Shown here in pieces: positions 1 to 64,000 of a stretch of DNA of 64,000 nt. Within the stretch, counting starts at the first letter, position 1, and each line of letters begins with the position of its first letter. Location of the stretch: NCBI GenBank assembly GCA_036679645.1, contig JAZDCY010000063.1, positions 1-64,000 of the forward strand. The letters run 5' to 3'. The translations under genes were made by a program, and so were the position numbers. The notes beneath the pieces are model-generated. The model saw nothing but the letters and a program-made list of their open reading frames with translations, did no database searches and was not told where the DNA came from. This DNA comes from Gemmatimonadota bacterium. Lineage in GTDB: Bacteria > Gemmatimonadota > Gemmatimonadetes > Gemmatimonadales > GWC2-71-9.

Positions 1-1081
<1,081 letters not shown>

Positions 1082-1110
1082 ACCAAGAGGCCTGTACCTC
1101 CCAACAGAAT

Positions 1111-1256
1111 CCTTCCACAGTGTGTGGAATGGTCTGCTCAACATATCAACATAGGTGAACTGGTGTCACTAATGCCTTTCATTACAGTGAGTTAGGTGAT
1201 CACAGCTAGGGGCGCCGTGGGTATGAACGAATGGGTGACGCGCTGGATGTGGAAAA
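1111..1256. promoter_or_regulatory. Cluster of DnaA-box-like nonamers around an IHF-like site
   Basis: TGTGGAAAA at 1248-1256 (reverse complement TTTTCCACA matches TTWTNCACA); inverted TTCCACA/TGTGGAA at 1113-1129; ATATCAACA at 1143-1151; locally AT-richer. Confidence 0.35.
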
Positions 1257-1307
1257 CACGTGGCGAGATGGCAAAACGTGGTCGGCATTGGCATACCGTT
1301 GGGGTCT

Positions 1308-3962
1308 TCAGGCAGTGCGCTCGATGCCTGTCCGGTTCCCCAATGCGGCCTGTGCCGCCGCCAGGCGGGCGATCGGCACCCGAAACGGGGAACACGACAC
1401 GTAGTTCAGCCCCGCGCGATGGCAGAACTCGACCGAGCGCGGATCACCGCCGTGTTCGCCGCAGATCCCAATCTTGAGCCGTGGGTTGGTCGCTCTACCG
1501 AGTTGCACCGCCATCTCGAGCAGGCGCCCGACACCAGCCTGGTCGATCGTCTGGAACGGATCGTCGCTCAGGATGCCCGTCTCCACGTAGTAGGGGAGGA
1601 ACCGACCCGCGTCGTCGCGAGAGAGGCCGAACGTGGTTTGCGTGAGGTCGTTCGTCCCGAACGAGAAGAACTCGGCGACCTCGGCGATTGCGTCCGCCGT
1701 GAGGGCGGCGCGGGGCAACTCGATCATGGTGCCGAGCAGGTAATTCACGCGACACTTCTTGGCAGTGAATACCCGCTCCGCCGTATCACGCACTACGGCA
1801 ACCTGCCGTTTCAGCTCCTCGACGGCGCTGACCAGCGGCACCATGACCTCCGGTACAACGTCGATGCCGGCACCACTGGCATCGCACGCCGCTTCGAAGA
1901 TCGCCTGGGTCTGCATCTCCGTAATCTCGGGGAACGTGATGCCAAGACGGCATCCACGGTGACCCAACATGGGGTTGGACTCGGTGAGGACCTCCACCGT
2001 ATGGCGCATTCTCGCTTCCGGCACGCCAAGGGACGACGCCAGGGCGCGAATCTCCTCGTCGGCTCGAGGGAGAAACTCGTGAAGCGGTGGGTCGAGCAAC
2101 CGGATGGTCACCGGGTAGCCATCCATCGCCTCGAAGATGTCGTAGAAGTCCTGCCGTTGCATGGGAAGCAGCTGCAGGAGCGCGCGCCGCCGTCCTTCGA
2201 GATCGGTCGCGACGATCATCTGCCGCATCGCGTGCAGCCGGTCGCCTTCGAAAAACATGTGCTCGGTGCGGCAGAGCCCAATCCCCTCAGCACCAAACCC
2301 GCGCGCTCGTCTCGCGTCGGCCGGCGTGTCGGCGTTGGTGCGCACCCGCAGCATGCGCACCCGATCCGCCCAGTCCATGATCTGAGTGAAATCTTCGCTT
2401 GGTTCCGGTTCCACCAGACGCGCCCGACCGAGGATGACCCGTCCCGTGGACCCGTCGAGCGTGATCCACTCTCCGTCCCGAATGGTCCGACCGTCCACCT
2501 GGAACTGGCCGGCTGCTTCATCGACATCGATATCCTTGGCGCCGGCGACACAGCATTTCCCCATTCCGCGCGCCACCACCGCGGCGTGACTCGTCATCCC
2601 ACCCCGAGCCGTGAGGATGGCGCGGGCGGCCGCCATGCCATGGAAGTCGTCGGGGCTGGTTTCCCGCCGTACCAGAATGACTGCCTCGCCGCTACCGGCC
2701 CGCTCCGCCGCAGAGTCCGCATCGAAAACCACCTGTCCCACCGCCGCGCCGGGCGACGCCGGTAACCCCGTCGCAAGCACGGTCAGTTCCTGCGCGGGAT
2801 CCACGGTGGGATGAAGGATCTGGTCCAGTTGCGCCGGATCGACCCGCAGTAGCGCCTCTTTCTCGTCGATCATCCCTTCTCGAGCCATCTCCACGGCCGC
2901 GCGAACGGCCGCGCGGCCCGTTCGCTTGGCCGCCCGCGTCTGTAACAGGTAGAGGCGACCACATTCCACCGTGAACTCGATGTCCTGCATGTCGTGGAAG
3001 TGCCGCTCGAGGCGATCCGACATTTCCTGGAGCTTGGCGAATGCGGCGGGGAGTTCCTCCGCCATAGCGGAAATCGGGTGCGGGTCGCGCGTCCCAGCCA
3101 CGACATCTTCGCCCTGGGCGTTGACGAGAAACTCACCATATAACCGACGTTCTCCCGTCGAGGGATCGCGCGTAAAAGCAACGCCCGTCCCCGAGTCGTC
3201 ACCCATATTGCCGTAGACCATATGGACGATGCTCACCGCGGTACCGAGATGATCTGGAATCCGGTGCACGCGCCGGTACTCGGTAGCGCGTTTGTTCTGC
3301 CAACTGCGGAAGACGGCTCCGATGGCTCCCCACAGCTGGTCCCAAGGATCCTCCGGGAACGCTTTGTTCGACCCTCGCTCGACCACAGCCTTGAAACGCC
3401 CCACGAGCGTCCGCAGCGCATCCGGCGGTAGGTCGATCTCGCGCTGGGCCCCGTGCTCCGCCTTCAGCTCGCTAGCTGCCGCCTCGAACGGGTCTCCGCT
3501 GCCCGCATTCGCTTTCATGCCAAACACCACGTCGCCGTACATCTGGACGAACCGGCGGTACGAGTCGTATGCGAACGCGGCGTTCCCCGACCGTCGCGCC
3601 AGGCCTTCGGCCGTGCGGTCATTGAGACCGAGGTTCAGGATCGTGTCCATCATACCGGGCATCGAGAATGCGGCGCCCGACCGGACGGACACGAGCAATG
3701 GCATGTCGGGATCGCCAAACCGCTTTTCCGAAACGCTCTCGAGGCGGTGCATCGCCGTGCGAACCTCGTCGCGCAGCTCGTCCCCAATGGACCGATCCTT
3801 CAGGTAGTGAACGCACTCGGTGGTGGCAATGGTGAACCCGGGCGGAACAGGGATCCCGATATTGCTCATCTCGGCGAGGTTGGCACCCTTGCCACCGAGC
3901 AGGCTCTTCATGTGCGCACCGCCCTCAGCAGCGCCGTCGCCGAAGAAATAGACGCTCGTCAT
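1308..3962 (-). CDS. ppdK: Pyruvate, phosphate dikinase
   Basis: LLGGKGANLAEM, LLVSVRSGA..SMPGMMDTILNLG, GGMTSHAAVVAR (phospho-His), GTNDLTQ, GICGEHGG; 884 aa. Confidence 0.98.
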   Translation of the reverse strand: MTSVYFFGDGAAEGGAHMKSLLGGKGANLAEMSNIGIPVPPGFTIATTECVHYLKDRSIGDELRDEVRTAMHRLESVSEKRFGDPDMPLLVSVRSGAAFSMPGMMDTILNLGLNDRTAEGLARRSGNAAFAYDSYRRFVQMYGDVVFGMKANAGSGDPFEAAASELKAEHGAQREIDLPPDALRTLVGRFKAVVERGSNKAFPEDPWDQLWGAIGAVFRSWQNKRATEYRRVHRIPDHLGTAVSIVHMVYGNMGDDSGTGVAFTRDPSTGERRLYGEFLVNAQGEDVVAGTRDPHPISAMAEELPAAFAKLQEMSDRLERHFHDMQDIEFTVECGRLYLLQTRAAKRTGRAAVRAAVEMAREGMIDEKEALLRVDPAQLDQILHPTVDPAQELTVLATGLPASPGAAVGQVVFDADSAAERAGSGEAVILVRRETSPDDFHGMAAARAILTARGGMTSHAAVVARGMGKCCVAGAKDIDVDEAAGQFQVDGRTIRDGEWITLDGSTGRVILGRARLVEPEPSEDFTQIMDWADRVRMLRVRTNADTPADARRARGFGAEGIGLCRTEHMFFEGDRLHAMRQMIVATDLEGRRRALLQLLPMQRQDFYDIFEAMDGYPVTIRLLDPPLHEFLPRADEEIRALASSLGVPEARMRHTVEVLTESNPMLGHRGCRLGITFPEITEMQTQAIFEAACDASGAGIDVVPEVMVPLVSAVEELKRQVAVVRDTAERVFTAKKCRVNYLLGTMIELPRAALTADAIAEVAEFFSFGTNDLTQTTFGLSRDDAGRFLPYYVETGILSDDPFQTIDQAGVGRLLEMAVQLGRATNPRLKIGICGEHGGDPRSVEFCHRAGLNYVSCSPFRVPIARLAAAQAALGNRTGIERTA

Positions 3963-3968
3963 ATGCCT

Positions 3969-5360
3969 CTAGCCGGTAACGAACTGGACCCGGCTGCCAC
4001 CGGTTTTGCTGGACGCCGGCGGCGTATCGGTCGGGTAGTCGCCGGAGAAGCACGCATGGCAGTATGTCAGGTCCGGCGCAACCGAGCCGAGCAGGCCCTC
4101 GAGAGACACGTAGCCTATCGAGTCGACGTCGAGATGGCGCCCGATCTCCGCCACCGAATGGTTCGCCGCAATGAGTTCCTCCCGGGTCGGTGTATCGATT
4201 CCGTAGTAGCACGGACCGATGATGGGGGGTGAGGCAAGCCGAAAATGCACCTCTCTTGCGCCGGCCTGCCGTAACATGTTGACCAACTCGCGCGACGTGG
4301 TGCCGCGAACCAACGAGTCATCCACCACCACGACATTCTTTCCGGCAATCACATCTCGCACCGGGTTGAACTTGATGCGGACATTCGCGACCCGTGTGGA
4401 TTGCCCGGGGTTGATGAACGTCCGGCCGATATAATGATTCCGGATCAGTCCGTGCTCGAGCTTGATGCCGCTCTCCTCGGCATATCCCAGTGCCATGGCG
4501 TTGGACGAATCGGGTACAGAAAAGACACAATCGGCCCCGGGCGTGGGGTGTTCGCGCGCGAGGCGGTGGCCCAGTGCTCGTCTCACCCCATCGACTGACT
4601 GACCAAACACGGTGCTGTCTGGCCGGGAAAAGTAGACGAGCTCGAAGATGCAGCGACGGACCGGTTTCTGAGAAAGAGACGGTAGGTCAATCAGCCGGCC
4701 GTCTTCGATCTTGATCCAGTCGCCCGGCTGGAGCTCACGGATCACCGTCGCGCCGACGATATCGAGGGCGCATGTCTCGGACGCGAGCACGTACCCGTCG
4801 CCCAACCGTCCGATGATCAACGGCCGGAAACCGCGCCCGTCCACGATGGCGTACAGCGTCCGTCCTACCGTCATCAGCAGCGTGAAGGCTCCATCGATAC
4901 GGTCGAGCGCATCGAGGATTTGATCTTCAATGGCACGCGCGTCCGATCGCGCTATCAGATGCACCAGGACTTCCGAGTCCGACGAGGACTGGAAGATGGA
5001 CCCCTGGCGCACGAGATCTTCGCGAATCTCCGCCGCGTTGATCAAGTTGCCGTTGTGGGCTAGGGCGAGCGGGCCCGCGTGGTACGACACGATCCCGGGT
5101 TGGGCGTTGGCGAGCACCGAGCTACCCGTGGTCGAGTAGCGCGTATGGCCAATCGCGACGTCGCCGGGAAGCGCATCTAGGACACCGGGCGGGAAGACCT
5201 CGTGGACCAAACCCATTCCACGATGCACGCGCGCCTCACCCTGGTCGTCCAGTACCACTAGCCCCGCGGACTCCTGACCGCGGTGCTGCAGCGCGTAGAG
5301 CCCCAAGTAGGTGAGCCGTGCCGCATCGGAGATGCCCGCGACGCCAAAGATCCCGCACAT
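3969..5360 (-). CDS. purF: Amidophosphoribosyltransferase
   Basis: Starts MCGIFG (Ntn Cys) at ATG 5360; LQHRGQESAG, GHTRYST, VVVVDDSLVRGTT PRPP loop, C-terminal CHAC. Confidence 0.97.
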   Translation of the reverse strand: MCGIFGVAGISDAARLTYLGLYALQHRGQESAGLVVLDDQGEARVHRGMGLVHEVFPPGVLDALPGDVAIGHTRYSTTGSSVLANAQPGIVSYHAGPLALAHNGNLINAAEIREDLVRQGSIFQSSSDSEVLVHLIARSDARAIEDQILDALDRIDGAFTLLMTVGRTLYAIVDGRGFRPLIIGRLGDGYVLASETCALDIVGATVIRELQPGDWIKIEDGRLIDLPSLSQKPVRRCIFELVYFSRPDSTVFGQSVDGVRRALGHRLAREHPTPGADCVFSVPDSSNAMALGYAEESGIKLEHGLIRNHYIGRTFINPGQSTRVANVRIKFNPVRDVIAGKNVVVVDDSLVRGTTSRELVNMLRQAGAREVHFRLASPPIIGPCYYGIDTPTREELIAANHSVAEIGRHLDVDSIGYVSLEGLLGSVAPDLTYCHACFSGDYPTDTPPASSKTGGSRVQFVTG

Positions 5361-5364
5361 CGCG

Positions 5365-7656
5365 CTATGCCCCCGCTCCCGCCCCCGCCATTGCTGCCTC
5401 CATGATTGTGGGGAGCGCATCGAAGTACGTCTCACGCAGCCTGCGAACTGGAACCACCAGTGTAACCCCTCCGTGCCGTACCTCGAGATCGCCGTCCGGC
5501 TCACCCACCGAACCCACACGGACAGCCGGAACCTGATGGTGCGCGGCACGCTCCAGAAGAACCTCCACGCTGTCGGGCACCGTCGAGACCAGTGCACGGC
5601 CCTGGTCCTCGCCAAAGAGTGCGGCGTGGGAGTCGATTCCTGGAATTGCCGCGTGGCAATCCAGGCGCACCCCCAACCCGAGCTTCGCGTACACGTCACC
5701 CATGGCACATTCTGCGCCCGCGACGGCGAGACCACCATCTGAAAGGTCGTGCGCACTGGCGATGAGCCCATGGTCTACCAGGTCCACGAGCAAGTCGATG
5801 AGGCGGCGCTCCGCGGCGAGGTCCACCGGTGGCGGCGCCCCGGCGCGCTCGCCGAGCACATATTCCCAGTAAGCCGACCCGCCGACGTGCCCACGGGTCG
5901 TGCCCAACAGCACCACGGCGTGCCCAGGTGTCGTGAAATGCGACCCTACCGCGGATGCGACCTGTTGCAGCACTCCAATCATCCCTATCACCGGTGTCGG
6001 ATCGATGGCACCAATCGGGCTCTCGTTGTAGAACGATACGTTGCCGCCCGTCACCGGGGTCCCCAAGACACGACACGCATCGGCTACTCCACGGCAGGCC
6101 TCCCGAAACTGATAGTAGACGGCGGGCCGTTCCGGATTCCCAAAGTTCAGGCAATTGGTGATGCCGATGGGCCGCGCACCGGTACACGCCACGTTCCGCG
6201 CCGCCTCGGCAACCGCGGCCTTGCCACCCTCGTAAGGATCGAGCAGTACGTAGCGCGCATTGCAGTCCGTGCTCGCCGCCACACCGCGCTCCGTGCCGGG
6301 CACGACTATCACGCCCGCGTCGCCGCCGGGCCCATGCATGGTGCCCGCCTGGACCGTCGAGTCGTATTGCTGGTACACCCACGCCGGACCCGCAATACCA
6401 GGTGTTCCCAGCAGTGTAAGCAACGCGGTTTCCGGATCGATGGGCGCCATTCTGGGCGTACGCGCCCGGCGCACCGCCGCTTCGGGTGCCTCGGTCGCCT
6501 CCGGCGAATACATGGGGCAATCGTCGATCAGCCGGGCCCCCGGGATATCCGCGACCACCGTATCACCGTACCGCACGCGGTACCGCCCGTCGTCCGTGAC
6601 GCACCCAATAGCCACGGCTTCGAGCTCCCATTTCTCCGCGATGGCCAACACCTGGTCCACCCGATCGTGCAGGGCCACTACGAGCATGCGTTCCTGTGAT
6701 TCCGACAACAGCAACTCGTACGGCGTCATACCGGGCTCGCGGGTCGGCACACGGGCCGCGTCGATCTCGACACCGACCCCGCCTTTCTCCGCCATCTCCG
6801 CGGAGGACGACGTGAGGCCCGCGGCGCCCATGTCCTGGATAGCCACGATGTGACCGGAGGTAATCAGCTCGAGACTGGCTTCGAGCAGTAGTTTTTCCGT
6901 GAAGGGGTCGCCGACCTGCACCTGTGGTCGTCGTTCCTCACTGGCTTCGGTCAATTCTTCGGACGCAAACGACGCTCCGTGAATGCCATCACGCCCCGTC
7001 CGCGCACCAACGGTGATCAGCACGTTACCCACCCCGCTGGCCGCCGAGCCAATCAGATCCGCTTCCGGCAGCATGCCAATGCACATCGCGTTGATCAGTG
7101 GGTTGCCGCTGTAGTTGGGCGAGAAGTCGAGTTCTCCACCAATCGTGGGAACGCCAACGCAGTTCCCGTAGTCGCCGATCCCGCGCACGACGCCCGACAG
7201 GAGGTATCGGTTGCGGGGTTCGGACAACGGTCCAAAACGGATGCTGTTGAGGAGCGCTACCGGCCGCGCGCCCATCGTGAACACGTCCCGGAGAATGCCG
7301 CCAACACCCGTCGCCGCACCCTGATAGGGCTCGACGGCGGACGGGTGATTGTGGGACTCGATCTTGAACGCGACAGCCCAGCCGTCCCCAAGAGACAACA
7401 CACCGGCATTCTCGCCCGGACCCTGGAGGACGTGGCTCCCCTCGGTGGGGAAGTCACGGAGAACCGAGCGTGAGTGCTTGTACGAGCAGTGCTCGCTCCA
7501 CAAGGCAGAGAAGATCCCCAGTTCGGTGAAGGTCGGCTCGCGCCCGAGCATGGCGCGTATCCGCGCATACTCGTCGTCGTTCAGGCCGTGTTCTCGGACT
7601 AGGTCCGGTGTGATGGGAGGGTCACCCGGGAAGGCCTCCGCCGGGCGGCGGGTCAT
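5365..7656 (-). CDS. purL: Phosphoribosylformylglycinamidine synthase subunit PurL (small type)
   Basis: [45 protein letters not shown]. Confidence 0.97.
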
Positions 7657-7985
7657 TCCGTGGGAGGCTTCCGGGACGAGCCACTCACGCCGTGCACGAT
7701 AGCACGGAACACACCGCCGACACCGCTCCGCTGGTTCTTCGCGACCAGCAATTGAGCCTCACCTGCGTCGAACCAGATGCCATCGCAATCGGGGCACCGG
7801 TCGACCTGGATTCCCTGCATCTCTTCCACGTGCAGATCTGCACCGCACTTGGGGCACTTCATGTAGTGGGTCAGTCGTTCCGCATGGGCGGCCGTCTCCG
7901 CGGCGGCCTTTCGGCGCGCCTCGATCCGGTCGGCCTCGAGGCGCGCGAAATGCTCTTCTTCGTTTCGAGAAGGCTTGACGGTCAT
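7653..7985 (-). CDS. Small zinc-ribbon (zf-TFIIB-like) protein
   Basis: [10 protein letters not shown]-terminal helix then CPKC-x17-[12 protein letters not shown]; 4-nt overlaps with neighbours. Confidence 0.75.
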
Positions 7986-8530
7986 GAGCCCGGTGGCAGT
8001 GTTGGGAACGGCTCGCGTCCTGGGGGGGACGACGATACGCCTGTATATGTGTGCCCCTCACCACGCACGATCGCGTCGACGACCTGCCCGGTCTCCAGCA
8101 TTACGACGTCAAACGTGCCGCACGTAACCTCGCAGCCATTGCGGAAGTAGAGGTATTCCCACGTGCCGGCCGCGCGCTCGGCGACGGGCTCGCCCCACAC
8201 GCCAATCACGTCGGCGCGGGACATACCCGGCGAGACCGAGCCCGTATTGACGGGCGTCCACGGCTCGTCAACGAGGTCCGGGGACAGTATGGTAGCCCGC
8301 TGTCGCGGTGTGGGCTGTTGCGGTTTCGCGGCCCGCTCGACGGCAACCGGAGGCGTCTGCTGGGCCTCTCCTTGACCGTCCGCCGCGGCACCATCGCCGG
8401 CCGTAACAGCCACCACTGCTGTATCGGCGGCCGTCGAGTCCGCGTCGCCCCCTCCGAGAAACGGGAGGCGATCACATCCCAAGGCGGCCAAGGAACACAG
8501 CGATACGATTGTGAGGGCGCGACTCTTCAT
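7982..8530 (-). CDS. Hypothetical lipoprotein (possible BamE/SmpA-like C-terminal domain)
   Basis: ATG 8530 MKSRALTIVSLCSLAALGC lipobox; low-complexity linker; GMSRADVIGVWGEP...WEYLYF motif. Confidence 0.6.
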   Translation of the reverse strand: MKSRALTIVSLCSLAALGCDRLPFLGGGDADSTAADTAVVAVTAGDGAAADGQGEAQQTPPVAVERAAKPQQPTPRQRATILSPDLVDEPWTPVNTGSVSPGMSRADVIGVWGEPVAERAAGTWEYLYFRNGCEVTCGTFDVVMLETGQVVDAIVRGEGHTYTGVSSSPPGREPFPTLPPGS

Positions 8531-9210
8531 GCGGCACCTCCTCCCAGACGTTCGAGACAGGTTACCAGCGACGTGAACACCGCGGCCCCAGACGTGTGCC
8601 GGAGCACGTCGTCCGCTGCGCGCTCGGGATGCGGCATCATCCCCACCACATTGCGTTCGGCACTCGACACACCGGCAATCTCGTGGGCGGAGCCGTTGGG
8701 ATTCTCTCCCGTGTACCGGAGGACGACCAGTTCGTCGTCCTCCAGCTGCCGCAGGGTGAGATCGTCGGCCACGTAGCGGCCTTCGCCGTGGGCAACCGGT
8801 AACGTAATAATAGCACCTTTCGTGTACGCCGACGTACACGGAGTATCGACCGATTCCACGCGGACTTCGACCGGCTGGGAGACGAATCGCGAGCCCGCAT
8901 TGCGCATCAGGCCGCCCGGGAGCAGGCCCGCTTCACAGAGGACCTGGAAACCGTTACAGATCCCCAGTACCGGGCCGCCCGCGCGGGCGAATTCGACTAC
9001 CGCTTTCATCACGGGGCTGAACCTCGCTATGGCGCCGGCGCGGAGATAGTCGCCGTACGCGAACCCGCCCGGCAGGATCACGGCATCTGCCCCGCCCAGG
9101 TCGCCCTCCCGATGCCACACGAAGTACGCGTCCGCGCCCACGAGCGACGCGGCCCGCAGCGTGTCAAAGTCACAGTTGGATCCGGGGAACCGCACGACCG
9201 CGACACGCAT
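8527..9210 (-). CDS. purQ: FGAM synthase glutaminase subunit PurQ
   Basis: MRVAVVRFPGSNCD from ATG 9210; PGGFAYGDYLR, GICNGFQ, MMPHPER. Confidence 0.97.
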   Translation of the reverse strand: MRVAVVRFPGSNCDFDTLRAASLVGADAYFVWHREGDLGGADAVILPGGFAYGDYLRAGAIARFSPVMKAVVEFARAGGPVLGICNGFQVLCEAGLLPGGLMRNAGSRFVSQPVEVRVESVDTPCTSAYTKGAIITLPVAHGEGRYVADDLTLRQLEDDELVVLRYTGENPNGSAHEIAGVSSAERNVVGMMPHPERAADDVLRHTSGAAVFTSLVTCLERLGGGAA

Positions 9211-9467
9211 CACAATTCGCCATCCACCGTGACAGCGAAGTTTTCTGTTATCGGGTTCGCCAGGAGGCGCTCGCACATGGCGCGCGCCTCACGTGCCGCG
9301 GATTCCGCGTCGGCTGCCTCCACCGCCAGTGTCAGCGCCTTCCCCACACGGACCCGGTCGACACCGTCGAAACCGAGTTCCACCAACGCGTGCTGTACCG
9401 CCTTGCCCTGCGGATCGAGCAGCGCCGCACGTGGCATCACGCGAACATCTACCTGATAGGTCGGCAT
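9210..9467 (-). CDS. purS: FGAM synthase subunit PurS
   Basis: LLDPQGKAV, VRVGK, LLANPITE; 85 aa, adjacent to purQ. Confidence 0.95.
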   Translation of the reverse strand: MPTYQVDVRVMPRAALLDPQGKAVQHALVELGFDGVDRVRVGKALTLAVEAADAESAAREARAMCERLLANPITENFAVTVDGEL

Positions 9468-10300
9468 TACGCTCTCCGGTTGATCGACCCCTCGGTGCGA
9501 TCATCGCCCACTTCCTCGTCAGTGTCATCGACGTCTTCGCCCAACTCGCCGCGCTCCAGGAGCCCGATCACGGCCGCGCGGGTCATCCCGTAGCTCAGGT
9601 ACGCGAGCCCCAGAGGAAAGAAGAAGATATCGCGCGACCACACCGCGAACGCCACGATGGTGCCGTTCACCGCCAGCCCGGCGAGTCCCTTGATCGAGCG
9701 GACCCCGATCCGCGGCACGCGGGCATACCGGATCGTACTCACCATGGCGAGGCTCATGGCGATAGTGAGGTAGATGATGATCTGCGACCACGGGAGAGTC
9801 GCTAGCTGCGTCTGGTAGAAATCCGTCTGCGTGAACGGGTAGTAGGTCGCCAGCGTCATCCCGGCGGCAGGGGAGGGGATACCCTGAAACCCGCCCACCG
9901 GATCGTGACCTTCGTCCGCCACGTTGTACCGTGCAAGGCGCAAGGCAACCCCGGCCACGAACCCGAATGAGAACATCCAGCTGAACCCCCCGAGTGGTGC
10001 AAACACGAGGTGGTACAGCAGGACCGCCGGTGCGACGCCAAAACTCACTATATCCACCAGCGAGTCGAGCTCTGCGCCGAACTGGGACCCGGCGTTGCTC
10101 ATCCGCGCTATGCGCCCGTCGAGCATATCCAGCACGCCCGCAATCACGATGTACCAGCTCGCTCGGTAGAAATCGCCCGTCGAGGACAGCACGATTGCCC
10201 AGATCCCGAAAAACAAATTGGCGAGCGTAAAGAGACTCGGGACGACGACGACGACACGGCGTACCGACGGGCCTCTTCCTCGCTGCAGTCGAGGTCTCAT
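9467..10300 (-). CDS. pssA: CDP-diacylglycerol--serine O-phosphatidyltransferase
   Basis: PSLFTLANL, DMLDGRIAR...GAELDSLVD CDP-alcohol motif, RLARYN; next to psd. Confidence 0.92.
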   Translation of the reverse strand: MRPRLQRGRGPSVRRVVVVVPSLFTLANLFFGIWAIVLSSTGDFYRASWYIVIAGVLDMLDGRIARMSNAGSQFGAELDSLVDIVSFGVAPAVLLYHLVFAPLGGFSWMFSFGFVAGVALRLARYNVADEGHDPVGGFQGIPSPAAGMTLATYYPFTQTDFYQTQLATLPWSQIIIYLTIAMSLAMVSTIRYARVPRIGVRSIKGLAGLAVNGTIVAFAVWSRDIFFFPLGLAYLSYGMTRAAVIGLLERGELGEDVDDTDEEVGDDRTEGSINRRA

Positions 10301-10941
10301 GACCATTTCCCAATCACGGTGACGCCAGCCACGGTGCGATCTCCCACGGTTACCGTGGCTCGTGCGTCTGGTCTGAAGAACGTATCCACGCGCGATCCAA
10401 ACCGGATGAGGCCAAGCCGATCGCCCTGCCGAACCTCGTCTCCGGGCTGCGGGTCGGTCACGATGCGACGGGCCACGAGCCCCGCGATCTGCCGCACGAG
10501 CACCGGGCCACGCGCCGCGCTGACCCCCAGCGACATCTGTTCGTTGTCGATGCTCGCCTTGTCCAGGGACGCATTGACGAACTTCCCCTCGCGATAGGCG
10601 CGGAACGCAGTCGTACCGCTCACCGGATGCCGGTTGACGTGCACGTTGAAGACGTTCATGAATACCGAAACGCGCACCGCGCTCCCGCCAATGAAGTCCG
10701 GTTCCTCCACCTCGGCCACACTCACCACTCTCCCGTCTGCCGGTGCCACGATCAGATTGTCACCGCGCGGCCCGCTGCGGCTCGGGTCCCGGAAGAACCA
10801 GGGGATCCAGCCCGCCACCGGCAGCCAGGCCGCGGCTGCCGCCCACCACAGCCCACCGAACACGCCTGCCGTGGCCGTGAGGCCCACAAGGCCGACGACC
10901 CCGCCAGCGACAAACGGTATCCCTTCGGGGGCGAGCCGCAC
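10297..10941 (-). CDS. psd: Phosphatidylserine decarboxylase proenzyme
   Basis: FFRDP, APADGRV, VHVNRHP, QIAGLVARRI, RFGSRVD (autocleavage GS). Confidence 0.93.
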   Translation of the reverse strand: MRLAPEGIPFVAGGVVGLVGLTATAGVFGGLWWAAAAAWLPVAGWIPWFFRDPSRSGPRGDNLIVAPADGRVVSVAEVEEPDFIGGSAVRVSVFMNVFNVHVNRHPVSGTTAFRAYREGKFVNASLDKASIDNEQMSLGVSAARGPVLVRQIAGLVARRIVTDPQPGDEVRQGDRLGLIRFGSRVDTFFRPDARATVTVGDRTVAGVTVIGKWS

Positions 10942-11862
10942 CTACCCGTCCCGGAGCTGCGACCCGGTGAGACGGGCGTATGCATCGAGATACCGTTCGC
11001 TGGTCGCTGTAACGACCTCTGGTGGAAGTGCAATGGGAGTATCTCCATCCCACGACCCCGTACGCTTCAGATCCGCGAGGTAGTCACGCAGCGGCTGCTT
11101 GTCGAAGCTCGGTTGACCGCGACCGGGCTGGTACCGATCCGCCGGCCAGAATCGCGAGGAATCCGGTGTCAATAACTCGTCAATGAGCATCAACGCCCCA
11201 TCAGTCGTCTGACCGAACTCGAATTTCGTGTCGGCAATGATGATCCCACGGTCACGCGCCCGGTCCCGCCCGGCCTCGTAGAGCGCCAAACTCGCCTCGC
11301 GCAAACGGCCGGCGAGATCGGTACCGACCACGTCGCTCATCTGGGCGAACGTGATGTTCTCATCATGACCGACGTCGGCCTTCGTGGCCGGAGAGAAGAT
11401 CGGTGGATCGAGCGGCGCGCTCTCCACTAGATTCGTGGGAAGCGGCTCGCCAGCCAGTGTTCCCGACTCGCGGTACTCCGCCCACGCCGACCCCGCGAGG
11501 TATCCGCGGACGACACACTCCACAGGGAACGGCTCGGTGCGTCGGCACAGCATCGTGCGTTGGGCCAGTTCCGCGCGGTGCGGTGCAAGTGCGGGCACGC
11601 GCTCGATGATCTCATCAACATCGGCCGTGATGCAGTGGTGCTCTACCAGGCCGTGCAGCGACCGGAACCAGAATGCGCTCATCTGGGTAAGGACTGCGCC
11701 CTTCCCAGGAATCGGTTCGGGCAATACGACGTCAAATGCGCTTACCCTGTCGGACGCGACGAGCAGAAGCTGATCATCCCCGACGGCGTACACCTCCCGG
11801 ACCTTGCCGCGCCGCACCAATGGCAACGGGAGAGCGCTCTCACGAATGGGTGTGTAGGTCAG
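10942..11862 (-). CDS. purC: SAICAR synthetase
   Basis: [46 protein letters not shown]; likely CTG start at 11862 with AGGAG SD (ORF caller starts 11826). Confidence 0.95.
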
Positions 11863-13298
11863 ACGTGCACTCCTGCGTCGTCCGATACTTCATATGATAC
11901 GAGCGACTCGAGCAGCGGATCGAGCGTCTCTTCGATGAATTCAGTGACCTGGACCGGCGCACGGCCCACGTAGCGCATCGGATCCAGCTCGGCGCGCAGG
12001 GCCGCGGCATCGACCGCCGCGAATGCCGCGTCTGACGCGAGCCGTTCGAGTAGCGTATTCGGCTCTCCCCGATCGATGCCCTCCGCTACCTCCCACGCGT
12101 GGAGTCGGATCACCTCGTGCAGCGTCTGCCGGTCGCCCCCCGCCTGCACCCCCAACATCAGCCATCGTTCGGTGGCCATGAACGGCATGACCCGCTCGAC
12201 GTTGCGTTGTACCGTCGCCGCACGCACATCGAGGCCCGCAGCGACGTTGGTGGCGAGGACCAGGAGCGCATCGGTCGCCAGGGCGGCTTGCGGAAGGACC
12301 AACCGCCGATTGGCGCTGTCATCCAGCGTCCGTTCCAACCATTGGGTCGCCGCAGTGTGGCCCGTATTCTCCCGTAGGGTCAGTACGTACCGCGCCAGCG
12401 CGCACATCCGCTCCGCCCGCATCGGGTTGCGCTTGTACGGCATCGCGCTGGATCCAACCTGTTCCGTTTCCGCCGGCTCGAGTACTTCCCCTTCGTGCTG
12501 GAGCAAACGCAGGTCGTGTCCCAACTTGCCGACGGATTGTGCGATACCCGCCCACGCATCCAGGATACGTGAGTCCACCTTGCGCGAGTACGTCTGCCCT
12601 GACACGGGCACCGACACGTCGAAGCCGAACGCCGACGCCAGACGACGGTCGAGTTCGCGGACCTTATCGTGTGCGCCACCGAACAGCGCCAGGAAACTCT
12701 CCTGTGTGCCGGTAGTTCCCTTGCAGCCGCGAAACGGCAGTGTCGCGGCCAGCGTATGCAGCTGCTCCGCATCCTGCGCAAAATCGTACGCCCACAAGAC
12801 GGCGCGTTTCCCCACGGTGGTCAGCTGCGCCGGCTGAAAATGGGTGTACGCCACGGTGGGAAGATCTCGATGTCGCAGCGCCTGCTCGCGCAACGCTCGC
12901 AGCACAGCGACCAGCCGCCCCAACAAGATGCGCACGGCGTCCCGGAGCACGATCAGGTCGGCATTGTCAGTGACGAAGCAGCTGGTTGCACCGAGATGGA
13001 TGATGGGCCGGGCAGCCGGTGCCTGGTCGCCAAGATGATGGACATGCGCCATAACGTCGTGGCGCAACCGTCGCTCGTACGTGCGCACCGCGTCGAGGTC
13101 GGTATCGTCGAGGTGGGCTCGCATCTGGGAGATGGCTTCGCCCGGTATCTCCAGGCCGAGGTCGCGCTGCGCTTCGGCCAGAGCGAGCCAGAGCCGGCGC
13201 CACAGCTGCGCCCGATACGCGGGGCTCCACAGGCGGAGCATCGTCGGCGAGGCGTAGCGCGTGGCCAGCGGCGATTCGTAACGTTCGGACTGGCTCAT
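11859..13298 (-). CDS. purB: Adenylosuccinate lyase
   Basis: [35 protein letters not shown]. Confidence 0.97.
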
Positions 13299-14683
13299 CG
13301 GACCCTAAAATCCGTGTACCGGATACGCTGACCGCGCTCGAAATACATGCGGACGCCGCCGCCGCCGCGAATGGCGGCCGCGACTGCGGCCTCCACGTCG
13401 CTCGCAGCCTTGATCCCATGCCGGTTGATCTGCCGAATGACGTCGCCCTCCCGCAGACCGGTCGTACGGCTCGTGCGCTCCCCAATCGCATAGATCAACG
13501 CCCCCTCACGGCTCGCGATCCCGCGCTCCTGCCGTACGGCGGCGTCGAGGCTGATGAGCTGGATATCCCCCAACACGTCGACCTTTTCGGCACGAGCCGA
13601 CGGCAACTCCGCGACAACCAGCTCGCTCGCGCGTTGGCGGCCGGCGCGACGGAACGCGATAGCGATCGTGTCGCCCGGTGCGATATCGAGCTTCACCGCC
13701 TCCCAATCGAGAAACGTCCGTAGCGTGTGACCCGACGCCGTAAGCAGGACGTCGCCCGAGCGCAGACCGGCCCGGTCAGCCGGACTCCCGTCGGTGACCG
13801 CGGTAACCGCCAGTCCTCCCTGCCGGCGCCAGTCCCGCATGGCCTCCGAGCCCGCAACGTCCACGCCGGTCCATGCTCGACGGACCTCGCCGAATTCCAC
13901 CAGGTCCTGCGCTATGCGCATGGCGCGCTCTATGGGTATCGCGAAGCCGAGACCCGCCGATGCGCCGGACGCGGAGAGAATTGAGCTGTTGACCCCAATC
14001 ACCTCACCCACGGCGTTCACCAGCGGGCCACCTGAATTCCCCGGATTGATCGCGGCATCTGTCTGGATCATACCGACGTAGATACCCGACTGGTCACGCG
14101 TTGGCACGATGTTGCGACCGACGCCGGACACTACACCAGCGGTGACGGTGGGCTCGGTGTTACCCAGCGAGTAGCCGTAAGGATTACCGATCGCGACCAC
14201 CCACTCCCCAATCGCGAGGTCGTCGCTGTGCCCAATCGCCGCCGTGGCGAGGTCATCTCCCTCGATGCGCAGGACGGCAATGTCCGAGAGGGGATCCTCT
14301 CCCAGCAGCGTCGCCGTGTACTCCCTGCCATCCCGTGTGGTCACGACGATCTGGTCCGCCCCCTCGATGACGTGCTGATTGGTGATGACCAACCCGTCCA
14401 TGGAGACGATGAACCCCGAGCCGAGGCCCTGCACGGTCCGCTCGCGCGGCGTGAAGAAGAAGTTGAACGGATCGACTGGCTGCCGTGCCCGCCGCACGAC
14501 GTTGACGCTCACGACCGCCGGGGACGCCCGCTCGGCGGCCGTGACGATTGCCGAGCGGCGGGAGGTGTCGATCGCGGCACTGCGTTGGGTTTGAGTGGCC
14601 TGCGCGAGCGCCGGCGGCGCGTCGTAGGCCGCGCCGCCGCACGCCGCTGCAACCAGGAGGAAGAAGGTCAGCGCGCTCCTCAC
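13295..14683 (-). CDS. HtrA/DegP-family serine protease with two PDZ domains, lipoprotein signal
   Basis: GLGSGFIV, TNQHV, SDIAVL, TDAAINPGNSGGPL; LLVAAAC signal. Confidence 0.93.
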   Translation of the reverse strand: MRSALTFFLLVAAACGGAAYDAPPALAQATQTQRSAAIDTSRRSAIVTAAERASPAVVSVNVVRRARQPVDPFNFFFTPRERTVQGLGSGFIVSMDGLVITNQHVIEGADQIVVTTRDGREYTATLLGEDPLSDIAVLRIEGDDLATAAIGHSDDLAIGEWVVAIGNPYGYSLGNTEPTVTAGVVSGVGRNIVPTRDQSGIYVGMIQTDAAINPGNSGGPLVNAVGEVIGVNSSILSASGASAGLGFAIPIERAMRIAQDLVEFGEVRRAWTGVDVAGSEAMRDWRRQGGLAVTAVTDGSPADRAGLRSGDVLLTASGHTLRTFLDWEAVKLDIAPGDTIAIAFRRAGRQRASELVVAELPSARAEKVDVLGDIQLISLDAAVRQERGIASREGALIYAIGERTSRTTGLREGDVIRQINRHGIKAASDVEAAVAAAIRGGGGVRMYFERGQRIRYTDFRVR

Positions 14684-15348
14684 ACCTCGACCTTCGGCCG
14701 GTGCGCGATCTTGCTCCAGTCGTTGAGGAACTTGTCGAGTCCCCGGTCGGTGAGTGGGTGGAGCAGCAACTTCCGCAGCACGTCCGTCGGGAGCGTCACG
14801 ACATCGGCGCCCAGGAGCGCCGCCTCGACCACGTGGCGCGGATTGCGAATCGATGCGGCCAGCAGCTGCGTCTCCATGCCGTAGTTGTCGAAAATGACCC
14901 GCGTCTCCCGCACGACGTCCATGCCATCGTGACTCACGTCATCGAGCCGGCCCAGGAAGGGCGAGACATACGTCGCGCCGGCCTTCGCCGCAATCAGACA
15001 CTGCATAGAGCTAAAGCACAGCGTCACGTTGACCTTGATCCCGTCTTGGGCCAGCCGCCGCACGGCCGGGAGACCGTCTTCGATCATGGGGATCTTGACG
15101 ACGATGTTATCTGCGACCTTCGCAAGCGTGCGGCCTTGGTCGTACATCTCGTCCGCCTGGACGGCTATCACTTCCGCACTGATCGGCCCATCTACCAGGG
15201 AGCAGATCTCCCTGAGGATATCCGTCGGGTCGAGGTCACCGGCCACCTTCGCGAGGAGCGACGGGTTGGTGGTAACGCCGTCGATCAGCCCGACCCGCGC
15301 CGCCCAACGGATCTCCGAGAGGTCCGCCGTGTCGAGGAAGAATTTCAT
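14680..15348 (-). CDS. tal: Transaldolase (short TalC/FSA family)
   Basis: FLDTA, GVTTNPSL, VVKIP; Glu in SAEV and Phe in SPF indicate transaldolase rather than FSA chemistry. Confidence 0.85.
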   Translation of the reverse strand: MKFFLDTADLSEIRWAARVGLIDGVTTNPSLLAKVAGDLDPTDILREICSLVDGPISAEVIAVQADEMYDQGRTLAKVADNIVVKIPMIEDGLPAVRRLAQDGIKVNVTLCFSSMQCLIAAKAGATYVSPFLGRLDDVSHDGMDVVRETRVIFDNYGMETQLLAASIRNPRHVVEAALLGADVVTLPTDVLRKLLLHPLTDRGLDKFLNDWSKIAHRPKVEV

Positions 15349-16121
15349 GCGCTCAGATCCTTGTCGAAGTCCGGGTAACGTACGCCCACGAGGTACAATC
15401 CCTCCGGCGGCGCCGGCGGGCTGGCATCCTGGTTGTCCGTGGTCTCGAGCAGCCGCGCAATGTCCTCCGTCGTGCGCCGACCCAACGCCACATCGACGCT
15501 CGCGCCAACGAGAAACCGTACCATGCGGTGCAAGAAGCGATCTGCCTCAACCCGAAAAGTAAATCCTTCGCCGTTCGGGCGCTCCCGCCATTCTGCCACG
15601 GCCAGATGACACCGGTAGTGTGGCTTCTCCTGGCCGGTAGCGGAGAACGCGCGGAAGTCATGCTCGCCCCGAAAAAGCGCGGCTGCCGCAGCAAGGGCAC
15701 CTGCGTCGAGCGGCCGCCCGAGGGCCCACTCGTAGGGTCGCCTGAACGGAGAGAACGAGGCTGCATCGCAACCGACCACGTAGCGATAGCTACGGGCGGT
15801 GGCGCGCTTCCGCGCGTGGAACCCGGCGGGCGCAACGGCTACGGTGGAGACCCACACATCGGCCGGGAGAAGCGCATTGAGCGCGCGGCCGAGTTCATTG
15901 TGCTGCCATGCCTTCTGCATCTCGAACGAGACGACCTGCGCAAGGGCGTGGACCCCGGCATCTGTTCGGCCCGCCGCATGCGTGGTCACGTGACAGCCTT
16001 CGACCCGCTCCAGGACCTTCTCGAGTTCGCCCTGAACCGTGCGATGGGCGGGCTGCCGCTGCCAGCCAGCGAAATCGCGGCCGACATATTGGAGAATCGC
16101 GTACCAGGGATGCCCGGCCAT
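15345..16121 (-). CDS. truA: tRNA pseudouridine(38-40) synthase
   Basis: FAGWQRQ, AGRTDAGVHA, FHAR, GEHDFRAF, FLHRMVR, APPEGLYL. Confidence 0.96.
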   Translation of the reverse strand: MAGHPWYAILQYVGRDFAGWQRQPAHRTVQGELEKVLERVEGCHVTTHAAGRTDAGVHALAQVVSFEMQKAWQHNELGRALNALLPADVWVSTVAVAPAGFHARKRATARSYRYVVGCDAASFSPFRRPYEWALGRPLDAGALAAAAALFRGEHDFRAFSATGQEKPHYRCHLAVAEWRERPNGEGFTFRVEADRFLHRMVRFLVGASVDVALGRRTTEDIARLLETTDNQDASPPAPPEGLYLVGVRYPDFDKDLSA

Positions 16122-16129
16122 GCGCGGGC

Positions 16130-16210
16130 AAGATAGGAAGGCCGGAAGCTAGCAGCAAGCGGCACAACAGCTTGCAGGAATTGACAATGGCACCGCCCGG
16201 TCCCTACGAT
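16130..16210. promoter_or_regulatory. Divergent sigma70-type promoters for truA and trpD (leaderless or near-leaderless)
   Basis: Minus strand TTGCTG(16158-53)-N17-TATCTT(16135-30)-N8-ATG; plus strand TTGACA(16181)-N18-TACGAT(16205)-N9-ATG; no SD before either start. Confidence 0.6.
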
Positions 16211-16219
16211 TGCCATCTC

Positions 16220-17269
16220 ATGACAGAGTCGAACTCGCCCACCACTCCACCCGAGCCGTTGTTGCACGCGCTCCAGAAGCTCTCGAGCGGCGAACGTCTC
16301 GGCGAGACACGCGTCACCGACGCGCTCCACTGCCTCATGACGGGCGAGGCAACTCACGCGCAGGCGGCGGGACTTCTCATGGGCATGCGCGCGCTTGGCG
16401 AGACGGGCGAGGAGTTGGCAGGCGCGGTGCGTGCGCTCCGCGCGGTGATGCGCGCGGTTCAGCTACACGAGCCCGGCCCGGTGGTCGACACCTGCGGCAC
16501 GGGAGGCGGCCGTATTCCGACATTCAACGTATCGACCGCCGCAGCGATCGTAGTGGTGGGCGGCGGTGTGAAGGTCGCCAAGCATGGCAACCGTTCTTAC
16601 ACATCAAAGTGTGGTTCGGCGGACGTGCTCGAGGCTCTCGGCGTGGAAATCGCGACCGACCCGACCCGTGCAACCGAACTTCTCACCTCCCGCGGGCTGG
16701 CCTTCCTCTATGCACCCGCGTTTCACCCGGCCATGAAACACGTGGCACCGGTGAGGCGAGAGCTGGCTGTACCGACGGTAATGAACCTCGTTGGGCCGCT
16801 GGCGAACCCGGCCGGTGTACGGCGCCAGGTGGTCGGCGTCGCCGACCCAGATCGGGCACCCGTGGTCGCAGATGCGCTCGCCCGACTCTCGACCGAGCAC
16901 GCGCTCGTCGTGCACGGCGAGGTTGGAATGGACGAGATTGCCCCGCACGGCCTTACGGCGGTCTGGGAAATCAGGGGTAGTGAAGTCACCAGGTGGAAGA
17001 TCGATCCGGCATCATTGGGCCTCGCCGCCGCCGACCTTTCTGCTCTCGCCGGTGGGGAGCCAAACGAAAACGCTCGTCGTATCGAGACGTTGCTCGCTCG
17101 CCCCAACGCCGATCCTGCGGGGCGCGCTGTCGTCGCGCTCAATGCGGGTGCGGCGCTCTACGTTGCCGGCGTTGCCACGTCGTACGCAGAGGGCGTTGAG
17201 CAGGCCCTGGCAGTACTAGATACGGGAAAGGGGGCGGGGGCTCTGGAGCGTATTCGGGGGAGAGGCTGA
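16220..17269 (+). CDS. trpD: Anthranilate phosphoribosyltransferase
   Basis: VDTCGTGG, FNVST, KHGNRS, GSADVLE, NLVGPLANP, GMDEI; ATG at 16220. Confidence 0.96.
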   Translation: MTESNSPTTPPEPLLHALQKLSSGERLGETRVTDALHCLMTGEATHAQAAGLLMGMRALGETGEELAGAVRALRAVMRAVQLHEPGPVVDTCGTGGGRIPTFNVSTAAAIVVVGGGVKVAKHGNRSYTSKCGSADVLEALGVEIATDPTRATELLTSRGLAFLYAPAFHPAMKHVAPVRRELAVPTVMNLVGPLANPAGVRRQVVGVADPDRAPVVADALARLSTEHALVVHGEVGMDEIAPHGLTAVWEIRGSEVTRWKIDPASLGLAAADLSALAGGEPNENARRIETLLARPNADPAGRAVVALNAGAALYVAGVATSYAEGVEQALAVLDTGKGAGALERIRGRG

Positions 17270-17270
17270 C

Positions 17271-17338
17271 GATTTGAGATTAGTGATTCGAGATTGGCAG
17301 CGGTCAAATCACAAATCACCAATCAGCAATCGCAAATC
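17271..17338. repeat. Inverted heptamer tandem arrays (GATTnnn)4/(nnnAATC)5; probable bidirectional terminator
   Basis: GATTTGA GATTAGT GATTCGA GATTGGC - loop - tcaAATC acaAATC accAATC agcAATC gcaAATC, between convergent trpD and lexA. Confidence 0.75.
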
Positions 17339-17945
17339 AGTACTTTCTAATAACGCCCACCACGACTCCCTGCACGAGCACATCGTCTTCATGTACCCGT
17401 ATAGGCCGCACCCGATCGTTGGCCGGCTGGAGGCGGACCCAGCCACCCGCTTCCCGGTAGATGCGTTTTACGGTAGCGGATGTGCCCTGGATGAGCGCAA
17501 CGACCATTTCGCCGTCGTCCGCAGACTGCCGATTGTGCACCACCACGTAGTCGCCGTCTTCGATGTGGTCGTCGATCATCGATTCGCCGTTGACGCGAAG
17601 CACGTAGCTCGAACCGCGGCGCGGAATGAGGTCGTTGGGAACGGCGATCGTCTCGTGCTCGGCAATGGCCTCGATGGGCTCACCAGCCGCAACCTGCCCG
17701 AGCAATGGAAGCTCGGTGGCACCAGTCTGCCCAGGGACGGGCATCAGCTCGATAGCCCGGCTCTCGTTGTGTGAGCGCCGGATGTATCCTTTGCGCTCGA
17801 GGTTGGTGAGATGCTCGTGGACAGTGGCGAGGGAACTGAACGTGAATTCCTCTGCGATCTCCTCGAACGACGGCGCGTAGCCGTTTGTCCTGATATAGCT
17901 TTCGAGGTAGTCGAGTATCTGCCGTTGGCGCCGAGTGAGCGGCAT
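17337..17945 (-). CDS. lexA: SOS repressor LexA
   Basis: MPLTRRQRQILDYL..GYAPSFEEI wHTH; VAAGEP cleavage site; GESM Ser and ATVK Lys dyad. Confidence 0.97.
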   Translation of the reverse strand: MPLTRRQRQILDYLESYIRTNGYAPSFEEIAEEFTFSSLATVHEHLTNLERKGYIRRSHNESRAIELMPVPGQTGATELPLLGQVAAGEPIEAIAEHETIAVPNDLIPRRGSSYVLRVNGESMIDDHIEDGDYVVVHNRQSADDGEMVVALIQGTSATVKRIYREAGGWVRLQPANDRVRPIRVHEDDVLVQGVVVGVIRKY

Positions 17946-17972
17946 TCGCCTCGCTCCAGAAGAGTGCCAGAA

Positions 17973-18020
17973 CCGAAAAAAGGCCGAAGTGAGTATACCC
18001 GAAAAGCTCCCGAACCGCAA
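17973..18020 (-). promoter_or_regulatory. lexA promoter overlapped by two TTCGG-N6-TTCGG direct-repeat operators (candidate SOS box)
   Basis: TTGCGG(18020-15)-N17-TATACT(17997-92); CCGAA on the plus strand at 17973, 17984, 17999 and 18010 (11-bp period pairs). Confidence 0.7.
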
Positions 18021-18029
18021 GGATACTGG

Positions 18030-18860
18030 GTGAGCCGCGAATCGCTCACCACCATTCTGACGGCCACACGGGAGCGGGTGGACCGGCTGCGGCCGCGGCT
18101 TGCGCAACTCCGGCACGCCGCGCGCGACGTACCACCGCCACCTTCCTGGACTGATGCCTTCGGCGCGCCCGACGTTTCCCTCATCGCGGAGATCAAGCGT
18201 CGGTCGCCGTCAGCGGGACCGATCGCGCCGTCCATAGACCCCGCGACCCACGCCCACGCTTACGCTCGCGGAGGCGCGCGCGCGATATCGGTACTTACCG
18301 ACACGCTGCATTTTGGCGGCACTCTGGACGACCTGATCGCGGTGCGTGGCGCGACGCCACTCCCGGTCCTGCGCAAGGACTTCATCCTCGATCCGGTCCA
18401 GCTCTACGAGAGCTGTGTCGCCGGGGCTAGTGCCGTGCTCCTGATCGTACGCGCACTCTCCGATGACCAACTTCAGGAACTCGCAGGTATGAGCGCGGAG
18501 CTGGGCCTGGCGCGGCTGGTCGAGGTTCACGACCACGAGGAACTCCGTCGCGCTGTGGCGGTGTCGCCGGACGCCATTGGCGTGAACAGCCGGGACCTCG
18601 AGACCTTCGCGGTCCATCTCGACGGCGTCGAAACGACATTGCGCCAGGTCCCGGAGCACATCCCGGCGGTCGTCGAAAGCGGAATTACCAATCGCGCGGA
18701 CGTCGAGCGGGTTGCGGGGTGGGGGGCGGACGCTATTCTGGTGGGAACCGTGTTGGCGGGCGCTGTTGATCCCGCTCGGGCAGCACGCGATTTCTGTGGC
18801 GTGCCCCGCATCGCCCGTAACACACCCCGACCCAAGGACACCGCCGGAGGCCAAGTGTGA
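18030..18860 (+). CDS. trpC: Indole-3-glycerol phosphate synthase
   Basis: [42 protein letters not shown]. Confidence 0.95.
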
Positions 18861-20053
18861 CCGCTCTCGAGGGCGCGGTACGTGAAGGACGCTTTGGACC
18901 GTTCGGGGGTCGATACGTACCCGAGACTCTGATCGCCGCGTTGGATGAGCTCACCGCGACGTACGACGCCGCGCGGGGCGACCCTGCTTTCCGGAGCGAG
19001 TTGGACGGACTGCTCTCGTCCTACGTCGGGCGACCGACACCGCTGACGGCGGCGCCGCGTCTTTCGGATGCCGCCGGCGCCCGTGTCTGGCTCAAGCGAG
19101 AGGATCTCTGCCACACCGGCGCGCACAAGATCAACAACACGATCGCCCAAGTGCTGTTGGCCCGGCGGATGGGCAAACACCGCATCATTGCCGAAACCGG
19201 TGCCGGCCAGCACGGAGTTGCGACATCCACCGCGTGCGCCCGATTCGGGCTCGAGTGCGTCATCTTCATGGGCGCGGAAGACATGGAGCGGCAGCGCCTG
19301 AACGTATACCGGATGGAGGTGTTGGGAGCGACGGTAATACCTGTGACATCCGGCACGCGTACGCTCAAGGATGCCACCAACGAGGCGCTCCGCGACTGGG
19401 TGACCAACGTGCAAACGACGCACTATATCATCGGGTCGGTCGTGGGCCCCGATCCGTTCCCGCGCCTCGTACGGGACTTCCAGAGCGTCATCGGGCGGGA
19501 AGCCCGCGAGCAGTTTCTCGTCGCTGAGGGCCGGCTGCCGGACACCGTTACAGCGTGTGTCGGTGGCGGGTCGAACGCGATGGGTATCTTCACAGCCTTC
19601 CTGGACGACGACGACGTTCGGCTCGTCGGCGTCGAGGCGGCTGGTGAGGGACTCGACACAGGCCGTCACGCGGCTTCCCTCAGCGCCGGCCGCCCCGGCG
19701 TGCTTCACGGCAGCCTCAGTTATCTTCTTCAGAATGCCGATGGCCAGGTGGCCCCAGCACACTCCGTTTCTGCCGGTCTCGATTACCCGGGGGTGGGACC
19801 AGAGCACGCCTACTTGCGGGAAACGGGGCGTGCGTCGTACGTCACCGTCACCGACAGCGAGGCGTTGGCGGCGTTCGAAGCACTCGGCCGGTTGGAGGGG
19901 ATTCTCCCGGCGCTGGAGACGGCGCACGCGGTGGCCTGGCTACTGCGGGAGGGACCGGGTGGAAACGCCGGTGATCTCGTGGTGCTCAATGTGAGTGGCC
20001 GAGGGGACAAAGACGTGGCACACGTTGCAGCGATCCGAGGGGACAAGGTGTGA
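18857..20053 (+). CDS. trpB: Tryptophan synthase beta chain
   Basis: [23 protein letters not shown] (PLP Lys), [20 protein letters not shown]. Confidence 0.98.
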
Positions 20054-21732
20054 CCGACCCAACCGTCACCGATTCGGACACTGTCGATACTACCGCGGTA
20101 GAGGCGTTGCTGCAGTCCCTGCTCAAGGGAATGCGTGCGACGCAGCTCTACATGCCGAACAACCCCGTGTACCAGACCGCGATCGGGAACGTGCGTAAGG
20201 CATTCGCCCCCGTGTGGGAGGAGGTGGATGAGCTCGAACTCGTCGTACAGGAAAACGAGATCGTCTGGCAGGGTGAGCCCGTCTTGAGTCAGCCTCGCAA
20301 CGAGAGCCTCGCCTGGATGCTATTCAAGGACGGCCTGCGGTCGCTGACCATCGCGCGTGGCGCGGAGGACGACGAGATCCCGCACTTTCTGGATGTGCTG
20401 CAGCAGGCGCGCAACCTACCACCGGAAGCGGACGATGATCTGCTGACGCTGCTGTGGGAACAGAATTTCGAGTCCATCAAGTACGAGTTCGTCGAACTTG
20501 CCCCGGAGGACGCCGCACAGCTCACAAAGAGCGACGACGAGCCGCAACCGCCTGCCGCCGCGCCACGTCAGGTCGTGGAAGAAGAGCAGCAGGAGAACGA
20601 AACGCCACAGGGCGTGGTGAACCTCGAGGATTTCGATTCGACACTCTACTTCCTTGACGACACCGACATCGCGTACCTCAAGGCCGAGTTCGAGCGGGAG
20701 TACAACCAGGACCTGCGCGGCAACGTGCTGTCCGTCCTGTTCGACTTGTTCGAGCTCCAGACCTATCCCACGGTCCGCGCAGAGATCATCTCGATCATCG
20801 AGAACCTCATTCCCTATCTGCTGGGCGCCGGTGATTTCCGCTCGGTGGCGTACATTCTGCGGGAAAGCCGCGTCGTGCTGGATCGCGCCCGCGAGGTGCT
20901 TCCCGAACAGGCCGCATCGCTAAAGGAGCTACCCGCCCGCCTGTCCGAACCGGAGGCCATCACGCAACTTCTCCAGTCACTCGACGAGGCAGTGATTCAC
21001 CCAACAGAAGAGGAGTTGGGCTCACTATTCGGCGAGTTGCGCGGCGGCGTGCTCGAGACGGTGCTCGAGTGGCTGCCGCGCATGACCAACGAGCGGGTGC
21101 GCGATATCCTCGGGCTCTCGGTGCAGAGGATTGCCGCGCAGTATCCCGACGCTCTGGCCAAGGCGATGGGAAGCAATGACGATCATGTAGTCCTCGAGAC
21201 CGTTCGTCTGGCTGCCAAGCTGAAGCTACCGCCCGTCATCACCGCGTTGGGCAGCCTGCTCATTCGCGAAGGCACCTCCGAACTCAAGGTCGCGGTCGTC
21301 GATGCCTTGTCGGCAATCGGCTCCCCCGGAGCCATGCAGCAACTCGAGAAGGCCGTGTCCGACCAGCATCGCGATGTCCGCGTGGCCGCGGTTCGCGTGT
21401 TGGGGACGCGCGGCCATCGTGCCGTGTTCCCCAAGGTGGAGGCCACGGTGCTGGGGAAGGACCTCAAGGACTCGGACCTCACCGAGAAGATGGTCTTCTT
21501 TGAAGCGTACGGACGTCTCGCCGGCCCCGATGCGATCACGCACCTGAAGCCGATGCTTTCATCGGGCGGCTTCATGAAGAAGAAACCCGATGTCAATACC
21601 CGGGCCTGCGCCGCGATGGCGCTTGGGAAGATCGGCACGCCCGAAGCTCGCGAGCTGCTGGAGCGTGCGACACAAGACAAGGATCCGCTCGTGCGAAACG
21701 CGGTCAACAAGGCCCTCCGGGAGGCTAAGTGA
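20050..21732 (+). CDS. HEAT-repeat protein
   Basis: All-helical; C-terminal HEAT-like units ([41 protein letters not shown]); N-terminal LY.PNNP module also seen in the next gene. Confidence 0.8.
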
Positions 21733-23204
21733 CCGACACCGGCGAACGGGCTCGGCCCACGATCTCCTCGACGGTGCAGAGCACGGACGGGCTGATCCGG
21801 ACCGCGGGCCGCGAGTTCCTGGTGCACTTCTATGCGGCACTCCGGACCCTGAAACTCTATCCCGTCGAGAACGAACAGGTCCAGCGCGCCCTCGACGATC
21901 TCGACAAGTCGGCGCGCATCATAATCGAAATCGAAGAGCCACTAGAGATCCGCATCAGCGGCGAGTTCATCTTCGTCAACGCCATCCGCCTCCGCCTCAA
22001 CCTGGACAACTACGCCTCGTTCGGTCACGTGCTGAACATCTTTGCGGCGTCCGGGGTCGGCGTGATGACGGTCGACGAAGACGTCCAGCGCCGGGACTGG
22101 CAGATCTTCGTCTCGCTGCTCCTTGCGTCGGTCAGCACACCGCCGACGGCTGACAAGCTGACCGATCTGCACCAGAAGATGCTCCAGGGTGGGGTCACGA
22201 ACATCAGCGTCGATCCTCCCGTGGACCTCGACGAGGAACTCGAGAACGAAGATCGACGCAAGGAAGTCGCCAAGCGCACCTATGAGCGGTCGGTCGCGGT
22301 CACCAAGGAAGTCGTAAACAGCGTGCGCATGGGACGTAGTGCCAGCGTCAAGAAAGTGAAACGCGCGGTGCAGGGGATCGTTGACCAGGTACTGAGCAAC
22401 GAGGTCTCACTCGTGGGCCTCACTACGATCCGCGATTACGACGAGTACACGTTCACCCACTCGGTTAACGTGTGCATCTTCGCGGTCGCGATTGGCCGAC
22501 GCCTGGGCCTCACGCGGCTCCAGCTGTACGATCTCGGGCTCGCCGCGCTCTTCCACGATGTCGGCAAGAGCCGAGTGCCGCTCGAGGTGCTCACGAAGAC
22601 CGGCGCGCTCGATGAGGACGAATGGCGCATCATGCAATCCCACCCATGGCTCGGGGTCCTCACGCTCTTCGGGATGCGCGGATATGGAGAGATCCCGTAC
22701 CGTGCGATGATCGTTGCCCACGAACATCACATGAAGATCGATCTCACCGGGTATCCCAAGGCGCTGCGCGAGCGTGATCTTACGGCCTACTCGAAGATCG
22801 TGGCCGTGGCCGACGGTTTCGATGCCGCGACATCGCGACGCTCGTACCAGACCGTTCCGCTCCAGCCGGACGAGGTCCTGCGCGAGATGTGGGAGAACCC
22901 GCGGCGCGGGTACGACCCCGTGCTGGTGAAGGCGCTCATCAACCTGGTGGGGATCTATCCTGTCGGGACCTGCGTCATTCTCGACGGCTACGAGCTGGCG
23001 GTCGTCCACGCGGCCAATTCCGACCTCACGCAGATTCACCGGCCCATGGTGCGCATCGTCATGACCGAAGACGGACAGCGGATACCCGAGGGGCAGCTCG
23101 TCGACCTGGCCGAGGTCGGAGCTGACGGCAACTTCAAGCGATCGATCATCAAGGTGACCGATCCGGCTAAGTGGGGCATTACACCCGGCGACTACTTTGT
23201 CTGA
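21729..23204 (+). CDS. HD-GYP domain protein (cyclic dinucleotide phosphodiesterase)
   Basis: YTFTHSVNV, FHDVGK, HEHH..DLTGYP, VADGFDAATSRRSY. Confidence 0.9.
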   Translation: MTDTGERARPTISSTVQSTDGLIRTAGREFLVHFYAALRTLKLYPVENEQVQRALDDLDKSARIIIEIEEPLEIRISGEFIFVNAIRLRLNLDNYASFGHVLNIFAASGVGVMTVDEDVQRRDWQIFVSLLLASVSTPPTADKLTDLHQKMLQGGVTNISVDPPVDLDEELENEDRRKEVAKRTYERSVAVTKEVVNSVRMGRSASVKKVKRAVQGIVDQVLSNEVSLVGLTTIRDYDEYTFTHSVNVCIFAVAIGRRLGLTRLQLYDLGLAALFHDVGKSRVPLEVLTKTGALDEDEWRIMQSHPWLGVLTLFGMRGYGEIPYRAMIVAHEHHMKIDLTGYPKALRERDLTAYSKIVAVADGFDAATSRRSYQTVPLQPDEVLREMWENPRRGYDPVLVKALINLVGIYPVGTCVILDGYELAVVHAANSDLTQIHRPMVRIVMTEDGQRIPEGQLVDLAEVGADGNFKRSIIKVTDPAKWGITPGDYFV

Positions 23205-23994
23205 CCGCCTCGCTGCCCGATGGGCGCAGCTGCGCACCGCCCATCGCGCCGCACTCGTCCCGTACATCACCGCCGGCTATCCGTCTCGCGCCGCCTCGCT
23301 CGATGCACTGCAGATGCTCGAGGACGAGGGCGCCGATATCATCGAGCTGGGGATTCCGTTCAGCGATCCGGTCGCGGACGGGCCCGTCATTCAGCATTCG
23401 ACGCATGCCGCGCTTGCCGCTGGGATGTCGGTACACGGGGCATTCGAGTTGGTCACCGAGGCCCGGCTCGAAGTGCCTGTCATTGCGTTCTCCTACACCA
23501 ACCCGATCCTGTCGTACGGTATCGACGCCTTCCTGCAAGATGCCGCGGCGGTTGGTGTCTCAGGCCTGCTGCTAACGGATCTCCCCGCCGGCGCTGACGA
23601 GAACGTCGAGCGAGCGGTACGCGACAGCCCGCTCGCCCACATCCCGTTGGTCGCGCTCACCACCAAGGCCGACCGTCTCGACGAGGTCCTGCACGGTGCT
23701 CAGGGGTTCGTGTATGTCATCTCCCGACTTGGGGTCACCGGTGGAAGCGTCGACCTGGGGGCTGGCATCGAAGAGAAGGTCGCTGCCGTCCGGGCACGCA
23801 CCGCCTTGCCGGTAGCGGTCGGGTTCGGTATCGATTCCGGGGAGAAGGGACAGCGCGTAGCGGCGTTTGCCGACGGCGTGGTCGTGGGAAGCGCACTGGT
23901 TGCGCGGCTGGGAACGGAACCGGACGGACTCGACAGCGCGCGGGCCCTGATGCGCGAGCTACGGTCGGCGCTCGACGCGGTACCGGTCGCCTAG
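23197..23994 (+). CDS. trpA: Tryptophan synthase alpha chain
   Basis: PYITAGYP, IELGIPFSDPVADGPVIQ, GVTG, VGFGI, VVGSA. Confidence 0.97.
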   Translation: MSDRLAARWAQLRTAHRAALVPYITAGYPSRAASLDALQMLEDEGADIIELGIPFSDPVADGPVIQHSTHAALAAGMSVHGAFELVTEARLEVPVIAFSYTNPILSYGIDAFLQDAAAVGVSGLLLTDLPAGADENVERAVRDSPLAHIPLVALTTKADRLDEVLHGAQGFVYVISRLGVTGGSVDLGAGIEEKVAAVRARTALPVAVGFGIDSGEKGQRVAAFADGVVVGSALVARLGTEPDGLDSARALMRELRSALDAVPVA

Positions 23995-23997
23995 CTC

Positions 23998-24387
23998 ATG
24001 ACGAACGCCACGAACAACTCAGATCACATCTCGCTCACCGGCATGCGCTTTCACACGCTCGTGGGGCTCCTCCCGCACGAGGAGAGCATCCCGCAGCCAC
24101 TCGAGCTCGATCTAACTGTCTGGCTCTCGCTGCGCGGTGTTGGCGAGACCGACTCGCCGCGCCAGCTCGTCGACTACCGGGATCTCTACCAATTGGTCGC
24201 GGGCGTCGTGGGCAGCAGCCCGCACAAGCTCCTGGAGGCGCTCTGCGAGAAGATCGCGTCACGGGTGCTCGAGGTCGCACCAATCGATCGCGTCCGCGTA
24301 GCGGCACGAAAGCCACACGTACCTATTCCCGGACCACTCGAGTATGTCGAGGTGGTCATCGACCGGTCATCCAGTGACTTGGCGTGA
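23998..24387 (+). CDS. folB: Dihydroneopterin aldolase
   Basis: GMRFHTLVGLLPHE..PQPLELDL, VDY, LLEAL, RKPH. Confidence 0.9.
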   Translation: MTNATNNSDHISLTGMRFHTLVGLLPHEESIPQPLELDLTVWLSLRGVGETDSPRQLVDYRDLYQLVAGVVGSSPHKLLEALCEKIASRVLEVAPIDRVRVAARKPHVPIPGPLEYVEVVIDRSSSDLA

Positions 24388-24793
24388 GTGGGTCTACGTA
24401 GCGCTGGGATCGAACCTCGGCGATCGGGAGGCACACCTCGCAGCGGCTCGCCACGCCCTGGCAGGGTTGCCTCGGACCGAGGTGGCCGCCGCCAGCACTA
24501 TCGAGGAAACGGCTCCCCTGGGACCGCCCAAGCAGGGATCATACCTGAACCAGATGGTGTTACTGCATACGGAGCTGGAGCCGGCACGTCTGCTCACAGA
24601 GCTGTTGCGCATTGAGGACACACGGGGGAGGAAGCGAGGCACGCGGTGGGGGCCGCGGACGCTCGATCTCGATATCGTGCGTTACGGCACGCGCGAGCAG
24701 GCCGACGCCGACCTGCAACTGCCACACCCCGAATTGGGTCATCGACCTTTTTGGCAACGAGAACTGGCAGAGCTAGAGCCCCATGTCCGGTAG
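24374..24793 (+). CDS. folK: 2-amino-4-hydroxy-6-hydroxymethyldihydropteridine diphosphokinase
   Basis: YVALGSNLGDR, YLN, RWGPRTLDLDI, LPHP. Confidence 0.95.
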   Translation: MTWREWVYVALGSNLGDREAHLAAARHALAGLPRTEVAAASTIEETAPLGPPKQGSYLNQMVLLHTELEPARLLTELLRIEDTRGRKRGTRWGPRTLDLDIVRYGTREQADADLQLPHPELGHRPFWQRELAELEPHVR

Positions 24794-24872
24794 CGCCAAG
24801 ATCTCGCTGACCGACAGCCGCACGGCAATGAAATCGCGTGGTCTCGACGGGGCACACGGCTTCCAGCAATGA
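24783..24872 (+). pseudogene. panB: panB relic (N- and C-termini fused by internal deletion)
   Basis: 29-codon ORF MSGSAKISLTDSRTAMKSRGLDGAHGFQQ*; stop overlaps panC ATG (ATGA); occupies the usual folK-panB-panC slot. Confidence 0.6.
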
Positions 24873-25744
24873 TCGAGATCGCCACCATCGAGGCGCTGCG
24901 CGGCTGGCGACGTGAGCAGCGCCGCGGCAAGCTACGCGTCGGCTTCGTACCGACAATGGGATCGCTCCACGAAGGCCACCTGAGACTGGTGGACCGGGCG
25001 CGGACGCTGTCGGACAGGACCGTGCTCAGCGTGTTCGTCAACCCTACACAGTTTGGTCCCGGCGAAGATCTTGACAAGTATCCGCGCGATCGCGTGCGCG
25101 ATGGGGAACTTGCCGCCGCACGAGACGTCGACTGTCTCTTCGCCCCGCACACGTCGGACGTGTATCCAGAGAAAAGCGCCATTACCGTCTCCCCCGGACC
25201 TCTCGCCGACCGACTCTGCGGCACAAACCGTCCTGGACATTTCGCGGGAGTGCTGCTCGTAGTGCTGAAACTCCTCAACATGGTAGAGCCAGACGTCGCG
25301 ATCTTCGGGCGCAAGGACGCGCAGCAGGCGTGGCTGATTCGGCGCATGGTCCACGATCTCAACGTGCCGGTGATCATCGACGTCGCGCCGATCGTGCGCG
25401 AACCGGATGGCCTGGCAATGAGCTCTCGCAACGCATACCTCGACCGCACCCAGCGGTGCGCCGCCGCCGCGCTGTCCCGGGCCCTCGAGGCAGGACATCG
25501 GGCATTCGTTGGGGGAGATACGGAGCCCGCACACATCATCGACGTGACCAGGGCCGTTCTGGCCAACGAGCCCGCGGTCGTGGTCGAATATGTCGACGTG
25601 GTCGATCCTACGACCCTTGCGACACCGGAACGAGCGCACGACCAGTCCGTACTGGCCCTCGCCGTCCAACTCGGCGGGACGCGGCTGATTGATAACGTAC
25701 CCTTGGGCGCAGGGCTTTCGGCTGATGTCTTCGTCGAGCGCTGA
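24869..25744 (+). CDS. panC: Pantoate--beta-alanine ligase
   Basis: FVPTMGSLHEGH, SVFVNPTQF, RPGHF, FGRKDAQQ, GLAMSSRN, RLIDN. Confidence 0.97.
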   Translation: MIEIATIEALRGWRREQRRGKLRVGFVPTMGSLHEGHLRLVDRARTLSDRTVLSVFVNPTQFGPGEDLDKYPRDRVRDGELAAARDVDCLFAPHTSDVYPEKSAITVSPGPLADRLCGTNRPGHFAGVLLVVLKLLNMVEPDVAIFGRKDAQQAWLIRRMVHDLNVPVIIDVAPIVREPDGLAMSSRNAYLDRTQRCAAAALSRALEAGHRAFVGGDTEPAHIIDVTRAVLANEPAVVVEYVDVVDPTTLATPERAHDQSVLALAVQLGGTRLIDNVPLGAGLSADVFVER

Positions 25745-26279
25745 CGGGGCGCGCGGCCTACCGCCGTGGGCTCACGTCTCTCCACACCGTCGCGAACACA
25801 TCGCGCGGGTAGCCGGCCTGCTCGACGCGTGGGCGAGCCGGATCGCCGTACCCGACGCGGAACGCATGCGATGGCTCCGTGCCGCCTATCTGCATGACGC
25901 TCTGAAGGACGCCCCGGCAGACGAGTTGGCGGAACTTGCCGGTCCCGAGTGGCCGCAACGGGAGATCCGACACGGTCCCGCGGCCGCACGAAAAGCCGAG
26001 TTGGCCGGAGAAGACGACGGCGGCGTGCTGGATGCCGTACGCTACCACTCCGTAGGGTATGCGCCGTGGGATCAGGTGGGTCGCATGCTGTACCTCGCGG
26101 ACTATCTCGAACCGGGCCGTGCCTTCTCGGGGCGCGAGCACGCTGGCTGGTTGGTGCGTGTTCCAACCGAGCCGGACGTGGTGTTGCGTGAAGTGACGCG
26201 CGGGCGGATTGCACGATCGTTGTCGAACGGACAGTCCCTGTTGCCCCAGACCGTCGCCTTTTGGAACTCGCTCGTCTGA
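25725..26279 (+). CDS. YqeK-like HD-domain phosphohydrolase (Ap4A hydrolase family)
   Basis: RREHIARV, YLHDALK, HGPAAA, VRYHSVG, LYLADYLEPGR. Confidence 0.8.
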   Translation: MSSSSADGARGLPPWAHVSPHRREHIARVAGLLDAWASRIAVPDAERMRWLRAAYLHDALKDAPADELAELAGPEWPQREIRHGPAAARKAELAGEDDGGVLDAVRYHSVGYAPWDQVGRMLYLADYLEPGRAFSGREHAGWLVRVPTEPDVVLREVTRGRIARSLSNGQSLLPQTVAFWNSLV

Positions 26280-26680
26280 AGTGGGGGCTTGGGATTGCGG
26301 CCGTCGTGGCAGCGGCGGCTGTGAGCGTGTGGCGCACGCGCGACGCGGGACCCGATCACGACGCCACGCCCGGGATTCCCGGCGAGGTTATCCCACTCGA
26401 GGTCGAAGTCTTGAACGCTACGACCATCGATGGTCTGGCGCGCCGGGTAACGCAATTGCTCCGCCGCCGTGGCATCGATGTGGTCTTCTATGGCTCCGAG
26501 CGACCGGGTGCGGTGGCTGTAACGACGCTCATTGTACGCCACGGCGATTCCACGGTCGCGATCCCCGTACGGAGTGCGCTTGGGATAGGGCGCATCGTCG
26601 TGGAACCTGACGAGGTGGCGCTGCTGGATGTCTCGGTGCTACTGGGCCCCGACGCCGCCGGCCTCAGAGACAATCCGTAG
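26261..26680 (+). CDS. LytR C-terminal domain protein
   Basis: TM then VEVLNATTIDGLARRVT..L...G.DV and DVSVLLGPD. Confidence 0.85.
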   Translation: MELARLKWGLGIAAVVAAAAVSVWRTRDAGPDHDATPGIPGEVIPLEVEVLNATTIDGLARRVTQLLRRRGIDVVFYGSERPGAVAVTTLIVRHGDSTVAIPVRSALGIGRIVVEPDEVALLDVSVLLGPDAAGLRDNP

Positions 26681-27682
26681 CTGGCCGCACGCAGCCTCGA
26701 TGTCCAGACCGCGGCTCTTGCGGACGGTCACGTTCACTTCGCGAGCTCGCAGCACGTCCGCAAGGGCGTGCATGCGCTCCGGAGGTGTCGGCTGAAGGTG
26801 CGGGGCACCACCCGGGTGGAGTGGCAGGAGGTTGACGTGCGCGCGGAGTCCGCGCGCGCACGACGCCAGCGCTTCGGCATCTGCATCACTGTCATTTGCC
26901 CCGTGGATGCAGACGTACTCGAAGGTCACCCGGCGGGGAAACTTGGCCAGTTCCAACAGGACTTCGTCGAGCGGGTACTTCCGCTCGACGGGCATCAACG
27001 CTTGTCGCCGATCACTGCGTGCCGCGTGGAGTGACAGGGCCACACGAAACTGCTCCGGCCGTGCAGCGAGTTTGCGAAGCCCGGGCACCACACCGATCGT
27101 GCTCACCGTGATGTGACGGGCCCCGATCCCAAAGCCACGGGCATCGTTGAGCACCGACAGCGCGACATCCACCGCCGCCCAATTGTGTAGTGGTTCGCCC
27201 ATGCCCATGAACACGATATTGGTGGGTGCGGCAACGTCAGGGCGAAGCACCAGTTCCCGCACCTGCGCGGTGATCTCCCAGGGAGCGAGGTGCCGGCCGA
27301 AGCCCATGCGCCCGGTAGCGCAGAAGACGCAACCGTACGCGCAACCCGCTTGTGAGGAAATGCAGAGCGTGCGGCGGCGGCGACCTTCTGGGATCATCAC
27401 ACTCTCTATCGCCGCCCCGTCGTCAAAACGCCAGAGAAACTTGCGAGTGCCGTCTCGCGCTTGGCGCTCGATCTCCAGCGCCGGCAATCGAAGCGGATGT
27501 GCGCGATCGAGGTCGGCGGCGAGGTCGCGGGGCAGATCGGTAGCGTCCGCCCAGACACGAACGGGCCGCTGCCACAGGCGGGGCAACAGCTGCCGTGCCC
27601 GGTACGGCGGATGACCGCGCTCGGTGACCCACCGCTCTATGGCGGCCGCCGCAGCGGCCGGCGTGAGGTCCAACCAAGTCAC
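26639..27682 (-). CDS. rlmN: 23S rRNA/tRNA methyltransferase RlmN
   Basis: CISSQAGCAYGCVFCATG, VFMGMGEP, GLDIEAACGQL; GTG 27682. Confidence 0.95.
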   Translation of the reverse strand: MTWLDLTPAAAAAAIERWVTERGHPPYRARQLLPRLWQRPVRVWADATDLPRDLAADLDRAHPLRLPALEIERQARDGTRKFLWRFDDGAAIESVMIPEGRRRRTLCISSQAGCAYGCVFCATGRMGFGRHLAPWEITAQVRELVLRPDVAAPTNIVFMGMGEPLHNWAAVDVALSVLNDARGFGIGARHITVSTIGVVPGLRKLAARPEQFRVALSLHAARSDRRQALMPVERKYPLDEVLLELAKFPRRVTFEYVCIHGANDSDADAEALASCARGLRAHVNLLPLHPGGAPHLQPTPPERMHALADVLRAREVNVTVRKSRGLDIEAACGQLRIVSEAGGVGAQ

Positions 27683-28581
27683 GGGCCGATGTCCGTTCCC
27701 ACACCGATGCGAAACACGCCCCCTACCGCGTTCAGACCGCTCCCCCGGGCAACCGAGACCCGATAACGCCCCGCCCGAAACGCGAGCTCCACGACGGGCC
27801 GCCACGACGCGGTCCCAAACCCCTGCTCACGGGTCAACCCGAGATCGACGCGCAACCGATCCTGGAGGGCAATACCGCCGCTCAGCGTGTGCTCCAAGCC
27901 GGCACCGGCCGGACGGTAGGTAAACCCGTACCGTCCAAAAACGAGGGCGGTCGACCCCCAGAGCGTCGCGGTGCGCATCTGGTACTCGGCAGCCGCGTAG
28001 TAATCGGTCGCCTGATGGCCGGCGAGATCCGGCGTGGCGAATCGCGACGCGCCGGCGAGTGTTAGTCGTGGCATGAGCACGATCCGCCCACCGATATCGA
28101 CCGTCAGACCACTCTCGGACCGGAAGTCGAAGCGCGACTCGTGCGCGCGGACGGTGAGACCGAGACGAGCCGGACCGAGCACCGCCCCGACCGCGGCGCC
28201 CGCGAACTGCTCGTAGACGAGAATCTCACCCAGCTCACTCGTGGGCGACGTCGTAGTGCGGATCAGCTCGTCGACCGACACGCGCCCCGCGAGCACGCCG
28301 ACCGAGAATCGGCGGCTGACCCGAAAGGTGACGCCAGCGAGGATCGCGCTCAGCGACACCACGTCCGCCGTTTGCAGCACCTCGGCCCCTGCCGCGAGGC
28401 GCGCGCGCCCGACCGTCGCGCTCGGATTCCAAAACACGCCCGTCGGGCCTTCCTGCACGGCCGCGGGCCGGCCCAGCGTCGAGGCGGCAACGCGCCACAG
28501 GTCGGCGAGATCCGGTGCCTGTCCATGGAGCGGGGCCGCGAGCGCCGCACCCGCGCAGAGAGATAGCCACAGCGCTTTCAC
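27679..28581 (-). CDS. Putative outer-membrane beta-barrel protein (PorV/FadL-like)
   Basis: Signal peptide VKALWLSLCAGAALAAPLHGQ, VFWNP motif, alternating beta-strand pattern; TTGACA-N17-CAACCT promoter 6 nt before the GTG. Confidence 0.6.
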   Translation of the reverse strand: MKALWLSLCAGAALAAPLHGQAPDLADLWRVAASTLGRPAAVQEGPTGVFWNPSATVGRARLAAGAEVLQTADVVSLSAILAGVTFRVSRRFSVGVLAGRVSVDELIRTTTSPTSELGEILVYEQFAGAAVGAVLGPARLGLTVRAHESRFDFRSESGLTVDIGGRIVLMPRLTLAGASRFATPDLAGHQATDYYAAAEYQMRTATLWGSTALVFGRYGFTYRPAGAGLEHTLSGGIALQDRLRVDLGLTREQGFGTASWRPVVELAFRAGRYRVSVARGSGLNAVGGVFRIGVGTDIGP

Positions 28582-28767
28582 GGCCGTAGGTTGCCGGGTC
28601 CCCTCCGGAGTGTCAAGCCACCGCTTGCTGGGTCTTTCGGGGGCCATTATGTTGATGTCATGCTGGCACTTGAGCGTCCCAGGACGTGTTGCTCGCTGAC
28701 GGATTGACTCTCTCCAGAAGGCCCCACGCCCGGCACATCCTCCCCGGCAACTAGCCTCAGGGATTCC

Positions 28768-30530
<1,763 letters not shown>

Positions 30531-30534
<4 letters not shown>

Positions 30535-31484
30535 GCAAGGACGTCACGCACCGCATCTCGGCCGAGGGCGCCGATCCTCTCGCGCTCGCCGGCGTCAATG
30601 ACGCGAACCTCGACGAGCTATCGCAGGCGACGGGGGCGCAGATCGCCCTCCGCGGAGATCAGGTCATGGTCGCGGGTTCGCTCGACGCGGTCGAGCACGC
30701 GACCACGTTCGTGACGATCATGGTCGATCGAGCGCGCATGGGTGAAGTACTCGATGTCGATGACGTGCGCCGCCTCGTGGCCGGCGGCGCCAGCGTGGCA
30801 GAGCATTCAGCGAACGGCGATCTCAAGATCGCACTCCCGGGACTGCGCAAGCTCGTACAGCCCAAGTCTCCTGGCCAACGCGAGTACGTCACGGCGATCC
30901 GCGAAAACGACATCGTTATTGGTATTGGGCCGGCGGGAACTGGCAAGACCTATTTGGCCGTTGCCCTCGGTGTAGAAGCGCTCAGCCGTAAAACCGTGCG
31001 CCGCCTCATACTCGCGCGCCCGGCAGTGGAAGCCGGGGAACGCCTCGGGTTTCTGCCTGGCGACATGCAGGCCAAGGTCGACCCCTATCTGCGCCCGCTG
31101 TACGACGCGCTCGAAGACATGATGCCGGCGGATCGCATGCAACGCGCCCTGGATACGCGCATGATCGAGATTGCGCCACTGGCCTACATGCGGGGCCGGA
31201 CGCTGGCGGACGCGTTCGTCATCCTGGATGAGGCACAGAACGTGACCGGCGGTCAGATGAAGATGTTTCTCACACGGCTCGGGGTAAACTCACGCGCGGT
31301 CGTGATCGGGGACAAGACACAAATCGATCTCCCACCGCACGAGGAATCCGGGTTGATTCAGATCGAACGCATTCTTCCCGGGATCGACGGCGTGGGATTC
31401 TGCTACCTAGAGGAACGCGACGTCGTGCGGCACCGTTTGGTCCGGGAGATCATCCGCGCCTACGCGGAAGGCCAAGGCGGATGA
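30531..31484 (+). CDS. phoH: PhoH family ATPase
   Basis: GPAGTGKT, RPAVEAGERLGFLPGD, YMRGRTL, LDEAQN, VVRH. Confidence 0.95.
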
Positions 31485-33700
31485 ACGACGCCCGACGGGT
31501 CCCGCTGGCACTCGAGCCACCTCCCAGCAAGCTCCCACGGCGTATTGGGTTCCATGCCATCCGGTGGTTGCCGCTTGCGTTGCTCGCCGCGGTCACGTAC
31601 GTGCTGTATCCGGACACCGGCTCGACTCAGGCCCCGTTGATGGAGGTAGGAGAAGTAGCGCAGGCAGACGTCGTGGCACCGTTCGCGTTCTACGTCCCCA
31701 AATCACCGGCCGAGATTCAGCGGGAGGCCGACGCCTTGGCGGCGACGGTTCGACCCATCTACGAGTTCCAACCCGAAGCGGTCGATTCCGTGCGGGCGAC
31801 CGCCGTGGCGTTGTTCGACGCGCTCGACGCCACAGAAACCGATTCCACGCTCGCCGACTCCGCTGCGGCGTACGGACTGCGATTGAGCACGGAGGAAGCG
31901 GCGTTCCTATTTGAAGGAAGTCGTAGGGCCGCCTACCGCAGCGCCGCGTTGCGCATGATCGACCGGGAACTCGCACGCGGCATCGTGGCCAACGCCACGA
32001 TCGATTCGGAGACCGCACGGGAAATCATCGAACGACGCGGCGAGACCGAACGAGTCGTCGCCCGAGACGCCGTCCTCTCACTGAGCACGTTCCTCGACCG
32101 CCGCAGCGCACGGCACCCGGAACCCAACTCCGTACTCGGCGATCAGCTCCACGTCCGGCTCCTCAACACGCTTTTCCGCCCCACGCTCGTACCCAACACG
32201 ATCGAGACCGAGGCGCTGCGTGCCGAGCTACGCGCGGATGTCGATTCCCTGAAGGGCCTGGTACGCCAAAACGAGCGTATCATTGGCGAGCACGAGGTCG
32301 TGACCGCTGCAGTGCAGGAGCGCCTCGCGGCGCTGCTGAACGAACTCTCACGCCGCGGCGGGACGGGTGGGGTGACCCTTACGGGCGCGATCGGCAAGAT
32401 CCTGACGAACGCACTGATCCTCTCGATCTTCTGGCTCCTGCTCATGCTGTACCGTCGCGAGACGTACGGGAACGCGCGCCAGATGACGATGGTCGGTGTC
32501 CTCTTCGGGATCGTCGTGCTAGGCGCGGCAGCCATGGTGCGTCTTTCGGCACCGGCGCCCGAACTCATTCCCATCCCGCTGGCCGCGATGTTGATTGCGA
32601 TCTTTTTCAGCGGCCGCGTCGCGATGGTCGCGGCAACCGTCCTCGCGGTACTCCTGGCATCCCAGCACGTCTACGTCACCCAAGCATACTACGGCGACGA
32701 AGCCGCGCTGTATCTCGCGCTCATAGGCGGCGTAGCCGCAGCCGTGGGCATTCGCGCCATGCGCCGCCGCGCCCAGATGCTCGCCACCATGCTAATCGTG
32801 GCGGCCGCGTTCGCGGTGGCCGCCATCGCCATTGGACTGGCCGCGGACTATGAGATCGCGCGTATTGGCCTTACGATCATGCGCGGCGGGGGGAACGCTG
32901 TGGTTTCGGCGGCGCTGGCCAGCGTGGCGCTACCAGTGCTCGAAAACGTGAGCCGTTTGACGACAGATCTGACGCTGCTCGAGCTCTCCAATCCAACACA
33001 CCCGCTGGTGCGGCGCCTTGCCACCGAGGCGCCGGGCACCTACGCGCACACTATCGCCGTAGCCAATCTGTGTGAGGCCGGCTGCAATGCGATTGGCGCC
33101 AACGGATTGCTCGCGCGCGTCGGGTGCTACTACCACGATATCGGCAAGATCAAGAAGCCCCAGTTCTTCGTCGAGAATCAGAGTGGCGGCACCAACCCGC
33201 ACGACAAACTGAAGCCGGATGTGTCGGCCACGATCATTCGCAATCACGTAAAGGAAGGAATGGCGTTGGCCGACGAAGCGGGGCTCCCCGACATCGTCAA
33301 GGCGTTCATTCCGGAGCACCATGGCACCGCCGAGATCACGTATTTCCTCGAGCGGGCAAGGGACCGCGGCGACGAGCCTCCGGCCGACCATTACCGATAT
33401 CCCGGGCCCAAACCGCGATCGGTCGAGACCGCCGTTGCAATGCTAGCGGACGGCGTGGAAGCCGCCCTTCGGGTGCTCAACGACCCCTCACCACAGGATA
33501 TCCGTGAGGCGATCGACCACATCGTGGGGCAACGCGTGGCGACAGGTCAGTTGAACGATGCGCCGTTGACGCTGGCCCAACTCGATCGCGTGAAAGAGGA
33601 ATTCAGCCGGGTCGTGTCCGGTGTGCACCACAACCGAATCGACTATCCGGTTAGGGCAGGTGGGATCGCTGCAGAATGGAAACCGGCTGCCCGCGCATGA
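31481..33700 (+). CDS. 7TM-HD (HDIG) phosphohydrolase, PgpH-like
   Basis: Extracellular domain, multi-TM block, EAPGTYAH, YYHDIGK, FFVENQ, EHHGT, YRYPGPKP. Confidence 0.9.
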   Translation: MNDARRVPLALEPPPSKLPRRIGFHAIRWLPLALLAAVTYVLYPDTGSTQAPLMEVGEVAQADVVAPFAFYVPKSPAEIQREADALAATVRPIYEFQPEAVDSVRATAVALFDALDATETDSTLADSAAAYGLRLSTEEAAFLFEGSRRAAYRSAALRMIDRELARGIVANATIDSETAREIIERRGETERVVARDAVLSLSTFLDRRSARHPEPNSVLGDQLHVRLLNTLFRPTLVPNTIETEALRAELRADVDSLKGLVRQNERIIGEHEVVTAAVQERLAALLNELSRRGGTGGVTLTGAIGKILTNALILSIFWLLLMLYRRETYGNARQMTMVGVLFGIVVLGAAAMVRLSAPAPELIPIPLAAMLIAIFFSGRVAMVAATVLAVLLASQHVYVTQAYYGDEAALYLALIGGVAAAVGIRAMRRRAQMLATMLIVAAAFAVAAIAIGLAADYEIARIGLTIMRGGGNAVVSAALASVALPVLENVSRLTTDLTLLELSNPTHPLVRRLATEAPGTYAHTIAVANLCEAGCNAIGANGLLARVGCYYHDIGKIKKPQFFVENQSGGTNPHDKLKPDVSATIIRNHVKEGMALADEAGLPDIVKAFIPEHHGTAEITYFLERARDRGDEPPADHYRYPGPKPRSVETAVAMLADGVEAALRVLNDPSPQDIREAIDHIVGQRVATGQLNDAPLTLAQLDRVKEEFSRVVSGVHHNRIDYPVRAGGIAAEWKPAARA

Positions 33701-34127
33701 CGTAGTGGTCGATGCCGCCGGGGTGACACCCGGACTGAGCGCGGCACTCATTCGCCGGGCCGTGCAAACGGTGCTCCAGCAGGAATACGAAGCGCCGGCG
33801 AGGGTGCACGTGAACTTCCTCTCTAGCCAACGCATGCGCGCGCTGAATCGTCGGACCTTCTCTAGGGATCGGGCTACCGATGTGATCTCGTTTCGCCTGC
33901 AGCACGATGGGACGCTCGTGGGAGATGTGTACGTCTGTCCCCCGGTCGCCCGCCGGTCGGCGGTCACGCACGGCGTTACGTTTCGAGAGGAACTCGTTCG
34001 GCTGATTGTGCATGGGACGTTGCACGTGCTGGGTCATGACCATCCCGAGATACACGATCGCACAACCTCCTCGATGTGGCGTAGGCAGGAGCAATACGTG
34101 TGCGATATCCTGGGAGGGCGCCCCTGA
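33687..34127 (+). CDS. ybeY: rRNA maturation RNase YbeY
   Basis: LNR, TDVISF, GDVYV, HGTLHVLGHDH; start uncertain. Confidence 0.93.
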   Translation: MPAHDVVVDAAGVTPGLSAALIRRAVQTVLQQEYEAPARVHVNFLSSQRMRALNRRTFSRDRATDVISFRLQHDGTLVGDVYVCPPVARRSAVTHGVTFREELVRLIVHGTLHVLGHDHPEIHDRTTSSMWRRQEQYVCDILGGRP

Positions 34128-35317
34128 GCCCGACCCTAGTCACCGTGATCGCGACGACGTGGGCCGCGCTGCTCGCCATGGCGGAGTCGATTGCCGTCCC
34201 GACGCGCGTTCTGGGCGAACCGCCCTCCAAACCCCACAGCCCGGTTCCCCTTGGACGAGCGCTCCTCATCGCTCGCCTGGCGCTTCTCGCCATCGCCGGT
34301 GTGACAGCGGGATCATCCCTCGATTGGTGGAAGCTGAGCTTGTGGGACGGCGCCGGCGCGGTGGGTATGGCCATCGCCCTCGGTTACCTGGCCGGCGAGG
34401 CTCTGCCCAAGACGTTAGGCCGACTGGCCCCCAATCTTGCCGCCGCGCTCGTGCCCGTCGCGCGTACGTCCCTCGTATTATTTCGCCCGCTCATCGGCAT
34501 CGTGACGGGACTCGACCGGGGCTTTCACCGTGCCCTCGCGCCGCGTGTGGAGCCTGCAGGCGAGCTGGGAGAACCCCAGCAGGAGATGCTGGCAGGCGTA
34601 CACTCGCTGCGAGAAACGACAGTCGCCGACATCATGACGCCCCGCCTCGATATTGCCGCCGTGGAAGGGCAGGCAACCTGGCACGAGGTCGTGGACCAGG
34701 TCAGCCGCAGCGATCACTCACGCATCCCCGTATACAACGAGAGTCTCGACGACCTCGTCGGACTGCTGCACGTCAAGGATCTCGCGCCGCGCGTCGTTGG
34801 ACCGGCCGATCCACCGTCATCATGGCAACACATGCTTCGGCCCATTCGGTACGTCCCCGAGGCCAAGTCGCTTTCTGACCAACTGCGTGACTTTCAGCGC
34901 GGGACCGCGCATCTGGCGATCGTGGTGGACGAATACGGGGGTACGTCGGGACTCGTCACGCTGGAGGACATCCTCGAAGAGATCGTGGGTGAGATTCATG
35001 ACGAGCACGATGTGCACGAGGCCCCCCCCATCGAGCAGGAAGGAGACGAGCGCTTCTGGGTCGATGGACGGTTGCCGCTCGACGACTTGTCCGACCTGCT
35101 CGGTTCGCAGATCGAACACGACGACGTCTCCACCGTCAGCGGACTGGTATACACCGAACTGGGCCGCGTACCGCGGCCCGGCGAGGAACTGCGCATCAAC
35201 GGTTTTCGGGTCGTCGTTGAGCAGGTGTTCCGGCGCCGGATACAGCGCGTCTACTTCGAGCGGCTCGAGGGCGGCGAGGAGTCGGCGCCCGCCGACAAGA
35301 TCGGCGGCGAGTCATGA
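34124..35317 (+). CDS. CBS/CorC-HlyC hemolysin-family protein 1
   Basis: TM N-terminus, IMTPR, HSRIPVY, VVDEYGGTSGLVTLEDILEEIVGEI, CorC domain; likely CTG start after GGAGG. Confidence 0.9.
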   Translation: MSPTLVTVIATTWAALLAMAESIAVPTRVLGEPPSKPHSPVPLGRALLIARLALLAIAGVTAGSSLDWWKLSLWDGAGAVGMAIALGYLAGEALPKTLGRLAPNLAAALVPVARTSLVLFRPLIGIVTGLDRGFHRALAPRVEPAGELGEPQQEMLAGVHSLRETTVADIMTPRLDIAAVEGQATWHEVVDQVSRSDHSRIPVYNESLDDLVGLLHVKDLAPRVVGPADPPSSWQHMLRPIRYVPEAKSLSDQLRDFQRGTAHLAIVVDEYGGTSGLVTLEDILEEIVGEIHDEHDVHEAPPIEQEGDERFWVDGRLPLDDLSDLLGSQIEHDDVSTVSGLVYTELGRVPRPGEELRINGFRVVVEQVFRRRIQRVYFERLEGGEESAPADKIGGES

Positions 35318-36462
35318 ACGGCGCCGTGTTGGCTGCAGGTGGAATGCTGCTCGCCGCGCTCGGCTCGATGTTGGCAGCGGGCGCCGCCTCAGTTAGTCGG
35401 TTGGAGCTGTCACGGTGGGTGGCGGAACGTCACGGGGCGGGGTCCCTCGCTACGGCGCTGCTCTCCACGCCCGAGCGGATACTCGGACCCACGACCGGGC
35501 TAATCGTGCTCGGTACCGTGGCAACGGCCATCGGCGCGTCACCCATACTCACGCAAGCGCCACTAGCGGGTGCCGCAGGGATGCTGTTGGCGGGCCTGCC
35601 CCTTTTCTTCGCTTTCGCGCACACGTTACCGCGTGCCCTCGGGCGCCGCTGGGCGGAACCGCTCATGCGATCGGTCGGGCCCTGGCTGGTGCGCAGCGGC
35701 TCGGTATGGTCGCTGTTCGCTCCACGCGGGACCGGTGGTCCCACGGACAACGTTGCGGACAACGAGGACGGCGCCGAGTCGGGGCCGACGGGATTCGTGG
35801 CGGGGCTGATCGCCTTCACCGAGCGGCCCGTGCGCGAGGTGATGACGGCGCGTACCGAAATCGTCGCGGCAGCCGAAGGCGCCCCGCTCGAGGAAGTGGC
35901 CGCTTTGGTAGAGGAATCGGGCTACACCCGGCTCCCGGTCTACCGGGAATCGCTCGACGACATAGTCGGGATGGTCCACGCGTTTGATCTGCTAAAGGCC
36001 GGCGAGACGGGATCGCTTCCCGTGCGGCCCGTTACCGTGACCCCCGGCACTCGACGGTGCGCAGATCTGCTTGTGGACCTTCAGCGGGACCGGCACCAGT
36101 TCGCGGTGGTGCTCGACGAGTTCGGGGGCACCGCGGGCATCGTAACCTTGGAGGATCTGCTCGAGGAACTGGTCGGCGAGATCTTCGATGAGTACGATCG
36201 ACGTCCAGCCGTCCACGAACCGGGCATAGAGCTGCTCGAGATCGACGGTACCACGGCGTGCGATGAACTCGTGAGCCGGTTCGGGGTGGAGTTCCCCAAT
36301 CGGGCCGAGACCGTCGGAGGACTCCTCGCGGTAGTGCTGGGGCGTATACCCCGACTCGGGGAACGAATCGTTATCGCGGGTCTGGAGTTCGACGTGCTCG
36401 CCGCAACGTCGGTGCGTGTCGAGCGGGTGGTCGTGCGGCGCGCCATGGCGGCATCATCCTAA
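35314..36462 (+). CDS. CBS/CorC-HlyC hemolysin-family protein 2
   Basis: [46 protein letters not shown]. Confidence 0.9.
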
Positions 36463-36779
36463 GGCGTCTGCGCCGGTACTTCTTCGTCGGCCTCATCGTG
36501 ATCGCGCCGGCGGGGGTCACCGCTGTCGTGGAGGCGCCCGTCATGTCGCGGATCCTGGGTGTGTCGTGCGTAAACGTGTTTGTGCCGACGACACCCAATC
36601 CCACTTCGGGATTCATGCTAGTCGTGCCACGCGACCGCCTGGTCGACGCGCAGATCGGTATCGAAGAGGCCATGAAGTTCGTCATCTCCGCCGGCTCGCT
36701 CTCGCCCGCACGGCCGTCGGCGCCGGTTCTGCGGCAGGGGATCGATATCGAGACGCTGCTCGAAGAGCGTGGCGATTGA
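36459..36779 (+). pseudogene. DUF502-family membrane protein, internally deleted, canonical start missing
   Basis: [21 protein letters not shown] joined directly to VFVPTTPNPTSG...EEAMKFVISAG; about 106 codons; CTA at the coupled start position. Confidence 0.7.
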
Positions 36780-37887
36780 AGCGCTTGCGGGAAGCTCCGC
36801 CCTGTCGCGAAGTTCCGCTATGTCGGTGAGCGAGTTGGTAGAGGGAATCGAAGCGCGCCGGGTAGCGACACTCGCCCGGGCCATTTCGATGGTAGAGAAT
36901 GCGCGGGAGGGGTACGAGGAGCTGCTCAGCACCCTCCACGCTCACGCAGGCACCGCACACCGGATTGGCCTGACGGGACCTCCCGGTGCCGGGAAATCGA
37001 CGCTGACGGAACGGATGATTCACGCCTACCGCGCCGAGGGTCTGAGGGTCGCGGTCATCGCGGTCGACCCGACCAGCGCCTTCACGGGTGGCGCACTTCT
37101 CGGCGATCGCATCCGGATGGAGTCGGTCACGCTCGACCCGGACGTCTATATCCGATCGATGGCGACGCGCGGCGAAATAGGCGGTACCGCGACCACCACG
37201 CGCGAGATCTGCGACATTCTCGATGCCTTTGGCTTCGACCGCATCATCATCGAGACGGTCGGCGTCGGACAGTCCGAACTTTCGATTGCCGCGACGGCAG
37301 ATACCGTAGTCTTGGTCCTGGTCCCGGAGTCGGGTGACGGAGTACAGGTGCTGAAGGCCGGCGTGATGGAGATTGCCGATATCTACACTATCAATAAGGC
37401 AGACCGCCCCGGAGCCGACCGGCTGTGCCAGGAGATCGAGGTGATGCTGGGGATCCGGCGGGGAAACGCGTATCGCAATATCGCCCCGCACCATGCCCCG
37501 CGCGCCGATCCCATTCGGGCGGGAGGACGGGATGGCGGGATGGCGGAAAGTGAAGGCAGGAAGGAGGCTGCTGGGTGGGAGCCTCCCGTTCTGGCCACGT
37601 CGGCGTTGAAGAACGAAGGAGTCGATGAACTTGTTCATGCTATTGAGGACCACGCGACGCACCTCCGCTCGAGTGGCGAGCTGGAGAGACGGCGCAGGGC
37701 ACGACTGGCCCGCCACACCCGAGAGGTGGTGGATCGGACCTTGCGTCACCTGGTGTGGCACGACCGCGACGGCGAGGCAACCCTCCAGAAGGGTTTGGAG
37801 GCGGTCGCTGGTGGCGATTTGAGTCCCTACGAGCTCGCGCAGGATATCCTCGCCGGGATTCGGCGGGAGGACACCAATGGCAGATAA
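36769..37887 (+). CDS. meaB: Acyl-CoA mutase-associated GTPase MeaB
   Basis: GLTGPPGAGKST, AVDPTS.FTGGALLGDRIRM, ETVGVGQSE, GDGVQ, NKAD. Confidence 0.95.
   Translation: MAIEALAGSSALSRSSAMSVSELVEGIEARRVATLARAISMVENAREGYEELLSTLHAHAGTAHRIGLTGPPGAGKSTLTERMIHAYRAEGLRVAVIAVDPTSAFTGGALLGDRIRMESVTLDPDVYIRSMATRGEIGGTATTTREICDILDAFGFDRIIIETVGVGQSELSIAATADTVVLVLVPESGDGVQVLKAGVMEIADIYTINKADRPGADRLCQEIEVMLGIRRGNAYRNIAPHHAPRADPIRAGGRDGGMAESEGRKEAAGWEPPVLATSALKNEGVDELVHAIEDHATHLRSSGELERRRRARLARHTREVVDRTLRHLVWHDRDGEATLQKGLEAVAGGDLSPYELAQDILAGIRREDTNGR
37518..37562 (+). repeat. Octamer GGCGGGAn array inside meaB
   Basis: GGCGGGAG GACGGGAT GGCGGGAT GGCGGAAA ... GGCAGGAA, encoding RAGGRDGGMAE in a variable loop. 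Confidence 0.65.
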
Positions 37888-39520
37888 CGCACCCCACAGC
37901 ACCTGGCGTGATCGCTACGACCGGGATACGAAGCGCGACGTCGAGTTCGTGACTCAGAGTTCGGTACCGGTCGATCCGCTTTACGGACCCGAGTCCCTGT
38001 CTGATTGGTCCTACGCCAACAAGCTCGGCGATCCCGGGTCTTTTCCGTTCACGCGCGGCGTGCACTCCACCATGTACCGGGGCCGCCTGTGGACCATGCG
38101 CCAATTCGCCGGCTTCGGAACAGCCCGCGACACGAATGCGCGGTTCAAGTTTCTGCTCGAGAAGGGGCAGACCGGGCTGTCCGTCGCGTTCGATTTCCCG
38201 ACCCTGATGGGCTACGACTCCGACCACTCCCGTTCAGAGGGAGAGGTCGGCATGTGCGGCGTCGCCGTATCCTCGCTGGCCGACATGGAGACGATGTTCG
38301 ACGGCATTCCGCTAGATCGAGTTTCCACGTCGATGACGATCAACGGACCCGCCGCGATGCTCTTCTGCTTCTACGTCGCGGCCGCCGAGCGACAGGGCGT
38401 GGACATTCGCACGATTCGAGGGACCGTCCAGAACGACATTCTCAAAGAGTACATGGCGCAACACGCGTGGGTGTACCCCGTCGAGCCGGCTCTCAAGATC
38501 ATCGTTGACATGTTCGAGTGGGCGGTTGAGCACACCCCTCAATGGAACACAATATCGGTCAGTGGCTACCACATCCGGGAGGCCGGTGCTACTGCGGCCC
38601 AGGAACTCGCGTTCACTCTGGCCAACGGATTGGAATACGTTCGGCGTGGGGTGGCGCGCGGTCTCGATGTCGACGCATTCGCACCACGACTCTCGTTTTT
38701 CTGGGACGTGCACAACGATTTCTTCGAAGAGATCGCCAAGATGCGCGCGGCACGACGCATCTGGGCACACCACCTGCGGGACGAGTTCGGTGCCAAGGAC
38801 CCGCGATCGTGGATCATGAGATTCCACAGCCAGACCGCCGGTGTGTCCCTGACCGCGCAACAGCCCATGAACAACGTCGTCCGGGTGGCTTACCAGGCGC
38901 TTGCCGCTGTGCTTGGCGGCACGCAGTCACTCCATACCAACTCGCTCGACGAGACGTACGCACTCCCTACCGAGGAATCCGCGCAACTCGCGTTGCGCAC
39001 CCAACAGATCCTGGCACATGAGACTGGCGTTCCCAACGTCATCGATCCACTGGGTGGATCCTATTTCGTGGAGGCACTGACCGATCGCATGGAACGGGAG
39101 GCAGAAGCGATCTTTGCTGAGATTGCATCGATCGGCGGCGTGGTTCCCGGCATCGAGGCGGGTTGGTTCCAACGTCAAATCGCGGGGAGTGCACTGCGGC
39201 ATCAGCACGAAGTCGAGCAGCACCGCCGTATCGTCGTCGGGGTGAACGAGTTCGTCGATGAAGGGGAGACAGGCGTCGAGACTCTCCGTGTCTCCGGCAC
39301 CGCAGATACGGCGCAGCGGAAAGCTCTCGCCGCACTGCGGACGACCCGCGACGATGCGCGGGTCGAGCAGTGCCTGGGCGAGTTGCGCGCCGCAGCGGAA
39401 CGAGAGGACAACGTAATACCCGCCATGCTCGATTGCGCCCGCACCTACTGCACGCTTTATGAAATCCGTCATGCCCTGGAGGAGGTCTACGGTGCCTACC
39501 GCGAACCGGTCTTCTTCTGA
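37877..39520 (+). CDS. B12-dependent acyl-CoA mutase large subunit (isobutyryl-CoA mutase-like signature)
   Basis: PFTRG..MYRGRLWTMRQFAGFG, GTVQNDILKEYMAQ, SGYHIREAG, GGTQSLHTN; no B12 domain. Confidence 0.9.
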   Translation: MADNAPHSTWRDRYDRDTKRDVEFVTQSSVPVDPLYGPESLSDWSYANKLGDPGSFPFTRGVHSTMYRGRLWTMRQFAGFGTARDTNARFKFLLEKGQTGLSVAFDFPTLMGYDSDHSRSEGEVGMCGVAVSSLADMETMFDGIPLDRVSTSMTINGPAAMLFCFYVAAAERQGVDIRTIRGTVQNDILKEYMAQHAWVYPVEPALKIIVDMFEWAVEHTPQWNTISVSGYHIREAGATAAQELAFTLANGLEYVRRGVARGLDVDAFAPRLSFFWDVHNDFFEEIAKMRAARRIWAHHLRDEFGAKDPRSWIMRFHSQTAGVSLTAQQPMNNVVRVAYQALAAVLGGTQSLHTNSLDETYALPTEESAQLALRTQQILAHETGVPNVIDPLGGSYFVEALTDRMEREAEAIFAEIASIGGVVPGIEAGWFQRQIAGSALRHQHEVEQHRRIVVGVNEFVDEGETGVETLRVSGTADTAQRKALAALRTTRDDARVEQCLGELRAAAEREDNVIPAMLDCARTYCTLYEIRHALEEVYGAYREPVFF

Positions 39521-40775
39521 GCGGTCTCGGAAGCGCAGAGTTAGTCCCCGCACCCGCACCCAGTCCACCGGCCGCGCGGCGTCGCTCGCGCCCGTCGTGG
39601 CGGAGTTGTCGGGAATCGGGGAAACCGATCATTGGGTCGTCAGCTGCTATCTGAAACTCGAACCTCGCGACCGTTCGCGAGGCAAGTACCTCATCAAGCT
39701 CAAGAATCGCATCAAGCGTCAGCTGGCGGCGTTCGAAGACAGGCAACCAGACCGCGCGGCGCGTCAGCGCGTCGAGCGCGATCTGAACCGCATCCGGGAC
39801 TATCTCGAGCATCCCAGCAATCTCCCGCCGGGCCGTGGCATTGCCCTGTTCGCCTCGGAAGCGCTCGATCTGTTCATGGCCGTGCCACTCGCGCAGGTCT
39901 TTCGGTCGCGCCTGGCCATTGCGCGCACTCCACTGGTTCGTGAACTGGCGGCGCTCAACGACGAGTTCGGGCGCGTGGTATGCGCAGTATTCGACCGGAC
40001 ATCCGCTCGTTTCTTCGACATCACAGTGCGCGAGGCGGTCGAGTTCCCGGCGATCGAGGTGGAAGAGAGCGTACGCGCCGGACGGTTTCACGCCTCTAGC
40101 GAATCGCGCACGCACGCGCGCAGCGAGACACGGGGCCGGGGTGTGGGTGCCTCAGCCTTGGGAGAACACAACTTCAACCAGCGGATCCGCGAAGAGAAAC
40201 ACCGGCACTATGCGCACGTTGCCCAGCGACTGTTCGCGCTTTCACGTGACGGCGATGTCGTGGGTATCGTGCTCGCCGGCACGGGCGTGGCCGTCGCGGC
40301 GGTGGAACCCCATCTGCACCCCTACACGCGGGACGCCGTTCTGGGAAGCGCCAAACTCAATCCCAAACTTGCCGCTCCAAGCGACGTGATGGAGACGGTT
40401 CTCGCCGTACGCTCGATGCGCGAGCGCGAGTGGGAGGCGCGTCACGTGGCTGAACTCGACGAGGGCCTCGGGAACCGGTGGGCGCTCAACGGTATCAGCC
40501 CGACGCTGGACGCGCTGAGTCGCGGGCAAGTGCGCACGCTGCTGGTGAATCCTACGGCCGAACTCATGGGCTATCGCTGTCAGGGCACCGGGCGACTGAC
40601 TCTCGACGCCAACCGGTGTGCGGGCCAGGGGCCCGCCGAGCCGGTGGCCGACGTGATTGACGAAGCGATCGAAGAAGCCCTGCGACAGGGCAGCCATGTG
40701 GATGTGGTCGAAGACACCACCTTGCGTGGACACGTTGACGGCCTTGCGGCGCTGCTGCGCTTCAGGGTGGCATAG
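39459..40775 (+). CDS. Bacterial archaeo-eukaryotic release factor (baeRF/aeRF1-like) protein
   Basis: VVSCYL, GIALF, DRTSARFF, IVLAG, C-terminal eRF1_3-like (GQVRTLLV..DEAIEEALRQGSHV..GLAALLRF); true start probably downstream of 39520. Confidence 0.75.
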   Translation: MKSVMPWRRSTVPTANRSSSERSRKRRVSPRTRTQSTGRAASLAPVVAELSGIGETDHWVVSCYLKLEPRDRSRGKYLIKLKNRIKRQLAAFEDRQPDRAARQRVERDLNRIRDYLEHPSNLPPGRGIALFASEALDLFMAVPLAQVFRSRLAIARTPLVRELAALNDEFGRVVCAVFDRTSARFFDITVREAVEFPAIEVEESVRAGRFHASSESRTHARSETRGRGVGASALGEHNFNQRIREEKHRHYAHVAQRLFALSRDGDVVGIVLAGTGVAVAAVEPHLHPYTRDAVLGSAKLNPKLAAPSDVMETVLAVRSMREREWEARHVAELDEGLGNRWALNGISPTLDALSRGQVRTLLVNPTAELMGYRCQGTGRLTLDANRCAGQGPAEPVADVIDEAIEEALRQGSHVDVVEDTTLRGHVDGLAALLRFRVA

Positions 40776-40817
40776 GGTGTTGTCTTGCTTTTCCTGGCGG
40801 GATAGCTTGCGGCGCAC

Positions 40818-41237
40818 ATGACAAGCAATGCCGCTAGCGAGCCCATTCGCGTGCTCGTGGCCAAGCCCGGCCTCGACGGGCACGACCGTGGCGCAAAGGT
40901 GGTAGCCGCGGCGTTGCGCGATGCCGGTATGGAGGTCATCTACACGGGCCTGCACCAGACGCCGGAGATGATCGCGACTGCCGCCGTGCAAGAGGACGTC
41001 CATGTCGTGGGCCTTTCCATTCTCTCTGGGGCGCACATGACGCTCTTCCCGCGCGTCAAGAAACTGCTCGACGAGGCCGGCAGGAACGACATCCTGCTAA
41101 TGGGCGGCGGGATCATCCCGGAGGATGACATCCGGCGGCTGGAGGCCGAAGGCGTTGCCAGGCTCTTCGGCCCGGGCACACCGACGCCCACGATCATCGA
41201 GTACATCCGGTCCAGCGTCGGATCGCGCTCGACGTGA
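40818..41237 (+). CDS. Cobalamin-binding small subunit of acyl-CoA mutase
   Basis: [10 protein letters not shown] (DxHxxG), [20 protein letters not shown]; own promoter TTGTCT-N17-TAGCTT. Confidence 0.95.
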
Positions 41238-42859
41238 CCGCCGGGTCGGAGACCACCCACACCGGTAACCGGCTGCGCGAGCTCGCTGCGGAGTATCGCG
41301 ACCTCGCCGTTCGCCTCGAGCAGGGCGGCGGCGCCGAGAAGATCCGCAAACAGCACGACCAGGGAAAGCTCACGGCGCGTGAGCGGATTGGGCATCTGCT
41401 CGATCCGGACACCGCGTGGCTCGAGATCGGCCTGTTGATGGCCTACGACCGGTACGATGGTCAGGCGCCCGGCGTCGGGGTGGTGACCGGAGTGGGCATC
41501 GTATCGGGTCGTCCGATCGTCGTCGTCGCCAACGACGCCACGGTGAAGGCGGGATCGTGGTGGCCGGAGACGATCAAGAAGATGCTGCGCGCGCAGGAAG
41601 TCGCAATGCGGCAGCGTATTCCCATTATCTATCTCGTCGATTCCGCGGGCGTGAATCTCCCCTATCAGAGCGGCGTCTTCCCAGGACAATACGGCGCCGC
41701 GCGGATCTTCTACTACAACTCGATAATGCGCCGCTACCTCCACGTGCCGCAGATCAGCGCGGTGATGGGTCCGTGTGTCGCGGGCGGCGCATATCTCCCT
41801 GCCCTATCGGACGTCATCTATATGGTCGAGGGCACGTCCTTCATGGGGCTGGGTGGTCCCAATCTGGTAAAAGGGGCAACCGGACAGTCCGTGGACGGCG
41901 AGTTCCTCGGTGGGGCAGAGACGCATACGTCGGTGAGCGGCGTCGCGCACTATAGGGCGGCGGACGATGCAGTGTGCATTCGGATGATCCGTGAATACGT
42001 GGAGCGCCTGCCAGAGGCAGCCCCATCGCTGAGACCACGACGCGGTGACCCGGCGAAACCCGCCGCGAAACCACCTGCCGCCCTGTATGACATTCTACCC
42101 GCCGACCATCGCATGGCGTACGACATGCGCGACGTGCTGGCCTGCGTGCTCGACGGCGGTGCGCTCGACGAGTTTCAGCCGGACCGGGCGCAGGAGATGA
42201 TGTGCGGCCACGGTGCAATCGAGGGATACCCCGTGGCGGTTATCGCGAACCAACGCGGCCTGATCAAGGGACGGGAGGGTGAGCGACCCAAGTTCGGCGG
42301 CATTGTCTACACGGAGAGTGCCGAGAAGGTCGCGTACTTCATTGACACGGCCAGCAGGGAGCGTATCCCGCTCCTCTTCGTGCAGGATGTAAGTGGGTTC
42401 ATGGTGGGACCCGAAGCCGAGCACACCGGAATCATTCGCGCCGGTGCCCGCTTTGTCGAAGCGATGGCGGGCGCGCTCGTGCCGAAACTCGTTCTTACAG
42501 TAAATCACGCCTCGGGCGCCGGCTACTATGCCATGGCGGGTCAAGGGTTCGACCCCGACTTCATCCTATCCTGGCCGACGGGCCGCATGGGAGTCATGGA
42601 GGGAGACTCCGCGGTGCAGGCTGTGTTCGGAGACCGCGTCGCCGACCCCGCTGTAGGCAATGAGGTCGAGCAGATGCGTGCCGACTACGAGCATCAACTC
42701 GATGCCAAGTACGCGGGCGCGCGCGGGTACGTCGACGCGATCCTCCTGCCGGAGGAAACGCGCGACATACTTGCACTTGCGCTCCGCGTCTGCGGCACGT
42801 ACGCCGGACCACACCTAGGCGCATTTGTGCTTCCCCCCATGGACTACACGGGCGCGTGA
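41234..42859 (+). CDS. Acyl-CoA carboxylase carboxyltransferase (MCC/geranyl-CoA carboxylase beta-like)
   Basis: [49 protein letters not shown]. Confidence 0.9.
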
Positions 42860-45696
42860 CGTCCCGCCGCTCCCAGCTGCGGAACGCGGTCTTCTGCGTG
42901 GCGATCGCGATCGCCGGCGAGGCGTGTGCCGGCAGTCCCGCGCCGGCTGCCGCCCCCGGACCGGCACGCGGGCAGACGAGTGAGGCCGATGGTACCGCCG
43001 TGCGAGTGACGCCGCGCCGCGATCCACTGCTGCCGCCACAGTTCGCCCGACTCGCGGGGCTGATGCCGTTGCGATCCACCGGCGCCGACGTCTTTGTGGC
43101 CGATAACCCTACGTTCGATGGCCGCGGCGTCTTGATCGGCATCCTGGACTCTGGAATTGACGCAGGCGTGCCAGGTTTGCGAGAGACACCGGCCGGCGAC
43201 CCGAAGATCGCTGACCTGCGAGATTTTTCGGGCGAAGGCCACATCGCCCTCCGGGAGGTAGCACCAGACACGGGTGACGGCGTGTGGGTCGACGATCAGT
43301 ATGTCGCAGGGTTCTCGCGTCTCGCCGGACTGACTCGTGCCCCGGTGTTCGGCGGCCTCTTTCGCGAGCGCCCGCTAGGGGTTCCACCGGGAGCCGACGT
43401 GAACGGCGATGGCGACAACGAGGATGTCTTCCCAGTACTCGTCGCGCGCGCGAGCGACGGGTGGGTCGTCCTTACGGATACCGATGGCGACGGGACGCTC
43501 GCGAACGAGCGACCGGTCAGGGACTTCCGAGTAGCGGGCGAGACCTTCGCATATGGACCCCTGACCATCGCAGTGAACCTCACGGAGCAGCGAGGCGAAC
43601 CACGGCTCGAGCTTTTCTTCGACAACTCCGGCCACGGCACCCACGTGGCAGGCATTGCGGCAGGTCACGATCTGTTCGGTGTCTCGGGGTTCGATGGTGT
43701 AGCTCCCGGCGCGCGGATCCTCGGCCTCAAGATCTCGAACAATGCCCGTGGTGGGATCTCGGTGACCGGCGCCATGCAGGCCGCCATGGAATACGCGGCG
43801 GAGTTCGCCGCCGCGAGGAACCTGCCCCTCGTACTGAACCTCAGCTTCGGCATAGGGAATGCGCGGGAGGGAACGGCGGCAATAGACTCGATCATCGACG
43901 CCTTTGCGCTCGCGCACCCCGATGTGCTCTTCGTCATCAGTGCCGGAAACGATGGTCCCGGCATTTCCACGGTGGATTTCCCGGGCTCCGCCGAATTTGC
44001 CCTCACGGTCTGCGCGCTGTTTCCCGGCGTCTTCGCACGTCCACCGGAACCGGGTGTGCGCCCCGCGCCCGACGTGTTGGGGTGGTGGAGCGGGCGAGGA
44101 GGTGAGACCCAGAAACCGGATCTCTGCGCACCCGGTGTGGCGTTTTCCAATGTTCCCCCCTGGAATGCCGGTGGCGAGGTATCCGGCGGTACCAGCATGG
44201 CTGCGCCACAGATCAGCGGCGCCGCGGCGCTTCTCCTCTCGGGCCTGACTCAGCTTGGCCAGCCGACCCGGGCGGTGGACCTGCAGCACGCCCTGGAGGC
44301 GACGGCGACCCTCATCGCCGGCGCGACGGTCATCGACGTCGGGACAGGCGTCCCCGATGTCCCTGCCGCCTTCCGTTGGCTGCGCGCCGCACACCAGGCG
44401 GGCCGGTTCTCCATTCGCGCGCTTGCGGATGGGGGTAATTCGTCTCACGCCTCCGCCGCATTCCGCCGCAATGGTCTCGCGGACCCCGGTGACACACTGC
44501 AGCGATTCACCGTGGCGGCAATCGGCGGACAGCCCTTTGCGCGCGTGCTGCTGCGCCCGGACGTTCCCTGGTTGCACGCCCCGGATGTGCTCGACTTTCA
44601 CGGCGAACCCGTCACGGTGACGGTAACGTATGACGCGGCGGCGCTTACAGACCCCGGCCTGCACGTCGGCACCGTCTGGGCGGTTCCGGAAACCGACACC
44701 CTCGGTGGTGCGGCGTTCGGGCTCACCAATACCGTGATCGTGCCCGAGACATGGGTGCAGAGTTTCACCAAGCGGCGGTACCTCGAACCGGGTCGCTCTG
44801 ATCGCTATTTTTTCCGCGTGACAGACCCGGACGGCGGCCTGAGCGTGCAGGTCACGGTGGATCCAGAGCGAGAGGCCACCCTGTACCTGTTCGAGCCCGG
44901 CGGCCGCCCGTTCAGAGAAACGAGTAGCGTAACCATGGGCGGCGACGCCAAGCTGCGGCAGATAATCCGCGTACGTGCGGAGGACGCCGTTCCGGGTGTC
45001 TACGAGGTGGTGATCGTCGCACCCCCGCTCGATGGCGTCACGTATGAGTTGAAGGTCCGGCGACCGCGCGTAACCATCAGCGTCACTCCCGAGCGGGCAC
45101 TCGAGTTCGCGAACCGTACGCCGAGGCGTGTCGAAGCGCGCTTGGCGGCGGTTGTCGTGGGCGCGCGCCGAGCCGAGCGCATCCGTGTACGTCCCGATTG
45201 GGTGTCGACGATCCGATCCGTCGTGCCACCGTGGGCGACCGATCTCGTCATCGATGTGCGGCTCGACCCCGAACTCTGGTCCCGCGTGACCGATTTCGGC
45301 GTGACTCTTTTCGACACCGCGGGCCGATTGCTGATCGAGGAACCGCTGAACTACCCCGCCGGACGACACCGCATCGCAATCGATTCGCTGGGCGCGGACA
45401 CGTTCGAGATCGAGCTGCTCCCGGCCTTTGCCAGCCAGCCCACTGATGGGGGATGGATGGTCGAAGTCGATGTCACGTACCTCGCGGAGACACCACTGCT
45501 GTCGCTGACGTTGGGTGCCGGAAATATGATCTCGATCCCCGCCGGAGGGTCCATCACGCTCCCCATCGTCATCCCCGGCTCGCTCATTCCGCTGCCCGAG
45601 GGCTTCCATCCGTTGCTGGAAGTCACCGCCGCAGCGGGCGACGACGAGACGACGCGACGTGTGATGGTGACACGCGCCAGCGGCGCAAGCCGATGA
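42856..45696 (+). CDS. S8 serine peptidase, tripeptidyl-peptidase II-like
   Basis: [48 protein letters not shown]-terminal signal. Confidence 0.88.
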
Positions 45697-47078
45697 CCCG
45701 AGCGAGCGCGAGACGCTCCAGCGTCCGCATCGCATCAGGCCAGGGTTTCTGGGGAGACTGGCTCGAGGCACCGGTGCGACAGGTTCTCGGGGGACCTATC
45801 GACTACTTGATGATGGACTATCTGGCTGAAGTCACCATGTCCATCATGCAGAAACAGCGCTCCCGCGATCCGGCACTTGGATACGCCAAGGACTTCGTGC
45901 CCCTCATGGAGCGGTTGCTCCCGGATCTCGTGAAACGCCGTATCCGGGTCACCGCAAACGCGGGTGGAGTCAACCCGAGGTCGTGCGCCGACGCGGTCAT
46001 CGCGAGCGCACGCAAAGGTAAGTTGGCGGGGAAAGTGCGCGTCGGTGTCGTGGGTGGCGATGACATGCTCGACCGGCTCGACGAGCTGGTCGAGCGCGGG
46101 CACGTGCTCGCGAACCTCGACACGGGCGAGCCGCTCGAGAGCGTCCGGGAGCAGGTGCTGAGCGCCAACGCGTACCTGGGCGCGGAACCGGTGGTCGAGG
46201 CACTGCGCGCTCGTGCGGACGTCGTCATCACGGGCCGCGTGACCGACACGGGTCTGACACTCGGACCCATGATCGACGCCTTTGGCTGGCCGGCGGATGC
46301 ATGGGACCGTCTCGCCGCCGGGACGGTCGCTGGACACATCATCGAATGCGGTGCGCAGTGTTCGGGTGGTAACTGTCTCGTCGGGTGGGAACGCATTCCG
46401 GGTCTCGACGAACCGGGCTACCCCATAATCGAGGCTCATGCCGACGGCACGTTCGTGGTTACCAAACACGACGGCACCGGCGGGCGCGTGTCGATACCGT
46501 CGGTGACCGAACAACTCGTCTACGAGATGGGCGATCCGACCAACTACATCACGCCGGACGTGGTCGCCGACTTCACGACCATCCAACTCGCGCGTGACGG
46601 CGCCAACAGAGTGCGCGTGTCCGGCGTGCGGGGACGTCCCGCAACCGACCACCTGAAGGTCTCGATCTCATATTTCTACGGCTACAAGGCCGTCGGCACG
46701 CTGGTGTACGCGTGGCCCGACGCCTTCAAGAAGGCCCAACGTGCCGACCGGATTCTGCGGAAGCGCCTGGAGCGTTTGGGGCTCGCGTTCGAGGAGATCA
46801 TGACCGAGTTCGTCGGCGTGAACGCAACACACGGACGGCTGGCCGGGCCGCCCGACCCGGATCTGGCCGAGGTGCAACTCCGGGTAGGGGTGCGTGCGCG
46901 TGAGCGAAAACCGGTCGAGCGATTCACGCGAGAGATCGCCCCGCTGATCCTAAACGGGCCGCCGAGCGTGACCGGCTTCGCAGGCGGTCGACCGAAGGTC
47001 GAAGAGATCGTCGCGTATTGGCCGGCGCTCATTCCCAAGACGGAGATTCGGTCCACGGTGGAAATCCTGGAGGCGTAG
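45693..47078 (+). CDS. Acyclic terpene utilization AtuA family protein (DUF1446)
   Basis: [61 protein letters not shown]. Confidence 0.9.
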
Positions 47079-47416
47079 TGGCGACGCGCACTGTTCAGTT
47101 GGTTCGGCTCGCGCATGCGCGCAGCGGGGACAAAGGCGATACCGCGAACATTGGGCTGATCGCGCTCGAGCCGGCCTACTATCCGGTGCTCGTGAAGGAA
47201 GTCACCGCCGCGCGGGTCGCCCGGCACTTCCGCGGTTTGATCAAGGGTTCGGTTGAGCGGTTCGAGCTGCCTAACGTGCGCGCGCTCAACTTTCTGCTGC
47301 ACGGTGCCCTGGGTGGTGGCGGCACACTCTCGTTGAAGACCGACGCGCAGGGCAAGGTATTCTCTACGGCGCTGCTCCGAATGGAAATCCCCGTCCCCCG
47401 ATCTCTCGATGTCTGA
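47078..47416 (+). CDS. AtuA C-terminal-like small protein
   Basis: AHARSGDKGDTANIG, ERFELP, LGGGG..SL..DAQGK. Confidence 0.85.
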   Translation: MATRTVQLVRLAHARSGDKGDTANIGLIALEPAYYPVLVKEVTAARVARHFRGLIKGSVERFELPNVRALNFLLHGALGGGGTLSLKTDAQGKVFSTALLRMEIPVPRSLDV

Positions 47417-48167
47417 CCAGCTGCGCCCTACGATCGAGGCGGGGGTGCTGACGCTCTTGCTGAACCGTCCCGACAAACGCAACGCGCTGAACCACGCGAT
47501 GATCGAGGCCTTGCTCCGCGAGCTGGCGGATGCCGAGATCAACGGGCAGGTTCGTGTGGTGGTGGTACGTGGTGCCGGCAAGGATTTCTGCGCCGGCGCC
47601 GATCTGGCGGAGCTGCTCGAATCCGCCGAGCGGTCGGCCGAGGAAAACGCCGCAAGTGCTGCTCGGCTCGGCGAGGTGTTCCGGTGCATGCGCGCCTTAC
47701 CCAAGCCAGTGGTCGCCGTCGTGCAAGGTCGCGCCCTCGCCGGCGGGTGCGGTTTGGCGAACGCGTGCGATCTGATCGTCGCACGCGCCGATGCGCAGTT
47801 CGGATACCCGGAAGTGTCGCGCGGTTTCGTACCGGCAATGGTCATGACGATGCTGCGTCGGGCAACGAGCGAAGCGGTCGCGTTCGATCTCGTCGCCACC
47901 GGACGGATGCTGACGGCGCACGAGGCGGCTGCCGTCGGACTCGTCGCGCGCGTGTATGATGCCGATGAGTTCGAGGATCGCGCGGCGGACTTCCTGACAT
48001 CGCTCGCCGCCGCCAGCGGATCGGCGCTCGCCATGATCAAGAAACAACTCTACGAACTCGACGGCCGCAGCTTCGACGAGGGAATCCGGTTGGGGGCTTC
48101 GGTCAACGCGTTGGCACGGAGTACTCCGGACTTCAAGAGCGCCGTCGCGGCATTCCTGAAACGTTGA
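47409..48167 (+). CDS. Enoyl-CoA hydratase/isomerase (methylglutaconyl-CoA hydratase-like)
   Basis: LNRPDKRNAL, FCAGADL, ALAGGCGL, FGYPEV. Confidence 0.9.
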   Translation: MSDQLRPTIEAGVLTLLLNRPDKRNALNHAMIEALLRELADAEINGQVRVVVVRGAGKDFCAGADLAELLESAERSAEENAASAARLGEVFRCMRALPKPVVAVVQGRALAGGCGLANACDLIVARADAQFGYPEVSRGFVPAMVMTMLRRATSEAVAFDLVATGRMLTAHEAAAVGLVARVYDADEFEDRAADFLTSLAAASGSALAMIKKQLYELDGRSFDEGIRLGASVNALARSTPDFKSAVAAFLKR

Positions 48168-48231
48168 TGCTCGCGCCCAGTGCCCGAAGCTGTATATTGG
48201 CCCGCGTCCAAATACATCTGGGGAACTTGCC

Positions 48232-48735
48232 ATGACCGTACAGCGCCTGTTGCGAGAGGGTCTCGTCACCGGTCTCGTCGGAGCCACGGCCGTGGCAGTA
48301 TGGTTTTTCCTGGTCGATCTCGTGGCGGGCCAGCCCTTCTACACCCCCGCCATGCTTGGCTCAGCGGTCTTCTGGGGACTGCGCGATCCGGCGCTGGTGG
48401 AGATTACTTTCCCCGCGGTAATCGGCTACACGATGCTGCACGTTATGGCATTCGGCCTGGTTGGGATGATTGCCGCGGTGCTCGCGGCACTCGTGGAAAG
48501 CTTTCCCTCCACGTTATTCATCGTCGTGGTCTTCTTCGCGATCTTCGAAGTGGGCTTCTACATCGTTGTGGCCATTCTCGCGCAACCCCTGCTCGGCGGG
48601 CTCGCCTGGTCGAGCGTCGCAATCGGCAACTTGGTCGCGGCTGGGGGTATGGGATTCTTCCTATGGCGCGTGCACCCGCGGATACGCCAGGGACTCGCCG
48701 ACCATCCGCTGGGAGAGACGGCCGACGGGGAGTGA
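48232..48735 (+). CDS. Hypothetical 4-TM membrane protein
   Basis: Four hydrophobic segments, TPAMLG, intramembrane His (YTMLH). Confidence 0.75.
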   Translation: MTVQRLLREGLVTGLVGATAVAVWFFLVDLVAGQPFYTPAMLGSAVFWGLRDPALVEITFPAVIGYTMLHVMAFGLVGMIAAVLAALVESFPSTLFIVVVFFAIFEVGFYIVVAILAQPLLGGLAWSSVAIGNLVAAGGMGFFLWRVHPRIRQGLADHPLGETADGE

Positions 48736-48782
48736 TGCACCGTATCCCGCAGCCCTCAGCGCGCCCCGTATCGGCCGGCACG

Positions 48783-49385
48783 CTACCTCAACCGTCGGCT
48801 ACCGTTCCCTTGATAGGCGTACCGCAGGGTGACACATCCCGGCACCGTCCCGGGACAGTAGTAGCCCAGAAACTCGACCTTGGCGTAGTGCCCGTCGCGG
48901 GTGCGAATGGCGTACACATGACCCTTGGGCTCGAGCACGTGGGAGAAAAGGCTGTACCGGTACCAACGCGTGAGCGCGGCGTTCGCGGTATCCGCACCAA
49001 AACGCGTCGCGCGATAGCCGTCGGCCGGCGCCTCGGTGACCGCGCCGAATCCGACCGGGCCCAGGTCGATCGCGTCCCCTGAGGCCATGACGTGAAAGCG
49101 CCGGAACGCGAGATCCCAACCGGCGGTATCGGGCACGTCGAGCGCGGCACCCGACGCGAACGAGAAGAACCGCCACGCGCGGTCGCTACCGGCGTCGAGT
49201 GTCACGGTATCGATCACGAGGCTCTCAGGAGGTACGGCGCGGGCCGCCCTTGGAGTGATCTCGAACTCGAGGACGTCGCGCGGCACGAGCGAACTGGCCA
49301 CGAGAAAGCCGATGGCAAGCACGAACACACCAAAGCCGGTCGCGAGACCTATCTGCGCGCGGCGGGAGGGGCCCGGAGATGACAT
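48783..49385 (-). CDS. HmuY-family heme-binding protein with N-terminal TM anchor
   Basis: WRFFSF..G, WDLAFRR, WYRY, VYAIRTRDGHYAKVEFLGYY, TLRY; TACCAT -10 box 7 nt before ATG 49385. Confidence 0.8.
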   Translation of the reverse strand: MSSPGPSRRAQIGLATGFGVFVLAIGFLVASSLVPRDVLEFEITPRAARAVPPESLVIDTVTLDAGSDRAWRFFSFASGAALDVPDTAGWDLAFRRFHVMASGDAIDLGPVGFGAVTEAPADGYRATRFGADTANAALTRWYRYSLFSHVLEPKGHVYAIRTRDGHYAKVEFLGYYCPGTVPGCVTLRYAYQGNGSRRLR

Positions 49386-49414
49386 GGCGGCCATGGTAGC
49401 CGGGGGCCGACCGA

Positions 49415-49837
49415 TTGTCCAATGATGCTGCTGCGAGCCGCAGGAGCGACGCGACGGTGACCGAACGGTGGCCCGCGGCCCGCGCCCTCAAGTTCCGGCA
49501 GGCGGCATTCGTCTACCTCCATACGGCGATCCTCTATGAGTCCGCGATGTACGCCATGATGCGATCCGGCATGGCGCCAGATCGCCTCGGCCCACCAGCC
49601 GTGTGGCTCCTCCTTGGCGCACTGATCGCGGCACTCGTCGTGAGCGGGATCTACTGGTGGCAGAACGTGTGGTTCGTGCGCGTGGTGTGGGCCGTCCACG
49701 GGATGCGGCTCCCATGGCTGATCAACGGGGCGTTCTTCGCAGAGACTGCCCGACTGCCGACGGCATTCTATCTTACGGCCATCGTGGTCGTCGTCATCAC
49801 CCTGTGGGCGCTCGCGCGCGCTGGATGGGATCTATGA
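49415..49837 (+). CDS. Hypothetical membrane protein
   Basis: About four TM segments; stop overlaps next ATG; start may be GTG 49457. Confidence 0.7.
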   Translation: MSNDAAASRRSDATVTERWPAARALKFRQAAFVYLHTAILYESAMYAMMRSGMAPDRLGPPAVWLLLGALIAALVVSGIYWWQNVWFVRVVWAVHGMRLPWLINGAFFAETARLPTAFYLTAIVVVVITLWALARAGWDL

Positions 49838-50679
49838 TGAGCTTCCGAACCTATTTCGACGTCACCGGCGAGGACCGATCCCAGCTGGGCGCCCAGGTCG
49901 AGGACCAGCGCGCGCAGGTGCGGGAACGCCTGGCATCCGTCCGGACGACAGTTGCCGTGATGAGCGGAAAGGGCGGGGTTGGGAAGAGCTATCTCACGGC
50001 CTCCCTTGCAGGGGAACTCGCGGCACGGGGACGCGCCATAGGGGTGCTGGACGCCGACCTCCGCAGCCCCACTGTTGCTCGGCTGCTGGACGCCTCCGGT
50101 CCGTTACGGGTCGTCGAGCACGGCGTGGAGCCCGCGGCGGGGCGAGATGGCATTCGGGTCATCTCCAGCGACTTTCTCCTCGACGACGGCCAACCGCTTA
50201 CGTGGCGTGGTCCCGAAGCCGAACGGCACCTGTGGCGGGGCGCCCTCGAGGCCGGCGTGCTGCGCGAGTTCCTCGCGCACGTCGTGTGGGGCACACTGGA
50301 CGTGCTGCTGATCGACCTCCCACCCGGGGCCGATGCGGCAACGGAACTGGCACCTCTGGTTCCGGACATGGCCGGCACGATAGCCGTGACCATTCCGTCG
50401 GAGGAATCGCGGCGGTCGGTGGAACGGGCCATGCGGGCGGCGCGCGACGCGGGGCTCACGTTGCTGGGCGTGGCGGAGAACATGAGCGGATATGCCTGCG
50501 CCGAGTGCGGGCATACTCGTCCGCTCTTCGCCGGCGACGCGGGCGCGCGGCTGGCCGACGAGTTTCAGGTCCCGCTGCTGGCGCGGATCCCGTTCGACCC
50601 AGGGGCAGGGAGCCTGGTCACCTCTCCCAGCGCTCCGGTCGGGCAACTCATCACGCACCTCGAGGCTGCGCTCTCATGA
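49834..50679 (+). CDS. Mrp/NBP35 (ApbC) family P-loop ATPase, Fe-S carrier-like
   Basis: SGKGGVGKS, LDADL, WRGP, IDLPPG, ENMS..ACAECG, IPFD. Confidence 0.9.
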   Translation: MMSFRTYFDVTGEDRSQLGAQVEDQRAQVRERLASVRTTVAVMSGKGGVGKSYLTASLAGELAARGRAIGVLDADLRSPTVARLLDASGPLRVVEHGVEPAAGRDGIRVISSDFLLDDGQPLTWRGPEAERHLWRGALEAGVLREFLAHVVWGTLDVLLIDLPPGADAATELAPLVPDMAGTIAVTIPSEESRRSVERAMRAARDAGLTLLGVAENMSGYACAECGHTRPLFAGDAGARLADEFQVPLLARIPFDPGAGSLVTSPSAPVGQLITHLEAALS

Positions 50680-51134
50680 AATTCCTCTGCATCGACTGCG
50701 ATGAGCAGATGGTATTCGAAGACCGGCAACAGCCCGGAGACGGCACCTTCGCGGCGGCGTTTCGCTGTCCGGGATGCGGGCGGCGGATGGCGCTGCTGGC
50801 CAATCCCATGGAGTCCCAGTTGGTGGGATCCCTGGGGGTCAAGATCGGAGGCCGTGAGCTCGACGAGCAGCCGTTCGAGCTGACGCGTGCCCAGATGGTC
50901 GGCAAACCGGACGCCTTCGACGATGCCGAGCCGAGCGAGGCGGCGACTGCGGGGAAGCCGGGCCCGGTCGTCTGGTCCCCGCAGGCGGAGGAACGGCTGT
51001 CCCGGGCGCCGACCTTCGTGCGCGGTATGATCAAGCGCATCTACGCAGAGTACGCCCGGGACCAGGGCATTGCAGAAATTACCCCCGAGGTGATGGACAC
51101 CGCGCGCACGGACCTTGGGCTGGAGGGCATGTGA
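50676..51134 (+). CDS. Zn-ribbon + PCP_red-domain protein
   Basis: MKFLCIDC...FRCPGC; C-terminal WSPQAEERLSRAPTFVRGMIKRIYAEYARDQGIAEITPEVMD. Confidence 0.8.
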   Translation: MKFLCIDCDEQMVFEDRQQPGDGTFAAAFRCPGCGRRMALLANPMESQLVGSLGVKIGGRELDEQPFELTRAQMVGKPDAFDDAEPSEAATAGKPGPVVWSPQAEERLSRAPTFVRGMIKRIYAEYARDQGIAEITPEVMDTARTDLGLEGM

Positions 51135-51376
51135 GCGACGACCCGTTGGAGCGGGTCGTGCGGGACCTACGTATTCAGATCGATGCGACCCTGTGTGTTG
51201 CGTTCGGAGACTGCATCGATGTCGCGCCCGAGGCCTTTCAGCTCGACGGCAACGATGTAGTGGCCTTTGTCGAGCCCGATGGCGTCGGACGGGAACGCCT
51301 GCTTTCGGCCTGCGACGTGTGCCCGGTGGACGCGCTCACCGTCTGGTCCGTCGACGGCACTCAACTGGTCCCTTGA
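51131..51376 (+). CDS. Single-cluster ferredoxin (probably [3Fe-4S])
   Basis: IDATLCVAFGDCIDVAPEAF...ACDVCPVDAL; second Cys of CxxCxxC replaced by Phe. Confidence 0.88.
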   Translation: MSDDPLERVVRDLRIQIDATLCVAFGDCIDVAPEAFQLDGNDVVAFVEPDGVGRERLLSACDVCPVDALTVWSVDGTQLVP

Positions 51377-51402
51377 CATATCCACGGGCTGGTTGGCATA
51401 GT
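51373..51402 (+). promoter_or_regulatory. Putative sigma70 promoter of the USP-radical SAM-oxidase operon
   Basis: TTGACA(51373)-N18-CATAGT(51397) with TG extended -10. Confidence 0.45.
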
Positions 51403-51539
51403 CCGCCAGGCAAAAAAATGACGGTACGGCACGGCGCTTTGGGAGGGGGCGGGGGACGGGGCGGTGAGGGCGCCGTTGATACAAGTTGGGCCGGGCTCCG
51501 GCCCTGCGACTGCGACCTGCGACCCCTGGAGGGGACAGG

Positions 51540-53451
51540 ATGTACCGTGAGGTATTCGTCCCCGTCGACAACTCGCAGCATGCCGATTGGGCTGTCGACC
51601 GAGCGATCGAGTTATGTGCCGCCAGTGACGGGCGCATTACCGGCAATCATGTGTACGCCGCCCGCTTGCATGACGTGAGATTCCGGCAGCTCGAAACCGG
51701 TCTCCCCGCACAGTTCCAGACCCCCAAAGAGATCAAGCGGCAACGGAAGGTCCACGACAAGCTGATCGAGAAGGGCCTCCAGCTCATCTCCGACTCGTTT
51801 CTCGATCAGGTTGAGAACCGCTGTGCCAAGAGCTCAATCCCGCTGCGGCGCCAGCTGCTCGAGGGGATCAACTACGAGGAGATCGTCAAGGAGGTCAACA
51901 GCGGGGCAGGGCAGCTACCCAGCCTCATCGGCTTCGATGCCAACATCGCGTCCCGCTACGATGGCGGCGAGACGGTACGCGGCGACGTGCGCCTCGACGC
52001 AGATGGCCGCATTGTGGGTGAAGAGGAGGATCTCGCCGACAAACTCGCCGGTACCTCCGGTCGGGACTACGATCTCGTCATCCTTGGGGCACACGGCATC
52101 GGGCGGCAACCGTACTCGCAGCTCGGGGGCGTGGTCGCACGGGTAGCGCGGGGGGTGCAGAGGGACACGCTCATCGTCCGCGACGATCGAACACTGCGCC
52201 CAGACGTTCGATGCGACCCTTTACGTCTGCAGCGCGTTCGACGTCGAATACCACCACGCGGTCTTCAACAACATCAAAGACGTCCTCTCAGCCCGCGCCT
52301 CGAAGGTATTCAAGTTCGAGGAGCAGGAGGAGCTGCACAACAACATCATAGACAAGGGCCTCCTCAAGCTCTCGCAGGCGCACCTCAAGCGCGCTGAGAC
52401 GATGGCGCAGGAGTTTCCCGACGTCGAACTGGTCACGCAGATCCTGATCGGCAAGCCCTTCCAGGTCATCCTCCAGTGGGCGGAAGAGATTGAGCCCAGT
52501 CTGCTGCTCATCGGTCGGCACGGGGCGCATCGCATCGATGGAACGGCCATAGGCTCTCAGACGGAGAACCTGCTGCGCCTGGCGTCGTGCAACACGCTGG
52601 TGACGGGTACGGTGGGGATTCGTCCCGAAGACATTCCGTGGATCGAGGAGGACGGTGAGGCGGGACTCCAGTGGGCTCCCGACGCCGAGGTCCGGATGCT
52701 CCGAGTGCCGCCATTCGCACAGGGCATCGCCCGCCGCGCAGTGGAGGAGTTCGTCAAGGAGCGGGGCGGGGACGTCGTCACGAACAAGGGGCTCGACGAG
52801 GCCATCCAGAAACTGCTGCCAACTCACATGCAGCTCATCATGGGGATCGGTGACGCCGAGGAATTGGCGCGCGCCGAGGTGAAGGCCGACGAACAGATGG
52901 CCGCCACCGTGGTCATGGGTTCGGAGGACGATACGGAGCCCGCCGGTGCAATGGTGGATGTGAAGTGCCCCATTACGGGACACGTTACCGTTCGGGAGCG
53001 CACCACCGCCGATCCATCCGTGTGGACCCGTGAGGCGTTCGCGCGGCTCGGTGTCGTGCCGCTGATCGCCCGGCCGCTGGCGCGGAACACGGTCGAGAAG
53101 TTCGCGCGCACCCAAGGTTTGTGGCGCATCGCCACCCACATCATGGACGAGAACAAGCAGGCCATGATCGAGGCCGACGAGTTCGACGCCGAGACCATGA
53201 TGGGCATGTTCCGGGAGCTGCGCGCCAAGCAGATCCGCGCGGAGGCGGAAGGCGGCGATGCCCTGTCGCCGGAGATGCGCACGTTCATCGAAGAGGCCAA
53301 GGCGTCGGGTGTCTCGCGGTGTCCCATACGGGACATCGAAGAGCAGACCGCAAAGTGTCCCGTCGATTTCAAGACAATGACACCCGAAGACGCAAAGGCG
53401 GCCGTCGAGGAGCACATGAATCGGGAAGGGACGGGGGCATCCAAGACGTGA
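51540..53451 (+). pseudogene. Tandem universal stress protein + two PCP_red domains; disrupted by deletion/frameshift near 52197
   Basis: Frame 1 MYREVFVPVDNS...LVILGAHGIG..LGGV..RV..IVRDDRTL; frame 2 from 52198 AQTFDATLYVCSAFDV...LIGRHG..IGSQTENL, then WAPDAEVRMLRVPPFAQG and WTREAFARLGVVPLIAR. Confidence 0.8.
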
Positions 53452-54776
53452 GTGGAACGCCGCTCGCGTTCCTCGAAAACGCGCCGGCGGCGGCACCCGG
53501 CACCTTTATCCCCCACGTCGTCGCGTGGAACCTCACGCGACGGTGTAACCTCGAGTGCGCCCACTGTTACATCACCGCCGGACCCGATGAAACCGCCGAC
53601 GACGAGCTGTCCACCGACGAGTGCTTCCGGATTGCGGACGAGATCCTGGCGCTGAACTCCTCGCCGATGTTCGTCCTCTCGGGTGGCGAGCCGCTGCTGC
53701 GCCCCGATCTCGCCGATATTGCGTCGTTTGCGGTCGAGCGCGGCGCCACTGTCGTCGTCGGCACCAACGGGACGCTCCTCACCGATGACCGGATCGACGA
53801 ACTGCACGGCGCCGGCGTGAGCGGCGTGGCGGTGAGCGTCGATTCGCTCGAGTCATCGTACCACGATCGCTTTCGCCACGGACACGGTTCGCTCAAGGCA
53901 ACTCTCGAGGCCGTCGAGCGACTTGGCCGCCACCGGCTCGATTTCGTGGTGCAGGCAACACTCACGAAGGGCAACCGTGAGGAGCTGCGTGATCTCGTAG
54001 CCTGGGCTGCCGAGAAGGGAGCGGTGTCGTTCAACGCTTACTTCCTGGTATCGACGGGGCGCGGGTCGGGCATGCGCGACCTATCGCCCGACGACTACGA
54101 GGACCTGCTCACCACGCTGGTGGATCTTCACGTGGAGTACCTCGGCCGCATGATGGTGCGCGCGAAATGCGCGCCGCATTTCATGCGACTGGTGCACCAG
54201 CGCGCGCCCGATTCACCCATACTGAACTACGAGACGCGCTGTCCGTGCGGCGTCCAGTACTGCCGGATTACGCCCGACGGGAAGCTCACTGCCTGTCCCT
54301 ACCTCCCGCGCGCCGCGGGCGATCTCCGCGAAGCCTCGTTTGCCGACATATGGAATACGGCCCCACTCTTCGTGGAGCTACGCGGCGGCGAGTTGGGCGG
54401 AAAATGCGGACAGTGCAACTACCGCAAGCTCTGTGGTGGGTGTCGGGCACGCGCGTATGCGCTGGAAGGAGACCCAATGGCCGCCGATCCGTCGTGCGCG
54501 TATGAACCGGATTCGGCCGCTACCCTGATTGAGCCGACACGTGCCGTCACGTATGGGAAGCCCGCCACTCCGGGCTTGCAATGGACACCTGACGCAGAGG
54601 CGCGAATGCGCCGCATTCCGTCATTCGTGCGCGGCGTGGTAGTCGACCGCGTGGAGCGATTCGCGCGCGACCGGGGACATCATGAGGTGACAGTCGATCT
54701 GCTGACCGAGGTACGGAGCGCAATGCCGCTCGACTTCTCCAAGCTCAAACCCTTCTTCCTGCGTGACGATGCCTGA
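53448..54776 (+). CDS. Radical SAM/SPASM protein (AhbD/NirJ-like) with C-terminal PCP_red domain
   Basis: WNLTRRCNLECAHCY, LSGGEP, KCAPHF, CPCG...CPY...KCGQC..LCGGCRARAY..DPSC; WTPDAEARMRRIPSFVRG. Confidence 0.9.
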   Translation: MSGTPLAFLENAPAAAPGTFIPHVVAWNLTRRCNLECAHCYITAGPDETADDELSTDECFRIADEILALNSSPMFVLSGGEPLLRPDLADIASFAVERGATVVVGTNGTLLTDDRIDELHGAGVSGVAVSVDSLESSYHDRFRHGHGSLKATLEAVERLGRHRLDFVVQATLTKGNREELRDLVAWAAEKGAVSFNAYFLVSTGRGSGMRDLSPDDYEDLLTTLVDLHVEYLGRMMVRAKCAPHFMRLVHQRAPDSPILNYETRCPCGVQYCRITPDGKLTACPYLPRAAGDLREASFADIWNTAPLFVELRGGELGGKCGQCNYRKLCGGCRARAYALEGDPMAADPSCAYEPDSAATLIEPTRAVTYGKPATPGLQWTPDAEARMRRIPSFVRGVVVDRVERFARDRGHHEVTVDLLTEVRSAMPLDFSKLKPFFLRDDA

Positions 54777-56490
54777 CTTGTACGCGCTCCTGCAGGCGGC
54801 CGCCGATGGGGCGACGGCCAGTTACCGCGATTTCCCCGTCATCGGGAGCCGCGCCGCCGTGTGGATCGCGGCGCAGGTACACCTCATGTTCGCCGCCTTT
54901 GTCCTGGGCGTGCCGATGTTTGCCGTGATCACCGAACTGATCGGCATCGTGGCCAGGGACAGCAAGTACGACAAGCTGTCAAAGGAATTCACGCGTCTGC
55001 TGGTCTTCGCATACAGCGCCACCGCGTTGTGGGGCGCGGTGTTGGTGTTCTTCCTCACCACCCTGTACCCCAGATTCTGGACGCACATGACGGAGATCTT
55101 CGGCCCGTCCATGTGGGTCTACGTCGGACTGTTTTTCGTCGAGTCGTTCACTCTCTACCTGTACTACTATGGGTGGGATCGCTGGAACGTGGGACGCGCC
55201 AAGTGGGGACATTGGGGACTCGGCCTGCTACTGAATGTCTGGGGCACGGCCGTCATGATCATCGCAAATGGCTGGCTGACGTATATGATGTCGCCACCGG
55301 AAGGCGCAACGGTCGCCGGGCTTCCAGATGGCGTGTCGACGTGGAACGCAATCGCCAACGCCACGTGGATGCCCATCAACATCCACCGCCTCATCGCGAA
55401 CGCCGTCTTCGGTGGCTCGATCGTCGCGGGGTACGCCGCGTACCGTTTTCTCGCCGCCCGTACCGACGAGGAACGGGCGCACTACGATTGGATGGGGTAC
55501 GTCGGCAATTTCATCGCGATCTCGACGTTCATCGTGCTGCCGTTTGCCGGCTACTACCTGGGGCGCGAGATCTACGAGTACAACCAGCAGATGGGCATCA
55601 CGATGATGGGCGGCTTCATGAGCTGGTTGTGGATCGTGCAGGCGGTGCTCATCGGCGTGTTGTTCCTTGCGGCAAACTATTACCTGTGGATCGGCATGGG
55701 CCGCATCCCCGGTGCCGAACGATTCATGCCGTACACCAAGTGGATGCTTCTCATCCTCATCATCGGGTGGCTGGTCTGGGCGACCCCTCACACGATGATC
55801 GCGAGTCGGGCTGAGATGGCGGCGATGGGCGGGTCCCACCACCCATTCCTGGGCATTCTCGGGGTCATGAGTGCAAAGAACACCGCCGTGAACTTCATGA
55901 TCCTCACGACTTTCCTCTCGTTTCTACTCTATCGGCGCGCCAACAAGGAACCCACCGTGTCGTGGGCCCAGACCGGGACACTCATCGAGGGTGCAATGTT
56001 CGCTGTCTCTGCCGGGGTCGTCCTCTTCTACGGGATCTACGGGTACTTCGTCGAGGCCATCGTCCGCATCGGGTTCAGCGTCTACCAGGTCGGTGCGGTG
56101 CTGGCGTGCATCATTGGTGTCACGGTGATCGACATCGCGTTGTTGCGCGGCGCGAAGTCGCGCGGCGCCATTCGCTGGGGCCAGATGCCGGAGCGGTCGC
56201 AGTACGCGCTCTTTGTGCTCGCGGTAACCTTCACCTGGCTCATGGGACTCATGGGCTTTGCCCGCAGCGGTATCCGGCAGCACTGGCACGTGTGGGAGAT
56301 CGTGCGCGACACCAGCGCGTCCGCCGCGACGCCGGCCCTTGGGTACGCCGCATGGGTCATCAGCGCGTGCGTGCTCATTTTCCTCTCGCTGGTGGCGTTC
56401 ATCTTCTGGCTCGGCGGACTCGCCGAACGGGCGGTGGCCAAAGGGACGACGATCCCGGTACCCGTACCGGCAACGGGAAGAGGACACTAG
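54763..56490 (+). CDS. Cytochrome bd subunit I-like ('bd-like') membrane protein
   Basis: AQVHLMF and NIHR heme His positions, FFVES, ANGWLTYMMSP, RSGIRQHW (degenerate GRQPW); many TM segments; no cydB follows. Confidence 0.85.
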   Translation: MTMPDLYALLQAAADGATASYRDFPVIGSRAAVWIAAQVHLMFAAFVLGVPMFAVITELIGIVARDSKYDKLSKEFTRLLVFAYSATALWGAVLVFFLTTLYPRFWTHMTEIFGPSMWVYVGLFFVESFTLYLYYYGWDRWNVGRAKWGHWGLGLLLNVWGTAVMIIANGWLTYMMSPPEGATVAGLPDGVSTWNAIANATWMPINIHRLIANAVFGGSIVAGYAAYRFLAARTDEERAHYDWMGYVGNFIAISTFIVLPFAGYYLGREIYEYNQQMGITMMGGFMSWLWIVQAVLIGVLFLAANYYLWIGMGRIPGAERFMPYTKWMLLILIIGWLVWATPHTMIASRAEMAAMGGSHHPFLGILGVMSAKNTAVNFMILTTFLSFLLYRRANKEPTVSWAQTGTLIEGAMFAVSAGVVLFYGIYGYFVEAIVRIGFSVYQVGAVLACIIGVTVIDIALLRGAKSRGAIRWGQMPERSQYALFVLAVTFTWLMGLMGFARSGIRQHWHVWEIVRDTSASAATPALGYAAWVISACVLIFLSLVAFIFWLGGLAERAVAKGTTIPVPVPATGRGH

Positions 56491-57276
56491 ATGCTCGCGA
56501 CCAACCTAAAGGTCCTGGCCGTGGCACTCCTGACCATCGGATTCTATGCACTCGTGGCCAATACTATTCCCCAGCTGGAGTCGGAGGTGCCGGAAAACCT
56601 CGCGCTCGGCAGCGATGTCACCGCCGAGCAGCTCGTCGAAGCGGGCGAGCGCGTGTATCAGGGAGCCGGCGGATGTACAGCCTGTCACGGGCTTGGGACC
56701 CGGGCGCCCAACCTCCTCACCGATCACGCCGGTGAAGGCGCGATAGGGTCCCGGTGCGGAAGCAGGGAATCGGACAAGGACTGCAAAGCGTACCTGTACG
56801 AGTCGTTGACGGACCCGGGAGCGTATGTCGTCGACGGATTCGAGAGCATCATGCCCGACATGCGGCGGCAACTCCCGGAGGATCAGATCTGGGCGACCGT
56901 CGCCTTCCTCCAGTCCCAAGGCGGAGAGGTAACCGTCACCGGCGCCGATCTGCCGGCGGACGAGGAGGGAGGACAAGCCGACGCGGCAAGTGCACCGCAA
57001 CGATCGGCAACGACCGACCCGTTGCAGCTCCTGAGCGAAAACGCGTGCCTCGGCTGCCACGCCATCGATGGCGCAGGCCCGCCGATCGGTCCCTCGTTCG
57101 ACGCGATCGGCGCCCGCATATCGGCCGATCGTATTCGCCGCGGCATCATCGATCCCGACTCTGAGATCGCCCAGGGCTTTGACGCAATGGCCGGTGTCAT
57201 GCCCAAGATATTTGGAGATCAACTCTCCGCGGCGCAGCTCGAGGTACTCGTTGCCTTTCTCGCGGGGAGGCGCTAG
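56491..57276 (+). CDS. Membrane-anchored diheme cytochrome c
   Basis: CTACH and CLGCH, each followed by (ESL/GII).DP....GF...MP distal-Met motif. Confidence 0.9.
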   Translation: MLATNLKVLAVALLTIGFYALVANTIPQLESEVPENLALGSDVTAEQLVEAGERVYQGAGGCTACHGLGTRAPNLLTDHAGEGAIGSRCGSRESDKDCKAYLYESLTDPGAYVVDGFESIMPDMRRQLPEDQIWATVAFLQSQGGEVTVTGADLPADEEGGQADAASAPQRSATTDPLQLLSENACLGCHAIDGAGPPIGPSFDAIGARISADRIRRGIIDPDSEIAQGFDAMAGVMPKIFGDQLSAAQLEVLVAFLAGRR

Positions 57277-58097
57277 TGGCACCACGTAGATCGTACTTGC
57301 GGCACCCCTTCTGGCAAGCGGTTGTCCTGCTCGTGGCAGCCTACCTGTTGTTCAAGTGGGGTATCGCGATCATTCCCCCCCTCTTTGGGATGGCCAGTGC
57401 ACCGGTCCCAACGAGCGTCGTGCTTCAGTACATGCTGACCGCCATGGTTGGCATCCTGATCTACGTGAGTGATAACGAGGACCGTTGGCGCCAGTTCAAG
57501 GAACCGCTCAACGCCGTCCTCGTAGATGGAGATAAGCGCTGGATGCGCGGGGCGTTGATGGTGTTCGTGCCGGTTTTGGTCGGCTTCGTCACCTATGAAC
57601 AGGTCCGGCCCAAGGTGTCCGCCCCAATTCAGTTCCGTGCGATCCACCCAGCACCTCCCGGACAAATCACGTTCCGCGGGCGCACCATTCAGCTCACGGG
57701 ACTCGAGAATCCTCTGCGCAGCCAGGGATCGCGCGAGGATCACTACGAAACGGGTCGCCGCGTTTACTATCAGAATTGCCTCCCATGTCACGGCGACCAG
57801 TTGGACGGCGAGGGGCGCTTTGCACACGGGTTCAGTCCCACGCCGCTTCCGTTCGACGACGCCGGAACGATCGCCCAACTCACCGAGAGTTTCGTCTTCT
57901 GGCGCATTGCCAAGGGAGGACCCGGACTCCCCAACGAGGGAACACCGTGGAATTCGGCGATGCCCGTGTGGGAAGATTTTCTCACTGAAGATGAGATCTG
58001 GTCGGTGATCATCTTCCTGTACGAGCAGAGCGGCTGGGAGCCCCGGCGGTGGGAGGTCGAGGAGGAAGGGGAAGCGGAAGGGGACAGTGATGAATAG
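57276..58097 (+). CDS. Multi-TM monoheme cytochrome c
   Basis: Three N-terminal hydrophobic helices, CLPCHG, WRIAKGGPGLP, SAMP. Confidence 0.88.
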   Translation: MAPRRSYLRHPFWQAVVLLVAAYLLFKWGIAIIPPLFGMASAPVPTSVVLQYMLTAMVGILIYVSDNEDRWRQFKEPLNAVLVDGDKRWMRGALMVFVPVLVGFVTYEQVRPKVSAPIQFRAIHPAPPGQITFRGRTIQLTGLENPLRSQGSREDHYETGRRVYYQNCLPCHGDQLDGEGRFAHGFSPTPLPFDDAGTIAQLTESFVFWRIAKGGPGLPNEGTPWNSAMPVWEDFLTEDEIWSVIIFLYEQSGWEPRRWEVEEEGEAEGDSDE

Positions 58098-59688
58098 GGC
58101 CGGAAGGCGGAACGGCGGAATGGCGGGAGGAAACGGCGTCGGCCGGGCAGTGACGATACTCGCGCTGGCTTTCGTACTACTTCCCGCCTTCCCGCCTTCC
58201 CGCCTCTCCGCCCAGGATCTCGAACGTGGTAGGGAGCTCTACGACCGTTGGTGTCTTGCCTGCCACGGCGAAACCGGGACAGGGGACGGCGAGGCGGCGG
58301 CGTACATGCTGCCGCGTCCGCGCGATTTCACCGGGGCCCTCTATCAGATCCGCACGACGGCGAGCGGCGAACTCCCGACGGACGACGACTTGCGGCGCGT
58401 CATGGAGCTGGGCATCCCCGGGACCGCAATGCCCGGTTGGACGGACCGCTTGAGTTCCGGCGAGCGAGACGATGTAATCGGGTACATCAAGTCGCTGTCG
58501 CGTTTTTTCGACGGCACTGAGCCAGAACCGTACGATTTCGGCGGTGCGCCCGGTGTGTCGGACGAGGGGATTGCCGAAGGTGCCCGCATCTATCGGGAAC
58601 TGGAATGCTTCAAGTGTCACGGCGATGCCGGCCGCGGAGACGGACCTTCGGCGCCGACCATGACCGACGACTGGGACCATCCAATCCGTCCCGCGGATCT
58701 CACCCGGCCCTGGGCGTTCAACGGCGGCAGCGAGGTCGGCGACATCTACCGACGACTGCGCACGGGGTTGGACGGAACCCCCATGCCCTCGTTCACCGAC
58801 GTGATCGACGCCGAGATCATCACCGAAGAGCAGCTCTGGCGCGTTGCGCAGTGGGTCCGCAGTCTCGCGCCGGGTGACCCCACGGTGCGCGAGGTCATCC
58901 GTGCGGCGCGCACGGAGACAGCCCTTCCCAGCGGCCCGACCGACACCGCGTGGTCCGGCGTGAAGCCCTTTTACATCCCGCTGGTTGGGCAGATCATCAT
59001 GAAGCCCCGGCGGTTCACGCCGACCGTCGACGGTGTTTGGGTGCGCGCCCTGCACGACGGAGAACGCCTGGCGATCCATCTTGCGTGGAGCGATCCGTCT
59101 GCCAGCCCGGACGACGATTGGCAGGACTGGCTCGAGCTGATTGCGCAGACGGTAACGGATGTCGATGGTGCACTCGACACCGTCCAGGGTCCCGACCGGA
59201 TTGCCGTCCAGTTTCCTGCGCGGCGCGTCGAGGGCCTGCAGCGACCGTACTTTCTGGGCGGGGACCGGCGGCGGCCGGTATATTCCTGGCATTGGCAGAG
59301 CACTCCCGATCAATTGCTGGTGGGCAGGGCGACCGGCCTCGATGCGTTTGCGGCGGGCGCTGCCACCGACGTGACGCACGCAGCAGCGTTTACCGACGGG
59401 CAGTGGCAAATACAGCTCACGCGCGCGCGCGTGCCGAGCGATTCGACCGCACCCACGTTCGCCGAGGGGGAAGCGATACCGATCGCGTTCCAGGCGGCCG
59501 ACGGCAGTTCGGGCGAGGATGCGGTCAGTGGATCGGTGAGCGCGTGGTATGCTATTTACCTTGATGTTCCAACACCACCAAGCGTTTTTGTTGCGCCGGT
59601 GGTTGCTGCACTCCTTACGGCAGGACTCGGCGTGCTCGTGGTGACGCGGGCGCAGCGACGCGAACGTGGAGACTCAACGGAGGCATGA
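58087..59688 (+). CDS. Diheme cytochrome c fused to EB_dh/DOMON-like domain, C-terminal TM
   Basis: CLACHG..PRPRDF..GTAMP; CFKCHG..GTPMP; VRALHDGERLAIHLAWSD, DRIAVQFP, GQWQIQLTR. Confidence 0.85.
   Translation: MMNRAGRRNGGMAGGNGVGRAVTILALAFVLLPAFPPSRLSAQDLERGRELYDRWCLACHGETGTGDGEAAAYMLPRPRDFTGALYQIRTTASGELPTDDDLRRVMELGIPGTAMPGWTDRLSSGERDDVIGYIKSLSRFFDGTEPEPYDFGGAPGVSDEGIAEGARIYRELECFKCHGDAGRGDGPSAPTMTDDWDHPIRPADLTRPWAFNGGSEVGDIYRRLRTGLDGTPMPSFTDVIDAEIITEEQLWRVAQWVRSLAPGDPTVREVIRAARTETALPSGPTDTAWSGVKPFYIPLVGQIIMKPRRFTPTVDGVWVRALHDGERLAIHLAWSDPSASPDDDWQDWLELIAQTVTDVDGALDTVQGPDRIAVQFPARRVEGLQRPYFLGGDRRRPVYSWHWQSTPDQLLVGRATGLDAFAAGAATDVTHAAAFTDGQWQIQLTRARVPSDSTAPTFAEGEAIPIAFQAADGSSGEDAVSGSVSAWYAIYLDVPTPPSVFVAPVVAALLTAGLGVLVVTRAQRRERGDSTEA
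58098..58212. repeat. Inverted octamer arrays within a signal-peptide coding region
   Basis: GGCCGGAA GGCGGAAC GGCGGAAT GGCGGGAG (58098-58129) versus TTCCCGCC x3 + TCTCCGCC (58181-58212). Confidence 0.8.
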
Positions 59689-60434
59689 TGCGACATCTTG
59701 TGGCTTGTTCGATAATTGGTGTACTGGCGTGCGGCGGTGGCGAGGGCGGATCTGACGGCGGCGACGACGCGGCAACGGTGGCCCCGTTGGGAACCGCGTC
59801 CATCAACGGCGTGGTGACTTTCGACGGTACGCCTCCGGCCAATCCGACCATCGACATGGCCGATGAGCCGGAGTGCGTCGCCAAGTACACCGACGACGCG
59901 CGGGATCCGATAGTGTCGGTTACCGACGGAATGCTCGCCAACGTGTTTGTGCGGGTTACCGGGGGCCTGCCCGCCGGGCCGTACCCCATGCCCGCAAGCC
60001 CGGCGGTCATCGATCAAGATGGGTGTCTGTACCACCCCCGTGTCTTGGGTGTCATGGTTGGACAGGACCTCGATATCCGCAACAGTGACCCGCTGCAGCA
60101 CAACATCAAGGCCGTGCCCACGGAACAGCGCGGCTTCAACATCAGCCAGCCACGAGCTGGAATGACCACGACCCGTTCGTTCAACACGCCGGAAGTGATG
60201 GTCCCGTTGGAGTGCAGCGTGCACGGGTGGATGAATGCGTACCTGGGCGTCGTTGACCATCCCTATTTCGCCACATCGGGCGCCGATGGCACTTTCTCGA
60301 TTCCCGGTCTCCCCGCCGGTAGCTATACGCTCGAGGCCTGGCACGAGACGCTGGGGACCCGGACGCTCGAGGTCGAGGTCGACGATGGTGGCAGCGTAAC
60401 CGTAACCCTCGTCTTCGGCTCCTCCACGAGCTGA
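59685..60434 (+). CDS. Cupredoxin-like / carboxypeptidase-regulatory-domain lipoprotein
   Basis: GVLAC lipobox; IDQDGCLYHP, NSDPLQHNI, ECSVHGWM, G.F.IPGLPAGSYTLEAWHE. Confidence 0.8.
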   Translation: MMRHLVACSIIGVLACGGGEGGSDGGDDAATVAPLGTASINGVVTFDGTPPANPTIDMADEPECVAKYTDDARDPIVSVTDGMLANVFVRVTGGLPAGPYPMPASPAVIDQDGCLYHPRVLGVMVGQDLDIRNSDPLQHNIKAVPTEQRGFNISQPRAGMTTTRSFNTPEVMVPLECSVHGWMNAYLGVVDHPYFATSGADGTFSIPGLPAGSYTLEAWHETLGTRTLEVEVDDGGSVTVTLVFGSSTS

Positions 60435-60446
60435 GGAGTACACTCC

Positions 60447-61133
60447 ATGGGTTCCTTCCTGGACTGGTTCCTTCCGCCGGGCGCCTCGACGTTCGCCGCG
60501 GACATCGACCGCATCTACTATGCGGTGCTCATCATCACCGGCATCGCGTTCGTGATCGTCGAAGCCGGCCTCGTCTGGTTCGCGATCAAGTACCGGGCGC
60601 GTCCGGGCCGAAAGGCCACGTACACGCACGGGAGTATGCGCGCGGAGATGATCTGGACGGCAATACCTGCCGTCTCGGTGGTCGCCCTTGGCATTTGGAG
60701 CGGCACCGTGTGGAACAACATCAAGGCGCGCGACAGCATTCCAGAGGGCGCCTTGGAATACGCCGTGATGGTGAGCCAGTTCGAGTGGATGTTCACGTAC
60801 GCCGGACGGGACGGTGAGATCGGCACGGCGGATGACTTCACGTTACGAAATCAGCTACACGTTCCGGTTGGGCGTGCAGTAGTGCTCCGGCTGCAATCCG
60901 AGGACGTCATCCATTCCCTGTTCATCCCCGCGTTCCGCGTCAAGCAGGACATCGTACCGGGAATGCATATGGCCGTCTGGTTCGAGGCGACGCAAACAGG
61001 AAGATTCGAAATCGCATGCGCCGAGTTGTGCGGGAACGGTCACACGACGATGGGTGCGATGACGACCGTGCATTCTACCGCGGAATTCGACGAGTGGGTC
61101 GCGAGCCGCCCTGCAACTACCGCGCTGAGATAG
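60447..61133 (+). CDS. coxB: Cytochrome c oxidase subunit II (no fused cyt c)
   Basis: EMIWT, QFEWMF.Y, DVIHS, CAELCGNGHTTM CuA motif. Confidence 0.95.
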   Translation: MGSFLDWFLPPGASTFAADIDRIYYAVLIITGIAFVIVEAGLVWFAIKYRARPGRKATYTHGSMRAEMIWTAIPAVSVVALGIWSGTVWNNIKARDSIPEGALEYAVMVSQFEWMFTYAGRDGEIGTADDFTLRNQLHVPVGRAVVLRLQSEDVIHSLFIPAFRVKQDIVPGMHMAVWFEATQTGRFEIACAELCGNGHTTMGAMTTVHSTAEFDEWVASRPATTALR

Positions 61134-61142
61134 AGGAAACGA

Positions 61143-62906
61143 ATGGCGACGACGGCACTACCTCAGGAGGCGGCGCACGCGGAAGCGCACGAACTTCCGT
61201 TCATCCGCAAATACATCTTCTCGACCGACCACAAGATCATAGGCATCCAGTTCCTGCTGATGAGCCTGGCGTTCCTGGGCATAGGCGGCTTCGCGGCAAT
61301 GCTGATACGGTGGCAGCTCGGATTCCCCGACGTGGCCATCCCCGGCGCGACAATTCTCCCAGAGACCATGGCGCCGGGTGGGTATCTGCTGCCCGAGTTC
61401 TACAACTCCCTGGTCACGATGCACGGCACGTTGATGGTCTTTTTTGCCGTGATGCCTTTGCTCGTGGGCGTATTCGGGAACTTTTTGATCCCGTTGAAGA
61501 TCGGTGCGCCCGACATGGCGTTTCCGCGACTCAACATGTGGTCGTTCTGGATCGCCGTTCCCGCTGGGGTCCTCATGCTGTCGGGATTCTTCGTTGAGGG
61601 CGGGGCAGCGGGCGCAGGATGGACCTCGTACGCTCCGCTGTCGGCGAATAGCGAGTACTCGGGGGTGTTTCTGGGCCAACAGTTGTGGTTGTTGAGTCTG
61701 GCCGTGCTGGGGCTCTCGTCGATCCTGGGTGCTACAAACTACATCACGACCGTCGTGAACCTGCGGGCACCCGGCATGACCTGGTTCCGGCTGCCGCTTT
61801 CCATCTGGGCGCTGTTCATCACTGCGATTCTCGTGCTCCTCGCAATCCCGATTCTTTCCGGGGCTGCGATCATGCTGTTCTTCGATCAGACGATCGGCAC
61901 GCACTTCTTCGACGCAACCGGGGGAGGCCAGCCCCTCCTGTGGCAGCACCTGTTCTGGTACTTCGGCCACCCGGAGGTGTACATCCTCATCCTGCCGGGA
62001 ATGGGTATGGTCTCTGACATCATCGCCAACGGGTCGCGCAAGCCGGTGTTTGGCTACCATTCGATGGTGTATGCGCTCATCGCAATCGCGTTCCTGGGCT
62101 GGATCGTCTGGGGTCACCACATGTTCCAGAGCGGCATGAACCCGACGCTCGGCATGGGCTTCATGATCTCCACGATGCTGATCGCAGTCCCGTCCGCCAT
62201 CAAGACATTCAATTGGATGGGGACGATGTGGCGCGGCAGCATACGGTTCCACGTCCCCATGCTCCATGCAATCACGTTCGTCGCGATGTTCGTGATTGGC
62301 GGGCTCTCCGGCATCTTCATGGCGTCAGCGCCCGTGGACATCTTCATCCACGACACGTACTTCATCGTCGCGCATCTCCACTACGTGCTGTTTGGCGGGT
62401 CGCTGTTTGCGATCTTCGCGGCGGTGACCTACTGGTATCCCAAGATGTTCGGCCGGATGATGGATCCGTTCTGGGGCAAGGTACACTGGGCAATCACGGC
62501 CGTCGCCTTCAACGTGACGTTCTTCCCAATGCACGTGCTTGGCGCCCAGGGCCACATGCGCCGAATCTACGACCCCAACCAGTACGAGTTCCTGCAGCCG
62601 CTGCAGGGCACCAACACGCTCATCACGATCGGCGCTCTGGTGTTGTTCGGCGCGCAGTTCATTTTCATGGGCAACTTCGTCATCAGCTGGTTCAAGGGGA
62701 GGAAAGCACCCGACAACCCATGGGACGACAACGGCGTCGAGTGGACGGTCCATTCACCGCCGCCACACCTGAACTTCGCGGAAACGCCGGTGATCTATCG
62801 GGCGGCCTACGAATACAGCTCACCCCTCGTCGAGGAGGACTACTTGCCGCAGACGCGTAACCTTGGCAGCGATTCCGGACCGGCCGCCAAGCCGGCCGCA
62901 GGCTGA
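61143..62906 (+). CDS. coxA: Cytochrome c oxidase subunit I, type A1
   Basis: STDHK, TMHG, GWTSY.PL, WYFGHPEVY, WGHHM, AHLHY, MRRIY. Confidence 0.98.
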   Translation: MATTALPQEAAHAEAHELPFIRKYIFSTDHKIIGIQFLLMSLAFLGIGGFAAMLIRWQLGFPDVAIPGATILPETMAPGGYLLPEFYNSLVTMHGTLMVFFAVMPLLVGVFGNFLIPLKIGAPDMAFPRLNMWSFWIAVPAGVLMLSGFFVEGGAAGAGWTSYAPLSANSEYSGVFLGQQLWLLSLAVLGLSSILGATNYITTVVNLRAPGMTWFRLPLSIWALFITAILVLLAIPILSGAAIMLFFDQTIGTHFFDATGGGQPLLWQHLFWYFGHPEVYILILPGMGMVSDIIANGSRKPVFGYHSMVYALIAIAFLGWIVWGHHMFQSGMNPTLGMGFMISTMLIAVPSAIKTFNWMGTMWRGSIRFHVPMLHAITFVAMFVIGGLSGIFMASAPVDIFIHDTYFIVAHLHYVLFGGSLFAIFAAVTYWYPKMFGRMMDPFWGKVHWAITAVAFNVTFFPMHVLGAQGHMRRIYDPNQYEFLQPLQGTNTLITIGALVLFGAQFIFMGNFVISWFKGRKAPDNPWDDNGVEWTVHSPPPHLNFAETPVIYRAAYEYSSPLVEEDYLPQTRNLGSDSGPAAKPAAG

Positions 62907-62917
62907 GGGGGAGAGAC

Positions 62918-63595
62918 ATGGCGCACCCCGCTGTGATGCAGACGCCCGCCAATCGCGAACTCGGCTCCGGCGTCTACAACGAGAAACTCGGGATCTGGGT
63001 GTTCCTCGGGTCCGAGGTCATGTTCTTCACGGCCCTGATCGGCTCATACATCATCCTGCGGTTTAGCAACCCCGGCGCTTTCGCGGCACCCAACACGGTG
63101 CTGAACATTCCCGTCACTGCGACCAACACGTTTCTGCTCATCTGCAGCAGCGTCACGATGGTCAAGGCGTTCGCGGCCGCTCACGATAACGACATGGCGA
63201 AGATGAAGTGGTATCTGCTCGCCACGACTCTCATCGGGGCCTCGTTCGTCGGCGTCCAGATCTACGAGTACACGCACCTGATCCACTCGGGATTCCTGCC
63301 GAGTGGTCTGCGCGAGGGGAGTCACTTTGCCGAGCTGGCGACGGCGGGTGAGCTTGGACTCGGAACGCCAGATGCGGGAGTTGCCGGCATCTACGGATCG
63401 ACGTTCTACACGATGACCGGCTTCCACGGTTTCCACGTCACCGTCGGCGTGATCTGCCTGACGTATGTGACCACAAAGGCCTTTCGCGGCAAGTACGCGC
63501 AGACCGACCACCGTGGCATTGAGGTCATCGGGCTGTACTGGCATTTCGTCGATCTCGTGTGGATTATTCTATTCACGATCGTCTACCTGATCTGA
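62918..63595 (+). CDS. coxC: Cytochrome c oxidase subunit III
   Basis: FLGSEVMFF, NTFLLICSS, TGFHGFHV, GLYWHFVDLVW. Confidence 0.96.
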   Translation: MAHPAVMQTPANRELGSGVYNEKLGIWVFLGSEVMFFTALIGSYIILRFSNPGAFAAPNTVLNIPVTATNTFLLICSSVTMVKAFAAAHDNDMAKMKWYLLATTLIGASFVGVQIYEYTHLIHSGFLPSGLREGSHFAELATAGELGLGTPDAGVAGIYGSTFYTMTGFHGFHVTVGVICLTYVTTKAFRGKYAQTDHRGIEVIGLYWHFVDLVWIILFTIVYLI

Positions 63596-63608
63596 GGCTC
63601 GGGACGCG

Positions 63609-63887
63609 ATGAGCGAAACCGCCAAATTCAAACACCCGAATTACTGGGCCGTCTGGGGCCTGTTGTTCGCCCTGACGGTGGTGGAGGTCGGGGTGACATT
63701 CCTCCCGTGGGCCAAGGAGCTACTGATCATCCTCCTGCTTGGGATGGCCATCTGGAAGGCCGTGCTCGTGGCGCTGTACTTCATGCACCTGCGGTTCGAG
63801 AAGATGCGGCTGCGCATCTTCGTCCTCGCCCCGCTCCCGCTCACGGTGATCATCGTGGTGGCGGTGCTCACGGAGTTCGTGTGGTAG
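63609..63887 (+). CDS. coxD: Cytochrome c oxidase subunit IV
   Basis: LTVVEV, KAVLVALYFMHLRFE. Confidence 0.92.
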   Translation: MSETAKFKHPNYWAVWGLLFALTVVEVGVTFLPWAKELLIILLLGMAIWKAVLVALYFMHLRFEKMRLRIFVLAPLPLTVIIVVAVLTEFVW

Positions 63888-64000
63888 CCATTGCCGTCAC
63901 GCGTGACTGGGCGAGCGACGTAGTGGAGCTCGCGAAGCCTCGCATCGTGACGATGGTGATGGTGACGGCCGGGGCAGGGTACTGGCTTGCCGGACCGGCC
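63881..64000 (+). CDS. ctaB: Protoheme IX farnesyltransferase (heme o synthase), N-terminus, runs off window
   Basis: Manual translation ...DVVELAKPRIVTMVMVTAGAGYWLAG (ELxKPR motif), directly after coxD. Confidence 0.8.
   Translation, partial: MVAIAVTRDWASDVVELAKPRIVTMVMVTAGAGYWLAGPA

What the first reader, a model, noticed from the sequence alone, without database searches (positions are those of the whole stretch)
17973..18020. Candidate lineage-specific SOS box: two TTCGG-N6-TTCGG direct repeats over the lexA promoter
Seen: on the lexA strand, TTGCGG-N17-TATACT, with one TTCGG-N6-TTCGG filling the spacer (18014-17999) and a second just downstream of the -10 (17988-17973). Both have an 11-bp period. 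Known: lexA is autoregulated, usually by tandem operators, and direct-repeat boxes GTTC-N7-GTTC are used by Alphaproteobacteria and Acidobacterium. Inference: a variant box with a relaxed first base and conserved trailing GG that could define this phylum's SOS regulon.
Basis: partly seen in the sequence, partly recalled or inferred. Interest (0 to 1): 0.7.

Follow-up and report, generated by a model that had tools for sequence, protein, structure and literature searches.

The report
Direct-repeat LexA operator of Gemmatimonadetes
Two copies of a short repeated DNA word lie over the promoter of the DNA-damage repressor gene lexA, and the same word lies before recA and other repair genes across this class of bacteria, so it is very likely the repressor's binding site, a known kind of switch that Patescibacteria share.

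Summary
Observation confirmed: TTCGG-N6-TTCGG at 18014-17999 (inside the TTGCGG-N17-TATACT spacer) and at 17988-17973, ahead of the genome's only lexA hit. The closest relatives are Gemmatimonadales. Of 152 distinct lexA upstream regions in the class, 133 have two exact boxes, 18 have one and 1 was too short. The box also precedes recA (22 of 24 relaxed, 9 exact), a radical-SAM gene (15 of 16) and imuB (6 of 7), against rpsB 0 of 24 and 0.35% of this genome's genes. It is very likely the LexA (SOS) operator; binding is untested. It is not lineage-specific: a Ca. Falkowbacteria (Patescibacteria) lexA promoter has the same box in the same place, and Glassbacteria, in the same phylum, use TTCGC. 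The fifth base tracks helix residue 44 (Glu with G, Lys with C), on only one or two independent changes. My searches found no paper on Gemmatimonadota; the 2017 Patescibacteria paper was not readable and may give this motif. The scan found this box before on other DNA.

The parts
17999..18014 (-). Box 1, TTCGG-N6-TTCGG, filling 16 of the 17 nt between the -35 and -10 hexamers; predicted LexA operator
   Evidence: same position in 127 of 152 relatives
17973..17988 (-). Box 2, TTCGG-N6-TTCGG, over the predicted transcription start (about 17985, inferred from the -10); predicted LexA operator
   Evidence: starts 24-27 nt after box 1 in 120 of 133 two-box relatives
18015..18020 (-). Predicted -35 hexamer TTGCGG of the lexA promoter
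   Evidence: TTG conserved in relatives; not called by the consensus scan
17992..17997 (-). Predicted -10 hexamer TATACT
   Evidence: TA...T 98-100% conserved in 133 relatives
17949..17957 (-). Purine-rich stretch before the ATG, likely ribosome-binding site of lexA
   Evidence: sequence; inference
17337..17945 (-). lexA, 202 aa: recognition helix S38-L-A-T-V-H-E44-H, cleavage site A87-G88, catalytic S122 and K160
18030..18860 (+). trpC, the divergent neighbour; its likely start lies 16 nt from box 1 (context, not the target)
   Evidence: the box persists where trpC is absent

Best explanation
The two TTCGG-N6-TTCGG repeats over the lexA promoter are very likely operators for this bacterium's own LexA repressor, which would keep lexA and a small set of repair genes off until DNA damage. 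One LexA dimer would sit on each 16-bp box, its two DNA-binding heads reading head-to-tail TTCGG half-sites one helical turn apart (inferred). Box 1 fills the promoter spacer and box 2 covers the predicted start, so bound LexA would block RNA polymerase (position shown, effect inferred). After damage, activated RecA would trigger self-cleavage at A87-G88 by S122/K160 (residues shown, activity inferred from the family) and free lexA, recA, the imuB/DUF72 pair and a radical-SAM repair gene. Glu44 of the recognition helix likely reads the C paired with the fifth G (inferred from co-variation).
For: (1) lexA upstream regions in the class: 151 of 152 scored have at least one exact box (133 two, 18 one, 1 too short), including 22 of 22 from other orders. 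In the first 30 loci there were 0 matches further upstream, 0 on the other strand, and no spacing other than N6 among N0-N8. (2) Other damage genes in relatives: recA 9 of 24 exact and 22 of 24 relaxed, with 1 exact match in 86 kb of flanks; radical-SAM gene 15 of 16 exact; imuB 6 of 7. Controls: rpsB 0 of 24; 12 of 3446 called genes of this genome. (3) In this genome the 7 sites above 20 bits are all intergenic although 89% is coding by my gene caller; they include lexA twice, recA, the radical-SAM gene and the DUF72/imuB pair. (4) In 5 near-complete genomes a tightened pattern gave 44 matches against 3 for the reversed control; 12 of the 30 returned as loci precede lexA, recA, radical-SAM, imuB, imuA-like or GIY-YIG genes. 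(5) The box occurs in either orientation at radical-SAM and recA promoters, as expected of an operator. (6) Only one LexA was found in this genome, with intact catalytic and cleavage residues. (7) Box and protein change together: E44 in 151 of 151 class proteins with TTCGG; K44 in 13 of 13 proteins of other classes, whose half-sites end in C 29 times, T 3 times and G never; E44 with TTCGG in the Patescibacteria-type loci; K44 with TTCGC in L673, a separate clade. E44 aligns with E. coli E45, listed as DNA-binding in PMC13416735 (passage).
Against: No binding or expression data; no RNA holder was listed. The relaxed pattern was defined after I saw the recA sites, and the weight matrix was trained on lexA, recA and radical-SAM sites of relatives, so neither is a blind test. 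The gyrB control was not clean: 4 of 24 exact. 2 of 24 class recA genes and 6 of 6 recA genes of other classes lack a box within 350 nt. 3 of the 7 top sites in this genome have no repair gene beside them, and 18 of the 30 loci were not assigned to repair genes. Relatives are not independent. The E/K pattern may rest on a single change, since one K clade is not rejected (p-AU 0.077).
Confidence: 0.92

Rival explanations
1. The box is the site of another damage-responsive regulator that controls lexA, recA and imuB together, and LexA binds elsewhere.
For: No binding test exists. Some class genomes have a second, distant LexA-like gene. PMC8565304 describes non-canonical SOS repressors in Bacteroidetes (passages).
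Against: The box is doubled at lexA itself. Its fifth base follows LexA residue 44 in four groups. This genome gave one LexA hit only. The known E. coli and Gram-positive boxes are absent from 152 of 152 upstream regions.
Confidence: 0.05
2. The repeats are part of the promoter itself, read by a sigma factor or an activator, and not a repressor site.
For: Box 1 sits at a fixed place between -35 and -10 in 127 of 152 loci.
Against: It occurs reversed at 8 of 16 radical-SAM promoters and 3 of 22 recA promoters. Box 2 lies downstream of the -10. Ordinary TTG and TA...T hexamers are conserved around box 1.
Confidence: 0.015
3. The repeats regulate the divergent trpC-trpB genes (tryptophan synthesis) and lie by lexA only through proximity.
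For: trpC starts 16 nt from box 1 and is the divergent neighbour in 92 of 125 loci.
Against: 25 of 25 loci with no trpC in at least 1400 nt upstream still carry the box. The box precedes recA, imuB and radical-SAM genes far from trp genes.
Confidence: 0.005
4. The words are UUCG tetraloops of RNA hairpins, or chance.
For: UUCG is a well-known stable loop (recalled). The exact pattern is not enriched genome-wide over other spacings.
Against: The stretch folds worse than its shuffles (z +1.91). 293 of 572 TTCG words have no closing pair and only 16 have four or more. Box 1 lies upstream of the predicted start. Conservation is 151 of 152.
Confidence: 0.005

Closest known systems
Patescibacteria LexA operator (Sanchez-Osuna, Barbe, Erill 2017, PMID 28618189; paper not held; seen only as a reference in PMC7739468 and PMC8565304)
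   Same: PMC7739468 cites it among the references for direct-repeat recognition by LexA (passage). Tested here: a Ca. Falkowbacteria lexA and two related unnamed lexA genes have TTCGG-N6-TTCGG in the -35/-10 spacer and the helix T[VI]HEH.
   Different: I could not read the published consensus, so identity with it is likely but unverified. Those promoters showed one box, not two. Their LexA is 42-43% identical to this one and does not form one clade with the Gemmatimonadetes proteins (p-AU 0.008).
Alphaproteobacterial LexA box GTTC-N7-GTTC (passages of PMC8565304 and PMC3323433; the Acidobacterium capsulatum paper, Mazon 2006, seen as a title only)
   Same: Direct repeat, 11-bp period, shared TTC core. 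The Sinorhizobium meliloti lexA upstream region carries GAAC-N7-GAAC.
   Different: The leading G is not conserved here: 17 of 152 class loci match GTTC-N7-GTTC and this one does not. Two further bases, GG, are fixed. The helix differs (SKSGIHRL against SLATVHEH).
Balneolaeota LexA direct repeat TTACACATATTTTWTACATA (PMC7739468, passage)
   Same: A direct-repeat LexA site found by comparing lexA promoters, then confirmed by EMSA; regulon of lexA, recA, error-prone polymerases and a radical-SAM gene.
   Different: Unrelated letters, another phylum.
E. coli lexA autoregulation by two operators (PMC7440846, passages)
   Same: Two operators near the transcription start of lexA, single operators at most other SOS genes.
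   Different: E. coli boxes are inverted repeats (CTGT-N8-ACAG, recalled), found in 0 of 152 loci here.

Membership tests
LexA (SOS) operator | Lies over the promoter of a canonical lexA gene | tested here: met
LexA (SOS) operator | Conserved before orthologous lexA genes | tested here: met
   151 of 152 class loci
LexA (SOS) operator | Present before recA and error-prone repair genes, rare before unrelated genes | tested here: met
   recA 22 of 24 relaxed, radical SAM 15 of 16, imuB 6 of 7; rpsB 0 of 24; background 0.35%; but gyrB 4 of 24
LexA (SOS) operator | Two half-sites with a rigid spacer | tested here: met
   58 pairs at N6 and none at the other spacings N0-N8 in 30 loci
LexA (SOS) operator | Cognate LexA with intact helix-turn-helix, Ala-Gly site and Ser/Lys pair | tested here: met
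   G88 164 of 164, S122 and K160 163 of 164 (one truncated)
LexA (SOS) operator | Bound by purified LexA; binding lost on half-site mutation | not testable with these tools
   needs EMSA or footprinting
LexA (SOS) operator | Target genes induced by DNA damage, depending on RecA | not testable with these tools
   no RNA holder listed
Alphaproteobacterial box GTTC-N7-GTTC | GTTC at both half-sites | tested here: not met
   own promoter does not match; 17 of 152 relatives do
Alphaproteobacterial box GTTC-N7-GTTC | Direct repeat with 11-bp period | tested here: met
Patescibacteria LexA box | Same letters and place as in Patescibacteria lexA promoters | tested here: met
   three distinct loci, one named Ca. 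Falkowbacteria
Patescibacteria LexA box | Matches the published 2017 consensus | not testable with these tools
   paper not held; motif not among the passages shown from the PMC8565304 supplement, 21 of 78 TTCGG hits viewed
Gram-positive box GAAC-N4-GTTC | Inverted repeat with 4-nt spacer | tested here: not met
   0 of 152

The most novel reading that the evidence does not exclude
A wide group of LexA proteins, in Gemmatimonadota, Patescibacteria and other lineages, reads head-to-tail TTCG(N) repeats at an 11-bp period, and one residue of the recognition helix sets the fifth base: Glu44 reads G, Lys44 reads C and Tyr44 reads A. One substitution would then reprogramme the SOS box, giving a simple, testable code for how LexA motifs drift, and the Gemmatimonadetes regulon mapped here would be the first for that class.
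Probability: 0.5. Interest if true: 0.55.

Novelty: new member of a known kind. Interest (0 to 1): 0.36.

Why it matters
It gives a usable SOS box for a class of mostly uncultured bacteria for which my searches found none in print. Its damage regulon can now be predicted from sequence: lexA, recA, imuB/DUF72 and a radical-SAM gene, with uvrB and gyrB in some lineages. It also gives a natural pair for a bench test of how LexA changes its motif, Glu44/TTCGG against Lys44/TTCGC within one phylum. It is not a new kind of system: direct-repeat LexA boxes are known from several phyla, and this one is shared with Patescibacteria.

Tried and rejected
Metagenome scan for tandem TTCG repeats: 120 loci, mostly simple repeats or chance; 7 had lexA downstream, all with G at the fifth base and, in the 6 whose helix was held, HEH; no other lineage was reached. 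Viral scan with TTCGGNNTATATTCGG: 0 of 120 loci had a repair gene among my 7 queries; treated as chance. Viral scan with promoter context: 4 of 90 loci had lexA; the other 86 were not followed, so LexA control of phage genes is neither shown nor excluded. Plasmid searches: no Acidobacteria or Patescibacteria record among the rows listed (40 of 89 and 60 of 126), so the Acidobacterium box was not compared on DNA. gyrB failed as a negative control (4 of 24) and rpsB was added. Consensus promoter scan gave no call. RNA-hairpin reading rejected; trp-regulation reading rejected. No RNA holder listed. Taxon of L673 not obtained. Papers not held: PMID 28618189, PMC4951493 and one id I recalled for the E. 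coli LexA-DNA structure paper. No structure or complex prediction was run, because the tools do not model protein with DNA.

Full report
Observation. On the - strand, TTCGG starts at 18014, 18003, 17988 and 17977, giving two TTCGG-N6-TTCGG boxes 26 nt apart. TTGCGG (18020-18015) and TATACT (17997-17992) lie 17 nt apart around the first. These are the only two matches in the window; 0.20 are expected and 1 of 100 shuffles reached two. The gene below is lexA (17945-17337; TIGR00498, 212.7 bits against a cut-off of 110.95), the only match in this 93%-complete genome. It lies antisense between trpD and trpC. The 80 closest lexA loci are all titled Gemmatimonadota, Gemmatimonadetes, Gemmatimonadales, Gemmatimonadaceae or Gemmatimonas. 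Two results cut the other way. The consensus scan did not call the promoter (8 of 12). Genome-wide, TTCGG pairs at N6 (17) are no commoner than at other spacings (7-25), so many of the 17 exact sites are chance.

Conservation at lexA. In the first 30 loci (own included; 30 of the 38 genomes with a match among 41), 28 had two boxes and 2 had one. There were none further upstream, none on the other strand and none at other spacings from N0 to N8. Pooling loci, with duplicates and the own locus removed, 133 of 152 class loci have two exact boxes, 18 have one and 1 was too short to score; 22 of 22 from other orders have at least one. From I used the 30 best loci plus 40 regions that I picked for distance. 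The spacer varies freely except for a T (77%) two bases before the second half-site, and the base before TTC takes all four values. Box 1 is framed by TTG (86/99/86%) and TA...T (100/98/98%) among the 133, which is the real support for the promoter; 127 of 152 loci have this geometry. GTTC-N7-GTTC matches 17 of 152; the Gram-positive and E. coli boxes match 0.

Regulon in relatives. I chose 30 genomes across 12 family codes (24 in the class, 6 in other classes) and scored -350 to +40 of each gene. recA: 9 of 24 exact and 22 of 24 with TTCG-N7-TTCG(G/C), a relaxation I defined; 1 exact match in 86 kb of flanks. Radical-SAM gene (found in 16 of 30 genomes): 15 exact, 16 relaxed, 8 of them with a reversed copy. 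imuB (found in 7 of 29): 6 exact; the seventh has two boxes 1.35 kb upstream. Controls: rpsB 0 of 24; 12 of 3446 called genes of this genome, 0.35%. gyrB, meant as a control, has the exact box in 4 of 24 and uvrB in 3 of 24; I read these as lineage-limited members, but the gyrB result weakens the control. PMC8565304 names an SplB radical-SAM protein and imuA-imuB-dnaE2 as SOS members in other phyla (passages); that this radical-SAM gene is an SplB orthologue was not tested.

Regulon in this genome and in five others. A matrix trained on relatives gives 7 sites above 20 bits in this genome, all intergenic although 89% is coding by my own caller. They are recA, the radical-SAM gene, the divergent DUF72/imuB pair, lexA box 2, and three without a repair gene beside them; lexA box 1 scores 19.7, eighth. 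In five near-complete genomes a tightened pattern gave 44 matches against 3 for the reversed control. Of the 30 returned as loci, 12 precede lexA, recA, radical-SAM, imuB, imuA-like or GIY-YIG genes; 1 precedes a YdjM gene; 5 are two repeated mobile-element stretches; 5 appear to lie inside genes; 7 were not assigned.

Rivals. The box does not follow trpC: 25 of 25 loci with no trpC in 1400 nt upstream keep it. It is not an RNA hairpin (z +1.91; 16 of 572 TTCG words have a stem of four or more pairs). Its free orientation at other promoters argues against a sigma-factor element. Another regulator cannot be excluded without a binding test.

Not lineage-specific. Other classes of the phylum have TTCGC-N6-TTCGC in the same spacer: 10 of 13 loci have a TTCG pair within the region held, with fifth bases 29 C, 3 T and 0 G, and 3 have none. 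One of these proteins is named Glassbacteria. In them the variant also precedes two IMS-family polymerase genes but none of 6 recA genes. Earlier scan notes pointed to Patescibacteria, and I tested that. A promoter-context scan of the viral collection gave 90 loci; 4 of them (3 distinct, 32-41% GC) have lexA just below TTCGG-N6-TTCGG. One protein is named Ca. Falkowbacteria and the three form a clade, 100/99.

Recognition. Helix residue 44 is Glu in 151 of 151 class proteins and Lys in 13 of 13 from other classes. The Patescibacteria-type proteins have Glu and TTCGG. L673, from a separate unnamed clade, has Lys and TTCGC while keeping L39 and E61 of the class type, which removes two other candidate positions. 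Two related long LexA fusions with Tyr at this position have (A/T)TCGA at an 11-bp period. E44 aligns with E. coli E45, given as DNA-binding in PMC13416735 (passage). That Glu would accept a bond from C and Lys donate one to G on the opposite strand is my inference from general chemistry. On a 25-protein quick tree, with that column left in, one clade of the Glu proteins is rejected (p-AU 0.008) but one clade of the Lys proteins is not (0.077), so the pattern may rest on one or two changes.

Mechanism. Shown: positions of the boxes, their conservation, their company of repair genes, and an intact LexA (A87-G88, S122, K160). Inferred: one dimer per box, blocking of polymerase from the spacer and the start site, and release on RecA-driven cleavage. 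Two operators at lexA and single ones elsewhere match E. coli (PMC7440846, passages). How a symmetric dimer reads a direct repeat was not modelled; the flexible linker noted in PMC8565304 is the likely means.

What is known. Direct-repeat LexA boxes are reported for Alphaproteobacteria (passages of PMC8565304 and PMC3323433) and Balneolaeota, and PMC7739468 cites the Patescibacteria and Acidobacterium papers on the same point. I saw those two only as references. Searches for LexA with Gemmatimonad- (2 and 6 papers, none on this by title or abstract start), with TTCGG as a whole word (0), with Patescibacteria and with Gemmatimonas (no occurrence of the name in the 25 listed of 2,033) found no description for this class. 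Most subscription papers are outside the library, and motif databases were not searched.

Verdict. A real and very probably functional LexA operator; a new member of a known kind, shared with Patescibacteria, and found before by this scan in at least 13 other genomes. Interest 0.36.

Noticed in passing
window 16187-18860: lexA lies antisense between trpD and trpC, which point the same way; this order holds in 77 of 102 full-length related loci. A trpD-trpC transcript would run through lexA antisense, and the likely ribosome site of trpC abuts the lexA -35.
   Followed up: partly
window 17265-17345: The gap between the converging ends of trpD and lexA folds into a long imperfect hairpin on both strands (z -3.3 and -4.1); the terminator scan did not call it.
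   Followed up: partly
L378, L381, L386, L388 (gyrB upstream, about 1400-1500 in gene orientation): Exact boxes before gyrB in 4 of 24 class genomes, three of them in one family code; gyrase may be under SOS control there.
   Followed up: partly
L137:1501-1516 (G000:C17:41795), L135:1501-1516 (C9:52215), L138:1501-1516 (C19:15762): Three high-scoring intergenic boxes without a repair gene: 199 nt before an AcrB-family gene, 44 nt before a nucleotidyltransferase/HepT pair, and one with no called gene nearby.
   Followed up: partly
L139:1501-1516 (G000:C21:9100): An exact but weaker box inside the start of a Ku gene that diverges from ligD.
   Followed up: no
L674 and L676, about 745-800: LexA fused to a long C-terminal part (open frames over 450 aa) with Tyr at helix position 44 and (A/T)TCGA words 11 bp apart just after a TATAAT hexamer. 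Many long LexA fusions of 430-890 aa also appear among the representatives.
   Followed up: partly
L460:1502-1845: A viral-collection contig encodes a short protein with a LexA-type DNA-binding head (57% identity over residues 1-68, helix SFATVHEH) and apparently no peptidase part; it could bind the same box.
   Followed up: no
L742 and L747, 1501-1517 (G082); L725:1501-1517 (G123): Exact boxes between an AlpA gene and an S24-peptidase gene in a repeated mobile element, and before a YdjM-family gene.
   Followed up: no
window 20050-23204: A 560-aa helical-repeat-like protein and a 491-aa protein with HD-GYP-like motifs sit between trpB and trpA (labels from my reading of the sequence, not scanned).
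   Followed up: no
G025, G027, G029, G031, G033, G035, G039 (second matches): Several genomes of one related family carry a second, distant LexA-like gene (29-37% identity); its binding site was not examined.
   Followed up: no

Follow-up and report, generated by a model that had tools for sequence, protein, structure and literature searches.

We found a gene module marked by PCP_red domains next to an OR-N-type cytochrome bd-like gene in a Gemmatimonadota genome (window: the 64,000 nucleotides of contig JAZDCY010000063.1 that were analyzed). Its core consists of a tandem universal stress protein (USP) and a radical SAM enzyme, both with C-terminal PCP_red domains, whereas its Mrp ATPase, zinc-ribbon protein and ferredoxin are lineage-specific. 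The module is gained and lost together with the OR-N bd-like complex, and we posit, at about an even chance, that it is a dedicated cytoplasmic haem-finishing and delivery kit of that complex. No published description of this module was found in the literature.

Organization of the locus

Pfam searches agree with the original prediction on the positions of the Mrp, ferredoxin, Usp and radical SAM plus SPASM domains and of the bd-like gene (Table 1). The overlaps at the module gene junctions are 4 nt long, and that between the radical SAM and bd-like genes is 8 nt. The usp, radical SAM and bd-like genes thus overlap, and all lie downstream of a conserved promoter-like site, which is matched in 8/10 relatives by a CATACT, TATACT or CATTAT box with 17-18 nt spacing. 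Operon linkage alone produces co-occurrence of genes. Past the window end, ctaB lies downstream of cox2-1-3-4.

Table 1. Features of the module and its surroundings, in window coordinates.
Feature	Position	Strand	Remarks
HmuY-family haem-binding protein, divergently transcribed	48783..49394	-	PF14064 44 bits; in 27/80 related loci
Membrane protein, 140 aa, without family match; opens the mrp unit	49415..49837	+	In 31/80 related loci
Mrp/NBP35-family P-loop ATPase	49834..50679	+	PF10609 191 bits
Zinc ribbon (C5, C8, C31, C34) + linker + PCP_red, 152 aa	50676..51134	+	
PCP_red copy 1 (zinc-ribbon protein)	50973..51107	+	57 bits
Single-cluster ferredoxin, 81 aa	51131..51376	+	PF13370 33.5 bits; in 67/80 related loci
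Sigma-70-like promoter TTGACA-18-CATAGT, 5' of USP gene	51373..51402	+	-35 box overlaps ferredoxin stop codon
Tandem USP with His-bearing helical inserts, two PCP_red and three Cys-Pro motifs	51540..53451	+	False frameshift at 52197/52198
PCP_red copy 2 (USP protein)	52672..52803	+	42 bits
PCP_red copy 3 (USP protein)	53023..53157	+	40 bits
AhbD-like radical SAM/SPASM enzyme, 442 aa, PCP_red at C-terminus	53448..54776	+	TIGR04055 293 bits, TIGR04545 291 bits
PCP_red copy 4 (radical SAM protein)	54582..54716	+	63 bits
Cytochrome bd-like membrane protein, OR-N type; presumed client	54769..56490	+	PF01654 67 bits
Three c-type cytochromes (dihaem, monohaem, dihaem + EB_dh haem-b domain); complete the bd-like complex	56491..59688	+	
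Carboxypeptidase-regulatory-domain lipoprotein, then aa3-type oxidase cox2-1-3-4	59685..63887	+	

PCP_red domains on three neighboring proteins

The four repeats that had been taken for PCP_red on three neighboring proteins are indeed this domain, all of them exceeding the gathering cut-off of Pfam PF08369 (32.5 bits). Protein searches place it at residues 100-144 of the zinc-ribbon protein (55 bits), in two stretches of the C-terminal part of the USP (71 bits) and at residues 379-423 of the radical SAM protein (59 bits), and a search of the whole genome returned four sites only, all in the module (scores in Table 1). Of the 14 genomes that served as controls, Synechococcus alone encodes the domain. 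In a fold comparison covering copy 1, the modeled C-terminal domain of the zinc-ribbon protein matched 2kru (Z 8.4, rmsd 2.3, 58 residues) and 2l09 (Z 5.3), which are also Foldseek ranks 1 and 2. These represent the C-terminus of BchB/ChlB of DPOR (2kru, 2ynm), a chlorophyll-making enzyme in which this small helical domain contacts the L protein, and the stand-alone Nostoc Asr4154 (2l09). Unlike in DPOR, the fusion partners of the domain are here a zinc ribbon, a USP and a radical SAM protein, with no further PCP_red in the genome; in the proposed kit, it would serve as a small contact domain keeping the module proteins together. Stand-alone PCP_red proteins adjoining AAA, NifX-like or GST genes also exist without any bd-like gene.

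The tandem USP as a putative haem carrier

A tandem USP with two PCP_red domains had been predicted correctly, but in the assembly the gene is not a single reading frame: it switches frames at 52197/52198 and is 74 nt short relative to its relatives. In run X1, one contig (depth 78.6, zero mismatches) has 74 letters at exactly this joint; the frame switch is therefore an error of the assembly, and the intact gene encodes ~660 aa, like its relatives. Run X1 is perhaps the source sample, and so corrects the assembly and does not count as an independent organism. The modeled protein has the tandem-USP fold of Rv2623 and TTHA0350 (Foldseek E ~1e-12) and shares with these and UspE glycine motifs of the ATP-binding type (G-x2-G-x9-G(S/T), canonical in the second domain of L001, with the first domain ending in G-G). 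Unlike them, it bears a long His-bearing helical insert in each USP domain and ends in PCP_red plus Cys-Pro or rubredoxin-like motifs. His36, 43, 71, 262, 290 and 354 are invariant in 14/14 sequences from three lineages, and the inserts are modeled at low confidence (pLDDT < 50 at 40-54 and 264-293). Three Cys-Pro motifs, the dipeptide that defines the haem regulatory motif (PMC3570980), are present in 45/45 USP sequences of this lineage's type (70-83% identity within the lineage); the acidobacterial type shows no such conservation, and other lineages display a rubredoxin-like CxxC pair in their place.

We accordingly regard a haem site in the USP as putative; in the kit, the USP would bind ATP, hold haem via the His-bearing inserts (in this lineage also the Cys-Pro motifs) and then pass it to the membrane protein. 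An improbable alternative is a sensory role, in which the module would respond to haem, ATP or redox state and either regulate the respiratory operon or gate the flow of electrons, with the USP as the sensing part and the PCP_red domains relaying to partners. The Rv2623- and TTHA0350-like fold with its G-x2-G-x9-G(S/G) motifs would suit such a role, the replacement of Cys-Pro by CxxC pairs suggests an exchangeable sensor segment, and the zinc ribbon shows a weak similarity to the one in NrdR (Z 4.1); against this, the Pfam search finds a DNA-binding or kinase domain in no module protein, and a catalytically intact AhbD-like enzyme as a core part is left unexplained.

Lineage-specific Mrp, zinc-ribbon and ferredoxin components

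The module Mrp is a second paralog (PF10609 191 bits vs 331 for the ordinary Mrp on contig C53) that shares the GKGGVGKS, DLPPG and ENM-x-CxxC motifs of the Mrp/ApbC/NBP35 Fe-S carriers; unlike these, it lacks FeS_assembly_P and scores below the MrpORP and ApbC cut-offs. Its deviant Walker A, GKGGVGKS, is invariant, and it keeps ENMSGYACAEC, with the CxxC present in the window copy and 35/44 orthologs and deleted in 9/44. The four zinc-ribbon cysteines are likewise invariant. A dedicated Mrp was found in none of the 5/5 Zetaproteobacteria examined, and the ferredoxin is absent from the acidobacterial loci examined. Hence, of the machine originally envisaged, the USP and radical SAM parts stand as its core, and the loss of the CxxC in some orthologs joins these absences in demoting Mrp, zinc ribbon and ferredoxin to accessories. 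Where present, the ferredoxin is the predicted electron donor that would reduce the radical SAM enzyme, whose Fe-S clusters the dedicated Mrp and the zinc-ribbon protein may load or repair.

A distinct AhbD-like clade of radical SAM enzymes

The radical SAM protein displays the cysteines C33-x3-C37-x2-C40 and the auxiliary set C320-x2-C323-x5-C329-x2-C332-x17-C350. Its best models are of the AhbD type, with scores (Table 1) below the curated cut-offs of 500 bits; the best E-value of an AhbD model among 44 orthologs is 1e-92. It is about equally far (33-39% identity) from AhbD-, NirJ2- and TIGR04053-scoring proteins, sharing with these families the CX3CX2C and auxiliary motifs and 40 conserved positions. 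The auxiliary-cluster motif of AhbD, C-terminal CX2CX5CX2CX17C (PMC10114771), occurs in 29/30 PCP-bearing enzymes, and is not diagnostic because 62/74 relatives without PCP_red also have it. In a FastTree phylogeny, midpoint-rooted and built on a set without characterized AhbD, the PCP-bearing enzymes separate from AhbD-scoring sequences as a clade (SH 0.997 with 82 sequences; SH 0.90 with 104, the clade then holding 33 sequences, 30 with PCP_red). This clade differs from AhbD/NirJ2 in its C-terminal PCP_red and in a distribution that tracks the bd-like protein. Membership in the NirJ/haem d1 pathway is not supported, with TIGR04051 at 186 bits (cut-off 515) and no PF17805 hit above cut-off, as NirDLGH genes would give, in the module genomes.

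These observations bear on two readings in which haem is not chemically altered. The enzyme might modify a protein or peptide, for instance by cross-linking residues of the bd-like protein or of a partner: the SPASM family includes peptide maturases, whose models match at 83-148 bits, and invariant aromatic and His residues are numerous in the bd-like protein. We consider this very unlikely, given that the scores of the haem-enzyme models are about double that of any peptide-maturase model, that the nearest relatives without PCP_red score best for AhbD/NirJ2 and that haem-pathway genes are recurrent neighbors. Alternatively, it could be a chaperone inserting unchanged haem b into the bd-like protein, with the USP as a store or gate, for which the radical SAM haem inserter HemW is a precedent (PMC10114771) and which would fit the HmuY neighbor and retention of the enzyme in genomes without a detected haem pathway (see below). 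This too we hold to be improbable: HemW belongs to the HemN branch rather than the SPASM branch (PMC10114771), and the catalytic and auxiliary cysteines and the 40 AhbD-type positions are all conserved.

In the favored kit, the enzyme would instead carry out an AhbD-type radical decarboxylation of propionate to vinyl on an iron porphyrin, independently of O2 and H2O2.

The OR-N client and its co-occurrence with the module

The presumed client shares the features of the bd-like subunit set out in the available part of the account of the OR-N family of the cytochrome bd superfamily (Murali et al., bioRxiv 2021.01.16.426971), namely a His19 equivalent (H38), no haem-c motif and partner cytochromes. 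It lacks CxxCH, and the partner cytochromes take the place of CydB, which is not adjacent; H38, H148, H206, H238, H358 and H507 are invariant in 15/15 sequences. A crude scan gives ~13 hydrophobic segments, and 14 transmembrane helices are published for N1/N2. The same two c-type cytochromes and EB_dh-domain cytochrome follow the bd-like gene in the Nitrospira bd-like_3/alt_NxrC_2 cluster, which the available part of its description also reports from Nitrospina and anammox bacteria (PMC6606698); by contrast, an aa3 oxidase lies downstream here, and ActA/B/E-like genes lie upstream in acidobacterial loci. The bd-like protein has been proposed since 2010 to act in Nitrospira as a terminal oxidase or as the anchor of nitrite oxidoreductase, and O2 reduction is the proposed OR-N activity; the available parts of both accounts describe no accessory genes for these complexes (bioRxiv 2021.01.16.426971, PMC6606698). 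The bd-like respiratory complex is still unpurified.

The expected co-occurrence of the module with the bd-like family is seen in three lineages, in counts that amount to few independent events because kin share genes. In its own family, 25/60 genomes have 4-5 PCP_red, the identical 25 encode the bd-like protein at at least 75% identity, and the remaining 35 have neither. In the acidobacterial phylum (that of G063), the USP and the bd-like gene are present in the same 8/151 genomes, and PCP_red in those plus one more with a single copy. Among Zetaproteobacteria, 7/98 have the bd-like gene, and at least 5 PCP_red (up to 10 per genome) are found in all 7 and in G299. Five checked loci without an adjacent bd-like gene have it elsewhere in the genome (in G061 as two fragments only).

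CtaA/CtaB form the dedicated cofactor kit of the aa3 oxidase and, like the nir haem d1 genes (cd1) and HemW (nitrate reductase), are accessory genes traveling with one respiratory enzyme, to which they provide haem; none of these has the module's composition or a common PCP_red domain. If OR-N complexes need such a kit, their expression without it would fail, and the usp/radical SAM module supplies the genes for co-expression. This opens three questions to experiment: which cofactor OR-N uses, what PCP_red does apart from chlorophyll synthesis and whether a universal stress protein handles haem.

Nitrospira marina encodes a 159-aa PCP_red protein two gene identifiers away from a bd-like gene and another, of 257 aa, next to an Mrp-type ATPase (PMC8115632 supplements); both were detected in the proteome (PMC8115632).

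Haem-pathway context and the likely product

HemE, HemH and ChdC were detected in 20, 21 and 19 of 25 module genomes, respectively, and AhbA/B (PF17805) scored above cut-off in 0/26, which gives no support to the sirohaem-dependent pathway (AhbABCD). The separate clade, the presence of ChdC and the lack of AhbA/B hits speak against a housekeeping AhbD of the ordinary kind. The enzyme could still be a general O2-independent coprohaem decarboxylase, backing up ChdC for the whole cell under low O2, with the other genes serving it and a respiratory operon that is merely co-regulated, its bd-like complex being independent of them. Such a back-up is in line with these gene counts, with the AhbD-like enzyme that has been put forward for the coproporphyrin route in anaerobiosis (PMC10114771) and with the lack of diagnostic substitutions relative to AhbD types, but is unlikely on three grounds. 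A general back-up should not be restricted, across three lineages, to genomes carrying one particular respiratory family, even when the two are unlinked; the N. marina PCP_red proteins do not rise under low O2 (53/45/49 vs 50/45/46 and 6/5/9 vs 8/3/5); and the enzyme is intact in 3 of the 4 module genomes (of 25; 91-96% complete) in which hemA, hemB, hemC, hemH and chdC were all not found. If that absence is real, the enzyme cannot act on coprohaem in those genomes.

The unusual tetrapyrrole of the original prediction stays hypothetical: the AhbD motif is kept, and no clade-diagnostic substitution was found at the conserved columns. Given the kit mechanism, channeled haem b is a slightly more likely product than a further modified haem. 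A separate, rather doubtful reading is that OR-N complexes use an undescribed haem, in Nitrospira, Nitrospina, some Zetaproteobacteria, Gemmatimonadota and Acidobacteriota; the AhbD-like clade would make it and the USP deliver it, with PCP_red as a reusable docking tag that assembles the pathway. The precursor would be haem b or coprohaem, and one possible step is conversion of a further propionate to vinyl, raising the potential; this reading is favored by the intact enzyme in the three genomes without a detected pathway and its coexistence with ChdC. If true, tetrapyrrole biochemistry would gain a new type of haem, a major finding. The gene neighborhood also ties the kit to haem: HemY-type genes lie within or adjoin the module at three loci, and in G029, G030, G054 and G057 a chdC-hemE-hemH operon is located 9-26 kb away.

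Organization of the module

All of the genes named in the original prediction were found in the window, all on the + strand; the module is real, and its parts all come from known families. Genes overlap by 4 nt from that of a 140-aa membrane protein through mrp, the zinc-ribbon gene and the ferredoxin gene. A gap of 163 nt then precedes usp, followed by the radical SAM (rSAM) gene, the bd-like gene, three cytochromes, a lipoprotein and cox2-1-3-4, with spacings of -11 to +13 nt. The gap holds TTGACA-18-CATAGT, with a -10 box resembling CATAGT in eight of 10 relatives; the -35 box shares bases with the ferredoxin stop codon, so that the sequence there is partly constrained by coding. This promoter-like site and the gene spacing suggest that usp and the rSAM gene head the respiratory transcript. 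A 167-aa membrane protein encoded in the window, with no Pfam match and three paralogues in the genome, adjoins HmuY in 16 of 80 loci. A gene pair (about 240 and 195 aa), also with no Pfam match, lies downstream of ctaB; its counterparts stand between usp and the rSAM gene in four relatives (L006, L010, L041, L051) and are possibly further module members.

Feature coordinates in the window and in related loci
Feature	Sequence	Position	Strand
PCP_red (PF08369, above cut-off)	window	50973-51107	+
PCP_red (PF08369, above cut-off)	window	52672-52803	+
PCP_red (PF08369, above cut-off)	window	53023-53157	+
PCP_red (PF08369, above cut-off)	window	54582-54716	+
usp frame change, as assembled	window	52197/52198	
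167-aa membrane protein	window	48232-48735	+
240/195-aa gene pair	L087 (= G000:C61:65144-66456)	2145-3457	
Second bd-like cluster (L085/L086)	G000:C7	293000-322600	
Second zinc-ribbon/PCP_red copy	L106 (G040)	5794-6384	
Long ChdC	L096	9155-10201	
Small stand-alone PCP_red protein	L141	5877-6095	
Small stand-alone PCP_red protein	L143	6650-6886	
Gene run with stand-alone PCP_red	L144	4455-7329	
usp locus, genome without bd-like match	L148 (G299)	2570-7836	

The repeated segment that had been read as PCP_red is indeed that domain: PF08369 scores over its cut-off at all four places, which are its only matches in a whole-genome profile search of the 4.05-Mb genome. In the model of the 152-aa protein, a disordered linker joins a zinc ribbon to a three-helix domain, and the latter matches 2kru, a PCP_red structure, at Z 8.4. 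Zinc-ribbon/NrdR and PCP_red/AAA-lid likenesses (Z 4-4.9) were set aside as lying in the range of common helical arrangements. The same-genus genome (G040) has a second zinc-ribbon/PCP_red copy away from the cluster, adjoining a rhodanese-like gene.

The tandem USP gene is present as predicted, with a frame break that had been overlooked. At its joint the relatives' usp genes have 74 extra bases, and a contig of X1, the sequencing run that best matches the window and may be its source sample, has 74 letters there (depth 78.6, zero mismatches). Because both hold these bases, the break is an assembly error, and we rejected the reading of usp as a pseudogene.

Phyletic distribution and linkage to the bd-like gene

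A USP scan yielded 378 relatives; the 80 highest-ranking ones, whose titles nearly all name Gemmatimonadota, form the set of loci used here. Many of these 80 loci stop at contig edges; the rSAM gene is present in 74 of them, the ferredoxin gene in 67, the zinc-ribbon gene in 63, the bd-like gene in 60 and mrp in 59. The loci partly overlap the genome samples and are thus not independent of the counts from those. Across 60 genomes of the window's own family (one per genus), four or five PCP_red domains occur in 25, and the same 25 carry the bd-like gene (75-88% identity); of the remaining 35, 15 show nothing closer than bd-like matches of 25-30% and 20 show no match at all. Two further genomes, G018 and G021, have two PCP_red domains, those of G018 sitting in a photosynthesis gene cluster. 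In the phylum of G063 (acidobacterial by title), eight of 151 genomes have the USP at 38-74% identity and the same eight have the bd-like gene, with a single PCP_red in one more. The bd-like gene is found in seven of 98 Zetaproteobacteria, and these seven, together with the fragmented G299, have five to ten PCP_red copies; four more have a single stand-alone PCP_red, at least two of them adjoining AAA-ATPase, NifX-like and GST genes. At five loci lacking an adjacent bd-like gene, one was found elsewhere in the same genome. The predicted co-occurrence with the bd-like family is thus upheld by paired presence and absence in all three lineages (G299 apart), with differing gene orders, in counts where kin are not independent and linkage favours joint presence.

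G299 is the sole zetaproteobacterium with the module and no bd-like match; its contigs are short, and its usp lies directly downstream of genes for a clade III (lactonase-type) nitrous-oxide reductase and a cytochrome c. Stand-alone PCP_red in Zetaproteobacteria without bd-like genes (L144, L145, L146 and L147; the L144 protein has 57 aa) is an unexplained second context for the domain; in at least two cases its gene belongs to a run with those for a 567-aa AAA-ATPase, a NifX-like protein and, after PCP_red, a glutathione transferase. The ESM Atlas offers similar clusters in Nitrospinota and Nitrospirota as candidate leads. The N. marina proteome tables (PMC8115632, supplement) include three detected PCP_red proteins, one two identifiers away from bd-like_2 and one adjoining an Mrp-type ATPase.

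The core proteins, USP-PCP_red and rSAM-PCP_red, recur in all three lineages. The usual acidobacterial order is bd-like, three cytochromes, usp, a GNAT protein, mrp, zinc ribbon and rSAM; no ferredoxin was found in these loci, whose USP includes a rubredoxin-like segment. In zetaproteobacterial loci, multi-PCP_red proteins take the place of the zinc ribbon, and five of five Zetaproteobacteria have one ordinary-looking Mrp per genome. The window Mrp is a second paralogue (the ordinary one is on contig C53) and has a CxxC that is lost in nine of 44 orthologues.

Predicted biochemistry of the module

Respiratory enzymes with cofactor kits of their own are already known. What is shown here is anatomy and distribution; the most likely reading, held with evenly balanced confidence, is that the module is such a dedicated kit for haem. 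The rSAM enzyme would perform an AhbD-type decarboxylation, with Mrp supplying Fe-S clusters and ferredoxin supplying electrons, each where present; the USP would hold haem in an ATP-dependent manner and then hand it off; and PCP_red might act as a contact domain, the weakest link in the proposal. A novel haem would be a sub-case and is, overall, rather unlikely. No published description of such a module composition was found in a literature search that was short on subscription journals.

The best models for the rSAM protein are NirJ2 (293 bits) and AhbD (291 bits), with a cut-off of 500 for both; it scores 186 bits against NirJ and 170 against AhbC. It has CX2CX5CX2CX17C, given as the AhbD motif in PMC10114771; a non-catalytic chaperone role for a protein with this motif is quite improbable. 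In a tree of the catalytic cores of 104 of 105 sequences, the 95 outside ones chosen by length from 150 matches, a single clade of 33 (SH 0.90) takes in all 30 PCP-bearing sequences. This clade stands apart from the sequences that score as AhbD, NirJ2 or TIGR04053, to which the window enzyme is 33-39% identical. Support is 0.997 in a smaller tree from which a motif filter had removed 23 of the 105, and no clade-separating column was found in the 104-core alignment at the thresholds used. With motif and models shared with AhbD and a clade of its own, the enzyme's chemistry looks AhbD-like and its lineage distinct; that it modifies proteins is very unlikely.

For the whole USP of a relative, the model predicts a fold of the tandem USP kind, as in Rv2623 and TTHA0350; it has long helical inserts, across parts of which model confidence is low. 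All 14 USPs compared, from three lineages, have His36, 43, 71, 262, 290 and 354 (L001 numbering), the pairs 43/71 and 262/290 being equally spaced in the two halves. Each of the 45 USPs of the window's type carries three Cys-Pro motifs, chiefly in the forms RCPIR and KCPV; in the acidobacterial type they are not conserved at those positions. Cys-Pro marks the haem regulatory motif (PMC3570980), and the USP may bind haem; that the module is a sensor seems distinctly doubtful. Small stand-alone PCP_red proteins of the zetaproteobacterial module (L141, L143) end in KCPF/KCPL, echoing the USP motifs.

Haem pathways of the host genomes

Among the 25 module genomes, HemA is present in 20, full-length HemE in 20, HemH in 21 and ChdC in 19, and AhbA/B in none; hence, the coproporphyrin route is the usual one among the hosts, which already have a coprohaem decarboxylase. 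As the AhbA/B search came back empty, sirohaem and haem d1 pathways were rejected. That the rSAM enzyme is a general anaerobic back-up for ChdC is unlikely; none of the three N. marina PCP_red proteins rises under low O2 (PMC8115632). Four genomes (G013, G020, G024 and G028; 91-96% complete) yielded no hemA, hemB, hemC, hemH or chdC; G020 has a split rSAM gene, and in the other three this gene is whole. If real, these absences exclude home-made coprohaem as the substrate in these genomes. The home assembly, G000, shows that a gap can mimic absence, and the same caution applies to these four: ChdC, HemH, AhbA/B, HemE, HemC and HemA were not found in it, and hemB is only a fragment running off the edge of the 2,059-nt contig C85. 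The same-genus genome has the haem operon, and we treat the apparent haem auxotrophy of G000 as an assembly gap.

HemE, HemH and ChdC were not found in roughly a third of the own family (G002, G004, G007, G008, G012, G016 and G017 among others), with genomes of 97-100% completeness among them; this points to haem auxotrophy being widespread in these Gemmatimonadota. ChdC is longer than usual in module-bearing relatives (L096, L097, L099); that of L096 has a fused C-terminal Rieske domain and heads a chdC-hemE-hemH-hemY operon.

The presumed bd-like client protein

The first 270 residues of the 573-aa bd-like protein align with bd subunit I; it keeps equivalents of His19 and H186, contains about 13 hydrophobic segments and lacks CxxCH, and its gene is followed by c-type cytochromes, not CydB. 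These features fit the OR-N family as described in bioRxiv 2021.01.16.426971, and in composition the cluster fits the bd-like_3/alt_NxrC_2 cluster, which is conserved among Nitrospira, Nitrospina and anammox bacteria (PMC6606698). The role suggested there is reverse electron flow, not O2 reduction, and "oxidase" is thus unproven for the bd-like protein.

A second bd-like cluster, on contig C7, encodes a 668-aa paralogue (55% identity) and the same three cytochromes, together with more c-type cytochromes and several carboxypeptidase-regulatory-domain proteins; no PCP_red module was found at this cluster, which the module may serve in trans. Both bd-like types also occur in G028 and G058. In six acidobacterial loci (L125, L126, L127, L134, L135, L138), the bd-like gene follows ActA/ActB/ActE-like alternative complex III genes and no ActC/F lies between them, which looks as though the bd-like protein provided the membrane part.
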